A stretch of 62,767 bases of DNA from Guillardia theta CCMP2712 (taxonomy: Eukaryota > Protista > Cryptophyta). Below are positions 1 to 62,767 of the stretch, piece after piece. How positions within the stretch are numbered: position 1 is the first letter of the stretch; each line of letters opens with the position of its first letter. The stretch is from positions 278,457-341,223 of the forward strand of contig NW_005434613.1 in the NCBI RefSeq assembly GCF_000315625.1, read 5' to 3'. The notes beneath the pieces are model-generated. The model saw only the letters and a list, made by a program, of their open reading frames with translations, was not told the DNA's origin and searched no databases. A program made the position numbers and the translations under genes.

Positions 1-89
1 GGAGAGAGAGAGAGAGAGGAGGGAGGGGAGGGGAAAGGAGTGGGAGGAGAGGAGAGGGAGGCGGGGGGTTTCGCTAATTGTTTCTACAG

Positions 90-208
90 GCAACAGGCAT
101 TCCTTTCGATAAGATGTTGTTCTTTGATGATTGCAACTGGGGAGATCATTGTACAAGAGTTTCTCAGAGGTGAGAGAAGAGAATGAAGAGATCGGGGAGA
201 GAGGGAGA

Positions 209-241
<33 letters not shown>

Positions 242-706
242 AAAGATGGGATTCCAAAGTGCTCATGTGGAATGAAAAGGTGCTTGGAGGACAACGGGAA
301 AGGAGTGATTGCGCACAAGACCCCGAACGGTCTTGGAATCAACGAGTGGAAGGCGGTAAGATGATGATAATGACGTTGATGATGATGATAATGACGATGA
401 TGGTGATGATGATGATGCTGTTGATTGTTGGTTATGATGATGATGTTGATTGTTGGTGATGGTGATGATGATGGTGGTGGTGATGATGATGATGGTGATG
501 ATTGTTGGTTATGATGATGATGATGATGGTGATGGTGATGGTGATGGTGATGGTGATGGTGATGAGTTCAGCTTTCCCACGTTCCCCATCTTTCCCGCAC
601 CCATATCTCAACCTCCTCTCCTCTCCTCTCCTCTCTTCCTCCTCCTCCTCTCCTTCTCATCATTGAGTTGCAGGGCCTCAAGAAGTATTCAGAAGCGAGG
701 AAGTAA
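90..706 (+). CDS. Magnesium-dependent phosphatase-1 (MDP-1)-like HAD phosphatase, last three exons (5' part outside window)
   Basis: Exons 90-169, 280-355 and 674-706 (GT-AG introns) splice in frame to ATGIPFDKMLFFDDCNWGDHCTRVSQRCLEDNGKGVIAHKTPNGLGINEWKAGLKKYSEARK*. TGIP..MLFFDD matches HAD motif IV of the MDP-1 family. Confidence 0.72.
361..563. repeat. Intronic (GAT/GGT)n microsatellite
   Basis: Imperfect GAT/GGT triplet tract inside intron 356-673. Confidence 0.9.
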
Positions 707-1031
707 TGACGCTTCTCAGCTGCTTCTCAGCTGCTCTATGATACAGAAATACAGCAAGAAAGGGGACAAACGTTTTAAGTGAAGGACCCTGGGATGGGTC
801 GAGAGGAAGGCAGGAGGATGGGAGGAAAGGAAGGAAGAGCACAGGCAGGAGCAGGAAGAGAAGGAGAGAAGAAGGACAGAGAACTCAGGGGGAGAGTGCA
901 AGGTAGAATCGAGACGAAATGGGGAGGAGGAGGAAGGGGAGGAGGAGGAGGAGGAAGGGCAGGAGGAGGAAGGGGAGGGGGAGGAGGAGGAGGAGACTTT
1001 GTCGATGTTGTCGGGGGGCACAACAGGAGCT

Positions 1032-4474
<3,443 letters not shown>

Positions 4475-4739
4475 TGCGAGACAGGAACTGACGAGGAATG
4501 AAAATGAATCAGCTACTCTGTGTCAACCTGATGCCAACAATGTGAGCATGGGAGAAAGAACAGCTCCTATCTGTCCCTCACCTCCGATCGCCATCGTATC
4601 TCCCCGCCTCTCCCTTGCCACTCTTCCGACTTGGTTGAGATCGCTTATGAGTACTTTTTTTTTCTTTTACAGTTGCGGAAGTTTTTCAGACTGAGATTTC
4701 ACGGTGCACAAGTTCAGTAACGGTTACTGACAACTCCAG

Positions 4740-6100
4740 GCGAGTCGCCCAGTGGAGTCTGGGCTGGGCACGTCACGGCGCCCGGTGCGGCCATCACCCT
4801 GCCAGGCTGCCGGCGCGGCTGTCGGATCCGATCACTCGGATCATCACCTGAGAAGTTAATCTGTCTAGGCTCACCGCCAGCGCCGCCGGGCCGGTCGGGG
4901 CCGACGGTCAGGCCCGGCCAGATCCGATCCGATGATCATGCATGACTGCCAGTGTGACTGACTGTGAATGTACACTGCCAGCTGTGACTCCGACTCACTT
5001 CGGACGGCAACTCAGAATTCCGAAGCAGTTCCTAATCCGCCGACCGTGAGTCGGGCGGCCGGGGCCCGGCGGGCCCGTCACGGTCCGGTCTTCCGAATGT
5101 CGGACCTGGTTTGACCCGACCCGGTGCGTACTGAGGAGACCGTCACCGTGCCCCGGGGAGTTTCGGAAATAAAAAAAAACTCAACTTTTCAAAAACAATG
5201 GAGTAAACTGAAAGGGGGTGGGAGGGAGAGGGGAGGGGTGGGTGAGACTACCCGTGGAAATATCGCAAAGACCCTTTTGGAACGGGGTGGTGATCGGGGA
5301 TTTACATGGTGGGGTTACTCTAGGAGTAGAGTTGCGGAAAGAAGACACGAGCCTCATGGGTAGGGTGGTTCACTTGGGAGATATGAAGATGGGTGGGGTG
5401 AATTTGAAACAGAAATACAGGGGTACAGGGGTGGATAAGAATGGGGTCCTCACCAACGTCTGCCTTTGAAAGGGGTGGGTTCTAAATCACTCTGAAGTAG
5501 GGGTAGGGTGGTCGGTTGCTGACAACCCCCAACCTGATCGTATACGAAGGATCTTTTAATGCTACAAAATGCACTGGCAAGTGTGCCGGGGGGGGGGTAG
5601 GGGTGGGGTCAAGGGGGTCGGGGGTGGCATGCTGAGATGTTGCGCCCCCCAGAGGAGGCGGAACTCCCTAGGGGGGTAGGGGTCCGGTGATGTGGAACGT
5701 ACAATGGACTACCGGTCCGCCTCGTCAGGCCCCGACCGGCTGTTCGAAACCAGAGTAGGTTTACAGTGACACCGGTAGTCTTCCGGTGTCAATGAGGGGT
5801 GTTCAAGGTAGTCCGAGTGGTTCATAGACCCTGGCAACTAGTGTACCAGTAGTATATGTCCATCCAATAGGTGGGGTGGGGTAGTGGATAGAACTACATC
5901 AGGGGGGTGCGGTGGTCGTTCGAGTAGATGAAGGGTCTTTAGGAGGGGTGGTCAGCTCTGGTCACTACCCACCCAACTTGCTCCAGGCTGTAGCGCTAGG
6001 GTATTTTGGTACTACGAAAGGGCTGGGGTGGGTGGGGTCACCAGGTGTGTTACCAATGGCATTCAGGGCGACTCAGACTCGAGATGAGGGTGAGGGAGAA
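4740..6100. other. Intergenic palindrome-dense GC core (4740-5155) followed by GGGGT-rich tract with G-quadruplex potential
   Basis: CCGG/GATC/GGCC-rich micro-palindromes, then many GGGGT/GGGGTAG words, e.g. G10-TA-G4-T-G4-TCAA-G5-TC-G5 at 5588-5624. No convincing ORF. Confidence 0.6.
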
Positions 6101-6379
6101 TGACGAAGATGGCGAGAGAGGAGACGATGAGAAGGAGGAGGATACAGCTTGTTGGTTGAGAGACGGAGAGATTGGGAGATCATAGGTCAATCGAATTGAG
6201 GGAACTTTACATCCATTGGAGCAGGTGCAAGACTGGATTCAAAAACATCGTATGCCATTTCAATGAGATCACTACGATCGCCATTCGATGTTGTAGCTAG
6301 AAACATACATTGTGGCTGGATCTTCTCCCTATTGCAGTGATGGGGATTGTTGAATTCCTCATTCGTGCGTGAAAGAGAG

Positions 6380-9300
6380 ATGAAGAAAATGAAAAAACGC
6401 GAGGTATTGTCGTTGCTCTGCATCTTGCTTGTACACAAATCCCTGCAACAGAGTGACTGCAACAGCAAGAGAACTGATACCAGCTGTACCAATCTTGGCT
6501 GTACATGGGTTGAAGGCAATATTCCCCCCTGTATCGATTCAACCACTCCACAGACTACCCCTTCACCTGACTCCTCTTCGTCAAAGCACAACCATTCTTT
6601 GAATTCAACAAATTTGGCTGCAGCAGATCCATGCGGTCCAGGCTTCTATGGAGAGGACGGTGGTCCATGCTATCCTTGCGAGGTAGGAACGTACAAGTCG
6701 GTCTTCGGGTCTCAGAACTGTAGCGTGTGTCAGATGAATCAAACTACAATTAACGTTTCAGCAACGAATGTATCTTTATGTGTGTGTATGAAAGGATTCT
6801 TTCGAACAGAGGATAATCTCTGCGAATTGTGTCCAGCTGGAAAGTACAAGAATGCATCAGGAAATTTCCCGTGCTTTGACTGTCCAGGAAATTCTACTTC
6901 TTTTGGCAGCCGAGACAATATCAGTACGTGCGAATGCACAAAATATTTTAGTGGACAAAATGGTGGATATTGCACAAAGTGCAAATACGAGAAAGCAGAA
7001 GATGCTAAGGGGTCGGATCCTTGTCCTGCTTGCTACCCGAATGCAATCCAAATCACACGGGGAGACAACCAGTCGATTTGCATCTGCAAGGAAGGCTACC
7101 ATGGTCAAGATGGAGTGGGTTGTAAGAAGTGTCCCGAGGGAACATACAAGTCAGTCACAGGCAATGCCTCTTGCTCTCAATGCCCGAAGTATGCTACATC
7201 GGACCCTGCCAGCACAGGTATCCTTGACTGTAGTTGTGACAAGGGGTATACCGGAAATGGCTCCGTAGCCTGCGAAGCATGTCCTGCAGGCACTTACAAA
7301 GATGCCGTAGGCTCAGGACCTTGTCTCAACTGTACGTTCGCGTCGGTATCAGACAGCGGGAGTGCTCGATGTCAATGCATTGAAGGATACACCAGCACAG
7401 AGTCAAAAACTTGCCAAATGTGTGAGAGTGGAAAGTACAAGAGCCAAGTCAGTAACCGCAAGTGCAGTGATTGTCCTAGTCATTCCACGTCTCCTGTTGG
7501 AAGCTCTCTCAAGTCAAATTGTTCTTGTCTCGCCGGATACGCATACGTGGATGGCAAGGACTGTAAAGCTTGTTCTCCAGGCACGTACAAGGCCGATCAA
7601 GGCAACGGGCAGTGCTTGCCTTGTCCTCAAAACCAGAGCTCTAATTCCGCTTCGACTTCCTGCACCTGCAAGAAAGGATACACTAAGGTGAACAACGAGT
7701 CTCTCTGCTTGCCCTGTGATGTTGGTAAGTACAAAGCAACCTTGGGTACAGACTCTTGCACTGAGTGCCCGGTGAATTCAACTACGGCTGCTGAAGGCAG
7801 CTCTGAAGTGAATCAGTGCATTTGTAGCAATGGATACACCATCAGTGCAAACAAGTGCATGAAGTGCAACCAAGATGAATACATCTCGAATGGCTCATGC
7901 TTCTCTTGCCCTGCTAACACCTTCAGCTCAGGTCTGACCATCGGAGTGAAGAGTTGCACATGCCCCGCTGGCTACTTCATTTCAAATTATTCAAATGTAA
8001 CAAATTCATTCAATTGTACATCATGTCCATCTGGAACTTACAATGATATGAGCGGACAGACGCACTGTCAGGCTTGCTTTGAGCATGCTACCTCCTACCT
8101 GGGTAGTGTGAACATCAGCTTCTGTCAGTGCGGCAGGGGGTTTGACTATTCCAATTTCACGTGCTCGCCGTGTGCGGTTGGGAAGTACAAAGATAAAGTT
8201 GGTAACGTGCAATGCAGCTCATGTCCAGAGAACAAGACTTCTCTGAAAGCCAGCACCAACATATCAGAGTGTATCTGCAAAGCAGGATATTCGCCAGAGG
8301 CCTTGGGATCCTGCATAGCATGTCCGGAGGGAAAATACAAGAGTGATCCGGGCCCTTCTGCATGTGAGCCTTGCCCATACAATTCCATCGCTCCGACAGC
8401 GAGTGATAAGTGCAGCCGATGTGCGAAAGGAACATATCGTGAGTTTCCAACGTCTCAAGTTTGCAAACCTTGCGGAGGGTCCAATGCGATTGCTTGTTTG
8501 TTCGACATTACGGGTGTTCAGCCACAATCTTGCTCAACATCTGGAGGTATCAAAATCCTTTTCAATGTTCTTGGTCTTGCAAAATCACAAAAGGTGGAAT
8601 GGGTACAGTTCCCCCCTAACAATTCACAACCGGTTCCTGTAAAAAAGATGTCAAAAACTCTTTTGTCTGCCGAATGTCCTGCAACTTCATTCCAGGGCAC
8701 CGATTTCGGTTTCTTGTTGGACTCAAAATTCCAGCGCCTCGCTAAGTTTTCATTCACATACAATTCTCCTATTCCTATCGTCTCTCCTTCAGCTGTCTTG
8801 ACGTCGTCCCAAGAACAGCTCAATGTCACCTTCTTCTCCTGGCCTTCAGGATTTCCGTCACGATGTTCCATTTACATCGGAACCCGCAATCTGTGGAATT
8901 ACTCTGGTTTTGTCGAAACGTCGAACTCTCTCTTCGTTTATGGAAGGACGCCTGCTATAAGCACTGCTCACACGCGATCCATCTTCTTTGAATGCGATGG
9001 TAAATATGATCCCACAGGAGGATACTTGACCGTCCTGGCATCGCCAGTGTTGCAAGATTTGAAATTCGGCAATGCAGATTGCAGCATTGTGAAGAGCTGC
9101 ACGTTGCAAGCTGTTCTAAGGAATATACCTTCCTCTTTCAATCAGCAGAGTGGCTTGGTTGTGGTAATTTATGGTCCTGGCGAGGAAATTCTGTTTTCCA
9201 ACGCCCGTGGAAATTTGCACCTCAGGTAATATAGGAATGTCTGCTATGAAGCTGACATGTGTGTTTCGATGAAGGTCTTGTCTTCTGACTCAGAAAAGCT

Positions 9301-12300
9301 AGCCATTGAGATCTTGATTCCTCCTTTGCTCAGGGCCGTGCAGACCAAGATCAGGATCGCCAGCAATGCTTCTGCCAACCTTGGCTTGCAAAGCTTCGAT
9401 TTCGAGAGGAATTTCTCTATCCCGCAGCCGGAGGCTCAAGTCTCATCCATCTCACCGTCTGAGCTGCCGTACAGCAAGTCGTCCAAGGTCAAAATGCACT
9501 TGACAGGCTTCCCTGTCTTGTCCAATGCTGGAGATTTGCAACTGAAAGTAGGAAGCAACTCGTTCTCTGTGACTGAGATTGTTTTCTCCGATATCTTTGG
9601 TGAGTCATGGACCGTCAGTTCACTTCCAATTAGTTTTGACCACTGTTCCGCAGGCAGTTCGGTTGTCGCGGTAGTATCGAGCAACATCCCAACATTGGAG
9701 ACTTTGACAGTGTCTCACAGCGACAAATCAGCGAGCATCGATGTATTGTTCTTCTCTGAAACAACAACGGCTGTATGCTTGAAAGGATGCATCGCTTCCG
9801 TGACAACGGCCAACGTCATTGAGATCCAACTCGCCGGATTCCCCCCGTCGCTCGCAGCTTCAAGTTTCAGCTTTACCTTTGGAAACACTTCGACAGACGT
9901 CAAGGAGCTGGTGGCCGCCGGTCAGAAATACCTCGTGAAGCTCGAGGTCCCTTCGCTCGCCCCGCAGTCGCAGCCGCGTCAGACTTATTTCTTGAGAGCA
10001 GCAGTCAAGCAAGACGCAAGCATCGCAGGTTTTGCTAACTTCACTCTCGTCCGATCGCCTCGGTTGACCGCCGCGACCTTCAACGGTTTCGGGTCGCATG
10101 TCAACCTTGACTTTGATCAGAACACAAACGCGCCGTTGGGCCAAGTCAATTGCACGTCAGTGGTGGCAGCAACCAACTTGTCTTCCCTCGGTCACGGATA
10201 TCAGTGTTACTGGCTCAGCCCCAACCAGCTCAAGGTCATCCTCGGAGGGGACGCCTCGCTCCTGCCCACAGACACTCTCACCTTCATCGGGCGCGTGAGC
10301 GACTTCGCCGGCATCTCCAGCACCGATGGGGTTGAACAGTCAGTTGTTGTGGGTGTTCCGAGCTCTTTGCCGACTCCGAAGATCACTTTGAGTGGACCGA
10401 ACCAGGTCTCGTACTGTGAGGAGGCGGTGCTGCTAGCAAACGTGGACTCCCCTCGGAAGGCAGCATTCAGCTGGACTGTTGTGAACGATGTTGCCCTCAA
10501 CAGCCTTGTAGCGAATGTTTCCGGTCCGGTCTTGACTTTGACCCCCGCCATGCTGCAAACGGGGATGACTTACAACCTCTCTGTTTCGGTCTTGACCTTT
10601 GTTGGGGCATCTGCGACCTCTTCGATTCAGAGTCTGTTCGTGAGCGCCAACCCGATCCCAACGCTCTTCATCGTCGCTCCTCCCTCCCCGTACGTTCGGC
10701 CCAACTCAATCTTCTTTGCCTCCCAGGCGACTTTCTCCCCGTGTGACACCAGCAAGGGAAAGCTCGACCTCTCTTGGGAGATCTCTCTTGCTGGTACGAG
10801 CATCCTTGCAGGAGAAGGTCCGTTCTTCGAAGTCAAAACCACTGACCTTGTCCCCGGCACCCAGTACACCTGCATATTGACTGGATACACTGCCCAGGGA
10901 GACATCTTGACGACTCAGGTTCCAGTGAGCATCCGGTATGCAGGGCCGAACGCCAAGGTTGAGGGAGGTAACCGAACGATCTCGCTGAAAGACGACGTGA
11001 CTCTCAACGCCTCGACGTCTCAAGATTTGGACACATGCAAAGGAGTCGTCCAAAACCAATCCTGCTCTTCATATCCTCTTGCCTTCCAGTGGTCATGCTA
11101 CCTATGTGGCAATCCCTGTAGGTCAGTCAACGGCACGCTTGTCGAGCTGCCGGCATTGCCTGCGTTTGTGTACAACTTCCAGAACCTGGACTTGTCGGCA
11201 TGCAGCGTCGTCCAGGCGCAAGTGCAGGTGTCGTCCGGGTCACAGATCGATGTCGCTTCCGTGTACCTGAACGTGACGAGCGCGCTGGTTCCAGGAGCAC
11301 AGATCCGGGTCGTGAGCGAGGACACTTTCATGGTCTCGCTGAAGGGGTCGTGCAGCCTCGCGTGCTCGCAGTACCGGTGGTCGATCTCTGACTCCAAGGG
11401 CAACGTCCTGGTGGGGTACTCATCTGCAGCTGAGAATCCGAACATTCCAGCTGGGATCAACGCGATGGAACTGCTGGTCTACCGCTCCTTCTTCACAGCG
11501 GGCACGTACACAATCCAGCTCTTGGCCACGAGCGGTGAGATCTCGGGGAGCGCGACCAAGTCGCTGTACATCTCCCTCCCTCCGTCCGGGGGCCAGTGCA
11601 CTGTCTCGCCGACGACAGGAGCTGCACTGACCGACACCTTCACGTGCTCGTGTGAGTACTGGACATCGGCCGCCATGCCTCTCTCCTACGTGTTTGCCAT
11701 CAGCCCCAACGGTCAAGGTTCCCAGGTGTCGTTGAGCGCTCCGTCCAGCTTGACCTCCTACTCCTTCTCGCTTCCAGCTGGAGTCTACCTGGTCCATGCG
11801 CAGGTCATAGACAGCGACGGAAACGTGGCGGTGTCCCAGTCAACTTCCATCAAGGCCGTGGAAGTTGCTGTGGTTGTCAATGCTTCCTCCCTTAGCGGCT
11901 CTCAGCTCGGTGACGTCAGCACCGTCATCAACAACATGAACAATCTCGGGAGCGTCTCGCAGATCCTGCAGCTGAGCTCGGGATTCGCAAGCAGCCTGGC
12001 AGGAGGGGGAGGAGCAAGGAGGAGGCTGCTAGCGTCGTCCCTCGCATACAGGATGAGGATGCGAAGTCTCCTGCTTCACTCCATGGCGAAAGGCTCCGTG
12101 CAATCTTCCATGAACGGGAGGACTGCCACGTCCGCCCTGTCCACGAGCTTCAAGCTGAGCGATCAGCCCTCGGAGGTTGACGTCTCGGCCCTGTCGGACT
12201 CAAGTCAGGTCGTCGGCTCCTGCGCGAGCTTCCTCAAGGCTAGCGACTTGCGGCAGGGGTCGTTTGCCAGCCTCTTTGCGACTGAGGACAAGATCTTGCA

Positions 12301-13405
12301 GGCGTCGAAGAGTTTCAACGGAACTCTCAAGGAAGTCACAATGCTAACTGTCGTCAAAGTGCTCCTGCAGGCCAGCGACGTCTACCTGACGTCGATGGTG
12401 CCGTCAGAGCAGCCAGTCTCCTTCTCTTCCTCCAACATGAAGATGATGACCCTCCGGCTCAGCCCCGACCTGCAGCTCTACAACTTCTCCACCTGGACTT
12501 ACTCGTTCGACCTGTCGTTTGCCAAACCCGATGGCGAGCTCCTGCTTCAGAGCGGAGACCTTGGGCTGTACGTGTTGGAGATGTACTCGTTCTGGAGCAT
12601 GGACCAGCTGCATGCTCTGCAGTACATTCATGTCTCTCAGAGGCCCATCCTACTCCATCCCCTCAACCCAAGTCAACCCTCGGCAACCTCTGCCTTTCAA
12701 TGCTTGCCCAAGGGCTCTCTCTGCCTCAAGTTGAGACTTTCTTTCCCTCGGGTGCAAGTCAACGGTACCGGCAACTACCTTGTCGACCTCAGACTTCAGC
12801 TTGCGTGCGTCTTGTGGACCACCGACGTCAGCTCCTGGTCCTTCGATGCCTGCGAGCTGTCATCCCTGAAGGAGGAGAACCAGACGTTTCTCTCTGCTAC
12901 CTGTGCATGCTCCAGGTCCGGCACCCTTGTCGTGGTGCAGAACCTAAGGCATTCGGAGATCAACCCGGCGCTGGGGCTGATGCCGAAGAAGAGGCAGGTT
13001 GGAGAATGGCCCGTCGTGACCACCTCACTCTTCGCACTGCTCTCCTTCTTCCTTGTCGCGCTTGTGATGTTCAGGAACAACAGCCTGAACAGCTTCTTGG
13101 ACGAGCGGAATGAGCCCAGCAACGGGATTCAGCATGAGTTTCAGACGCTCATCGGAGATGTAGTGTTCGGAACCCTCGGCAACGAGGAGAAGAAACAGAT
13201 TCCGAGCATGACCACCTCACACTACAAGAAGGAGTACTCGAGGTTGCACGACGACTACTTGGACGACATCTGTCAGAGCAAGAACTTTTATCACTCCATC
13301 TGGTTCAAGGAGGGAGTCTTTTGTAAGACCCTTAGGAAGTTCGACTCAAAGGGCATTAGGAGGAAGAAGTGCAAGGTGCCTGACACGTCTTACAAGCTGA
13401 CTTGA
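6380..13405 (+). CDS. Giant cell-surface protein A: signal peptide, GCC2/GCC3 (ephrin-receptor-like) Cys-rich repeats, IPT/TIG-like, REJ/PKD-like, GPS-like domain, one TM
   Basis: ORFs 6347-9229 and 9257-13405. Repeats of C..GTYK...G...C..CP...C.C..G(Y/F); REJ motifs EGGNRT..LNASTSQDLD..FQWSC and PPSGGQCTVSPTTG..FTCSC..W..PLSY; GPS-like CVLW..W...C...CAC; TM WPVVTTSLFALLSFFLVALVMF. The junction phase near 9225/9275 is unresolved. Confidence 0.8.
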
Positions 13406-13573
13406 GCCCGAGAGTCTGGGCGAACCCCATCCGATCAACTTGATGTTTCTGCAACTAGCTCTATATTTTCCTTGCTTTCTCTCTTTTCTTTGGTTTTCTG
13501 TTACGTATACACCAGAAACTCTCATCCTTGTTCCTTTATAAGCACAACAGAACTGTCATGGCCTGACGTTCAT

Positions 13574-13814
13574 CTACTTGGCGTTAGCTTTCCCCGTCTT
13601 GGTCTTTCGCTTCTTCACTGCCTTGGGCATCTGCTCCCCGTCACTTGAGCGAGCAGCACTTCATTGTTACCTTTGCTTTCCTCGCCTCTGCCTTCTCCGC
13701 TTTCACCAGCTTCTTCCACTCCGCCTTGGACATGGTCGATTTTCTTGCGAGCGTTGGATCCTTTGGCCTGCCAGACCCCTCGTCCCCCTCGTCCTCCCCC
13801 TCCCCCTCCCCGTC

Positions 13815-13856
<42 letters not shown>

Positions 13857-16293
13857 CTCCTCTTCGCTGTCGGAGTGACTTACTGCCTTCACCCTCGTCT
13901 GGCTGGAGGTGATGGAGGACTGCGACAACTTGCTCGCCTTTGCCCCTCCCCGTTCCTCCTCCTCCTCCTCCTCCTCCTCCTCCTCCTCCTCTAGCCCGTC
14001 GAAGTCCTTCTTCCTGCTCTGCGAGCTCTTGTCGTTCTTGTGGCTGAACACATTCCTCACGCTCTTCTTCTCCTCCACCTCATCGCCCTCATCCTCCATC
14101 ATCCCCACGGTCCCGTAGAACCCTGACACCCCGACGTCAGCAGGACCTTTCCCAGCTCGCGCCCTCGAGCTGCTCACCTGGTCGGTCAGGGATCGGCTCC
14201 AAGTTGCCGTCGTCGTCGATCAGCTCGTCGTCTAGCTCGTCGTCCTCGAACGTCCCTCGTTGCGCTTCCAGTAGCGCCAGGCTGGAGGTCATGCCGGTGA
14301 CGGTGCCGTAGTATAGCTTCTTGTCTCCTTCCTCCAGCCGCTGCTTTTCTCTCTGCGGGGATCGGACAGTGAGAAGAGAGAGAGAGAGGCGGGGGGCGTC
14401 GCAGCCGATGTGTAGCATGATGGTGGAAGAAGAGCGGAGAGCGGAGAGACGGGGGAGGAGCTGAAGGTTGATAACCCTGGAGGAGGGAGGAGGGAGGAGG
14501 GAGGAGGGAGGAGGGAGGAGGGAGGAGGGAGGAGGGAGGGGCGAGGTGAGAAAGAATGATGGGAGGAAGGAACGATAGGAGTAGGAACTAGGACAAGGCA
14601 GGAGCAAGGAGGGAGGTGAGAGGAGGGAAGAGGCAGGAGGAAGGAGGAGAGTGGAGAAAAGGAAAGAGACGTCTGATAAAGAAGAGGATCACCAGGAAAT
14701 GCTTCTCCTCGATCTGTGAGAGATTCTGCGGGATGAACGCCTGCTGGAAAACTGCCGCCTCCACCTCGTCCTCAGCTGTGATGGTCTGCTCGACGACGCG
14801 GCTCTGGAGCTGCATCAAGTATTTCTCAGCTTCCTCCACTTTGTCCCCTATGCTCTCGTCCACGCAGAAGTCGAAGAGCTGCCGGACCGTCATGGTGTTG
14901 ACGCCCTTCTTGTGGAAAAAGTCGTTGACGTTCGCCGCGTCCCTGCGGAGGAACTCGAGGGCGTTGGGGTGATCAAGGTCGACGGCCTGAGAGACGTCGA
15001 TGATGTAGAGGGTGCCATGCAAGTAGAGCATGTTGTACTCTGACAGGTCTCCGTGCACGAGTTTGCATCGCTGGTACATCATGCGCATGTACATGACGCA
15101 GTCGAAGTAAGCCTTGCACATCTTGTCGTCACTGAGCTGCACGTCCTTGAGCCTTCTTGCAGCCTTGCCGTTCTTGCCTGCCAGCAGCACGTCAGTCATG
15201 CAGGGAGGGCAGGGAGTCAGCGCACAGACCGATGAACTCCATGAGGAGGAGGTGAAGTCGGAGGAGGAGAGGTGTCGGGCAGGGAATGCCAGCTGCTTGC
15301 ATCCTGCTGAGGTTGCGGAACTCCTTCTCAGCCCACATCTTCACCATCTTCCTCGGGTTGTGCTTGCTGTAGCCGTTCCTGAAGCGATAGTCGCCGCTGA
15401 CGTACTTGTCTCGGTCCTTGAAGACCAGGATGCTGGTTTTGTAGACCTTGATCGCCAGCTCGCCCTCACTCCCATCAAGACTTGTGATGTCCTTCACTCC
15501 ATGCGCGTGCAGGAACTCAGGCGAGGTGGTCGCATAGTACACGTTCGCCTCCTTCCCTGTGCTGATGCAACCGTGGATGCTGTGAAGAGTCTCCTTGTTC
15601 AAGAGCTTGTACAGCACCATCCTCGTCCTCGGGTCCAGCACTTGGTCGGTCGTCGCACGGTCAGCCTTGTCGGTCGTCCTGCCTTGTCTCTCGCTCTTGC
15701 TCTCTCCCTCGAACACGCCTCTCTGCACGCTGTCCTCTAGCTCTTGCAGCCTCTTCTCGTTCATCGTAGCCGTACAAATCTTCCTCTCAACCTTAGCATG
15801 CCGCACTGACGCAGGTTGAAACTTCTTGATAATGGTCGCCTGATCAATGCCGGACGAGTCGCCCAGCTCCTTCTTCTGCCCCTTCTGCTGCTTGAACTTC
15901 GCCTGCCAACGTCCCCTCAACTTCCCACCTCCGTCACCTCAAACCCTACCATGATCACTGCATGTTGACTGGCGGCTGTGTTGGGCCTGTTCCCAGCCAC
16001 CTCCGCCTTGAACGTCTTAGTGAAGTTTCCGCTAACTCCCTGCGCCATTGGTGAGAAGCGCGTCTGACTTGACCTACTTTTACCTGATGCCCGTCAAACC
16101 ACATGAGGTCGTCTTCGTAGAAATCCTCTTCCTCCTCCTCTTCCTCCTCTCCTGCTTCTCCTCCCCTCTCCTCGTCTTCCCGCTCGTCTGCATGCGCAAC
16201 TCTCGTCTGCAACGAGAGCTCGTGTACGTCCTGCACGATGTCTTGTGGCTCAGCAAACTTCTTCATCTCCTCCTGCGACATCTTCACGACCAT
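13574..16293 (-). CDS. RIO1: RIO1 atypical Ser/Thr kinase (40S ribosome maturation), multi-exon
   Basis: [81 protein letters not shown]. Acidic/basic tail ends [18 protein letters not shown] (stop 13574-13576). Confidence 0.95.
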
Positions 16294-16915
16294 CGCTCCT
16301 CAACTCAACGAGAACGCACAGCTTGTATGGAGGAGTGAGACAAGATGGGAGCCGAAGAAGTTTCGTCGGCATCTTCGAACTGAGACGACCTCATCTCAAC
16401 CAGGAGATGCTAACAACAACAAACATTAGCTCCTCCGACAACAACAGGTGGGCGCAGAAATCTATCCCCTTCACCATTGCCATGCTCTGCCCCTTTCCGT
16501 CATATTGCATTGTTGACTCCTACACCACCAGGCCTTCACCCTGTACCCCTTCCTCTCCTCCCGCTACCCTCTTCCCCTCTTCCCCCTCCTCGTCTCCTCC
16601 TCCTCGTCTCCTCCTCCTCATCTCCTCTTCCTCCTCCTCCTCTCCTCCTTCTCTCCTCCTCCTCCTCGTCCTCGTCGTCCTCGTCGTCTACTCCTCCACG
16701 CTCCGTTCCGCACGTGCATTGTCATTGCAATCGGCTCTGGGGCGAGCGCGAGTGATAAAAAGATATTTGCATGCCCGGCGTTGCCTTTCATACCCTTTAA
16801 GCGAGATCATAGTTATTTTAGGTTGATTCGAGCAAATACCACTAATTTAAGTAAGAAGTGAGCTAAATTAAGTGAAAAGTGGGTGTTGACTGGTGCTGTT
16901 CACTGAAGCGGCGCC

Positions 16916-17680
16916 ATGGAAGAGGCTCCAGTGATGGTAGAAGCCGACGATGGCAGCATAGAAGCCGCTGTAGCGATGCCTTCATGTTCTCTTCCTCCCA
17001 GACAGCCCTCCTCCTCCTCCTCTCTCCCTCCTGCTTCCTCCAACCCCTCCCTCCCTGCCTCATTGCCGACAATGCCTGCAGCTGTGCTCTGCCATCCCTG
17101 GGGAAGGCTAGGAGGTTGCATGGACGATCACGTCATCCTCTCTGTGAGGAACGCGCTCGTAGAGCAGGGCTTCCTCGTCTGCCGCTTCAACTTCAGAGGG
17201 GTCGGGCAGTCCAGCGGATCAGCCTCGTTCACCGGTGTATCCGAGAGGCAGAACGTGTTGAGCATATGTAAGTTCCTGCTCGATGGAGCTCCCGTAGCAG
17301 GACGCAAGTTGGCCAAGGTTGAGAAGATCGTCCTCGTGGGCTACTCCTACGGATCTGTGATAGCCTGCAGCGTGGTGGACAAGATGGAGGAGATCGTGGG
17401 GGCGGTTGCCATCAGTTACCCTCTGCGATACACGTGGGCGTTGGTATGCTGGAAATCGAGCAAGTACTGGGATAAGTTTGCGTCTTCCAAGAAGAAGAAG
17501 CTGTTCCTGTACGGCACAGAGGACGATTTCACAGGGAAAGATCAGCTGCATGCTGCCTTCATGAAGTTGGGTCAGCCGGCGGAGGAAGGATGCTATGAAG
17601 GGGTGAACCACTTCTGGGTACGAGGGAAGCAGCAGCTTACGAGTAGGATCAGCGAGTGGGTAAGTGAGGTTGTAAACTAG
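16916..17680 (+). CDS. Alpha/beta-fold hydrolase (COG2945/KANL3-Tex30-like)
   Basis: HPWGRLGGCMDD, RFNFRGVGQS, nucleophile elbow GYSYGS, acid GTEDDF, catalytic His GVNHFW; 254-aa intronless ORF. Confidence 0.88.
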   Translation: MEEAPVMVEADDGSIEAAVAMPSCSLPPRQPSSSSSLPPASSNPSLPASLPTMPAAVLCHPWGRLGGCMDDHVILSVRNALVEQGFLVCRFNFRGVGQSSGSASFTGVSERQNVLSICKFLLDGAPVAGRKLAKVEKIVLVGYSYGSVIACSVVDKMEEIVGAVAISYPLRYTWALVCWKSSKYWDKFASSKKKKLFLYGTEDDFTGKDQLHAAFMKLGQPAEEGCYEGVNHFWVRGKQQLTSRISEWVSEVVN

Positions 17681-17689
17681 TAGGACACT

Positions 17690-20600
17690 TAGAGTTTCTT
17701 CCTTGCTTGACTTGAGACCAAGTTGTTGGGTTCGCGTGCAAGAACTCTGTCGCTCATACCACAAGCATGTGCTCGACCTTCTCCATCCTCGACAAGTTCG
17801 ATGTGATCTTCCCTGCACGCAACGAGCTCTGTGCAGATGCTGCCTGCTGCTCGAGCTCTGATGCGATGATCCTGCTCTGCTCTTCCCATCCTTGCTGACC
17901 GCCTGCGTGAGAGTTATCATCGCCAACTGCCCCATCCATCGCTCAGCTCACCCCCTGAAACTAGCAAGATGGCCTTCATCTTGTGCATGGGATCCTCGAC
18001 GGTGTTTAGCTCGAAGAGCTGGATGCGAGCAGCGTCGATCTTGACTGCACTAGCGACGTCCTGCGTCAGGGCCTGGGAGAGGCAGGAGGGTCAGTTGAGG
18101 GTCGGATGGCAGCTGAATGCCCACCATCTTGAACTCGCTGGCCTTGCCGATCTGAAGGACTCCGATGTCCAAGGGAAGTACCACGAACAAGCCCCTCTGA
18201 TTCTTGGTGTTGATCTTCAACGGAACCTGAGGCTTAGCAGGCGGAACAACTTTGATCGCCTCAGGTGTAGGTGCAACGCTCTTGTGCTGAGGAGGTTGAG
18301 AGACGGCTGGAGCCTGCCGGGGAGGAGAAGCGGCCTGAGGGTTTGCAGGGGGGATGCTTGACACACCGACGACGCCGTTCTGAGGCGCAAGCTTGATGAT
18401 CCTGTGCCTGTCGAAGATCTTGTCGGAGTAGTTGGAGAAGCAAGCAAGCTTCTTCTGAACATTGTCCACGTATCTCTTCATCTCAACGTTCCTTGAAAGA
18501 AAACTGTCGGGGGCCAACCTTAGCACTTGCCCGATGCCCGTAAAGAAGAGCAAATCAGCGATGCAGAGCTCCTGCCCAGCGAAGAAAGGTCCAGGAATCC
18601 TAGCATTGATGTGCAAGAACGCTGGTAGAAGATCAGCGACAAACTTCTCTTCCGAGGCCTTCAAAGCCTCAGGCTGAACCGCCTCTACTCCCAAAGCATC
18701 GGAGAGGATTTGCTGCACGACAAGAGACATCGAACAACCCCAGAACTCCATCGCCAGATCGCAGATGCCGCGAACGTGTGGCTGAGATGGGTAGTAGGAG
18801 TCCAAACGGTGCTTGTCGCATAGATATCTGAGTGCTGCGCAACTTGACCTATACCCCGGTGGTTACTTGAGAATGCCGGGAAACAAAGCGTGAGTTACCA
18901 TAGGATGAATCCATTGTCATTCATGGCAAACGTCTCAGAATTCTGTGTGATGACACTCAGGAGGACAAAGGGAGAATGACAACGAGGAACTTGCCTGCAA
19001 GTGCACGGGCAGCTCGATCTTGTTTGCAATCATTCGTACAACCGTGTGCTCAATCTTGCACTCTTCCATCAGCATCACGAGGCAACCAACCTCTGGTGAC
19101 TTGAGGTTGCCACTGATCTGAATGGGCAACAAAGGAGTAGGGCTTGCTTGCACAAGTTCGACACGATTCACAGATTGAAGAGATGCGGTCTGTGGAACGA
19201 CTACCGGTTTTCGGATGGATTGGAGATTGTCGCTCATGGAAGGGACTTCACCGTATCGGATGGACTTCAGAAGATTTGGGTCTTCACTCTGTTGCGACAC
19301 GTTCTGCACAGCATTGTTGACTGCCTTAGCAACAGCTGCAGAGGCAAGCGAAGACATGCCCTCTTGGTCCATCTCCCCGTTTGCTCCCTGCCCACCGTTG
19401 GTAACGGTCATTCCGTTCTGGCCCGTTCCACGGACTGGCAGACTCTGCAAGCTAGCAACTGGATTTGTTGCCACCAATCTGCGGAATGGTTTGTGTACAG
19501 TCAATTTCACACAGTTCCTCAGTGGAGAGTCGCTGTGATGGAACGGACTGTTCGGGTCTTTGATGTACTGATCGAACTTTGCGCAAAGCTCCTGGAGACC
19601 CATATTATCAATACAACGATGCATTCTTCATGACACAGGAACCTGCGAAGAGGCGTCGCCCTGAGCCATACCCATGTTCATGTTGATGTGGGTGGTGAAT
19701 CCTAGCTCTTGAGTGTCCTCTTTCCAACGCTCTGACCCAACAGGCTGGCGGAATCGAATCAATGCTCGCGTTGAAAGCAAGAACAAGCCTCGTCCGACAT
19801 ACCTCAAGCCTGTACGGGGGCAAGTCGAAGCATTGATTCAATGCGACAACAATCGCAAGCTCAACGTCGTCAGTCCTTGGCTGCAGACAGGGAAAGTTTA
19901 GCTTTCAAAATCGACTTTCACTTGACAAAAAAAAGCAGATAGTTCACCTTGACGTCGATCCAATTTTCGGTGAAGAACAGCGAAAAACCACAATCCAGCT
20001 CCTTATACTGGAGGAATATGAATCACCTAGTGAAGGGCAAGGTATCCGGAATTCACCAGCATCCCAGGCTTCTCATAAATGATGTTCACGAAGAGCTTGC
20101 CAGAGACTTGAACACTGGGCTTTGCTCGATCCTATAAAACTTTTCTCACTAGTCGATAGTACCGAGGGAAGGCCAACCTGTCTAACTTCAAAAGTCTGGT
20201 GCAACTTGAGGCCGGCGTAACTGTCGAGCTTTGCTACATTGAGGTTGACCTCTCCCAAGAAGCTCAGGTCTTCATGGGTAACCTTTGAGTTCCTGGATAA
20301 TCTCGTATCAGCCAAACCACGAGAAGAATGATAAAGACATCACACCACAAGGAAATCTGTAGGATGCTCGCATGAGGAATCTCCACGGGCAGGGAGATTT
20401 CTTCATTGAATTCAGGGTCACAAGTACCACATGACTTCTCGTTTGCTTGAGTAGTTTGGAACGGTCTATCATCCCACCACATTAGCAGAACAACAGTATC
20501 ATTCCAAACAGTGCTTACGTCACAGCTGGCTTCACCAAGTTGACACGGGCGACAACATTGGGCGGGTTGCTGGGGTCGTCCAATCGCAATCCGTTGGCAC

Positions 20601-21153
20601 TCAGCAACTGAATTCTGAGATGCCCAGAAGTGCTGCTCGCAAACTGTTTTGAAAATTCAATGACATGTTGGCAGTAAGAAAGAATTTCGAGCAATGTTTC
20701 TTTCGCAAAACAGAATCTCTCAATAGTCGGGTCTCCCCAACTTTTCGAATGTGATGTATCTCATTGTCTATACACAGCTCATTGTTGTTGTGGAAAAAGA
20801 CATCATTGAATAACAAGTGAAGAGATGTAAAAATCCCAATTCTTCCTTCCACAAATTTGACCTTACTTATGCTGCTGGTTGCATTACACTCACCTTCATT
20901 CTTGCTTTCAATTCATCAAAATTCACAAACAAATCCACTAAGATCTCCACCACTTGCGCATCTCATCGACCTTTTTGCGCTTGATTTCATCCTACTTCAC
21001 CTCCTTACACATTAGACCCCCGCCAGGCTCTGACTCTGCTTCGATGGGATCTGCATTCTTCTCCTCCCCATACCTTGAGCTCCATTCTTCTCTGCTACCA
21101 TCTTCTCCTCTGTCTCCTCTGTCTCCTCTGTCTCCTCTGCCTCCTCGTCTCAT
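17690..21153 (-). CDS. Multi-exon protein with C2 domain and glutathione S-transferase-like domain (boundaries approximate)
   Basis: C2-like exons VLSANGL.., CDPEFNEEISLPV..LQISLW, FLGEVNLNV. GST-like exons SPEVGCLVMLMEECKIEH, NDNGFIL..AALRYLCDKHRLDSYYP, GPFFAGQELCIADLL. All on the minus strand separated by short GT-AG introns. Confidence 0.6.
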
Positions 21154-21224
21154 ACTCCATGGGCCAGCCTCAACATTACCTCGTGCTGCGACATGCCGAT
21201 TGCTGAATCTACGGGTCGTATGCC

Positions 21225-22625
21225 CTAGAAGGTCCTAGCGAGGTCCTAGTGGGGTGAACTGCATGTATCGTAGGAGGTCTTACATCCCTGTTTTGAATCA
21301 TGGTCCTAGTATGGTCCTAGATCCCTATGCTGGAGGGCCTAGGGAGAACCACCCATGGTGGTATTGAACTCCCACCCCCCACCCTTCCATGAAAAAGTAA
21401 AAAAAATCAGATTTTGACGCTTAACGACTCCCAGGGAGTCCTACACTACTGCACCCACCCCATGAAGACTGAGTCTGGCCACTACCAGGTACCCCCTTAC
21501 TTCTAGTCTGAAACTGCCTACGAGCCCCGGCACTGTGACCACCCCACCTCCTCATTTTCACTCAGATTTTTTAAAAAGTCATAGTTGGGGGCCAAAAACT
21601 CATTCACCCCACCCCCCCGGATTTCCAGAAGATTCGCTAGTGGCATGACCCCTCCCTCCACCCTTCACTGCGGCCTTCACTGAAGCCCATCGGAAGTTCC
21701 GGTTGGCAACAACTATTACTTAACTATCATACAGTACTAAGTTAATAGCGTAACTGGCACTGTGATTCTCTGTTACACTGTGGCAATGATGAGAGGTACA
21801 ACGGCACGGTACGGTCGCCTTTACTCAAAGTTAAGTTAAAAATCAGTACGAGGACAATCAGGCCCTGAGAGTCGAGGAGGCTTGACCCTGACCGTCGGAC
21901 ACTGTCGCACAGGCCAAACGGCGAGAAGAGAAAGACAGCGAGAACCAAACCTAATCATAGTAATCCTGCCGACTGCTGTCCCCCAAAACTTAATTGATAC
22001 CTTCACTTAACTGCGCGCAGGACAAGCCTGGAGTCCCCCGCGCCGCGCGCCGCCGGCCATGCCAGCCGATCATCGGATGTCGCTGTGGCCGCCCGGCCGC
22101 CGACATACCGGGATGCACCCGCGATGATGGCAGCGTAGGACAGGGAGGCCTTGAGCGTGACGAAAGATCCTGGACCGGAATGATGCGTTCAAGTTGGAAG
22201 TCGGATCACCTGAAGAAACTTGAAAGGCCTTTGGCGGGACGTGCTGAGCATATGCATTACGATCATCCGATGCCCTCGGATCTTCCGCTGTGTTGCCGCT
22301 TCAGTGCAGTTTGCTCCGAGGCCCTCGAGTCCGGTATTCCATCATTGTCAAAAACATGTGACATGCTGAAGTCCAGTCCAGAATTAACCCAGCGCTATTC
22401 AGTGTGTTTGATGTGCCCGATTATCGGAGGTGACCTGCAAAGTTAAGTGACTCCGGCCGGCTGAGTGAGTAATGATTCAACACTAGGCTAACTCAGTAAA
22501 ACTCGAGTTTGCTAGTCACTTCGTGACTAACTACTAGCCAGTGCCGTCGTACTTTGATAAGTTTCAAAGTTTGAATTGAGTCACTGAGGGTGGCACCGGC
22601 TGGCGCACGGTATCCGGGCCCGGAT
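21225..22625. other. Intergenic C-rich (CACCCC/TACCC) patch followed by palindrome-dense GC core; GGTCCTAG cluster at left edge
   Basis: GGTCCTAG x4 at 21231-21320, C-run words 21350-21700, CCGG/GATC/AGTC micro-palindromes 21860-22625. Confidence 0.55.
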
Positions 22626-22644
22626 GACGAAACTGCGGTGGGCG

Positions 22645-25290
22645 ATGCGGTGGGTTGGAGCAGGCGGGTGGCTCGGAGGGCTGAAGCTGATCCTGAGAGG
22701 AGGCGAAATACGTGGAGTATCCAGCAGGTTCATCATCTTTACTCTCACCTCTACTTCCTCCTTTGTACTTGTTTCTTCTGCACTACTTCCTGCAATCTCT
22801 CTATTTCCACACACGATTGCTTGCTTTTCCTCAAGTCAAGTATCGCTTCTCATCCTTTTGCAGGAAGTTGATGGGAGGGATCGATAAAGATTTTCCATCA
22901 TCGACAGGAGCAATCCATCTGTCGAACAGCCTGAACGGAAAGAAGGAAGAGGTTCCCCGCGGGAGGACGCTCACGTGGTACACGTGCGGGCCAACCGTTT
23001 ACGATCACTCCCACGTTGGGCATGCTCGAGCTTATGTAGCTCTTGACATTGTCAGACGTGTCTTGTTGAGACATGGCTACAGTATCTTCCAGGTGAACAA
23101 TCACTGCGATGGACTGTCAGTGAATTAATGCTAGGTTATGGGCATGACCGACGTGGATGATAAGATTATCGCCAAGTCAAAAGCTGAGAACTTGGCCGGT
23201 GTTGAGGGCTCCATGGCCATAGCAAGGAGATTCGAGCAAGCATTCTTCAACGACATGCAGTCCATGAACATCCTGCCGCCTGACGCGATCACCCGCGTCT
23301 CCGAACACATACCTGAGATCGTAAAGTTTATCCGTGACCTTCGAGAGAAAGGATATGCATACGTGGGGGAGAAGAGTGGCACCGTCTGGTTCGATACGAC
23401 AGCATATGGTTCCAAGTATGCCGTGTTTGAACCGCTTCGAGCTCAAGAGGATGCTTCCAAAGTATGTCTCGATAGTGCTTTCCACTGGCTTCTACTTACA
23501 ACCGATAGGAGGACCAAGACTCTGAGAAGAAAAGCCCAAGAGACTTCGCGCTATGGAAACCTGTGTGTGGCTATTCCTTGTATATCTATCACGAGATTAA
23601 AGTCTCAAGCAGGTGGCAAGCATTTCCGAGACTGGGTGGGAAAGTGAGTTGGGACGAGGACGTCCAGGTTTGGATTGATGCAGTTTTGAGTCGTGTGGTC
23701 CTCATAGATGGATAGGCTGGCACATTGAATGCTCCGCTTTTTGTCGCACGATGTTCGGAGAAAAGCCTCCTGCTCCCTATCTTCACTCAGGCGGGCGTGA
23801 TCTCAAGTTCCCTCATCATGAGAATGAGATTGCGCAGAGCCAGGTTTGTTCTGTCCGTCATGTCCTGGTCTTCTATATCTCATTTTCACTCTGAGCAGGC
23901 TTTGCTGAATACAGATAAGTGAGTATAAGCCTTTCGATATCAATACAATAGTGCAATGATTTTTTCACAAAAGATGGGTGTTCCACTGGCTGCATGCTGG
24001 ACAGCTGACTATCAAGGTTTTAATAACACCTTCTCTTTTTCCTCCTAATATGAAATCTTGAGAGGGGTTGAAAATGTCGAAGTCATTGAAGAACTATACA
24101 AGCATACAAGTGCATTTCGATGTCTCTTAGATTCAGATTAATCACTCTTTCGTGATAGGATTTCTTGAAAGCACATTCCTCTCGGACGTTTAGGATATTT
24201 TGTTTGTTGCACAAGTGACTGTGACCTTGTCTGGTGTTTTCTAATCTGACTTCAAGACCAGGTACTCAGCAGATGTGTCTTATGGAGAAGACCGTATGGA
24301 GGATTCCATAGCATGGGAAAAATCGTTTGCAAACTTTTTCAGAGAGCTTGGACCGCTCGCAGAGTAAGGCCACATTGCAGTAATTCACAACAATCACATC
24401 CGGAGCAGGAAGAGATATCCGCACCAAGTATCCAGTGGAATGTTGGATGACTTGAAGTGGGAGGCCAAACATCATGCTCTAAACCAGGCATACCTTCAGT
24501 GCCAGATAGAAAGTGAAGTTGTACCGTGTGCCATCTCCAGGGTCTCTGATCTGCTCCTTGCAGTTCGGGCAGCGCTGGAAGACGACGTGGACACTCCTAC
24601 TGCCATGCGACATTTGAAGTAAGTTGTAACGCTCCTCTCAGAGGCTCTTGTAAAGTTGCAGCTAGAAATCTCATCCGGGACGTGAATGTTTTCCTCCGTG
24701 ATGAGAAGGACATCCAATCAAAATCGAACCTGTGGCCGTTGCTTTCGAACATCAGCCATTTCATTCAGGTACAGACCGCGCTATGATCGCTGTAACTCAA
24801 ACTTTTCCTGGCGTGCAGGATTCTCTCGAGGGATGGGGTGTCGACTGCTCAGATTGGATCAAAACAGGAAACACGGAAGTTGTGGCCAATGAAGATGCTG
24901 TCCCGGCTTTCGATCAGGTAAACCTTCCCCCCCCCCCTCAATTGCGAATGCTTCTGATTCCTCCTCTTCAGGCAATCGAAGTCCTTCTAGCTGTCCGCAA
25001 TGAGCTTCGAAGCACTGCGATCAAACACAAGAAGGCAAAAGTGAAGGATGATGGTGCATTGGCAAACGAACTTCTGGGAATTACGGACAAAATTAGAGAT
25101 TCTTTGTTGCCTGGCATGGGGGTCGAGGTCAAGGATCGCCAAGGGCCGACAGGAGAGGTTGATTCGTTTGAATTCTTCATCTATAGTTTTGAAACTGATC
25201 ATTTCGTCCATCTGACAGATGGTGCATACGTGGACATTCAATCCTAGGTTGATTTCGTCTCAAAAAGATGGCTCGAAACCGGATCCATAG
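22645..25290 (+). CDS. CARS: Cysteinyl-tRNA synthetase (class Ia), probably organellar/mitochondrial, very intron-rich
   Basis: [18 protein letters not shown] (HIGH motif), [58 protein letters not shown] (KMSKS), [27 protein letters not shown]. Arg/Gly-rich N-terminal extension; last exon ends ...KPDP* at 25290. Confidence 0.93.
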
Positions 25291-25499
25291 TGAGTAGCTG
25301 CCATGGAAACTCGTTACATTATAGCGGAGAACAGTTGGGTTGAGTGAATGTGTCGACCAATAGTCTACGCAGTTCGCTCAAAATGATTTCAGTGGGACTT
25401 TCCCCGGATTCGACAATGAAACATTCACTGTAGCCATAGAAGCGATGTACGCAGGTTGGTTCAGAGGAGGTGCCATCTCACTCTAACTCTTTGCTGTTC

Positions 25500-26040
25500 A
25501 CTCCCACCAGCGTGGCGCATCACTTTCCGTTCCTTCATGTGTTGCCGCCACAAACTTTCACACTAATCTAGTTTCTCCTTCACTTTGTGCCACAATCCTG
25601 CTACCCCTCAGTTTTGAACCCCTACCTACCACGGAAGTACTACCCTACAAGAGGCACACTACGCCTGAAATTAACACCCCTTCATTGCCCATTCTGAAAG
25701 GTCTTCAGACCCCTTTCAAAATACCTTACCTTCAAAAGACCCTTCCGACACCAAGAGAGACCCCTTCATCGATGACCCTACCCACCCAACCATCGTCGGA
25801 TATTTTTTGATCTGCCAGTCAAATCGACGACCCCCTCCACCCTCTGATTCTGCAGAGTTGTTCGGCATATTTCAACCCTACCCCTACAATATCAACACAC
25901 CCTACCCCATACCCCATTTCCGCTATACTTTTCACTGTGAGACTTGATAGAATCTCTATGACCCCTACCGTTATCGTGTACCCAGTGTCATACCACCCCA
26001 CCCTACTCGCTAGCGACTATACCCACACATCGCTCGGCAC
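25500..26040. other. C-rich (TACCC/CACCC/GACCC) intergenic patch upstream of surface protein B
   Basis: Reverse-complement compositional counterpart of the 5150-6100 G-rich tract; no supported ORF. Confidence 0.55.
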
Positions 26041-26222
26041 TTTGGCGCAAGTGTCCATGCGGAGAGTGAGGAGACGCAATCAGCGAACTTGTTGATGCCG
26101 GCGCAGAGAGCATCGAGCAGAATCGTGTTGCATGGGGAAGAAAGAAGATGACAGAGGACTGCTGGAATCCAAACCGATCAAGAGAGGGAGAACATTGAAA
26201 GGCAAACCGAACCCCCTTCGCT

Positions 26223-29200
26223 ATGGTTGTGCTTCATTCCACAACTTTGATGCCGATGTCACTGCGGTTTCAAATGAGGCCTTTGGTCGTGGCTTTATTG
26301 TCAATGTACATGCATATACCAGGAGTTGTCACTACGCCGTGTGACGACTATTGTAATACCATCTCGTTGAAGACTGCTTGTCTTCAATGCATGATCAGTA
26401 ACACTGTTGCAAACTGTTTTTGCTATTGGAAAGATGCAGGAAAGTCCGGGAATAGTGCTTGTTCCGAAGCAAGTGGTTGCACTTGTCCATCCAATTCAGG
26501 TGGATCTTTTTGCGCGTGCAACTCCGGATACGTCAGCAATGGCGGAACGTGTACTGAGGCAGGCTGTGGAAACTTGCTACAATGTCTTCCAACCCAAAGC
26601 AGCTGTGCGATTACGAACGCAGATTCATCTTGCAATTGTACAGCAGGTTACACACTATCAGGTACAGCTTGTATTGCTTGTGGATCAGGAACGTATAAGT
26701 CGAGTGCGGGCTACCAAGCTTGCACAAGTTGTCCTATAAATTCGATCTCTCAGCCAGCAAGTGTCAGTTTGACCAACTGTTCATGTAATGCTGGATATTA
26801 TGGGCCATTGGGCGGACCTTGTACTCCATGTGACTCTGGGAAATATAAAAACGAATTGGGTTCAGCAGGTTGTGTGAGTTGCCCAGAAAACTCCTTCTCA
26901 GTGTCAGGTTCGAATATCAGCGGCTGCTTATGCAATAAAGGTTACACTGGCTACAATGGAGGCACTTGCCTTGCTTGCCCCCAGGGTACGTATAAAAACA
27001 CTTCGGGATCTGCACCGTGCTCAAGCTGTCCCGTATTGTCAACATCCAGCGAAGGCAGCGTCAATATTTCCTTGTGCAAGTGTAATTCTGGAGCATATGG
27101 TAACGACGGTTCAAGCTGTGTTGCCTGTGAGCCAGGCACGTACAAAGATGCTATTGGCTCCAACAATTGCACCAAATGCCCACAATTCAGTACCTCAAAT
27201 GCTTCCAGCGTGTCAAAAGATTTGTGCTATTGTGTTGTAGGGTATGAGTATTCCTCAGGATCCTGCACCGCTTGTCCGATGGGAAAATATAAATCGAACA
27301 TTGGAAATTTTAACTGTAGCAGTTGCCCGGACAATTCCACCACGATCAATGAAGCCAGTCCAGCTGCAAGCAACTGCACTTGCATGGCAGGGTTTTTCGG
27401 TCCACAAGGTGGAACATGTCAGCCTTGTCCACCAGGCACTTTTAAAACTACCCCAGGATCACATGCCTGTATGTCTTGCTCAGATTCAGAAATTTTGAAT
27501 TCCACAGATGGTCAACCAACATGCGAGTGTAATATTGGATATTTTCGAAATCTTTCAGGACTTTGTGACGCCTGCCCGGAAGGATACTATAAGAGTATGG
27601 TCGGAAACTATGACTGCACTCCTTGTCCTCCTAACTCAACGTCGTCTAGAGGAAGCAAAGCTTATTCTGATTGTCTCTGTAATTCTGGTTTTACTTCTGT
27701 CGAAGGCTTGGAATGCACTCCATGTGCGGCTGGAACATTCAAGAAATTGATTGGATTTTCAACTTGCATACCTTGTCCTTTGAATTCATATTCGTCTGCA
27801 GCAAGTATATTATGTCAATGCAACGCGGGATACATTGACAACGGAAACGATAGCTGTATTGCATGCCAAGCAGGGAAATATCGAAGTGCTGATTTGCTAA
27901 ATTGTACAGATTGCCCTGGAAATCTTACCTCTGATTTGGGAAGCTCGTCTATTGAACAGTGTACTTGTGATTCTGGCTCGTATTACTCCATCGATGGATT
28001 CTGTAAATCATGTGAAGCTGGAAAATATAAAGCGTTTCCAGGAAAGGATGACTGCATGACGTGTTCAGCCAATTCAACATCAAATCCAGGAGCCATTGCT
28101 TGCGTTTGCAAAGAGGGATATACACCTGTCAATGAACAATGTGTGGCATGTGATACGAACACATACAAAGACATCATCGGAAATCTTTCTTGTAACCTTT
28201 GTCCAAACACCATGATCTCAAATTTTGGAAGCATTTCCGTCAACGATTGTCAATGTGCTCCAGGATACACAAGCACACAGAATCAAAACTGCACCAAATG
28301 CATAGCAAACACGTACAAGAGCGAGGCAGGGTCGGCCACCTGCACGGCCTGTCCGGGCAACGCCAGCAGCCCGCCAGGCAGCGACGCGGTCGAGGCGTGC
28401 AGGTGCAACGCGGGCTACACGGGGCAGGACGGCGGGGAGTGTAGGGCGTGCGAGGCGGGGACGTACAAGAGCGAGGCAGGGTCGGCCAACTGCACGGCCT
28501 GTCCGGGCAACGCCAGCAGCCCGCCAGGCAGCGACGCGGTCGAGGCGTGCAGGTGCAACGCGGGCTACACGGGGCAGGACGGCGGGGAGTGTAGGGCGTG
28601 CGAGGCGGGGACGTACAAGAGCGAGGCAGGGTCGGCCAACTGCACGGCCTGTCCGGGCAACGCCAGCAGCCCGCCAGGCAGCGACGCGGTCGAGGCGTGC
28701 AGGTGCAACGCGGGCTACACGGGGCAGGACGGCGGGGAGTGTAGGGCGTGCGAGGCGGGGACGTACAAGAGCGAGGCAGGGTCGGCCAACTGCACGGCCT
28801 GTCCGGGCAACGCCAGCAGCCCGCCAGGCAGCGACGCGGTCGAGGCGTGCAGGTGCAACGCGGGCTACACGGGGCAGGACGGCGGGGAGTGTAGGGCGTG
28901 CGAGGCGGGGACGTACAAGAGCGAGGCAGGGTCGGCCACCTGCACGGCCTGTCCGGGCAACGCCAGCAGCCCGCCAGGCAGCGACGCGGTCGAGGCGTGC
29001 AGGTGCAACGCGGGCTACACGGGGCAGGACGGCGGGGAGTGTAGGGCGTGCGAGGCGGGGACGTACAAGAGCGAGGCAGGGTCGGCCAACTGCACGGCCT
29101 GTCCGGGCAACGCCAGCAGCCCGCCAGGCAGCGACGCGGTCGAGGCGTGCAGGTGCAACGCGGGCTACACGGGGCAGGACGGCGGGGAGTGTAGGGCGTG

Positions 29201-32200
29201 CGAGGCGGGGACGTACAAGAGCGAGGCAGGGTCGGCCACCTGCACGGCCTGTCCGGGCAACGCCAGCAGCCCGCCAGGCAGCGACGCGGTCGAGGCGTGC
29301 AGGTGCAACGCGGGCTACACGGGGCAGGACGGCGGGGAGTGTAGGGCGTGCGAGGCGGGTTTGTTCAAAAATCGAAGTGGTTTTTTCTCGTGCGTCAATT
29401 GTTCAGCTGGTTTTTTTTCAACCTCGATTGGTTCTTCATTTTGTTTTGCTTGTGAACCTGGCAAGTATAAACCTGATCCTGGTCCGGGAACTTGCAGTGA
29501 TTGCTTGGAAAACTTCACCACTGTGTCTGGTGCAACTGGATTGATAAATTGTCAATGTAAAAGGGGATATACGGGTCTGGATGGTGGAGATTTCTGTGTT
29601 GCCTGTTCCATTGGACAATACAAAGAAAACACGGGTTCTGGTGCATGCATAATTTGTCCTGTGGGAAAATTCAATATTCAAGAAGCGGCCTCCACGTGCA
29701 ACCTTTGCCCTATTGCGACATATAAGGATTTCACTGGAGTAGGTCTGTGTGTTGATTGTCCAGGAAATTTTACGAGCAACAAGGGGAGCACCAACATCAC
29801 AGATTGCAAGTGCATACCTGGATACACTGGTAATGACGGTGAAGTTTGTTATCAGTGTCCCATCGGAACGTATAAAAACATCAGGGGCTCAGCTTCTTGT
29901 CAACAATGTGAAGTTGGAACATATCAAACAATGACAGCAATGACTGTATGTTTAAAATGTGATGCTGGAAAATACAAAAATCAAACAGGCAGCGGGCTCT
30001 GTGCCGAATGTAATGAAGGAACATTTACAATTCAGAAAGGGCAAACCACCTGTGAAATGTGTCCACCATCAACATACAAAGATTGGATTGGAGCAGGAAC
30101 GTGCAAAAACTGTCCGCTATCATCTACAACGACAGAAGGAGCAACAACTATCCTAAACTGCGAATGCAACAAAGGATATACAGGAAACAACGGAGAGTTA
30201 TGTATTGAATGTCAAGAGGGAAAATATAAATCAACAATTGGACCCTTTAACTGTACATCTTGTCCGGGCAACGCCAGCAGCCCGCCAGGCAGCGACGCGG
30301 TCGAGGCGTGCAGGTGCAACGCGGGCTACACGGGGCAGGACGGCGGGGAGTGTAGGGCGTGCGAGGCGGGGACGTACAAGAGCGAGGCAGGGTCGGCCAC
30401 CTGCACGGCCTGTCCGGGCAACGCCAGCAGCCCGCCAGGCAGCGACGCGGTCGAGGCGTGCAGGTGCAACGCGGGCTACACGGGGCAGGACGGCGGGGAG
30501 TGTAGGGCGTGCGAGGCGGGGACGTACAAGAGCGAGGCAGGGTCGGCCACCTGCACGGCCTGTCCGGGCAACGCCAGCAGCCCGCCAGGCAGCGACGCGG
30601 TCGAGGCGTGCAGGTGCAACGCGGGCTACACGGGGCAGGACGGCGGGGAGTGTAGGGCGTGCGAGGCGGGGACGTACAAGAGCGAGGCAGGGTCGGCCAA
30701 CTGCACGGCCTGTCCGGGCAACGCCAGCAGCCCGCCAGGCAGCGACGCGGTCGAGGCGTGCAGGTGCAACGCGGGCTACACGGGGCAGGACGGCGGGGAG
30801 TGTAGGGCGTGCGAGGCGGGGACGTACAAGAGCGAGGCAGGGTCGGCCACCTGCACGGCCTGTCCGGGCAACGCCAGCAGCCCGCCAGGCAGCGACGCGG
30901 TCGAGGCGTGCAGGTGCAACGCGGGCTACACGGGGCAGGACGGCGGGGAGTGTAGGGCGTGCGAGGCGGGGACGTACAAGAGCGAGGCAGGGTCGGCCAC
31001 CTGCACGGCCTGTCCGGGCAACGCCAGCAGCCCGCCAGGCAGCGACGCGGTCGAGGCGTGCAGGTGCAACGCGGGCTACACGGGGCAGGACGGCGGGGAG
31101 TGTAGGGCGTGCGAGGCGGGGACGTACAAGAGCGAGGCAGGGTCGGCCAACTGCACGGCCTGTCCGGGCAACGCCAGCAGCCCGCCAGGCAGCGACGCGG
31201 TCGAGGCGTGCAGGTGCAACGCGGGCTACACGGGGCAGGACGGCGGGGAGTGTAGGGCGTGCGAGGCGGGGACGTACAAGAGCGAGGCAGGGTCGGCCAA
31301 CTGCACGGCCTGTCCGGGCAACGCCAGCAGCCCGCCAGGCAGCGACGCGGTCAAGGCGTGCAGGTGCAACGCGGGCTACACGGGGCAGGACGGCGGGGAG
31401 TGTAGGGCGTGCGAGGCGGGGACGTACAAGACTGAGGTTGGTCTTGGCAATTGTCGGAATTGTCCTGTCAATCTTACCAGTTCTCCTGGTAGTGTTTCTG
31501 TGAAGGGTTGTTTTTGTGATGTTGGGTGGTTTTCGATTAATGTGTCGGTACAAAACTTTTGTTTTGTTTGTCCGGTGGGTACTTTTTCGAATATTTCTTC
31601 TTCGTCTCACTGTTTGGATTGCCTTCCTGGTTCATATTCTTCCACATTCGGTTCGTCCAATTGTAGGTCATGTTTAGCTGGACACTTTCAGGATGAATCT
31701 GGCTCAACGTTTTGCAAACGTTGCTCTCACAATCGGACAAGTGGAATTGGAAGTTCATCGTTAGAGCATTGCAAGTGCCTTCCAGGCTTTTCTGATATCA
31801 ATGGTTCTCATTGCGATCAATGTCCATCGGGAATGTTTCAACCTCACATTGGTGCTTCGCAGTGTATGAGTTGTGATGCTGGATCATTCCAATCGCTTCC
31901 TGGACAGACGTACTGTGAATGTTGTCCACCAGGAACTTTCCAAAATTCATCAGGTGGTCATTCCTGCTTGCCGTGTGAGGAGGGAAAATACAACGATAAG
32001 AGCAATCAGACATTCTGCCAAAATTGCGCAGCAGGATATTACAAGAATTGGACCGGAGAAGGAGAATGCACTGAATGCAAAGAAAATACAACATCCAAAA
32101 TCGGGAGCAAAATTGAATCAGATTGCAAATGTAAGCCAGGTTATGAAAGAACAAACAATACATGTCAACAATGCAAAACGAATTATTACAAAAATACGCT

Positions 32201-35200
32201 TGGAGACACCTTGTGCGAACAATGTCGAGAAAACATGCAAAGCACTCAAGGGAGCGACGCGGTCGAGGCGTGCAGGTGCAACGCGGGCTACACGGGGCAG
32301 GACGGCGGGGAGTGTAGGGCGTGCAAGGCGGGGACGTACAAGAGCGAGGCAGGGTCGGCCAACTGCACGGCCTGTCCGGGCAACGCCAGCAGCCCGCCAG
32401 GCAGCGACGCGGTCGAGGCGTGCAGGTGCAACGCGGGCTACACGGGGCAGGACGGCGGGGAGTGTAGGGCGTGCGAGGCGGGGACGTACAAGAGCGAGGC
32501 AGGGTCGGCCAACTGCACGGCCTGTCCGGGCAACGCCAGCAGCCCGCCAGGCAGCGACGCGGTCGAGGCGTGCAGGTGCAACGCGGGCTACACGGGGCAG
32601 GACGGCGGGGAGTGTAGGGCGTGCGAGGCGGGGACGTACAAGAGCGAGGCAGGGTCGGCCACCTGCACGGCCTGTCCGGGCAACGCCAGCAGCCCGCCAG
32701 GCAGCGACGCGGTCGATGCGTGCAGGTGCAACGCGGGCTACACGGGGCAGGACGGCGGGGAGTGTAGGGCGTGCGAGGCGGGGACGTACAAGAGCGAGGC
32801 AGGGTCGGCCAACTGCACGGCCTGTCCGGGCAACGCCAGCAGCCCGCCAGGCAGCGACGCGGTCGAGGCGTGCAGGTGCAACGCGGGCTACACGGGGCAG
32901 GACGGCGGGGAGTGTAGGGCGTGCAAGGCGGGGACGTACAAGAGCGAGGCAGGGTCGGCCACCTGCACGGCCTGTCCGGGCAACGCCAGCAGCCCGCCAG
33001 GCAGCGACGCGGTCAAGGCGTGCAGGTGCAACGCGGGCTACACGGGGCAGGACGGCGGGGAGTGTAGGGCGTGCGAGGCGGGGACGTACAAGAGCGAGGC
33101 AGGGTCGGCCAACTGCACGGCCTGTCCGGGCAACGCCAGCAGCCCGCCAGGCAGCGACGCGGTCAAGGCGTGCAGGTGCAACGCGGGCTACACGGGGCAG
33201 GACGGCGGGGAGTGTAGGGCGTGCGAGGCGGGGACGTACAAGAGCGAGGCAGGGTCGGCCACCTGCACGGCCTGTCCGGGCAACGCCAGCAGCCCGCCAG
33301 GCAGCGACGCGGTCAAGGCGTGCAGGTGCAACGCGGGCTACACGGGGCAGGACGGCGGGGAGTGTAGGGCGTGCAAGGCGGGGACGTACAAGAGCGAGGC
33401 AGGGTCGGCCACCTGCACGGCCTGTCCGGGCAACGCCAGCAGCCCGCCAGGCAGCGACGCGGTCGAGGCGTGCAGGTGCAACGCGGGCTACACGGGGCAG
33501 GACGGCGGGGAGTGTAGGGCGTGCAAGGCGGGGACGTACAAGAGCGAGGCAGGGTCGGCCAACTGCACGGCCTGTCCGGGCAACGCCAGCAGCCCGCCAG
33601 GCAGCGACGCGGTCGAGGCGTGCAGATGTAATTTTGGGTTTTTTGGTCAATTCGATTCTGTTTGTACTCCATGTTTTCCCGGTACGTATAAATCTGCTTT
33701 GGGATCACAGGCTTGTTCAAATTGTCCATCTCATTCAACAAGTGGCTTGGCCTCCACTAAACGTTCGGATTGTGCTTGTGTTCCTGGATTTTTTTCATCG
33801 TCCATTGGCTCAGATCTGACATGCAGTCCTTGTTTTACTGGCACGTACCAAGATAAGTCTGGATATTCATTTTGTTTCACTTGTCCTCACAATTCTTCTT
33901 CTTTGGAGGGCAGTTCAAGTCTTGACAAATGTCTCTGCAAGCCCGGATATTTTGGGCCACCTGAAAACTGCATTGAATGTCCTTTTGGTACATTCAAGAA
34001 TACTTCAGGCTCTTTCGAATGTTTCAATTGTCCTCCGTTCTCATATTCCGATAAGGGTGCAACAGATGTTACAGCGTGCAAATGTAATCTTGGATTCTAC
34101 AGGGGTGGTAATGATTTGTCATGCATTGCATGCAAAGTTGGAAAATACAAGGACTTTCTTGGTGATCAGAGTTGCACTGCATGTCCAACGTATTCGACCT
34201 CTTCGACAGGCAGTGTAAATGCAAAAGATTGTACTTGCATCGAGGGCTATTTTGGACCCCCTGGCGGACCTTGTATTCAGTGTGGTTATGCAAAGTACAG
34301 CGATGCTCTGGGATCATCAACCTGTACAAGTTGTCCTGATAATTCGTGGGCTCCGCAAGCAAGTGCACGAAGATCTGCTTGCATGTGTATCGCGGGGTAC
34401 ACTGGTCAAGATGGTGGACCATGTAATGCATGTCCCGAAGGAAAACACAAAGAATCCAATGGCTCAACACCGTGTTCATCATGCAGCCATCTTGCCACAA
34501 CCATCTGGAATGCTTCGCAAGAGATTTGCCTGTGCAATGCCGGCTACACTGGTTCAAACAACATGTGTATGGCTTGTTCCCCAGGCAAGTACAAAAACAC
34601 CATAGGATCAGGTGATTGTCTTGCATGTCCTGCTCACACCATCTCGTTGAATGCAAGCAGCGATGTAGCACAATGCATTTGTTCTCCAGGTTACTTCCAG
34701 AAGAATGGTCAATGTATGCCATGCAGTTTCGATACGTACAAAGCAGTGGCAGGTAACGGAGAATGTGCCATGTGCCCGGTGAATTCTGGCACATTATCCG
34801 ACGGAAGTCACTCGATTGACCAATGCTTTTGTAAGCCAGGCTATTTCGGATCGAATGAAGCTTGCTCAGCTTGCCCCGCTGGGACGTATAAGACATTGTT
34901 GGGTACTTCAGGGTGTTCGATCTGTGAGAACTTCACAACCTCGAATCCTGGCAGTGTTTCAATCAGTGATTGTGTATGTATAGAAGACTACTTTCTTGAA
35001 AACATGCAATGCAAACCGTGTTTACCCGGCAGTTATAAGAATGTAAGTGGAAACGGACCTTGCACTTCTTGTGATAAGTTGTGGTCGGTCAAGTGCTTGC
35101 CTGTGATCAAATCGGTCAACCCTCAATTTTGCGAAGCGGAGGGTGGAAGCATGGTGTACTTTGAGCTTAGTTCTGGTGCAAATCAGATCTCTTGGATACG

Positions 35201-38200
35201 TTTTTCAGAAACCCAGACACGTTCCACTGCAACGTTCTTGAGTCCGACTTTGATTGCTGCGATATGTCCTGCTTCAGATGGAAAATTCGGAGCGACTTTA
35301 GGGTTACTTCTTGCTTCAGATCTTCAGCCAATTTCAAGATTTTCATTTTCTTACTTGACTCCAAGGCCAATCGTTTCTCCCCAAAATATCTTGAGAAACG
35401 GGACTGTAGTCAATGCAACGTTTTCTTTCTGGCCAGAAGGATTCCCGAAATCGTGCGGATTGTCATTCGGACCAGGATCTGACTGGGATTACCATGTTAT
35501 GAAAATGGACACAATTTACCGCGCAAGTGGTCTCCTCAGAATTCTCATAAAATCAGCCCAGGCACAGCTCAGCTTCAATTGTAGTGGTCAGTTGATTGAT
35601 ACACGGGTTGTGGTCAACGTTTTTGACAATATGGTAGTTTCTAACATTATCAATCGGAATGGAAAATGTACAATCACAAGCAGATGTAGTCTATCTATCG
35701 TTGTCTCCAATCCCTCTCCCATGTTGCAAGCAGGAAACATAGCAGTCAGCATTCACGGCACAAAGTACTCCACCAGCTTTGAAGGCCCTCAATATTCCAT
35801 CTTGACGCAGGTACGTGCATTTGTTTTCCCTAGATAGCAGATTTTGAATGACTCTTTGTAAAACAGGTACAGGAAGCCCAAAGCGATTATGCAATTGTTA
35901 CTATCGATATTCCTCCCTTGCTTTCATTCGATACTTTCATCTGTACGATGCATCCCACAAGTTTCTACCAAGATCCAGTCATGGATCAGATCGCTTCATT
36001 TAATCTTCCAATTGCAATACCGGCTGCTGAGATTCTGAGCATTTCTCCTTCGTCAGGACCGATTTTGACAGAGACCGTCGTCTTGATCGTACTGAGTTCC
36101 TTTCCAATCGCTGCAGACTTCAAAGTGACGGTAGCAGGGAATTTAATGCCCAAACCTGAAGTACAATTTGCAGATGAATCAGGGATATCTTTGAAGGTAT
36201 CATTGTATTCTGAGCAATCCGGAATTCAAAACGTCATCGTATCATCCTCTGGAATATCGGCAAACACGAGTTTCCTTAGCTTGATGCCTCAATTTAAAGC
36301 AAATTGTTTAGGAAATTGTTACATTGTAGACTGGGCTGAGACAGAGCTTCAAGTTGCGGTATATGGCTTTCCCATAGAATTGAACCATTCAATTTGGATT
36401 GTACAGGGAACAGAAAAAACAAGATCTTCTGTCTCTGCATCTGTCCCCGACAATGGAGCCAACATACTATATGTACAAGTTTCTTTTTCGGATGCTCTCG
36501 AGAATGCCTATGATACAACTTGTTTTCGTGTTTCACAGACTCATTTTGATTACAATGCATTTTTTTGCACTCAGTCTTACAGGAAGCCTCGCATAAGTCG
36601 CTTGAATTTCAACAATTTGGGAAACAGCCTGAGCATAACTTTCGATCAGGTTGTGGATATCAGCTCAGAGATTAATGATTGTGCAAAGTATTTCCCAAAG
36701 GCTAATCTCACCAGTTTAGGAAAAGGAAGGTTGTGCTCATGGTACGATTCCTCCACGCTTCAGGTTGTATTAGGGAGTGATGCCTCAGTCATGGTATCTC
36801 AATCCTTGCTGTTCAATGGAAACCTGAGCATGATGGGAAGGCTCATTAAAAACTCAGAGGGTATGGTTGCTCGTGTTCAGCCTCCTTCTCTTGCCTCCAC
36901 ACCTTCGATCACATTGGACGGTCCCTTCGAGGTTGCCTCTTGTGATTCCGCGACAATAAGAGCGACTTGTAGCTCGTCAAGACCACCCATCTTTTCTTGG
37001 AGGATACTGAATTCCGAATTTCACACAGGATTGGTGCAAAACGTGACAGGAGACACAGTAGCTTTGAAGGGTATCTACCTTCAGTTGGGGATCAGTTACC
37101 AAATCGTTGTCACAGCTTACACATTTTTGGGGGTGTCTGTAACCAGCAAAGTTCACTTGCTTCAAAGAGCTGCTGAGCCAGTGCCCCTTGTATCTATTGT
37201 AATGCCACCTCCACCGTACAAGAGGCCAAATTCCTTCTACGTAACTGCCAAGTCTGAATTTTCTTCCTGTGCTCCAAGCAGAGCGACTCTCAACTATACC
37301 TGGTTGCTCTACAATTCACAAAGTTCCAACTCATCGATACAAGCAAAAGGTCCTGAAATGTTGATAAGCACGATGAACCTGATCCCTGGGTCTTCATACA
37401 CAATATCACTTCTGGTGCAGTCTGCCTTGAGCTCAAGTCTGGTACAGCAGACAATCACCATTGCACGTTCTGGGGTCAAAGCGCTGATAAAGGGAGGAAA
37501 TCGTACAGCCTACAGAAATCAGGCAGATTTTCTCATAGATGGATCAGCATCGTATGACATGGATTACGTGGGCATAACGGCGGGCTTGAGCTTCGAATGG
37601 ACATGTGCTGTAGGAAATGGCCCCTGTCGCTATCTAAATGGCTCAAAGTTGATCCTTCCTTACGTGCCATACCTCAACCTCAACCTCTACAGTCTGAATC
37701 TTCAAGGCACTAGTGCTTTGCAAATCACATTGATGGTGAGTAAAGGTGCATACTTCGATTCGCAAACAGTCATCTTAGAGCTCTCCGACGCCCCCGTCCT
37801 ACCAGTTGAGATATCTAGTAGTGTCAACAATCAACTGTGGGTATCTTTGAAGGCAGTGCCAGTGACAAACAACGCCAAGTATTCATGGAATGTCAAAGAT
37901 TCTGCGAATAACCTCATGAATCAAGTCTTGACCAAAAACAATGCATGCCCAGCCGGTATAGATTCATATGACCTGGTTATCTTGAACCCTTCCAAATTCT
38001 TGCCGCGCGGAAAGTATGCAATTTCCGTCGAAATGCGATATGACAATCTGGTTGGAACTGCCTCGATACCTTTCAGAGTGACATGGCCGCCCTCTGGTGG
38101 TCAATGTGCGGTCAGTCCTACCTCGGGGGTAGAGCTCGAGCAAGACTTTCAAATCAAGTGTATCTCATGGACCTCCGATGATTTGCCCTTGTCATATCAA

Positions 38201-39949
38201 TACGGCCTTGGTCGGATCGGTTCAGCAGAGATTTCTTGGACGCCTCAATCGTACTTGAACGTACACTCTGCAATCTTGACAAACGGAGATTATGGTATGG
38301 TTGCGTCGATCATCGACAATCTTGGAGGAGCTTCTCTGTCGGAAACGACGAACATCAGGGTACGGCAAAAAGAATTTGCAAATGGGACAAACTTTGAGGA
38401 CGAGCTGTTTGCAAACATTGCGAAGGCGATAGATCAGTTCAACAGCCTTGGATTGCTTGGGCAGAGTTTGCAACTTTCCAATAGTGCCCTTCTCAGTTTG
38501 CAGGAAAATCAAAATCGCCGCCTGTTGGCATCGTCCTTGGCTTATCGGATGCGTGTGAGAAACATGCTTCTTGCAAAGATGGCAGGCGGAACAGTCAACG
38601 ACAAAATGAACACCAGGACGATGTCATCATCCCTGGAGACAGTAAGCAATGCACTGCAACAACCTTCGGAAATCAGCCCGAATGGATGCTCAGACGTGGG
38701 ACAACTGTTGGGGACCTGTACGACGTTCATGACTGTTGACTTCTTGCGTGGCGATGGGATCTTTGCTTTTCTCTCTTCGTTCGACGCATACCTAATCACA
38801 GCCAAGAACTTTGACAAACCTATGAGACAAGCCTCTCTCATCTCGGTGTTGAACAACGTGCTGAATGCTTCCACGTTATTGTCGACCTCGATGGTGCAAA
38901 CTGAGCAAGCTTTTCATCAGGCCCTTGCCATGTTCACGGTGCAGGTCCAGCGGTGCGGAGTCGACCTGAGCCAAGAAGAAGTCAATCTAATGGAGCAAAG
39001 GGTGTCTGTTGATTTCGGGGCTTTCAGGGCCTTGTCAAACCTGAGAAGCCAAGACTTGTCTATCACGCTGGTTCACACGAAGGAGTTCTGGTTCTTGGAT
39101 GACTTGTACAACCTGGGCTATACTGTTGTGTCAAACCCTTCAGTCTTGTATTACCTCTACTCCCTGCCAGACCTGAAAATGGTGTGGGACTGCAAGGGTT
39201 CCGACTCGCCCTGTTTCAGCGTTCAGGTAGATATGAACCGAAGTACAGCTGAACAAGCCCATGATCTCTTGCTCAAGTGTGTGCTGTGGAACGCTCAGAG
39301 TGCAGCATGGGACTTCAAGGCCTGCACGTTGGGATCCATCTCTCTACAGGCAGAGTCAGCGACAGCCCAGTGCCTGTGCAACAGCGTGGGCTCAGCCTTG
39401 GTCATCCAAGAGAACCTGGACGCCTCCGGATTCTTCAACATCAACAACAAGTTCAACCTGCACCATATTTTTGAGTGGCTGCTCCTCACTATCATCGTTC
39501 ACTTTTGTGTGGCGACCTTCGTCGTCGTGGTCACCTTTCGTGGAACTCTCAACTCAATCCTCTCGTCCTCGTCCTTGAACACTGGCCGTCCTCACCATCG
39601 CAGGGCTTCAGACCGGAAGATGCTCTTCCTCGAGTATGAGATCAAAGGAGAGCTGGGAATGTTGCAACATGTCAAGGAACCAGGAGGGCAGGAAGAGGAG
39701 GAGCATAGACGCTCTTCTCCAGCTGAGCACAACTCAGTGAGTTGTACATGCTGCAAACTGAACAGACAGACAGTCAAGTTTTCCACGCAGGATGCTGCGG
39801 GGAGCCATGCTGTCTCCTCCTCCCCATCCCAGTGGTTTGAAGAATGCCAGGTCGTCTCGTCTCCTCACACAGTCGTCGAGCGGAGGCAGAGAATGACGCT
39901 CAGGTTTAGGAAGAGTCAAGTCGCTGAGCCCGTCATGTTGTCTGAATGA
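26223..39949 (+). CDS. Giant cell-surface protein B (~4,550 aa), paralog of protein A: signal peptide, dozens of GCC2/GCC3-type Cys-rich repeats, IPT/TIG-like, REJ/PKD-like, GPS-like, one TM
   Basis: ORF from 26223 joined by a phase-0 GT-AG intron (35811-35866) to 35867-39949 (ILTQ|VQEAQSDY..DIPPLL). Same domain order as protein A: KGGNRT..IDGSASYDMD..FEWTC, PPSGGQCAVSPTSG, RRLLASSLAYRMR, CVLWN..WDFKAC..CLC, TM WLLLTIIVHFCVATFVVVV. Confidence 0.88.
28311..29359 (+). repeat. Coding tandem array 1: 7 x 150 bp (50 aa)
   Basis: Unit TYKSEAGSA(N/T)CTACPGNASSPPGSDAVEACRCNAGYTGQDGGECRACEAG; units start every 150 bp from 28311; ~73% GC (110/150 by hand count). Confidence 0.97.
30261..31431 (+). repeat. 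Coding tandem array 2: ~7.8 x the same 150-bp unit
   Basis: Near-identical to the array 1 unit. Confidence 0.97.
32253..33625 (+). repeat. Coding tandem array 3: ~9.1 x the same 150-bp unit
   Basis: Near-identical to arrays 1 and 2, with E/K and E/D variants. Confidence 0.97.
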
Positions 39950-40091
39950 TAACCCACTACAACTAGTCTATCAGTGCCTGATTGATCTTGTTGGATGTAC
40001 TTGACTTACACTTTGATATTGATTAAACGACACAACATACTGCTCTGCGTTTGAGTGACTGAGCTCACCGGGGGCCCTACTGACGGATCGC

Positions 40092-40419
40092 ATGCCAGCC
40101 GTGCAAGTCAGATGCGGCGCCGAGTTACTAGTCACTTAATCCTTTTATTGACTGAAAAAGAAAGGCGCGAAAACCGCTACTCCAACCACGATGTAGTACG
40201 TGGGACGAAGAGGAGGCCTTCCTAGCCGTCTTGCTAAGGTCCTCTCATGTCTGGATGCTTGGGTTTCACATCATAGCATACAGTCTATCTCTCATGTGCT
40301 CCTCCGAATTCTGGTTTCGTGTGCATTAAACTCGGTCTTGAGCAAAAACTGTCTTGTTGCAACTGAGGTTGATATGGTGTCTGCATTACTTTGACACAGT
40401 ACAAGTCTAACAAACTTGT
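40092..40419 (+). repeat. Dispersed repeat copy 1 (inverted homolog of 54992-55315)
   Basis: Blocks such as TTCCTAGCCGTCTTGCTAAGGTCCTC, CATGTCTGGATGCTTGGGTTTCACATC, TAGCATACAGTCTATCTCTCATGTGCTCCTC and AGTACAAGTCTAACAAACTTGT occur as reverse complements at 54992-55315. Confidence 0.9.
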
Positions 40420-40549
40420 GCTCCCTCACCTACTGCCCGGCCATCAACCGGGTCTGCCTGGCCGACTGAGTGGTCCAATGGTAGCTGACTCCGTGACAAC
40501 CAGTTAACATCTCTGGTCATCGGTATTTGCGGTTACACCCAAGTCAGCA

Positions 40550-41635
40550 ATGTCCGGCAGGCCGCCCAGCTACGGTGAAGCGAAGAGGATGCCGGCGGCT
40601 GGGGGACGCGTGTACGAGCAGTATGTGCCTGACGATGCATCTAGAGTCGTGCGAAGAGCATGCGAGCATTCTGAGTGCCCCGTGTGCTACGAGGAGATGT
40701 GGAAGGCAGCGTCAGGGGTGTTCGTCAACCCCTCCGGCAAGAGGACCTGTCCGCACTTCTTTCACCTCAGCTGCGCAAGGCAAGTCGGCGAGCAGTCTCG
40801 AGGAGGGAAGCACTGTCCTCTCTGTAGGGCTCAGTTCCAGTCGGTTGTCGAGGTCCCGGCAGTTGACCGCGACCCCGACGCCTGGTTTAGCCTCGTTGAT
40901 CTCAATGGCGACCAATCCTTGTCTAAGGTGAGCTAGCAAGTCTGAAGCTCAGCATGTGCTGTTGGTGAAGAAAGGGCAGGCAGAAATAAGAGCCGTCCTC
41001 CTTGCCCAGCTCAGGGTTGACCCCGTTATGCTGGATGAGCAGCTCGGCTCCTACTTCCGTCAGTGGGACTTTGACAGTGAGGCGCCTGGAATGCAGGTTG
41101 ACATCTGACAGTGGGGCTGTAGGGAATCAGCTGATTACCAAAGACGAATTCTTGAACCCGTCTCAAGGTCTCCTCGCCTTTGTGAGGGAGAATGTTCGAA
41201 GGCAGAAGGTGGGAGGGGGTTGAGGGTCGATGGAAAATGGTCAGCGGTTTGCAGGAGGAGGCGATACCGGACATCCGAAGGGATAAGCTCGCATGGTTCG
41301 AGTACTTCGACGAGGACAAGACGAGCTCGCTGGAGTTCGAAGAAGTCGTTCGAGGTCTCAGCAAAACATTCGGCATGGGGTCCAACGTAGAGGTGAGATG
41401 AGATGCGTTAGGGGAACATACATGGTTAGTCTGAAACCCCCAGCAGAAGATCCAAAACCTTCGTGAGAACCTGAGGGTGATTTGGGGAGTCTTCGACAAC
41501 GGTAGAGCCCATGGTTGATACTCCATCCTCACATTCCTGTCGTCAGATGGCAACTCAAGCATTGACAAGATCGAGTTCCTCCGACCCTCCGACGGCCTGG
41601 CCGATACGGTCGTGGCGACTTTGACGCACTCCTGA
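40550..41635 (+). CDS. RING-H2 finger + EF-hand protein (putative Ca2+-sensing E3 ubiquitin ligase), multi-exon
   Basis: CPVC...CPHFFHLSC...CPLCR, then EF-hand-like loops DLNGDQSLSKAE, WDFD..LITKDEF, DEDKTSSLEFEE, DNDGNSSIDKIEF; stop 41633-41635. Confidence 0.82.
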
Positions 41636-42164
41636 ATGTCCTCCTGGCTGGCATGCGCTTGAAGGACGAGAATATGAACGAGGAGCAAAGACATCTTTCT
41701 GTCAAAAAAGGTTTTGACGTTTGACATGTGACTTTGTAGATATCCATGGCTTGCTCTCGTCCAAATCTGTCAAGATCGCCACACGATAATCTTCTTGAAC
41801 TAGATAATGGTCCATGTATTCCTCAGAGACTGAGATGTTCTCATGAGTATGATACCGAGATGTGGCAAGGACATGCCTACAAGTTACAGGTGGAAGAATC
41901 ACACCAACCTTGGTCCGAGTTCTCGCTAATTTCCTAAAAGATCCTGAGGATTTTAGATCTCCACGAGCACTCAGCGAGGCAATTTCACAGAATCTTTATC
42001 AAACACTGATGTCTGCATTCTTACCGTTGGAATTCCTCTCTCTTTCAGGACGCAAAAGCATCCACACTGTAGTTTCAACCCCGTCAACCTGCTGCACCTC
42101 CTTGGCCTCCGTGCTGACTGGAGCCCTGACAACTTCGACCCGCTACGATTCTTCTATGTTATCG

Positions 42165-43118
42165 TCACAGGAGGCGAGCCGTGGAATGATTCCCCAGCTC
42201 CGGTCTCGCAGCGAGGTCCGTCAGCATAGCCGGAGTGACGAAGTTGCTGGCCTGGCAGAAGCCGGGGGACGGCAGCTTGGAGTTCTTGTACTTGTAAATG
42301 TGGGAGCCCGGCAGCTGCAGCATGGCCTCGTCGAAGGCTTTCAGGATCCCCTGGTTCAGAGCCTCGCAGTCGTCCACAAACACCTGCCACTTCCCCTTCA
42401 TGTGCTTGCTGATGACCCCGAGGTCCGACTGAACTCCATTGTAGGAGTGCTCCCCGTCGATGACGACGAGGTCGCAGAGGAGGCTGTTCTGCTCGAAGAA
42501 AGAAGGGACTGTCTTCTTCGAGTCTCCCCACATCACCTGCAACCTGCCCGGGAACTCCTCCGACAGTTTCTTCGCCACCACCTTGGCTGCGCTGTAGACC
42601 CCAAGGTCCCAGCCGTAGTACCGCACGCGCGGGTCGCTGAGGAGGAAGAGGGAGGCGCTATGTCCGCCATTGAAACCTGTTTCGCACACATTGATCGTGT
42701 CCTCCTTGAAGAGCTTCAAGGTTTGCGAGTACAGGAACATCTGGAAGTTGTTGGTAGCCACGTTGCCCGTGTACTGCGTGTTGGTCTGCTTTCTCCAGTC
42801 CTCAATCTTGCTGAAGTAGTCGAACACGGCAGGAGGGATCTTCGCCTTCGACTGGAGGTTCTCCTCCGACGACACAACCCTCGAGACGGTCAGTCCTGTG
42901 CGCGCCATGGGCGGATGGGAGGGGGCAGTGCCAGCAAGCTGGGAGGGGACGCCTGAGGGCACTTGGACTAGGGGAGACTTGACGGGCCTCTGTGTCATTC
43001 TTGGCATCAAAAGTCGGAATGACACGATGAGGACGAGGATGAGGATAACTTGGAAGATCCATGGAGCCCACCGGCCTCGAGACGCGAGCGCGCGGGAGGT
43101 AGGGTGGTTCCTCTTCAT
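42165..43118 (-). CDS. Class I SAM-dependent methyltransferase (Methyltransf_24-like), type II membrane-anchored
   Basis: N-terminal TM IFQVILILVLIVSF; motif I VCETGFNGGHSA; VMWGDS; DLVVIDGEHSYNGVQSD; VFVDD. Confidence 0.82.
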   Translation of the reverse strand: MKRNHPTSRALASRGRWAPWIFQVILILVLIVSFRLLMPRMTQRPVKSPLVQVPSGVPSQLAGTAPSHPPMARTGLTVSRVVSSEENLQSKAKIPPAVFDYFSKIEDWRKQTNTQYTGNVATNNFQMFLYSQTLKLFKEDTINVCETGFNGGHSASLFLLSDPRVRYYGWDLGVYSAAKVVAKKLSEEFPGRLQVMWGDSKKTVPSFFEQNSLLCDLVVIDGEHSYNGVQSDLGVISKHMKGKWQVFVDDCEALNQGILKAFDEAMLQLPGSHIYKYKNSKLPSPGFCQASNFVTPAMLTDLAARPELGNHSTARLL

Positions 43119-43176
43119 GGGGAAGGAGCTCGACGAGGCAAGATGCTTACCCTGTCACCCCTGCCTCTGTGCCTGT

Positions 43177-43317
<141 letters not shown>

Positions 43318-43346
43318 TGCCTACCCGTCCTCTCCCTCACCTCGTC

Positions 43347-43600
43347 ATCCTTTTATTGACTGAAAAAGAAGGGCAAACCGGAAAACAAAGGAGGACGAGG
43401 ATAGAGCCTACAAACCCGCCTCAATAAAATACTAGGAAACGAAGGAGGCAGCGAAAACCGCTACTCCAACGACGCAAGCGACGGCAGGCACGACAAGCAG
43501 GGCAGTAGCGCAAGGCTCCTGCGAGGAGGACGGCAAGACCCATGCGAGAGCGATACTGCCGAAACAGGCGAGCACGCCAACGATGAAAGCATTCAATTGT
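43347..43600 (-). mobile_element. Putative 5'-truncated non-LTR retrotransposon 3' end
   Basis: Minus strand carries ORF tail FHRWRARLFRQYRSRMGLAVLLAGALRYCP and ends ...TTCAGTCAATAAAAGGAT. Its 24-bp terminus and an internal 20-mer recur exactly at 40139-40162 and 40167-40186. The element assignment is inference. Confidence 0.45.
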
Positions 43601-43778
43601 AACCTCATGGGGTAAGGGGGTAGTGCTGCTAGGCAAAAGACGGGCGTTTGAAAGGTTTAAAGACATGGAAACAGGAGGGTGGGGTAGTCAAACAAGGGGT
43701 ACTACACAGTTCTTGGGACGCTCATCATGATCTACACACTTAATGCCCATCAGCCTGACGATCCGCCAGAAGGTCGGC

Positions 43779-43843
43779 AAGACAGCTGGGTAAGACAGCT
43801 GGGCAAGACAGCTGGGTAAGACAGGTGGGTATGACAGCTGGGA
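43779..43843. repeat. 13-bp minisatellite (AAGACAGCTGGGY) x5
   Basis: Five tandem imperfect copies, most containing CAGCTG. Confidence 0.85.
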
Positions 43844-43866
43844 GCCCAGCTGTTGTCGGGACGCCT

Positions 43867-46800
43867 TTAGATGGGCCATGCGCAGATGCGATCGAATGCT
43901 CGTTTCTCCACCGCCTTGGGAGAGTACTTGCGATGAGGACTGACGGGCTGGGAAGAAGGGTCAGGTGGATTGGTGAAGTGCGGGAGAGCAGAGAGGGCAT
44001 GTGAAATGCTGTGCTCTCCCTCCCTCTCTCCCTCCCTCTCTCCCTCTCTTCTCCTCGACCCTCTCTCCTTTCCCCCTCCCTCACTCGCCCCCTCGCACTC
44101 TTTCTTTGCTCTGACCTCATGCTCGTCCACGGGAAGGGACACGACTGGGATCGCGTGATGCTCCTGCGCCCCCTGCAGAGAGGAAGAGGAGGGAGGAGGA
44201 GAGTCAACGAGCATCTCAGCTCCTCCGAGGCAGTCGCGTGCTCACATTGGTTTTGCGACCGTCCCAGCTGACGATGTTCCGCACTCTCGCGCTCTGAGGC
44301 ATGCTGCCATGGCACATCAGCATCCGGCTCCTGCAGGACGGAGGCATACCGAGGAGACATCCTGCTGTTGGCCATGGTGCGGGATGTCATGGAGCCTAGC
44401 ATGAGAGATTAGTGTACCATCCTCCCTGCCTTTGTTGGAGAGAGGGAGTGAGAGCAGGAGAGGGAGAGGGAGAGGGAGAGGGAGAGGGAGAGGGAGAGGT
44501 AGAGGGAGAGGGAGAGGGAGAGGGAGAGGGAGAGGGAGAGGGAGAGGAGAGGAGAGAGAGTAGTGGGAGAGAAGAGAGGGAGAGGTAAGAGGGAACGCGT
44601 GAGGGAGACGGAGGAGATAGAGACGGAGAGGAAGGAGACGGGGTAGTTGGAGGGAGAGGGGCGCAAGGAAATCACCGTTGGCGTTGAGAGACTTGCCGTA
44701 ATTCCCGGATGGCAGCCCTTCTCCTCATCAGCTCACACTCAACGTCGCGATCTCAATCACCTTTTCGCCATGATTCTGACAGGTTTGCGCGCTCCTGCCA
44801 GGGAACGTCCTTCCTAGACTTTATCATGCTGCGTGACAAGTCAGAGGAAGAGGGGGAGGGAGAGGAAGAGGAAGAGGAAGGGAGAGGGAGAGGAAGAGGA
44901 AGAAGAGGTCAGTCAGCAGCTCACCGGCCGCTACAGCTTCTCGGGTCCTCGTTCTCAATCTGAGGAGTGGGGAAGGTGAGGGATGTCAGGAGAAGGAGGG
45001 CGAGACAGCTCATGGGTTCATACTCGACTTAGCAGATCCAAGTCCTCTGCGTCCAGCTGTTGAAGAGCTCGAGTCAGCGTTTCGATGCAACGTGGTCAGA
45101 GAGATACCTGTCTGGAGTCGAGGTCGCTCTTTCTTGTAACAGGCATCTCAGGTGGCGCGGGAGCGGCAAGTTTGATGGGTTTTGATACATTCTCCTCGCA
45201 TGAGATTTCGGGCAGAGACTCGTCCTGATCGAATCGCGTCAAGGGAAGGAGCAAAGAACTGGAGACGTGGAACAACAGCTGCTTACAGGATTTGACGACG
45301 CACACTCGTCATCGTCAGTTTCCGACTGCGACGGCTGCTTTCCATCCTGTGGGGCAGGGAGATCAATGGCAAGGGAGAGGGCAAGATGCTGTACTTGTGG
45401 GTTCACTTGTTGTACTTCTGACATCCACTTCCTCAACATACTATGTGCTACCTCATCCGTCATCTAAGGAGACACTCGCCATCAGCGGACAGGCAACAAA
45501 AAACAGGAAAATATGCGAGAAACCTCACACACAAAAGGAAATCCCTCTCTCCCTCTCTCTCTCGCTTACTCACCGCGTTATCGAGCTTGTTCTTTATCGA
45601 CGACTCATCAGAGGACGGGGGAGTGGCATGGGATCCGGACGCACTCCTTGTAACCTTGTCGGATGTGTTTGATCTGCACGTGTAAGTCACCCCAACATTG
45701 ACAGGAGCCCGCGAGTCAATCAACCTTGCAGAGAGGCTGCCAGCGTTGGGGTTGAGGAGAGTGAGTGGAATCCCTCGGAGAACCTCAACCTCGAAAGTTT
45801 CTCTTGGCGACGACATGTCAGGAGTCAGGTTGTCCTGCTACACCACGAGCGAGTCAGGGAGAGGAAGGAGGGAGTGAGCAGGGTGCGATTCTCACAGAGG
45901 AGAGGGTGTGCCTGCGAAGGTTATCAGAACGTCAAGCACCTCTGAACTCTTCCATCACCTCGCGATTAGGAGGTGGACTGTAGTGTTGAAAGGGCCAGAG
46001 ATCTTGTTGGTGACCTGACGAGTCTGTCACTTCAGGACAAGGCTGGCATGCTCCTTCACCGAGGAATAGTATTCCAGCGGGTTGACATCTTTCAGATCAC
46101 CCTGGTGGAGGATTTTCTCGCCGTCCACAGCCTCGATTAGATCCCCTACAGGAAACGTTGATAAGAAGAAGATGCCAGACGATGGTTTCGAAGAGCCCGA
46201 GGCTGAGGAGGAAGAAATGCAAAGGTAGAGTTGGAATTTGAGAGACAATGATCACCTGGCTTGATCCCCTTGGTGTCACATGGCCCCCCTTCCTTCACAG
46301 CTTCTACAACAAGTTGTCCACCTTTGACCTGTAAGACAGCTTCTCAACAACAACGTCCTTCAAACACAAAGCTGCCAAAAGCACCTTGAACTTCAGCCCA
46401 ATCCCCCCCAGCTGCTGAGGAGCGGTGTTGGATAGATCTGAACGGGAATCAGGAAACCATGAAAGACGAAAAAGGTCCAAGAGAGCACCCAGCCTTTTGA
46501 CGACGTTACTCTGCATTATGAGCCATAGTCAGTCAAAAGTACCGTTGCGACACTTCCAGGTTATTACAACCAACCTTATTCTCGAAGGATGGTATGATTA
46601 TGGACACATCGGATTCCATATCCTTCCCGTTGTGTCCCTTCACCTTTTTCCTGTTGTAGCTGGTTCAGCGGTACTGCTGGGAGTTGTGTTCACACAGGCA
46701 TACAAGTTCTCATCAAGGAACGTGAAGGTTTGCTCCCATTTTGCTTGCTTGGTAGAAATCACATCCCAAACCTGCAAGGGCGGTGTCAGTCATCACAATA

Positions 46801-47446
46801 TGTTCAGCGAGAAGAACAATTCATAATCACCTTCACTTCGCAACTCCCAATATATTCATCCTTCCTTCCAAGATCCCAGTCCATGAACTTGGGTAGAAGA
46901 TCAATTTCCATATACGACCACCTTCGCTGCAACTTACGTCTATTCTGACGACACTGACAGGATCCTGAAATGAGTAGTTGAGCATACATCAAACCATGTA
47001 AGCAGCTTGCCATACCGCGGCCTTGAAGGTGAAGACCTCTTCGTACTGTGCCTCGTAGGCGTTCTTCTTGGTTTCTGTCGGACGTCAGGTCCAGTAGAAG
47101 AGCACGTTGGTGCTATATCCGCACCTGTCCTCTGCTTTGCATCGTCGACGACCACGATGCAGTACGGGTCACATTTTCCCATCCGCTGTAGCCTCATATG
47201 AGCATAAGTAAGCACAGGCAGCACATCTGACATCCATCTTCGGAAGGTTTCGCACGTTCTTGACATGGATCTGTTAATGCTTTCATGATCCTGGAAAGAT
47301 GAAATGCAGTCTGCAACCTTGAACTCCACCGGCCATGAGAGTTCTCCATGAAATTCGGTTATTGCAGATCCATTCACGCTAGGTGGCTGCTGTGCTGCTG
47401 CACTTTGTTCGCCATGGTCTGAGAAAATTAACGTCACTGGGTACAT
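43867..47446 (-). CDS. Multi-exon C2-domain + PDZ-like domain protein (ends approximate)
   Basis: C2: MGKCDPYCIVVVDDAKQRT, YEEVFTF, FMDWDLGRKDEYIGSCEV. PDZ-like: GGIGLKFK, VTPRGSS, VGDLIEAVDGEKI, TFEVEVLRG. Confidence 0.65.
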
Positions 47447-47809
47447 ACATAAGCTATCAAAGAACGACGGGAGTGAGGTCAGATACCTCTGTCAGATATC
47501 CTCTCAGCCAACATTAAGCAGTTACAAATTGGTGCTTCTTGCGAGAGGGGGTAAATGTGTGCAATTGAAGTTGACAAAGCTAAAGGACGGAGAGGGAGGA
47601 AAATCGTGCTGTTCACGAAAACAATGTGGTGCACCACTTCAATCCATACGGTCACAAACAGCATCATTCACAAACATTTCCCCCCTCACTCTCCACCTTC
47701 TACTTGATTCCCGTTCCTCCTCCTCTCCTCCTCCTCCCCTCCTCTCACTCCCCTCATTGCTTACCGCTTTCGCTCCTCGCTGCCATATCAGTCCTCTTTC
47801 TGCCTCTGG

Positions 47810-48420
47810 TCATCCCACCCCTTCCTACTACCACCCGGTCGCACAAAGTACCACCCACGTACATGAAGTCATTTCCACCCCCTTGAGTCTGATATTTGGA
47901 CTACCCCTACCTCTTGTACCAGACAGTACCCCCACCACACTAGGTTTTCAATGTCCGACTTTCTTTTTGCACTCACCCCACCCCACCCTCTGACAAAACT
48001 ACCCCTGGTTATCGAAGTACCCCCTGACATCTTACCCCTACCCCCTATCTGCTATTGGTAATATACCCCACCCTGTAGGGAAATTTTGCCCTATGGGTGC
48101 AGCGACGTAGTCTTTTAGTGAAACAGGGTAGTGTATAGACCCTACCCTGGTATTCTACCACCCAATACTCAGAAACTGAGGGGTGCCTATCGATGACCCT
48201 ACCTTACTACATATCCCCAATACAACCCCATAATTGTACCTTACCCGGGCCGTACCGCAACCGTTGCACGGGTGTAACCGTCTATTGATATCACTCAGTG
48301 ACTGACTCTCAGTCCGATCCCCGATGCCGGGGCTCCGGGAGGCTGGCGGCCCGCCCGCCGGCCCAGGCCGTTGACGGCGCGCCCCGGCTCTCGGCCCGGG
48401 CTCCGAGTCTCTGGCCGGAT
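47810..48420. other. C-rich patch followed by palindrome-dense GC core
   Basis: TACCCC/CACCCC words 47810-48245, then CCGG/GGCC-rich 48245-48420. Confidence 0.55.
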
Positions 48421-48499
48421 GATGCCGAGTGCTCTTGAAGATGTGGATCAACAAACGTGACAAGTTCAAACTTCTTGATTCTCAATCTGTGATGGTTAC

Positions 48500-51400
48500 G
48501 TCGTGATCACGGACAGTCTGCAACTGGCCGCTGCCGGTGTCCTGCACAAGGGAACGGATCAGTCTTCCAGTGCAGTCTGCTGCTAATGTGATGATGATGG
48601 GTGAGGAGGAGGTGGCTGACCTCTCGCAGAACCTCGTTGATAGAGTCGATCGTGTTGGGGTTGACCCGGTTCAGAATCTGATCGAGGATCTCCTGCAGTC
48701 ATTGAAAGGGCATCAGCAGGTGAAAGCAAATCGATGATGATGGAGCTTCCAGACCTTATTGGTGGTGCAAAATTGCCCTGGGAAGCCACGGTCATTCGAG
48801 GCCGAATCAGGTCGATCAGCTCACCGTATGCATTCTTGAAAAACTCCACGTAATTTCGCTTGTAGAACGCCTCCTGTGACGCAAAGGATGCTCAGAGGAA
48901 AAGGTTGACGCAAGGGATAATCAGGGGGGACTGTCAGTCGGAGCCGTACGTTGAGCTCGTAGTAATCGTGCACTTCGATCTCGTCGTCGGAGTCCTCTGC
49001 ACTGCGGGTCAGCCCTAGTGATACATCATAGGGGTACAAGAGCACCGTCAGAGTCCCTGCTCTCCTCGGAATCGTTCTTCGCCAACTCCTGCTTGAAGAT
49101 CGCATGAGTCACGCAGGAGCTCGATACATCCTCTCCCTCTCTCTCTTTCCTTCTTTCGGAAGGTAGGACTGCTCGAATCCATATCCTGCCAGACATTTCA
49201 GGAGAGGGATCGGGCGAGCGGGACAGCAGCACCCATTCATCACTCAGAAAGTAGTCGGAGTAACCAAAGTCCGTCTCAGGGTAGAGGTCGCTATCTCTCG
49301 AGCTTTCGTCCTGTATCAAAGTAGTTCATGACACAAGCAGTCATCGGGCCACACTCGTACAGAGCCCGCGGACAAGGAGCTTTGAGACTGCATGTTTCGT
49401 CGCCTCTGCTTGACACTCTGAAGAAGTTCAAGTCAGAAAGCTCATCAGTGAGCTCCAGTTCAGACCAAGAGCTCCTTGATGACGTCGACAAGCTTCTCAA
49501 GCAACACGTGAAAGTTTTCTCGCAGGTATTCTTACAGCAGAATCAGTTGAGGGCACCAGGATCCTCCTGCAACTTACGAGGCAGCACGTTGAATCCGAGG
49601 GAGAGGACGGAGGACATGGCTGAAAGTAGCCAACCCAGTGAGCTTATCCTCGCCAGGGTGGATCGAAAGGGAGCGGATATGGAGCAGGGTCCAGACATAC
49701 CATATACGAAAATCTTGCGATCATATTGTCGTGGGGTGACTGCCTTGTCGTTGAGCCGGTCGAAGGCGCTGAAGACAGTTTCGAAGAAGATCTGTGGAAA
49801 GACATGGTTGAGGGATAGCAGGCCACGTCATCAGCCTGACCTTGAGGTTGCCCTTGGAGTCCAAAGCTTGCAAGGCAATCGACGGGTTGTAGTAGAGCAT
49901 GTGGAGGGAGAGCCTGACAAAGTGTCAAACGAGCGGTGTGAAGACTTGAGCTCGCCCCCACCTGTGCAAACTCAACTGGAAGCCCTCCGAGGTTGAGCCC
50001 CTCTGATAATTCGAACAGATCAGCCCGTTCGCAATGTCGTCTACATATCCATCGACGTATCCTCCTGCTTCATGTTGAGAGGCGGAGGGGAGGGAGTATC
50101 GGAATAGGCTTACCAGACTCATCCTTGCAGTTCAAGAACATGAAGCTCAAGAGCGAGGCTGCACGAGGACAGAAAGCTGACATGGTCGTCAGACCAGCAC
50201 TCTGTCCAGTACAGCAAAGTTGCGCACTTTCAGCTTCTGGAATATTACAGAGATACTTGGCAGCGGCCGTGTAGACCATCTTGTGTCTGTGTCAATTCTT
50301 CCAACACAAATGAGAAGATGAAAAAAGTTACATGCACATTCATAGGATCAGAAACAAATCTCTTTGTGCTGTGCATGTAGTTTGAAACAACACTGAAAGC
50401 GTAGTCAGAATGATCATTCTTCATCAATGGTGCTCTTGCATACCTGTTAAAGTTGTCGAGCACTGAATAGCCGACTCTATGAAACGTCTCGCAAAGAGGT
50501 TTGAAGAGATTCCAAACAGAATCCGTGATTGACGGGGCACAATAAGTCAAGTAGTTCAAAATTTCCTTTCGACCAAGTCAGAATGTGAGGAAAAGCAAAT
50601 TCGTCATCATCGCTCTACCACTCCATCTGCAATGAATTGTCCCATGCTCTCTTGATTCGAAAACATTCTATTCAACACTTTCAAAATCTCATTGTCGATC
50701 TGAAAGCCAAACGACTCAATTCATAGTCGGATTGATCATTTGATAGAGCAATGAAGCACCTCTCCATATAGGTGAGGCAAATCCTTCATGGCATTCAAGA
50801 GGCTCAACAACGCTGAGATTGAAACGGACAATAAGACAGTCTTGCTCAAGTGCGCGGCTTCAAAATTGAGATCAGCCAGAATCAGTGAACAGAAACATCA
50901 CTCTCACATTCAGAACTGTCCAGGATAGTCTGGCACAGATTCTTGCAGATACTGGATGCAAGAGGGAGGACCTATAAAGAAGGTCAATCCCATGAGCATT
51001 TCAATGTAATACTTCACTTCTTCAGGAAATCTCTCCACCATGAAAGCTGCAACTGATACAACTTCATCGTGTTGAATTGACTGCTACAAGGTCAGCTTTG
51101 GAGATTGTGGAGAGCGAATTTTGACCTGCATGAGAGAAATGATGTTTGGTAGGACTTCAGCAATAAGTGGACGAAACTCTTCCAAGTCCTGTACCGAAAC
51201 AATTCTTCAGAATCGTACAGGAAACAACAACGAAACTGTAGATTGCATGACAATCTTCTTACATCGGCAGATTCCATGAGATTCTTCAATGACAAAGCTG
51301 CTTCATACTGCACAGGAACCTCGGAGTCTTTGAGGCATTTTGCCACCTGCAGTGATGAAGGAGGGGGCACATCAATATGACCAACCTCTACAAATATTCC

Positions 51401-54165
51401 AGAAATAGAAGATCCAGAAAAAAACGACAACGCAACCGATCAGTATCCTCTGGTACCTTGCGGACTATTGAAGGAAAGCTGCTCATCTTATACCATCTGC
51501 TCACTTCATGTTAGAAGTTCTTCGTTTGCACCCTAAAGGCGACCTGTCATACTCTCCGACAATCCAACAAGCACATGCTCGAAGGTGTGGTACGTCTGAC
51601 TCAAGATCCTTTACAGCATACTTCTTGATGATTGAGATGATCTATCAAAATGGAATCACTTCGCTCCGAGATCGAATAAACTCGATGATGACTGCTGCTA
51701 CTACTGTCTTCGCTTACCTTGTCATAATATTTCCCCTCGCGCGCGTATGAAACTTTCATCGCCCCAATTGCATAGAAAATTCCTTCCTTCAAGCAATGAT
51801 TCCTCTCCTAAAGGACCACCATTACACATCCATTGTGACATAACAGAGTAATTTCCTCAGGCTCTGCGTCGGCATACGCTGTCAAAGACATTTTACAGTA
51901 GGACAAGAGTGTAGAAAGCGTCCTGCTCAAAGTGAGATAACATCATAGGCACTCAGTTTTTCTGACTTCGAATGCTCGTCAATCAAATCCATGAGAAAGT
52001 GCCTTGCTGCAATCCGAGGGTTGTACATTTCCTCCTGCTTCGTTGTCAAAGTCCGCCTCCTATCTTGTTCCTCTTTCTCGACTCCCTCTCGCAGCAATAT
52101 CTACCTGATCGTCGTACTTCTTCATAATGTATTCCACCGGATCCTCCCGCCAAAGATTCTCATCATGTGCTCCATGCCACATCGCAGGCACCACAACATG
52201 GTAGAACAGTGGTTTCAAGTTGGGTTTGAGCACGTTCCAGCATTTTCGAACTTTCTGACATTCCGAGAGGAGTCCAAAACAATCCGAATGAACCTGATGG
52301 CAGTGAAAAATCTGTGGCCACCTCTAAAAGCCATTTACCTTCTTGGGAATGAAGTTTCCATTGAAACTCTTTTCCATGAGAACGACAACAGTCTTCATGA
52401 CTTCTGGGATGCACGACTGTAATACCTGTTGCGATGCATGAGTCGACACCAAATTTAAGAGATCCTGTTCTATCGTTTGAACCTTGAAGAAAGAATCATA
52501 TGCTTTTCTTGCTTTGGTGTCACATTTCTTGTAGAATGACGTCGCCTTTGTGAAAAACCTCACCTGGTATCAGCAGCAACAATATCAGTATGCATCATCG
52601 TTTGAAAATATCGTAGCTCTACCGCCCATTTCTTTGGAAGCCAGAACTGGATCAGAAAATCGTCTTCTCCTGTTGGTGGGAGCTCTCGTTGAATTACAGT
52701 AGCCAAAAACCTTCAATCTCCATCAACAACACCAGATGCTTGATCATGGCGAATGCACTAACCCAGTAACAACGTCTGACTGATCTTTCCATATGGAAAT
52801 GTCCTGATTTGGTTCCGCTTCTTCGCTCCAGTCCCAAGAAGGATTGGCACGATAAAGAATCTGCAGGGCATTCCCAACCTTCAGAACCGGCACTCAGTTT
52901 TGTTCTTTTTCACCTTGCAAATCATCTTCAGCACAAGGGCACCATGGGGGCTAGCCACAGGTCCATCGATTGCTGCTTTGCCAACAGTCATCATCTGCCA
53001 TGGTTCCATAGTTACCATCGATATCTTGTGACCAAATAGAGTCAACCGGAATGAAAAGCTCGTAGATAAGAGGGGAAATCTTGTCTCGAGGAAGACCGAG
53101 TTCCACCTGAAAAGAGTCTCAATAGAGCCAAGTGACATGAATCACATTGTTTTGCACCTTATAGATCACATCTAGAGCAGCACACATTTGAGGTATTGAA
53201 GCAGCTCCCAGTGTCAAATATTTCTTGAGCTGTTGAGAAATCAATCACTAGGGATCTATTGTGAAAACACGAGAATACCTGACCCACAGCCTGAGGTATC
53301 CAATCTGCAGACTCTGTCTCTGCCATGAACTTCAAACAATCCGCTAGTAATCTGATTGAAAGGAATGAGAAAGGTCGTCAATAGCTTTGAAGAAAACCTT
53401 TTCAATTGATCAGATTCAAGGTGAATGACAGTTTCAACGATGTGTTGACGAATGATCAATCTGTCGGCATCAGAAACTCTATACTGCAGAGCATCGCTAT
53501 CGCCTTCCGCCTGTTCTTTACTCCAGGCCTTCTTCATGCAATTCTTGAAATAAACCGCGGCGGACATACGAACCTGACATTTAATGTCAGATAAAACTAT
53601 GAACTTCATCCGCGTTTATTACCTCCACGCTCACAGCTGATGTGGTAATGATTTTCAAGAGGCATGGAAGAAATCCAGGCTTTTGCCTCAGAATGTCCAA
53701 ATGCTGGATTTATCGTGCATCAGATTCTATGGAAGCACCGTTTGAAATTGTCACCTTCTCAGCTTCCTGTCGAATATTCTGATCACTTCGTAAGGTTGCG
53801 GCCAGTAAATCATGCATGACCTGAGCAAATTCAGCTACCACAAACATCAACGGTGAATCTCTCAAGTTTCCACACTTGCAACATCTGCAGCTCATTCATG
53901 TTGTCCCCGCCGTGACTTGCCGCCTGCTGCATTGACATGTCTGATCCTCCACTGCCAAGTAGATGTCAGAGATTGAATGCTTCCTGTTAACATGGCACCG
54001 TAGTTGGAGAGCTCCACGAACAATAGCAAAAGTTTTTCTGTTGGGATGCTGTGTCTTGATGAAACCATGCTCCCTAATCATTCGAAGATGATTTTCCCTC
54101 CCATTTCCTGAATATATAATCCCTATCAAAAGGTGTATGACAAACAGATTCCTCCAGGAAATCAT
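48500..54165 (-). CDS. Importin-beta family protein (importin-7/8, Nmd5/SAD2-like) with signal+LRGG leader and RWD-like C-terminal segment; intron-dense (3' end approximate)
   Basis: IBN_N-type LLAATLRSDQNIRQEAEK and QVRMSAAVYFKNCMKKAW; KEGIFYAIG, PHLRARACWIVGEY, CLKDSEVPVQYEAALSLKNL, YDRKIFVY; downstream VRLRLTVPPDYPLRQPFPLSI. Confidence 0.78.
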
Positions 54166-54991
54166 GGATTCTGATTGTTTCCGGAGTCTTAATGTCGACC
54201 AAGGTGCTTCATAAGCTCGATGGTATCAGCGTTTAGTCCGGAATGGTGGACATTTTCAAGCAGAAATATGTTCAAAGGTCTGCGAAACCCTTATCTTGGA
54301 CTCGTACTTGCAATGTCCTGGGTCAATATCAAATGCTTTCCACCACACCTACCCAGATAGCTTGCAATCAAACAGCTCTCAAGGCAACTGCATGAGATAC
54401 GGCAACACTCATTCTGAACGAAAAAACACGTGCAGCTCCCATGTCGAAGGATGCAAGCTTCACGGACCAAACAAGACAATGAAAAAACAGACGGAACCAG
54501 CACAATCAAGAAAAGGCGGTGTTTGTGAGCGTTGAAGCAAGGGATGGGGCAAGGATGATGGCGGTAGTTGGGACGATGTGGGTTTGATCGGTGCGCACAG
54601 GGATCTTTCAACACCGCAAGGGGGGAACTGAAGAAAGAGGAGACGAGGAAGCATCTCACGAGGGAAGGAGGAAGAAGAGTGAGAGAAGATCATGTTGCTG
54701 TGGAGGAGGGGGATGGGCAGGAAGGGGGAAAGACATAAATGAGATGCGCTGCTTCCCGCCATGCGCCCTCCCTCCTTCTGGTTGTCCTAGATCTTGAAAC
54801 CCTCCTAGATCTAGAACGTAGGATTCTAGATCTAGGACCGTCCTAACTAATTCATACTAATCATTTGGGCCGGGCCGGCCGGGGCGGCCGGGCCCGGCGC
54901 CGACCGTACCGTCGGAGTCGGCCCGGGCGACGGGTGACCGTACACGGCGGCATGGTCGGACCGTCTCACAGTGACTCCGCGCTGACGGAAT

Positions 54992-55315
54992 ACAAGTTTG
55001 TTAGACTTGTACTAGGCTAGTCCAAAGTCACGTAGATATCACATCGACCTTAGTTGTAACAAGACAGTTTTTGCTCAAGACCGAATTTAATGCACACAAA
55101 ACCAGAATTGAGGAGCACATGAGAGATAGACTGTATGCTAGGATGTGAAACCCAAGCATCCAGACATGAGGACCTTAGCAAGACGGCTAGGAAAGCCCCC
55201 TCTTCCGAAGTTCGTCCCACACGCTACATCGGCCGCCTTGACAAACACGTAAGTTGTCTTGGTTTACAGAAGAGTTTTTGTTAACTCGGCGCTATCTGAC
55301 TGGCACGGCTGGCAT
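54992..55315 (-). repeat. Dispersed repeat copy 2 (inverted homolog of 40092-40419)
   Basis: Reverse complement aligns by eye to copy 1 with scattered substitutions and indels. Confidence 0.9.
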
Positions 55316-55807
55316 ACGTTCCATCCTCCCCCCGAGTTTCTGAAATAGTACGTTACATCGGACGTCAGAAAGTCACACAAACAAGAGAATGTCAGCAGAG
55401 TTCCAAGTCAAGATACGATGATACAACGTCAAGTTCACAGTCATGCTGAGTGGGCAATAACCATTCAAGGATTGTCCGTTCCATGATCTTGACACGTCTC
55501 ACTCAGTCCTCGGACTGGCACTACCGTACTGTATACTAGGCTATCCCGCGGGCCGCACCGTGCTCCAACACTGTGACTGGCCCTCAGAGGGGGCTTGGCA
55601 CTGCATGAATCATAACAGGCGCTGGCATGTCTCAGGCTGTGTCCGATCAGGAGGGTGAGTCTGTGGCGGCGGCCCGGGCCGCCCCGGGCGGCGGGCCGCT
55701 TCGCACAGCCGCGGTCCGAGCACTAGTTGAAACCGGGCCTCAGCCTCGAATTGCCCGCATGTTTGTGGTTTGACCTCTCTTTGTTGCCCGACCATATACT
55801 AAACCTA

Positions 55808-55838
55808 GTCCTCGTCCTCGTCCTCGTCCTCGTCCTCT

Positions 55839-55878
<40 letters not shown>

Positions 55879-55946
55879 GATCCTCGTCCTCGTCCTGATC
55901 CTCGTCCTCGTCCTCGTCCTCGTCCTGATCCTCGTCCTCGTCCTGA

Positions 55947-55981
<35 letters not shown>
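55808..55981. repeat. (CTCGTC)n/(CTGATC) hexanucleotide microsatellite
   Basis: Tandem 6-mers; source of poly-LV/DE/RT ORFs. Confidence 0.93.
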
Positions 55982-56419
55982 TCTCCTTGTTCCGCTTGTT
56001 CTGCTTGTGCTCCTTGTACTCCTTGCCTCCTCCTCACTGCGCAGCCTTCTCCTTTTACCTGTCAATCCTCGTCCCATATGTCCTATCCTCGTCCTCTGGA
56101 TTTTGCAGTGCTTCTGTTCAAGTCCATCCTTTTTTTTTTTTTTCATGATCTCGATCATACTTCTCGTGTTCCTCATCTTTTTGACGAGCTCAAGCTGTCA
56201 CCAACAACACACTTCTGCTCTTACTCTGAAGTGTACTCACCTCCTCACTCTGTTTGTTCACCTTCCCATGTGTAATTGGTATGCAGAGCATCTCTTCAGC
56301 AAGAGGAACTCTACTTGATCTGATCATGTCATCAACTCCTCTTGGGTGTCACTTTGTTCCACTGCCGAGATTGACAATCATGATCGCTGCATTCTCGTGA
56401 CAGACGTTCTCAGGTACAT

Positions 56420-58471
56420 CGGCATGTCGTTCAGCGCTTCCAACGATTCTCTAAGGTCGTTGCAGTCGAAGAGGCAGAAGGAGAGGGCGACGATGAGGTG
56501 GAGGAGTGAAGCAGGAGCTCCTTCATACCTCTCAGCTTCACTGACTGATGTAAACAACAAGTCCGACAGGAAGTCGATTCAAAGATGCGTCCAGACCAAC
56601 GACGGCAGCACTCAGACCTGCGAAGCATTGCTCGACAACTACATCTCCGAGAGGTTCAAGGACTTGAACAAGGTGACTTGTATCATCTTGTTGTCGAGAC
56701 ACTGTTCAAAGTCTACTGACTCTGCTTCCAGGCAGGAGATGCTTGTAACACTCAAACTGACCTCACCACCAAGGCAGAAACTAGCGGACCTCCTGTCCCA
56801 AGTCAACTCAAGTCGATTCTCAAGTGCAGACCAGGAGCCCTTGAGGAGACTTTGGATGAAGTCGACGCGTTCTTAGCGTCCTTGGAGAAAGACGTCTCCT
56901 CTGTATCCGACGACGCGTTCTCTGGGGACGTCAGCCTGATCTTGGACGAAAGCTGCGAAACATGCGGAGCCAGCGGCGACGAAGCCTCGAGCAGCATGTC
57001 GAAACCTCCAACAGCGAGCAAGATAGATGGCAGCTGCTCATCGCACGTCAGGTCAAAGTCGAGGTCACCTGCCAGTATCAAGAAGGAAAGCAGCAAGACT
57101 CTCCTCAACTCCACAGTCTCCTCTCGGTGTGTATGACGATATGCTCGCATTTCATTGTTAGACTGCACTGAACGATGGAGCAGGGGCAAGACTTTGTCGA
57201 GCAATGTCTGCCAGAGATCAAAGGTTTGGACTCTCGGAATGTCGCCATGTGTGAGTGAAGAGTGGTTTCAAACACAGAAGAAGGACAAACAAGAAACGAA
57301 GACTGCTGACAGAAGGCAGAAGAGCGTCAAATGGAATCAGGAAATTGTGAAAGTACTCGAGTACTCCGCTGGAACTGATAGGTATGAAGGAAGGATGGAA
57401 CAGAGAGACGGTGGGAGGGAGGGTTTAGGACAGAAGAAGCAAGAGGAGTAGAGGAGGAGGAAGGGAGGGGTTTGAGGGAGGAAGGAGGAGAGATGGGGGA
57501 GGAGGCATTGGGGGGTTCATGGAGAAACGCATAACGGTCGGTTTCAGCCCTTCAAACAAGTCTATGAGGCAGAGCAGGCAGAGCTTTATCCGAAGTCTCC
57601 TGCAAGCTCCCATCAAAAGATGCAGCAAGAACGTCATAGAAGAAGCAGACAAGGGAGAGTCTGACCAAGAATCTGCTCGCCCTGTATGCATCTACTCCCA
57701 CGTGATGGCTACTGACAACTGATCTAGGGCTCAGACGTCAACAACGCGGGGGACAAGCTGAAGATGCCGAGCAAGAACATGCTCAATACGACAATGAAGA
57801 TCCCCTTGACCTCCATGAAGCTGCCCTTAGACGACATGGCCGAGGCCACTGTGATGGGGTTGAACGAGGAGGCAGCGGCAGAGGACCAGGGCATGTCCAG
57901 CGAGGTTTACGAGGGCCTCCAACTGACCCCATCGAGCTGCGAGGGAGAACAAAGTTTCTTGTGCTCCAGCAGCGACGAACGATCGTTGCTCCCGCAAGGG
58001 AATAAGAACCTTTCTCAGACCGAGAGGCCGGCCAAGGGCCCGTCGGAGCCGCAGGATCTCACGGGCCTCTGCCTGTGGCTGACTCTCCGAGCCGCCATGC
58101 AGCTCTCAGTGCAAAAGCGCTAGGAGCCAAGAGAACAGCACTGCCGTTCGACGTCAGTTACGTTTACTCTTATGTTGAGAATGTATCTTCCAAAGTCACT
58201 CCGAACCTCGCTGCTCATCGGGCCAAGTTGCGGCTCGCGTGTGAACGCTTACTGGTCATCCTTGTCCCCAGAATCGTCAAGGGTCCGGAAGAACCAATCC
58301 CTGCCCACCCGAGCTGCTTTTCAGCTCCCCTCATCACAATTAGCGCAACCCCCCACATCCGTCAAACTACTTGTTGTCCTGCTTCTCCTACACACGCCCG
58401 ACAGCAATAGGTCCCCCGTACTTGAAGGTCGGCTGGACTCCTCCCTCCTGGAAATGGAAGCTTCAGACTGA
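56420..58471 (+). CDS. Hypothetical multi-exon protein (Ser-rich, probably disordered)
   Basis: Consecutive + ORF segments (56346-56876, 56852-57136, 57155-57451, 57764-58123, 58172-58471) separated by short GT-AG-like introns; no recognised motif. Confidence 0.45.
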
Positions 58472-58480
58472 TTGTCTGGA

Positions 58481-59800
58481 TCACAAGAATATCACCCGCA
58501 GCGCAGCGGTGTGCTTGTAGTTGCCTGCCTGACACATCTTTGCACCTAAAAGGAAGTCAATTGCTGTCGCAGGATCCCTCTTCCCCTCCTTCATCTCGTC
58601 GGAACAATAATGTACCCCTCCCAATCCTCCTCCTCCTCCTCCTCCTCCTCATTATCATAGACTCATCATCATATACCGATTCCAACCAAGACCAGGATTG
58701 TTAGACAGACTACAGGCAGGATCCATGGAAGCCTGGCAGAACATCAGCTTGAGCGAGGATGTAGATGTTGGTCGATGTTCACATGTTCATGAAGTAGACG
58801 GCTTCATCTTCCGGCTGAGCCGTGGGCTTGTGTCCAGACGCCTGACAAACTGGATGTGAGGGGCAAGGGGAGCGAGCAAGGGCGGGCACGGACAGTCAAT
58901 TCATCTCCACGATTCTTGCTCTTCTTGGTCAGCTTCTCCTCAGATCTTGCCTTCTTGTCCTCATCGTGCGAATTCTTCTTGTGCTGGCTCTTAACCTGTA
59001 CCCCGCTCACTCCACTCTCTCGACATCGCCATGATAAATCGCACCTTGTCGAACTTCTTCACAAACGCTGATTTGACAGACTGTACCAAGAAGAGTTACA
59101 TCTCCAGCAGCATCACTTGCCTTCTCTCAACGCACAGGATTCGTGATGTCTTCCCGGAGGGACTGCGTGTGTTGGGTACGGGCGCTCTTCAAACCCTTCT
59201 CCACTAGCAGAGGGGAACCTCCGATTTGCTGGGCCACTTGGAATAGGACAAAAATCAACACCAACCTTGAATAGCAAAGTTTCATGTTCTCCAGCACGTT
59301 CAAGGTTAAATAGGAGAGTCCTCAAGCTTTGGCGTGAAGTCAACAACCCCTGTCAAGGCCAAAAGTCAATTTCATCTCCCACGATCGCGCGAGGACCCTC
59401 AACTCTTTCATATTAGATCTGCAATGCCTTTCTCCTTATGCACCCTCCCTCTCATTCACTTTCTCTTCTGATCACTTGCACGGGACCATACATATGCCAC
59501 TGATAGAGGACGCTGACGCTATCCGTCATTCTACTTGGAGTGCTTCCGCTCTTTTGGGGAAGTACCCCACCTCGCAATGCTTCCCATACTTTCACAGACC
59601 TCAGCAGTGCCTGTACATTCTCCTTCTCCTTGCTGCCTACCAAAGTTTCTCGTCCTCTCCTTTGATCCTCCCATTCCTGCGCCCTTGCCTATCCCTTACG
59701 GCCCCTCCAACCCTCGATCCCTGGCTTCGTCCCTGCACGAAGCAGCAAGACACCAAGAGGACAACTAGGTGAAGCGGTCTTGTCTTTTCAGTCTTTACCT
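58481..59800 (-). CDS. Hypothetical multi-exon membrane protein
   Basis: Signal-like LHLVVLLVSCCFVQG, several short exons, late TM LPWILPVVCLTILVLVGI; no recognised family. Confidence 0.35.
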
Positions 59801-60009
59801 CCTTCCCTCCCCTTCCTCTGCCTCCTCTCCTGTCTCCTCCGATCTCCTTCCCCTCACCGCCCTCCTCCCTCCTCCGCTCCCCCCGCATTGTGTGGCGACG
59901 TGGCTGATCGAGACGGATGGAACCACAAATGATGGGTGACCTTTGATGGTATGAGCGGGGATGAGGACCGTCTTGTGCGTGGTGTGCTGGATGAGGGTTT
60001 TGAGCGGGG

Positions 60010-62767
60010 ATGAGGGCAGACGGGGGCCGCTGGGCGGATTTTCGGCACATGCTGTTGCGAGGGACAGGCAGGCGGCTCCTGAGTCATGGGAGGGGGGAGG
60101 GGGCGGGAGCGCCCTTCATGCACGCCTTCAACAAGACATCGCCAGGTGAGGAGGAGAGAGGACATGGCAGGAGAGTAGGAGGGGAGGACGAGGGAGCTTG
60201 CTGGAGTGGAAAACTTTCCAGCAATGGGGTGGTGCTGAAATCGAAGACGAGGCTTCAATGCTGGCTGGTGACGTAAAAACAGGCAAACCCCCTAAGGTTC
60301 ATGTAAGAGGAGAAGGAGTCTATGTGTACGATCAGGTACCTTGTGCTTGATCGGGCCAGGAGAGAGCAGGGGAGATGACGATGTACCTTGTTGCAGGAGG
60401 GAAACAAGCTCCTGGATGGGCTAGCAGGGTTGTGGTCGGTATCCCTCGGGTACAGCCAGACGCGGATCGTGGAGGCAGCAGGAAGGCAGATGGCGAAGTT
60501 GCCTTACTACCACACATTCTGGAATCAAGGGCACGATGTGGGCTACGAGCTCGCGGCGAGGCTGCAGGAGTTTATCCCTTGCCCTGTAGAGAAGATCGCG
60601 TTCACCAGCGGAGGTTCGGATGCCAACGATACCGCAATCAAGCTAGTGTGGTACTACAACAATGCTCTAGGAAGGCAGGGGAAGAAGAAGGTATCCTGTT
60701 GCTCTTGCTCTTGCTCTTGCTCTTGCTCCTGCTCGTGCTCCTGTACTTGCTGTACCTTGTACCTGCTGTTGCTACTGCATCCTTGTACAACCCTTTTGCT
60801 CGATTCTTGTTTCTCTTCCCACGTCCTTACCAACCTTGTTCGACTTCACTGATGGCTGGTACACAAAGGAAGCATGCACTGACTTTCACTCAGATCATCG
60901 CAAGGAACAAGGCATACCACGGAGTCACCGCTCTTGCCGCTTCGCTGTCTGGACTTCCGGTCTGACTTGTTTCATTCCTCCCTCCTCATATCTCTTCCTC
61001 CTATTCGCTCTCCTCTCCTCTTCTTCACTCTCCTCCTTGTCGCCCTTCCATCCTCATCAAGGATACAGGGGCTTCACTCCAACTTTGGAGCGTCTGCCGC
61101 GCAGAACCTTCCTCTCCCGGGCTTCCTGCATGTCACCTGCCCTCACATGTATCGCTTCGCCAAGGAGGAATGAAATTCTCCCTCCTCCGCGCGATCTGAC
61201 GTGACTCCGAGACAGGCAGAGAGCGAGGAACAGTTTTCAAGCCGCCTGGCGAAGGAGTTGGAGGAGAAGATTCAGCATGAGGGGCCGGAGACGGTAAGAA
61301 GAGGATAGAGGAGAGTCAGGAGGAGGACCTCAGCCTAACTTGCGCCTGTTCAGGTTGCTGCTGTCATTGCAGAGCCGTTGATGGGAGCAGGAGGGGTCAT
61401 GCCTCCTCCTGTGGGATACTTGAAGAAAGTCAGAGAGATCTGTTCCCGGCACGACGTGCTGATGATCTCGGATGAGGTGAGGACACGAGGGTGGCGAGGG
61501 GAGGAGGGGAGGAGGGGAGGAGGGAAGGAGGTTGGATGGAGGAGGGGAGGAGAGGAGGAGAAAGGAATGTTGTTGGGCAACACTTGAAGGGGAAGGGGAA
61601 GGGGAAGGGGAAGGGGAAGGGGAAGGGGAAGGGGGAGGGGAAGGTAGGGGGGAGGGGGGAGGGGGAGAAGAATCAGGTCAGCACTGGGCAGAAAGGGTAG
61701 AAGATGGCAGGAAGAATGAGACTTGTTGAAGTAACAAACTGCTTCATGTCCTCGAGAACTTCTCACTGCCTGTGCTACCTGCAGGTTGTCTGCGGGTTCG
61801 GTCGATTGGGAGAAGATTTCGGTTTTCAGGTCGGTGAATCAGAGCAGAGGAGAGAGTCGTGGGAGGAGGGAAAAGGGAGGAGGGAAAAGGGAGGAGGGAA
61901 AAGGGAGGAGGGAGGAGGGAGGAGGGAGGAGGGAGGAGGGAGGAGGGAGGAGGGAGGAGGAGAATTTCATCTGATGCGAAATTGAGTAGAAGTACGGTTT
62001 TGTTCCGGACATCATCACCATGGCAAAGGTCGACATTTGACACCATCGAGCATGACATGATTGTTTTGTATCTCATCCTTCGTCTATGTACTCTTTCTCT
62101 TTCTCCCTTTGATTCTCTTGATGACTCTGTTGCGAGCTACTTCTTTTTCACACGATTCTCTAGTTTCTCCTCCCTCATAATCATCTTCCTCTTGTTGACC
62201 TTCTTCTCCTCCACCCCCTGCCTCTTGTTTCATCAACTCAATCACAATGATCATGATCACCATGATCATCTCCACCATGGACAAGATCTTCATCTTATCT
62301 TTCTCTTCATCTTATCTTTCTCTTCATCTCGCAATGTTAACTTCTCTTCATCGCGCAGGCTCTGACATCCAGCTATGCTCCGATGGGAGCCGTTGCTGTC
62401 TCCCCGTCAGTCGTGAGCTTCTCATTCAGTGCACAACCCCTTCACTTCTCCATTCGAAATTTCAGTTCCTTTGTCCAGTTGCTTCTCATCCTGCTGACCC
62501 TTTTCCTATCCTCTCCCTCGCTCACTCCCCCCCTCTCCCCTTTTCTCGCACTCCCTCGCTCACTCCCCCCCTCTCCTCCAACCCTCTCGCCCTCCCTCCC
62601 TCCCTCCTCTCACCCCTGACCTCTCCATTTCGATTATCTGTCCTGTCTTGTCTCCCCTCGCTCTTCTCAAATCTTCTGCAGTCGAAAGTCTTGGCTGATG
62701 GGAGCGATTCATCGCTTCTCGGTCACGGATACACTTTTGGAGCTCACCCTGTCAGGTTCAGCTCCCT
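60010..62767 (+). CDS. Class-III PLP aminotransferase (omega-amino acid/GABA:pyruvate type), multi-exon, runs off window
   Basis: [61 protein letters not shown]|[17 protein letters not shown]|[11 protein letters not shown] (PLP lysine), [10 protein letters not shown]. Confidence 0.92.

What the first reader, a model, noticed from the sequence alone, without database searches (positions are those of the whole stretch)
28251..33690. A-rich 5' flank / T-rich 3' flank around all three GC-rich coding arrays: candidate repeat-centred strand-asymmetric mutation system
Seen (hand counts in 60-nt windows chosen near each junction): before array 1 (28251-28310) A26/T8, after (29401-29460) A7/T30; before array 2 (30181-30240) A27/T13, after (31501-31560) A11/T27; before array 3 (32141-32200) A31/T13, after (33631-33690) A9/T29. 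The arrays are ~73% GC. The flanks still encode the same Cys-repeat scaffold, but non-Cys residues shift to K/N/T/Q/E upstream and F/S/V/L downstream. Inference: on each strand, DNA 3' of the array has gained T (C->T-like), a rotationally symmetric footprint. This fits bidirectional replication initiation or recombination-dependent replication from the arrays, or methylation/deamination spreading (RIP-like). Such a process could diversify the ectodomain repeats while the core is homogenized.
Basis: partly seen in the sequence, partly recalled or inferred. Interest (0 to 1): 0.85.

Follow-up and report, generated by a model that had tools for sequence, protein, structure and literature searches.

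The report
Mirror-image A/T skew beside coding arrays
Three near-identical GC-rich repeat arrays inside a giant surface-receptor gene are each bordered by about 300 bases that are A-rich before the array and T-rich after it, even at silent codon positions, which points to a strand-specific mutation process tied to the array edges but is so far shown in one gene only.

Summary
All six hand counts are exact. Three arrays of one 150-bp unit (73% GC, GC3 92%) lie in a 3204-aa Ephrin_rec_like repeat ORF that a REJ-domain ORF follows.

The flank skew persists at silent sites:
- Pooled 4-fold sites within 240 nt are A57/T14 upstream and A25/T58 downstream; the rest of the ORF is A197/T165.
- Scaffold Gly codons are GGA20:GGT1 upstream and GGA9:GGT15 downstream.
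- The downstream silent-site composition matches the complement of the upstream one (p=0.25).
- The skew fades within about 270-360 nt.
- Jumps across the arrays give z = 1.8, 5.0 and 3.7 against 407 control positions.

All six junctions continue the flanking repeat register, so the arrays are homogenised tracts within an older repeat series, not insertions.

Three readings are not supported:
- RIP-like or methylation spreading: RIP indices are negative and CpG depletion is unchanged.
- RNA pairing between the flanks.
- A replication origin: the range is too short.

Best reading (about 0.45): strand-asymmetric single-strand DNA damage or repair synthesis linked to the recombination that homogenises the arrays. 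The sign fits synthesis running out of the arrays, or breaks in the unique DNA, rather than breaks inside the arrays.

I could not test other arrays of this genome. I found no precedent in the literature.

The parts
26223..35837 (+). Uninterrupted 3204-aa ORF made of Cys-rich Ephrin_rec_like (GCC2_GCC3-type) repeats; it holds the three arrays and all six flanks
   Evidence: ORF list and translation. Pfam PF07699 at E 3e-64, 6e-43, 5e-59 and 2e-16 on four pieces.
28311..29360 (+). Array 1: 7.0 copies of the 150-bp (50-aa) unit, 73% GC; one G-quadruplex motif per unit on the coding strand
   Evidence: TRF period 150, 99% matches. Junctions read. G4 motifs.
30261..31431 (+). Array 2: 7.8 copies of the same unit
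32253..33626 (+). Array 3: 9.2 copies of the same unit
28041..28310 (+). Upstream flank of array 1: A-enriched and T-depleted on the coding strand (the weakest of the six flanks)
   Evidence: 4-fold A18/T7 over 240 nt. In the top 1% of 233 control windows.
29361..29630 (+). Downstream flank of array 1: T-enriched, with T6 and T8 runs and many Phe codons
   Evidence: 4-fold A9/T18, Y-ending 2-fold C8/T22. Sequence. T runs.
29991..30260 (+). Upstream flank of array 2: strongly A-enriched
   Evidence: 4-fold A26/T3. Beyond all 233 control windows.
31432..31701 (+). Downstream flank of array 2: strongly T-enriched
   Evidence: 4-fold A4/T23, Y-ending C4/T24. Beyond all control windows.
31983..32252 (+). 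Upstream flank of array 3: A-enriched
   Evidence: 4-fold A13/T4, R-ending 2-fold A21/G3. Beyond all control windows.
33627..33986 (+). Downstream flank of array 3: T-enriched, fading over about 360 nt
   Evidence: 4-fold A12/T17, Y-ending C3/T26. Profiles.
35918..39949 (+). Next ORF, 80 nt downstream: REJ-domain part, probably the next exon of the same receptor gene (the join is inferred)
   Evidence: Pfam PF02010 REJ, E 2.4e-40.
6347..13405 (+). Older paralogous pair (an Ephrin_rec_like ORF plus a REJ ORF) without arrays; used as control coding DNA
   Evidence: Pfam. 35-39% and 30% aa identity to the array-bearing gene. No comparable skew jumps.

Best explanation
The three arrays are homogenised tracts inside an older series of diverged Cys-rich repeats in a REJ-type receptor gene. 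Ongoing unequal exchange or gene conversion within and between the arrays keeps the units near-identical. That homogenisation has probably driven them to 92% GC3 through GC-biased conversion.

The same recombination or repair traffic reaches about 300 nt into the unique coding DNA on either side. There, one particular strand is repeatedly left single-stranded: the strand that runs 5'->3' away from the array. Damage on that strand (loss of C and A) is copied into T-rich sequence. The coding strand therefore becomes T-rich downstream and, by complementarity, A-rich upstream.

The bias is strong enough to reshape silent sites, and also the amino-acid make-up: K/N/T/Q/E upstream, F/V/S downstream.

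Shown: the symmetric skew at silent sites, its range, the homogenisation, and the in-register junctions.
Inferred: that the skew is mutational, that single-strandedness is the cause, and which repair intermediate supplies it. Candidates are repair synthesis primed in the array and running outward, or breaks in the AT-rich unique DNA whose resection runs toward break-poor arrays.
For: - Silent-site skew at 4-fold sites, 2-fold sites and scaffold Gly/Cys codons, independent of neighbouring A/T runs.
- Rotational symmetry of the full four-base composition.
- Graded decay over 270-360 nt, and a T-rich to A-rich gradient across both inter-array spacers.
- All three arrays show the same sign, with z up to 5 against control coding DNA.
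- The two spacers are colinear paralogs at only 31% aa identity, and the flanks contain no recent internal duplications. The silent-site skew therefore cannot have been inherited by duplication and must be generated locally.
- The arrays are recombinationally active. 21 full units differ at only 4 columns, variants are shared between arrays, and GC3 is 92% against about 30% G+C at 4-fold sites in the flanks.
- All six junctions continue the flanking repeat register.
- Every unit carries a G4 motif on the coding strand, and none lie elsewhere in the ORF. That is a plausible cause of stalling or breakage.
- Precedent for the kind of process: at human meiotic break hotspots the resected flanks carry strand-asymmetric mutations in which the single-stranded strand loses C and A, with BIR-type asymmetry of the opposite polarity further out (PMC7615360). 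Here the coding strand downstream of the arrays loses A and C.
Against: - Only one gene, with three arrays that share one unit. No other array of this genome could be fetched.
- No polymorphism or ancestral states, so substitution directions are inferred from composition alone.
- If breaks were centred in the arrays and the human single-strand signature applied, the sign would be the reverse of what is seen. The model therefore needs outward synthesis or break-poor arrays, and neither is shown.
- The range (about 0.3 kb) is shorter than human resection tracts (1-2 kb).
- The dominant A<->T exchange is not the classic deamination spectrum.
- Selection acting on DNA or chromatin would also touch silent sites and is not excluded.
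- There are no expression, break, single-strand or replication data. The RNA run gave 0 reads from a 6% sample, which is no test.
Confidence: 0.45

Rival explanations
1. Selection on the DNA or chromatin itself: oriented A-rich and T-rich borders act as polar poly(dA:dT)-like barriers that confine nucleosomes or recombination to the GC-rich arrays. The spacers then read T-rich ... A-rich, like the nucleosome-depleted regions described in yeast (that comparison is from my own knowledge and was not looked up here).
For: Selection on DNA would affect silent and non-silent sites alike, as seen. The layout is mirror-symmetric. The GC-to-AT edges are razor-sharp.
Against: It needs weak selection on hundreds of coding sites at the cost of changing the protein. 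Long homopolymer tracts are few: six T runs of 5-8 and three A runs of 5. No chromatin data exist.
Confidence: 0.12
2. Transcription-linked asymmetry: R-loops seeded by the G-rich coding strand of the arrays expose the non-template strand downstream, making it T-rich. Antisense transcripts starting in the CpG-rich arrays do the mirror image upstream.
For: There is one G4 motif per unit on the coding strand only, GC skew of +0.2 in the arrays, and CpG o/e of 1.03, which is island-like. The downstream effect is the steeper and stronger one.
Against: Sense transcription alone predicts T-richness, not A-richness, in the upstream flank. No antisense or internal start site is known. The RNA run gave no reads. 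Three divergent promoters inside one ORF would be unusual.
Confidence: 0.12
3. Chance or history: these flank repeats happen to have A-rich or T-rich codon usage, for example through protein-level preferences plus local context effects, with no link to the arrays.
For: Only six flanks in one gene. Array 1's jump is modest (z about 2). Downstream flanks 1 and 3 are only at the 9% and 22% tails for 240-nt 4-fold windows. Compositional heterogeneity exists elsewhere in the window.
Against: All six flanks have the predicted sign. Combined z is about 5-6. The effect is seen at scaffold Gly codons and at 4-fold sites next to G/C. It decays monotonically with distance from the edges. No comparable jump occurs in about 12 kb of control coding DNA, which includes an array-free paralog.
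Confidence: 0.1
4. Each array is a bidirectional replication origin, and the lagging-strand template on each side accumulates T.
For: The sign of the A/T jump matches origin-type skew jumps. G>C downstream of arrays 1 and 2 in the raw profile.
Against: The skew vanishes 270-360 nt from the edges, also on the outer flanks where forks would travel on. It would require three origins within 5.3 kb of one ORF. GC skew at silent sites is weak: U G10/C12, D G23/C16.
Confidence: 0.06
5. RIP-like or methylation-driven C->T deamination spreads from the repeats into their flanks.
For: The flanks are slightly more AT-rich than the rest of the gene at 4-fold sites: 76% and 68% against 66%.
Against: The repeats themselves are unmutated, at 73% GC with CpG o/e 1.03. 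Flank TpA/ApT is 0.44-0.48 and (CpA+TpG)/(ApC+GpT) is 1.25-1.61, both opposite to the high TpA/ApT and low substrate index that I recall as typical of RIP-mutated DNA (thresholds from memory, not looked up here). CpG o/e in the flanks equals that of the far gene body. The shift is largely A<->T.
Confidence: 0.02

Closest known systems
Strand-asymmetric mutagenesis around meiotic double-strand-break hotspots (Hinch et al. 2023, PMC7615360)
   Same: A mirror-image mutational footprint on the two sides of a recombination-active site, attributed to single-stranded DNA and re-synthesis. The exposed strand loses C and A, as the coding strand does downstream of the arrays here.
   Different: The human case is seen as rare variants around PRDM9 sites over 1-2 kb, not as a fixed compositional footprint. 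Here the centre is a coding tandem array and the range is about 0.3 kb. The sign is opposite to that of a break in the centre followed by resection. A<->T exchange dominates.
Break-induced replication / migrating D-loop synthesis with strand-coordinated ssDNA mutation
   Same: A nascent strand growing away from the invasion site stays single-stranded, which gives the polarity seen here if invasion occurs in the arrays.
   Different: BIR tracts run for kilobases to whole chromosome arms. Nothing here shows BIR, and the range is a few hundred bases, closer to short repair-synthesis tracts.
Replication-origin skew jumps (bacterial oriC; human N-domain borders)
   Same: An upward jump of T-over-A skew across a point, and a linear return between neighbouring points, as in the two spacers.
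   Different: The scale is smaller by 3-5 orders of magnitude, there is no persistence on the outer flanks, and the G/C component is weak.
Concerted evolution of coding minisatellites with GC-biased gene conversion
   Same: Near-identical units within and between arrays, variants shared between arrays, GC3 of 92% against AT-rich unique flanks, and sharp tract ends at arbitrary unit phases.
   Different: GC-biased conversion is strand-symmetric and does not predict an A|T polarity in the flanks.
RIP and RIP leakage in fungi
   Same: A repeat-associated mutation process that can spill into adjacent unique DNA.
   Different: The defining features fail here: the repeats are intact and GC-rich, there is no TpA excess, and the changes are not transition-only.

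Membership tests
DSB-hotspot ssDNA mutational asymmetry (PMC7615360) | [quoted passage not shown] | tested here: met
   At the level of composition only: the downstream 4-fold composition equals the complement of the upstream one (p=0.25), and differs from it directly (p=4e-9).
DSB-hotspot ssDNA mutational asymmetry (PMC7615360) | With the break at the centre, the forward strand loses C and A to the LEFT of it (that is the resected 3' tail) | tested here: not met
   The coding strand loses A and C to the RIGHT of each array and loses T and G to the left. The arrays therefore cannot be the break centre under this signature (legend read).
DSB-hotspot ssDNA mutational asymmetry (PMC7615360) | The footprint spans the resection tract (1-2 kb in human) | tested here: inconclusive
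   The range here is 270-360 nt. Resection length in this organism is unknown.
DSB-hotspot ssDNA mutational asymmetry (PMC7615360) | Mapped breaks or ssDNA-bound DMC1/RAD51 at the site | not testable with these tools
   No such data are available.
Replication origin with skew jump | T>A and G>C on the strand leaving the origin, on both sides | tested here: inconclusive
   The A/T part is met. At silent sites G/C is U G10/C12 and D G23/C16, which is weak.
Replication origin with skew jump | The skew persists over replicon-scale distance | tested here: not met
   It returns to baseline by about 360 nt on the outer flanks.
RIP / RIP leakage | The repeated copies themselves carry C->T / G->A mutations and become AT-rich | tested here: not met
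   The arrays are 73% GC, have CpG o/e 1.03 and are 99% identical.
RIP / RIP leakage | High TpA/ApT and low (CpA+TpG)/(ApC+GpT) in the affected DNA | tested here: not met
   The flanks give 0.44-0.48 and 1.25-1.61.
Concerted evolution with GC-biased conversion (arrays only) | Units are near-identical within and between arrays, and variants are shared between arrays | tested here: met
   There are 4 variable columns in 21 units. The N/T variant occurs in all three arrays.
Concerted evolution with GC-biased conversion (arrays only) | A fixation bias toward G/C seen in polymorphism or divergence | not testable with these tools
   Only the end state is visible: GC3 of 92% against about 30% G+C at 4-fold sites in the flanks.
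Ephrin_rec_like (PF07699) repeat protein with REJ domain (PF02010) | Pfam matches above the gathering score | tested here: met
   PF07699 scores 60-213 bits against a cut-off of 23.1. REJ scores 139 bits against a cut-off of 25 in the next ORF. That the two ORFs form one gene is inferred.

The most novel reading that the evidence does not exclude
This genome has a repeat-edge mutator. Recombination that homogenises coding tandem arrays routinely leaves the outward-running strand single-stranded for about 300 nt, and so writes a fixed, mirror-image A|T footprint. The footprint drives rapid, directional amino-acid change in the neighbouring ectodomain repeats while the core stays uniform. It would be a compositional record of repair-tract polarity that can be read from sequence alone.
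Probability: 0.2. Interest if true: 0.85.

Novelty: new variant of a known kind. Interest (0 to 1): 0.6.

Why it matters
Strand-asymmetric mutation around breaks, origins and promoters is known mostly from very large variant sets or from skews at the kilobase-to-megabase scale. Here a footprint of a few hundred bases is centred on array edges. It is visible in a single sequence, strong enough to give 61% A or 48% T at 4-fold sites, and strong enough to triple the Phe content of a protein segment.

If it recurs at other arrays, three things follow:
- The polarity and length of recombination or repair tracts could be read from the genome sequence of a poorly studied protist. The nearest protein relatives are cryptophytes, and related DNA occurs in freshwater metagenomes.
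- It would show that repeat homogenisation has a mutational cost, or a diversifying effect, on neighbouring coding DNA.
- It would link GC-rich homogenised cores to AT-rich diverged edges, a pattern that another first-stage note reports for a different array of this genome.

If it does not recur, it is a curiosity of one gene.

Tried and rejected
- **Terminal inverted repeats or RNA pairing between the A-rich and T-rich flanks.** Only 22-25 nt weak inverted matches were found. Flank-flank duplex energies are no better than for shuffled sequences, z = 0.03, 0.53, -1.63. Rejected.
- **Insertion of foreign GC-rich DNA at A|T target sites.** All six junctions continue the repeat register of the flanking diverged units, and no relic units lie elsewhere. 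Rejected.
- **Inheritance of the skew by duplication of an [array+spacer] block.** The two spacers are colinear but only 31% identical, so silent sites are saturated. There are no recent duplications inside the flanks. Rejected.
- **Homopolymer slippage.** The skew holds at 4-fold sites followed by G or C. Rejected.
- **RIP or CpG deamination spreading.** Rejected.
- **Other GC-rich islands in the window as replicates.** They show no consistent A|T flank pattern, but they are different kinds of element. Uninformative.
- **Replication elsewhere.** Two metagenome scans, one with the exact array 29-mer and one with a degenerate peptide pattern, found nothing. Protein searches with the array and with a spacer found no orthologs. 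Of the 120 best homologs, led by cryptophyte and metagenome proteins at 49% identity or less, none has a comparable homogenised array. A look-up of earlier findings by sequence was blank.
- **Reads.** I then asked for a part with fewer copies, as the tool advised. DNA contigs confirm both spacers and their junctions. The RNA run gave 0 reads from a 6% sample, which is no test.
- **Literature.** Four literature searches found no description of A/T polarity at tandem-array flanks.

Full report
**What is there**

The finding lies inside one uninterrupted ORF, 26223-35837 on the + strand, of 3204 aa. The ORF is built almost wholly of Cys-rich Ephrin_rec_like repeats. Pfam PF07699 scores up to 213 bits against a cut-off of 23.

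Eighty bases downstream, a second ORF (35918-39949) carries a REJ domain. The gene therefore looks like a polycystin-1/REJ-type surface receptor; that the two ORFs are joined is inferred.

An older paralogous pair without arrays lies at 6347-13405. It is 30-39% identical at the protein level and serves as control coding DNA.

The best protein relatives elsewhere are 49% identical or less. The named ones are cryptophyte proteins (Guillardia, Baffinella). Related DNA occurs in freshwater and lake metagenome runs.

**The arrays**

Three arrays of one 150-bp (50-aa) unit occupy 28311-29360, 30261-31431 and 32253-33626, with 7.0, 7.8 and 9.2 copies.
- They are 73% GC with GC3 of 92%. The flanks are 38-45% GC.
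- The 21 full units differ at only four columns. All four differences are non-synonymous, and variants are shared between arrays.
- The edges are razor-sharp and fall at different unit phases.
- At all six junctions the flanking, diverged repeat continues the register of the array unit. No relic units exist elsewhere; the best non-edge identity is about 50%, which is background.

So the arrays are homogenised tracts inside an older series of diverged repeats, not insertions. Each unit has one G-quadruplex motif on the coding strand. There are 24 in the ORF, none outside the arrays and none on the other strand.

**Check of the observation**

All six hand counts are exact. The skew is not a protein-level effect, because it is strongest at silent sites.

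| Site class | Upstream | Downstream | Rest of ORF |
|---|---|---|---|
| 4-fold, within 240 nt | A57 T14 C12 G10 | T58 A25 G23 C16 | A197 T165 C101 G86 |
| 2-fold, R-ending | A41/G8 | A11/G13 | 85/71 |
| 2-fold, Y-ending | C40/T40 | T72/C15 | 226/159 |
| Scaffold Gly, GGA:GGT | 20:1 | 9:15 | 67:42 |
| 4-fold followed by G or C | A22:T5 | A7:T35 | A94:T113 |

- For the 4-fold sites, upstream against downstream (A vs T) gives p=3.6e-10.
- The R-ending shift is confined to the upstream side and the Y-ending shift to the downstream side.
- The last row gives p=1.6e-7, so run slippage is not the cause.
- The downstream four-base composition is statistically the complement of the upstream one (p=0.25), and differs from it directly (p=4e-9).
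- The effect lasts about 270 nt upstream as a plateau and 270-360 nt downstream as a gradient, then returns to baseline. Across both inter-array spacers it runs from T-rich to A-rich through zero.

Against 407 control positions in coding DNA of this window, the upstream-minus-downstream jump has z = 1.8, 5.0, 3.7 at third positions and 2.2, 4.2, 2.3 at 4-fold sites. The three upstream flanks are all in the top 1% of 233 control windows. The downstream flanks fall at 9%, 0% and 22% for 240-nt 4-fold windows. Array 1 is the weakest.

The amino-acid shift is real. K, N, T, Q and E are raised upstream. F (9.6% against 3.2%), V, S and G are raised downstream, but not L.

**Independence**

The two spacers are colinear paralogs with the same pattern of 17-aa and 50-aa sub-units. 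They are only 31% identical, so silent sites are long saturated. The flanks contain no recent internal duplications. The skew must therefore be produced locally and repeatedly.

DNA contigs from the likely source run and from a second, older data set confirm both spacers and their junctions.

One contig of the older data set joins an array-like unit, at a fourth phase, to 30 shown letters that are absent from this window. Those letters are A15/T5 and read in frame as scaffold. This is a small hint of another A-rich 5' junction, no more.

**What it is not**

- RIP-like or methylation spreading. The repeats are intact. The flanks have TpA/ApT of 0.44-0.48, a substrate index of 1.25-1.61, and the same CpG depletion as the rest of the gene (0.62-0.66). 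The arrays have CpG o/e of 1.03.
- Paired flanks. There is no significant inverted repeat, and duplex energies are no better than for shuffled sequences.
- A simple C->T process. At 4-fold sites the main exchange is A against T, so the purine:pyrimidine ratio moves: 72% purine upstream, 39% downstream, 52% elsewhere. That needs transversion-type change as well as the transition component seen at 2-fold sites (the step to transversions is inference).

**How it most likely works**

A process with polarity relative to the array edges and a reach of about 300 nt fits repair-tract biology better than replication or transcription does.

At human meiotic hotspots the resected flanks carry strand-asymmetric mutations in which the single-stranded strand loses C and A. 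That strand is the forward strand to the left of the break. A longer-range asymmetry is ascribed to break-induced replication (PMC7615360).

Here the coding strand loses A and C to the right of each array. Under that signature, breaks centred in the arrays are excluded. The exposed strand is the one running 5'->3' away from the array. Two routes supply this:
- (a) Repair synthesis primed inside an array and running outward, which leaves a nascent single strand.
- (b) Breaks in the AT-rich unique DNA whose resection runs toward break-poor arrays. This creates a net strand bias only near the hot/cold border, and a linear gradient across the spacers.

Both routes are inference. The assumption that the human damage spectrum applies to this organism is also untested.

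The homogenisation, the extreme GC3 and the G4 motifs make the arrays plausible centres of recombinational repair.

**Rivals**

- A replication origin fits the sign but not the 0.3-kb decay on the outer flanks.
- Sense transcription with R-loops explains the downstream side only.
- Selection for polar A/T barriers in chromatin cannot be excluded.
- Chance is unlikely given six of six signs and the control tests, but the sample is one gene.

**Limits**

- No other array of this genome could be reached.
- No homolog among 120 has a comparable array.
- The RNA run gave no reads from a 6% sample.
- Four literature searches found no precedent for A/T polarity at tandem-array flanks.
- An unchecked first-stage note reports another array of this genome with AT-rich diverged units and GC-rich identical units. 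That agrees with the core/edge contrast but says nothing about polarity.

**Verdict**

I rate it a new variant of a known kind and moderately interesting, pending a genome-wide test.

Noticed in passing
window 28440-33512 (21 full array units): Only four variable columns exist among the 21 units, and all are non-synonymous: E/K at codon 5, N/T at codon 17, E/K/D at codon 35. The N/T variant sits in an N-C-T sequon, so it would switch a potential N-glycosylation site on and off. It occurs in all three arrays.
   Followed up: partly
window 28412-33519: There is one G-quadruplex motif per unit (four G3+ runs, loops <=12) on the coding strand. That makes 24 in the ORF, with none outside the arrays and none on the other strand.
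   Followed up: partly
window 26223-35837: CpG o/e is 0.62-0.66 throughout the non-array gene body but 1.02-1.03 in the arrays. Either the arrays escape CpG loss or homogenisation restores it.
   Followed up: no
window 6347-13405 and 26223-39949: Two same-strand paralogous receptor genes (Ephrin_rec_like repeats followed by a REJ domain) are 30-39% identical. Only the second has arrays. The second also has lower GC3 outside its arrays.
   Followed up: partly
window 29361-30260 and 31432-32252: The two inter-array spacers share an unusual colinear architecture in which runs of 17-aa half-units (C-x2-C-x2-G-x-Y/F-K-x3-G-x3) are interleaved with full 50-aa units. The N- and C-terminal repeat regions lack these runs.
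   Followed up: partly
run X2 contig laid at window 31229-31298: A 163-nt contig of an older data set joins an array-like unit (3 differences in 70 nt) to sequence absent from this window. The 30 shown letters are A15/T5 and in frame. This may be another array junction elsewhere in the genome or a strain difference.
   Followed up: partly
window 25480-26020: A strongly C-skewed tract (GC skew about -0.5 over about 500 nt) lies just upstream of the ORF start. Other first-stage notes describe similar ACCC-type blocks at the 5' ends of genes in this genome.
   Followed up: no
window ~2650-3500: An assembly gap (844 N in the window) is flanked by microsatellites: (AGAGC)30 at 2068-2216 and (CTCCTGC)23 at 2343-2504.
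   Followed up: no
run X1 contigs (loose ends): Several short contigs of the likely source run end in transposase-library adaptor-like sequence next to array units. This is a library artefact and is not part of the genome.
   Followed up: no

What the first reader, a model, noticed from the sequence alone, without database searches (positions are those of the whole stretch)
53760..54165. Importin-7/8-like gene with spliced signal peptide + basic linker + LRGG leader: candidate periplastid/nucleomorph karyopherin
Removing introns 53998-53952 (GT..CTGAC..AG, 47 nt) and 53875-53821 gives MISWRNLFVIHLLIGIIYSGNGRENHLRMIREHGFIKTQHPNRKTFAIVRGALQLRGGSDMSMQQAASHGGDNMNELQMLQVMHDLLAATLRSDQNIRQEAEK. Importins are normally cytosolic. 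Established: in cryptophytes, bipartite leaders without Phe at +1 direct proteins to the periplastid compartment, which holds the nucleomorph. LRGG resembles the ubiquitin C-terminus and could be a protease site. Inference: a host-encoded import receptor for the nucleomorph; internal Mets could give a cytosolic isoform.
Basis: partly seen in the sequence, partly recalled or inferred. Interest (0 to 1): 0.75.

Follow-up and report, generated by a model that had tools for sequence, protein, structure and literature searches.

The report
Leader-bearing importin-7-like gene of Guillardia
The cryptophyte alga Guillardia theta has a third, divergent importin-7/8-like gene whose first exon adds a secretion signal and a leader ending in ubiquitin's tail, so it is probably sent to the remnant cytoplasm around the relict endosymbiont nucleus, whose protein import machinery is unknown.

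Summary
On the minus strand, an ATG at 54165 opens a 55-codon exon. Removing a 47-nt and a 55-nt GT-AG intron joins it in frame to an importin-beta-family gene (IBN_N, E 4e-7). A ~95% identical metagenome relative has 7 substitutions in exon 1. Six are at third codon positions (5 silent, I>V, M>I; p=0.007), so the exon is coding. Splicing creates LQLRGG at the exon 1/2 junction.

Earlier notes of this scan report LRGG-ended leaders on other DNA of this genome. I tested that: 24 of 40 genomic LRLRGG sites follow an in-frame Met plus hydrophobic segment, against 1 of 20 controls. Carriers include EF-1alpha and a starch-binding protein.

The genome is Guillardia theta (87.1 Mb, 669 scaffolds, modal intron 47 nt). 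It has two canonical, leaderless importin-7/8 genes elsewhere. Hanusia phi has a spliced ortholog of the window gene. None of the other transport genes I checked carries such a leader.

Most likely this is a host-encoded karyopherin imported into the periplastid compartment. A role in nucleomorph import is inferred. No transcript data, no trained signal-peptide predictor, no phylogeny and no periplastid Ran were available. The papers I could search do not describe such a protein.

The parts
54166..54425 (-). Conserved stretch just upstream of the start codon; probable 5' UTR and core promoter
   Evidence: 3.7-4% divergence from the relative L008/L009, against 10.5% in the next 300 nt upstream. 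Substitutions show no excess at the third phase. It holds two tiny out-of-frame upstream ORFs.
53999..54165 (-). Exon 1: start codon, signal-peptide-like core, basic linker, and the first part of LQLRGG (L-Q-L and 2 bases of R)
   Evidence: ORF and translation. 6 of 7 substitutions against the relative are at third codon positions. The 11-residue hydrophobicity maximum is 2.98.
53952..53998 (-). Intron 1, 47 nt, GT..CTCTGAC..CAG
   Evidence: Sequence. GT and AG are conserved in L008/L009. Its 2 substitutions fall on second positions of the read-through frame. 47 nt is the modal intron length of G. theta.
53876..53951 (-). Exon 2: completes R-G-G of LQLRGG, then about 15 residues, then the start of the conserved importin N-terminus (Met at 53899)
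   Evidence: Translation. The conserved N-terminal helix aligns from importin-7 residue 8 onward.
53821..53875 (-). Intron 2, 55 nt GT-AG
53755..53820 (-). Exon 3, first conserved helix of the importin N-terminus
   Evidence: Translation. No substitutions against the relative. Aligns with importin-7 residues 8-28.
53623..53703 (-). Exon 4, start of the IBN_N domain
   Evidence: Translation and flanking CAG/GT. Weak IBN_N match at profile positions 7-28. tblastn match to importin-7.
53398..53573 (-). Exon 5, main IBN_N exon (RanGTP-binding N-terminal domain of importin-beta family)
   Evidence: Pfam PF03810, E 4.2e-7, 30.3 bits against a cut-off of 21. Hits to importin-7-like proteins. 8 of 10 substitutions at third positions.
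52914..53351 (-). Exons 6-9 (53351-53279, 53229-53158, 53106-53047, 52994-52914) with 46-52 nt introns
   Evidence: Each exon is colinear and contiguous with the spliced Hanusia phi protein P0003 (residues 64-87, 90-113, 114-133, 134-160), at 65-93% identity.
52084..52245 (-). Cse1-like central exon, the block most conserved with importin-7/8
   Evidence: 41-43% identity to octopus importin-7 residues 341-394, and matches to the two canonical G. theta paralogs.
50251..51340 (-). Further HEAT-repeat exons (about 51340-51254 and 50565-50251). The gene continues downstream and its 3' end was not mapped.
   Evidence: Colinear tblastn matches to importin-7 residues 503-532 and to paralog residues 603-691.

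Best explanation
This is a nuclear gene of Guillardia theta for a third, fast-evolving importin-7/8-like karyopherin. Its first exon encodes a bipartite periplastid-type leader: a signal peptide, a basic spacer of about 30 residues, and the ubiquitin-tail-like box LQLRGG. The leader would take the protein co-translationally into the ER lumen. From there it would cross the periplastid membrane into the periplastid compartment (PPC), the remnant cytoplasm of the red-algal endosymbiont. The leader is probably removed at or near LRGG, about 15 residues before the conserved importin N-terminus. In the PPC the protein most likely acts as importin-7 does elsewhere: it would bind very basic cargo such as ribosomal proteins and histones and carry it into the nucleomorph. 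Shown here: the exon structure, coding selection on exon 1, importin-beta family membership, the motif class, and the existence of leaderless paralogs. Inferred: signal-peptide function, PPC location, cleavage at LRGG, and transport function. My rough odds are 0.85 for the gene model, 0.75 for PPC targeting, and 0.5 for a true nucleomorph import receptor.
For: Gene model: sequence; third-position substitutions, conserved ATG and splice sites; neighbouring short introns confirmed by the spliced Hanusia protein; 47 nt is the modal intron. Family: IBN_N above cut-off; the only named full-length hit is importin-7-like; colinear matches to importin-7 at residues 8-46, 40-103, 341-394 and 503-532; weak colinear match to the solved Xenopus importin-7 structure 6n88. 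Leader class. LRLRGG sites follow a signal-peptide-like in-frame leader in 24 of 40 cases against 1 of 20 for the reversed peptide (Fisher p=2.7e-5). For LQLRGG the figures are 7 of 20 against 1 of 20 (p=0.044). The window leader (52 residues before the box, hydrophobic maximum 2.98) fits the class. Class cargo. EF-1alpha starts directly after LRLRGG, and a CBM20 starch-binding protein also carries the leader. From general knowledge, both are expected in the cryptophyte PPC, which holds 80S ribosomes and the starch. Paralogs. Two canonical importin-7/8 genes (scaffolds C19 and C55) start directly with the conserved helix and have no leader, so the cytosolic job is already covered. An importin has no known role in the ER lumen or outside the cell. 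After ER entry, the PPC is therefore the only destination where it would have a nucleus to serve. Published rule on bipartite leaders and the deciding residue: Gould et al. 2006, as quoted in PMC2674657.
Against: There is no RNA evidence for the 5' end or for intron 1. No trained signal-peptide predictor was available, only a hydrophobicity heuristic. Coding selection rests on one related lineage and 7 substitutions. L008 and L009 share all 7, so they do not count as two tests. LQLRGG as a bare motif is not enriched genome-wide (56 matches against 51 for the control pattern), so it is informative only together with the leader. I found one Ran gene in the nuclear assembly and it has no leader. 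Importin alpha, RanBP1-domain genes and six other IBN_N genes also lack leaders. A Ran cycle in the PPC is therefore not documented here, and the nucleomorph genome is not in this assembly. Published work finds almost no nuclear-pore proteins for the nucleomorph (PMC6411479), so what a karyopherin would cross is unclear. Host versus red-algal origin was not tested.
Confidence: 0.6

Rival explanations
1. The protein is in the PPC but is not a transport receptor. It would act as a chaperone that shields very basic proteins (ribosomal proteins, histones) from aggregation, or in another Ran-independent role. The nucleomorph envelope would then be crossed by other means.
For: Nucleomorphs appear to lack a canonical pore complex. 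No leader-bearing Ran, RanBP1 or importin alpha was found in the nuclear genome. From general knowledge, importin-7 has a documented chaperone activity towards basic proteins. The window protein is very divergent from canonical importin-7 (only a few exons match).
Against: The IBN_N domain, the RanGTP-binding part, is retained above the Pfam cut-off and is under purifying selection. The nucleomorph genome could encode Ran and was not searched here.
Confidence: 0.2
2. Exon 1 is not part of the importin mRNA. It would be an upstream ORF or 5' UTR, and the protein a cytosolic, divergent importin starting at one of the Met codons in exon 2 (53937, 53931 or 53899).
For: No transcript data. The conserved importin N-terminus begins only in exon 2, and Met codons are available there. 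The 260 nt upstream of the ATG are as conserved as exon 1 itself, so sequence conservation alone does not mark exon 1 as coding.
Against: Third-position bias of the substitutions in exactly this frame (p=0.007). The splice signals are conserved and the intron has the modal length. The in-frame junction creates LQLRGG, a box tied to leaders in this genome. Substitutions in the read-through part of the unspliced ORF fall mostly on second positions. Two leaderless importin-7/8 genes already exist.
Confidence: 0.12
3. The leader directs the protein elsewhere, to the ER or secretory path, to the plastid stroma, or as a membrane anchor, and not to the PPC.
For: A hydrophobic N-terminus alone cannot separate these routes. 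No predictor and no experiment were available.
Against: No aromatic residue sits at any plausible signal-peptidase site, and the published rule requires one for stromal import. A soluble HEAT-repeat karyopherin has no known role in the ER lumen, the stroma or outside the cell. The same leader type is found on EF-1alpha and a starch-binding protein.
Confidence: 0.05

Closest known systems
Importin-7 / importin-8 (RanBP7/8; yeast Nmd5 and Sxm1), importin-beta superfamily
   Same: N-terminal IBN_N domain, a Cse1-like central block and HEAT repeats. Matches are colinear with animal importin-7 over at least residues 8-690. The nearest relatives in its own genome are the two canonical importin-7/8 genes.
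   Different: It has an N-terminal extension of about 58 residues with a signal-peptide-like core and an LQLRGG box. The sequence is very divergent: about 40% identity in the best exons and none detectable in many others. The canonical KNYEYK-type block seen in the C19 paralog was not recognised.
Nucleus-encoded periplastid-compartment proteins of cryptophytes with a bipartite topogenic signal (Gould et al. 2006)
   Same: A signal peptide plus a transit-peptide-like spacer without an aromatic residue at +1, placed on a cytosolic or nuclear-type protein that has a leaderless host paralog.
   Different: Localisation is not shown for this protein. In the papers I could search, no karyopherin is listed in this class.
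LRGG-ended leaders noted earlier in this scan on other G. theta genes (EF-1alpha, Rae1, Nop10, Fcf2 and others)
   Same: The same architecture: signal-peptide-like start, a spacer of some tens of residues, and L-x-L-R-G-G just before the conserved protein. I re-derived the association myself.
   Different: Here the box is the LQLRGG variant, it is assembled across a splice junction, and about 15 residues separate it from the conserved domain.
Nucleomorph-related Rae1 and Nup98 (Irwin and Keeling 2019)
   Same: They are the only transport-linked proteins so far assigned to nucleomorphs. This gene would be a further candidate component of nucleomorph transport.
   Different: Those are pore-associated proteins of endosymbiont origin. 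This is a soluble receptor of untested origin.

Membership tests
Importin-beta superfamily | N-terminal IBN_N (RanGTP-binding) domain | tested here: met
   PF03810, E 4.2e-7, 30.3 bits against a cut-off of 21, on exon 5. Exon 4 matches the preceding profile positions weakly.
Importin-beta superfamily | Long HEAT-repeat solenoid after the N-terminal domain | tested here: inconclusive
   Colinear exon matches reach about residue 690 of the paralogs and importin-7. The HEAT profile hit is weak (E 0.16). The 3' end was not mapped, and the joined protein was not folded or searched.
Importin-7/8 subfamily | Closest similarity to importin-7/8 rather than to other karyopherins | tested here: inconclusive
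   The only named full-length hit is importin-7-like. The best matches in its own genome are the two importin-7/8-type genes. The PDB match to importin-7 is weak (E 0.36). No tree was built.
Periplastid-targeted proteins (bipartite topogenic signal) | N-terminal signal peptide | tested here: inconclusive
   A positive residue is followed by a 13-residue hydrophobic core (hydrophobicity 2.98) and small residues (S-G-N-G). This is a heuristic only; no SignalP-type predictor was available.
Periplastid-targeted proteins (bipartite topogenic signal) | Transit-peptide-like spacer without an aromatic residue at +1 of the signal-peptide cleavage site | tested here: met
   The candidate +1 residues are G, N or R. 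The spacer is net basic. The rule is quoted in PMC2674657.
Periplastid-targeted proteins (bipartite topogenic signal) | Localisation in the periplastid compartment | not testable with these tools
   This needs a GFP fusion or immunogold labelling.
LRGG-ended leader class of G. theta (defined within this scan) | L-x-L-R-G-G box 25-115 residues after a Met followed by a hydrophobic segment, just before the conserved protein | tested here: met
   In the window the box comes 52 residues after the Met and 15 residues before the conserved N-terminus. Class association: 24/40 and 7/20 against 1/20 for the control.
Functional nuclear import receptor | RanGTP binding, cargo binding and passage of a pore barrier | not testable with these tools
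   This is biochemistry. I found no leader-bearing Ran-cycle gene in the nuclear assembly.

The most novel reading that the evidence does not exclude
This would be the first soluble nuclear transport receptor assigned to a nucleomorph. It would show that receptor-mediated import of the importin-7 kind persists at a nucleus for which almost no pore proteins can be found. Its partners would then lead to the unknown nucleomorph gate and to its Ran system, or show that neither is needed.
Probability: 0.45. Interest if true: 0.78.

Novelty: new member of a known kind. Interest (0 to 1): 0.62.

Why it matters
How proteins enter the nucleomorph is an open question. Surveys find almost no nucleoporins for it (PMC6411479), and a 2019 re-evaluation of the nucleomorph-encoded proteome found no new pore factors and only one tentative transport-linked candidate (PMC6559170). 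A host-encoded karyopherin carrying a periplastid leader gives a concrete handle. It can be localised, and its cargo and binding partners can be pulled down. That would test whether a Ran-driven, receptor-mediated route still operates there. The gene also adds a spliced, variant example (LQLRGG) to the ubiquitin-tail leader box that this scan keeps finding, which may mark the site where periplastid leaders are removed.

Tried and rejected
The word search with the exon-1 ORF found nothing. The word search with the IBN_N region of the metagenome ORF P0002 found only itself. The word search with the Hanusia ortholog P0003 found only itself and P0002. I therefore obtained no further cryptophyte orthologs and no N-terminus from another genus. 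P0003 has no contig on record. A metagenome scan with two peptide patterns conserved between Guillardia and Hanusia gave 102 pattern matches, none of them a relative. I did not use the second scan, because contigs lacking exon 5 were unlikely to hold exon 1. The annotated G. theta protein did not appear in any search, so the public gene model could not be compared.

A 29-base pattern found one Ran gene, and a protein search with its exon found no paralog. Literature searches for a nucleomorph Ran or importin gave nothing usable, and Curtis et al. 2012 is not held.

I considered antisense coding as the cause of the third-position bias. I rejected it because no plus-strand ORF spans the substituted positions. 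I also considered an unspliced 89-codon ORF. It is disfavoured because substitutions in its read-through part fall mostly on second positions.

All searches were made exon by exon by reference, and the spliced Hanusia protein served as a stand-in. For the same reason no phylogeny was attempted.

Full report
**Organism.** The window lies in an assembly of 87,145,349 bases in 669 pieces with eukaryotic rRNA. Table 1 of PMC6260743 gives the Guillardia theta assembly as 87.1 Mb in 669 scaffolds, with a modal intron length of 47 nt. The nearest protein from another genus comes from Hanusia phi, listed in EukProt.

**Observation.**
- An ATG at 54165 opens the frame, and exon 1 runs to 53999.
- Intron 1 is a 47-nt GT..CTCTGAC..CAG intron, followed by exon 2 (53951-53876).
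- Intron 2 is 55 nt, followed by exon 3 (53820-53755).
- The Arg codon of LRGG is split CG|T by intron 1, so the box L-Q-L-R-G-G exists only after splicing.
- Left unspliced, the frame stops after 89 codons.

**Is exon 1 real?** The large HMMER search with the IBN_N exon returned two short ORFs, called on metagenome contigs of a close relative. Their contigs, L008 (2.1 kb) and L009 (4.1 kb), align with the window at about 94-96% identity.
Five are synonymous and the others are I>V and M>I. The binomial p is 0.0069.
- The bona fide IBN_N exon shows the same pattern, 8 of 10.
- The 300 nt upstream of the ATG are about as conserved but give 1/4/6 across the three phases, so they show no excess at the third position.
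- The two substitutions in intron 1 fall on second positions of the read-through frame.
- The ATG, the GT, the AG and the junction codons are unchanged.
- L008 and L009 share all 7 changes, so this is one comparison, not two.

The other introns of the gene are 46-55 nt and end in CAG. Their donors vary (GTGTGG, GTGACA, GTAATA, GTTTTC, GTATTC), so the GTGCCA donor of intron 1 is not out of line. Exons 6-9 match contiguous residues of the spliced Hanusia protein P0003 at 65-93% identity, which confirms such short introns in this gene. I put the gene model at about 0.85. No RNA data could be reached.

**What the protein is.** Exon 5 hits Pfam IBN_N above the cut-off. Colinear matches to an importin-7-like protein from Octopus cover residues 8-46, 40-103, 341-394 and 503-532. 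The only named full-length hit of the large search is that importin-7-like cluster. P0003 matches the solved Xenopus importin-7 weakly but colinearly.

Within the genome, the Cse1-like exon finds two paralogs, on scaffolds C19 and C55. Both are much closer to canonical importin-7/8: 25-29% identity to the Octopus protein over about 650 residues, and the C19 copy has a KNYEYK block. Both start directly with the conserved first helix and have no hydrophobic extension. The window gene is thus a third, fast-evolving copy, and it has an ortholog in Hanusia.

**The leader.** The first 55 codons give a positive residue, a 13-residue hydrophobic core (11-residue Kyte-Doolittle mean 2.98), small residues, and then a net basic spacer. 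The box LQLRGG ends 58 residues from the Met, about 15 residues before the conserved N-terminus. No aromatic residue sits at any plausible signal-peptidase site. The published rule for cryptophytes, as quoted in PMC2674657, makes one residue of the bipartite leader decide between periplastid compartment and stroma.

**The LRGG box.** Earlier notes of this scan, made on other DNA of this genome, report leaders ending in ubiquitin's tail on some 160-200 genes. I treated this as a lead and tested it.
- The pattern for L-R-L-R-G-G has 353 genomic matches, against 255 for the pattern read backwards and 193 for the reversed peptide.
- I took the first 40 true LRLRGG sites in contig order. Of these, 24 are preceded in frame by a Met with a hydrophobic segment and a leader of 20-115 residues. 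For the reversed peptide the figure is 1 of 20 (Fisher p=2.7e-5).
- For the exact variant LQLRGG the figures are 7 of 20 against 1 of 20 (p=0.044). The bare motif is not enriched, at 56 matches against 51.
- Among the carriers, EF-1alpha begins directly after the box, and a CBM20 starch-binding protein also has the leader. Both fit the periplastid compartment, which holds 80S ribosomes and the starch in cryptophytes (general knowledge).

The window's leader therefore belongs to a real class whose cargo looks periplastid. That LRGG is a cleavage site for a ubiquitin-type protease remains an inference.

**Survey of other transport genes.** Six further IBN_N genes, the single importin alpha, the RanBP1-domain genes, an FG-repeat Nup50-like gene and the single Ran gene all lack such a leader. 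These searches give lower bounds, and the nucleomorph genome is not in this assembly. As far as I could see, this gene is the only leader-bearing karyopherin, and a periplastid Ran cycle is not documented here.

**Literature.** In the papers I could search, no periplastid or nucleomorph importin is described. Irwin and Keeling 2019 report almost no nucleoporins for nucleomorphs. Zauner et al. 2019 expect accessory transport factors but found no new pore components and only one tentative candidate. Curtis et al. 2012 and its predicted periplastid proteome could not be read, so a prior listing there cannot be excluded.

**Verdict.** The most likely reading is a host-encoded importin-7/8-like receptor imported into the periplastid compartment. 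Its role would be an import receptor, or at least a chaperone, for basic proteins bound for the nucleomorph. It is a new member of a known kind, namely periplastid-targeted paralogs of cytosolic factors. It has above-average interest because it makes nucleomorph import experimentally approachable.

Noticed in passing
window 54166-54425: The 260 nt upstream of the start codon are as conserved against the relative as the exons (about 4% divergence), while the next 300 nt diverge by about 10% with indels. The conserved stretch holds two tiny out-of-frame upstream ORFs. It is probably the 5' UTR and core promoter.
   Followed up: partly
L008:779-1717 (protein P0002): A 312-residue 'protein' in the public collection is a prokaryote-style gene call on an unspliced cryptophyte contig. 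It reads through three introns and several exons in wrong frames, and only residues 178-235 are real importin sequence.
   Followed up: yes
L008 and L009 (ENA project PRJEB17505): Two metagenome contigs from one project share every difference from the window upstream of and in exon 1, but differ from each other downstream. L009 is nearly identical to the window in exons 4-6, while L008 is not. This may reflect two haplotypes or strains, or recombination, in a Guillardia-like alga.
   Followed up: no
L006 (G000:C19:556000-565999) and L007 (G000:C55:97000-106999): These are two canonical, leaderless importin-7/8 genes, each with a very long single exon (840 and 657 codons open). The window gene, in contrast, has many short exons.
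   Followed up: partly
L103 (G000:C3:1063800-1065300) and L114 (G000:C12:492171-493671): A classical EF-1alpha begins directly after an LRLRGG-ended leader, and a CBM20 starch-binding protein has the same leader type.
   Followed up: partly
L119 (G000:C6:454400-456800): An FG-repeat protein with a Ran-binding domain (Nup50/Nup2-like), with no visible leader.
   Followed up: no
window 55723-56275: A long simple repeat upstream of the gene translates as (RT)n, (DE)n or (LV)n depending on frame and strand.
   Followed up: no
window 6347-13405 and 26223-39949: Very long open frames with ephrin-receptor-like cysteine repeats and REJ domains (Pfam), consistent with giant surface receptor genes.
   Followed up: no
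P0003 (Hanusia phi EP00960 P016002): Both ends of this transcriptome protein look frame-shifted relative to the G. theta exons. Its first ~20 residues read like exon 4 in another frame, and about 15 codons of exon 5 are missing. Its true N-terminus is therefore unknown.
   Followed up: partly
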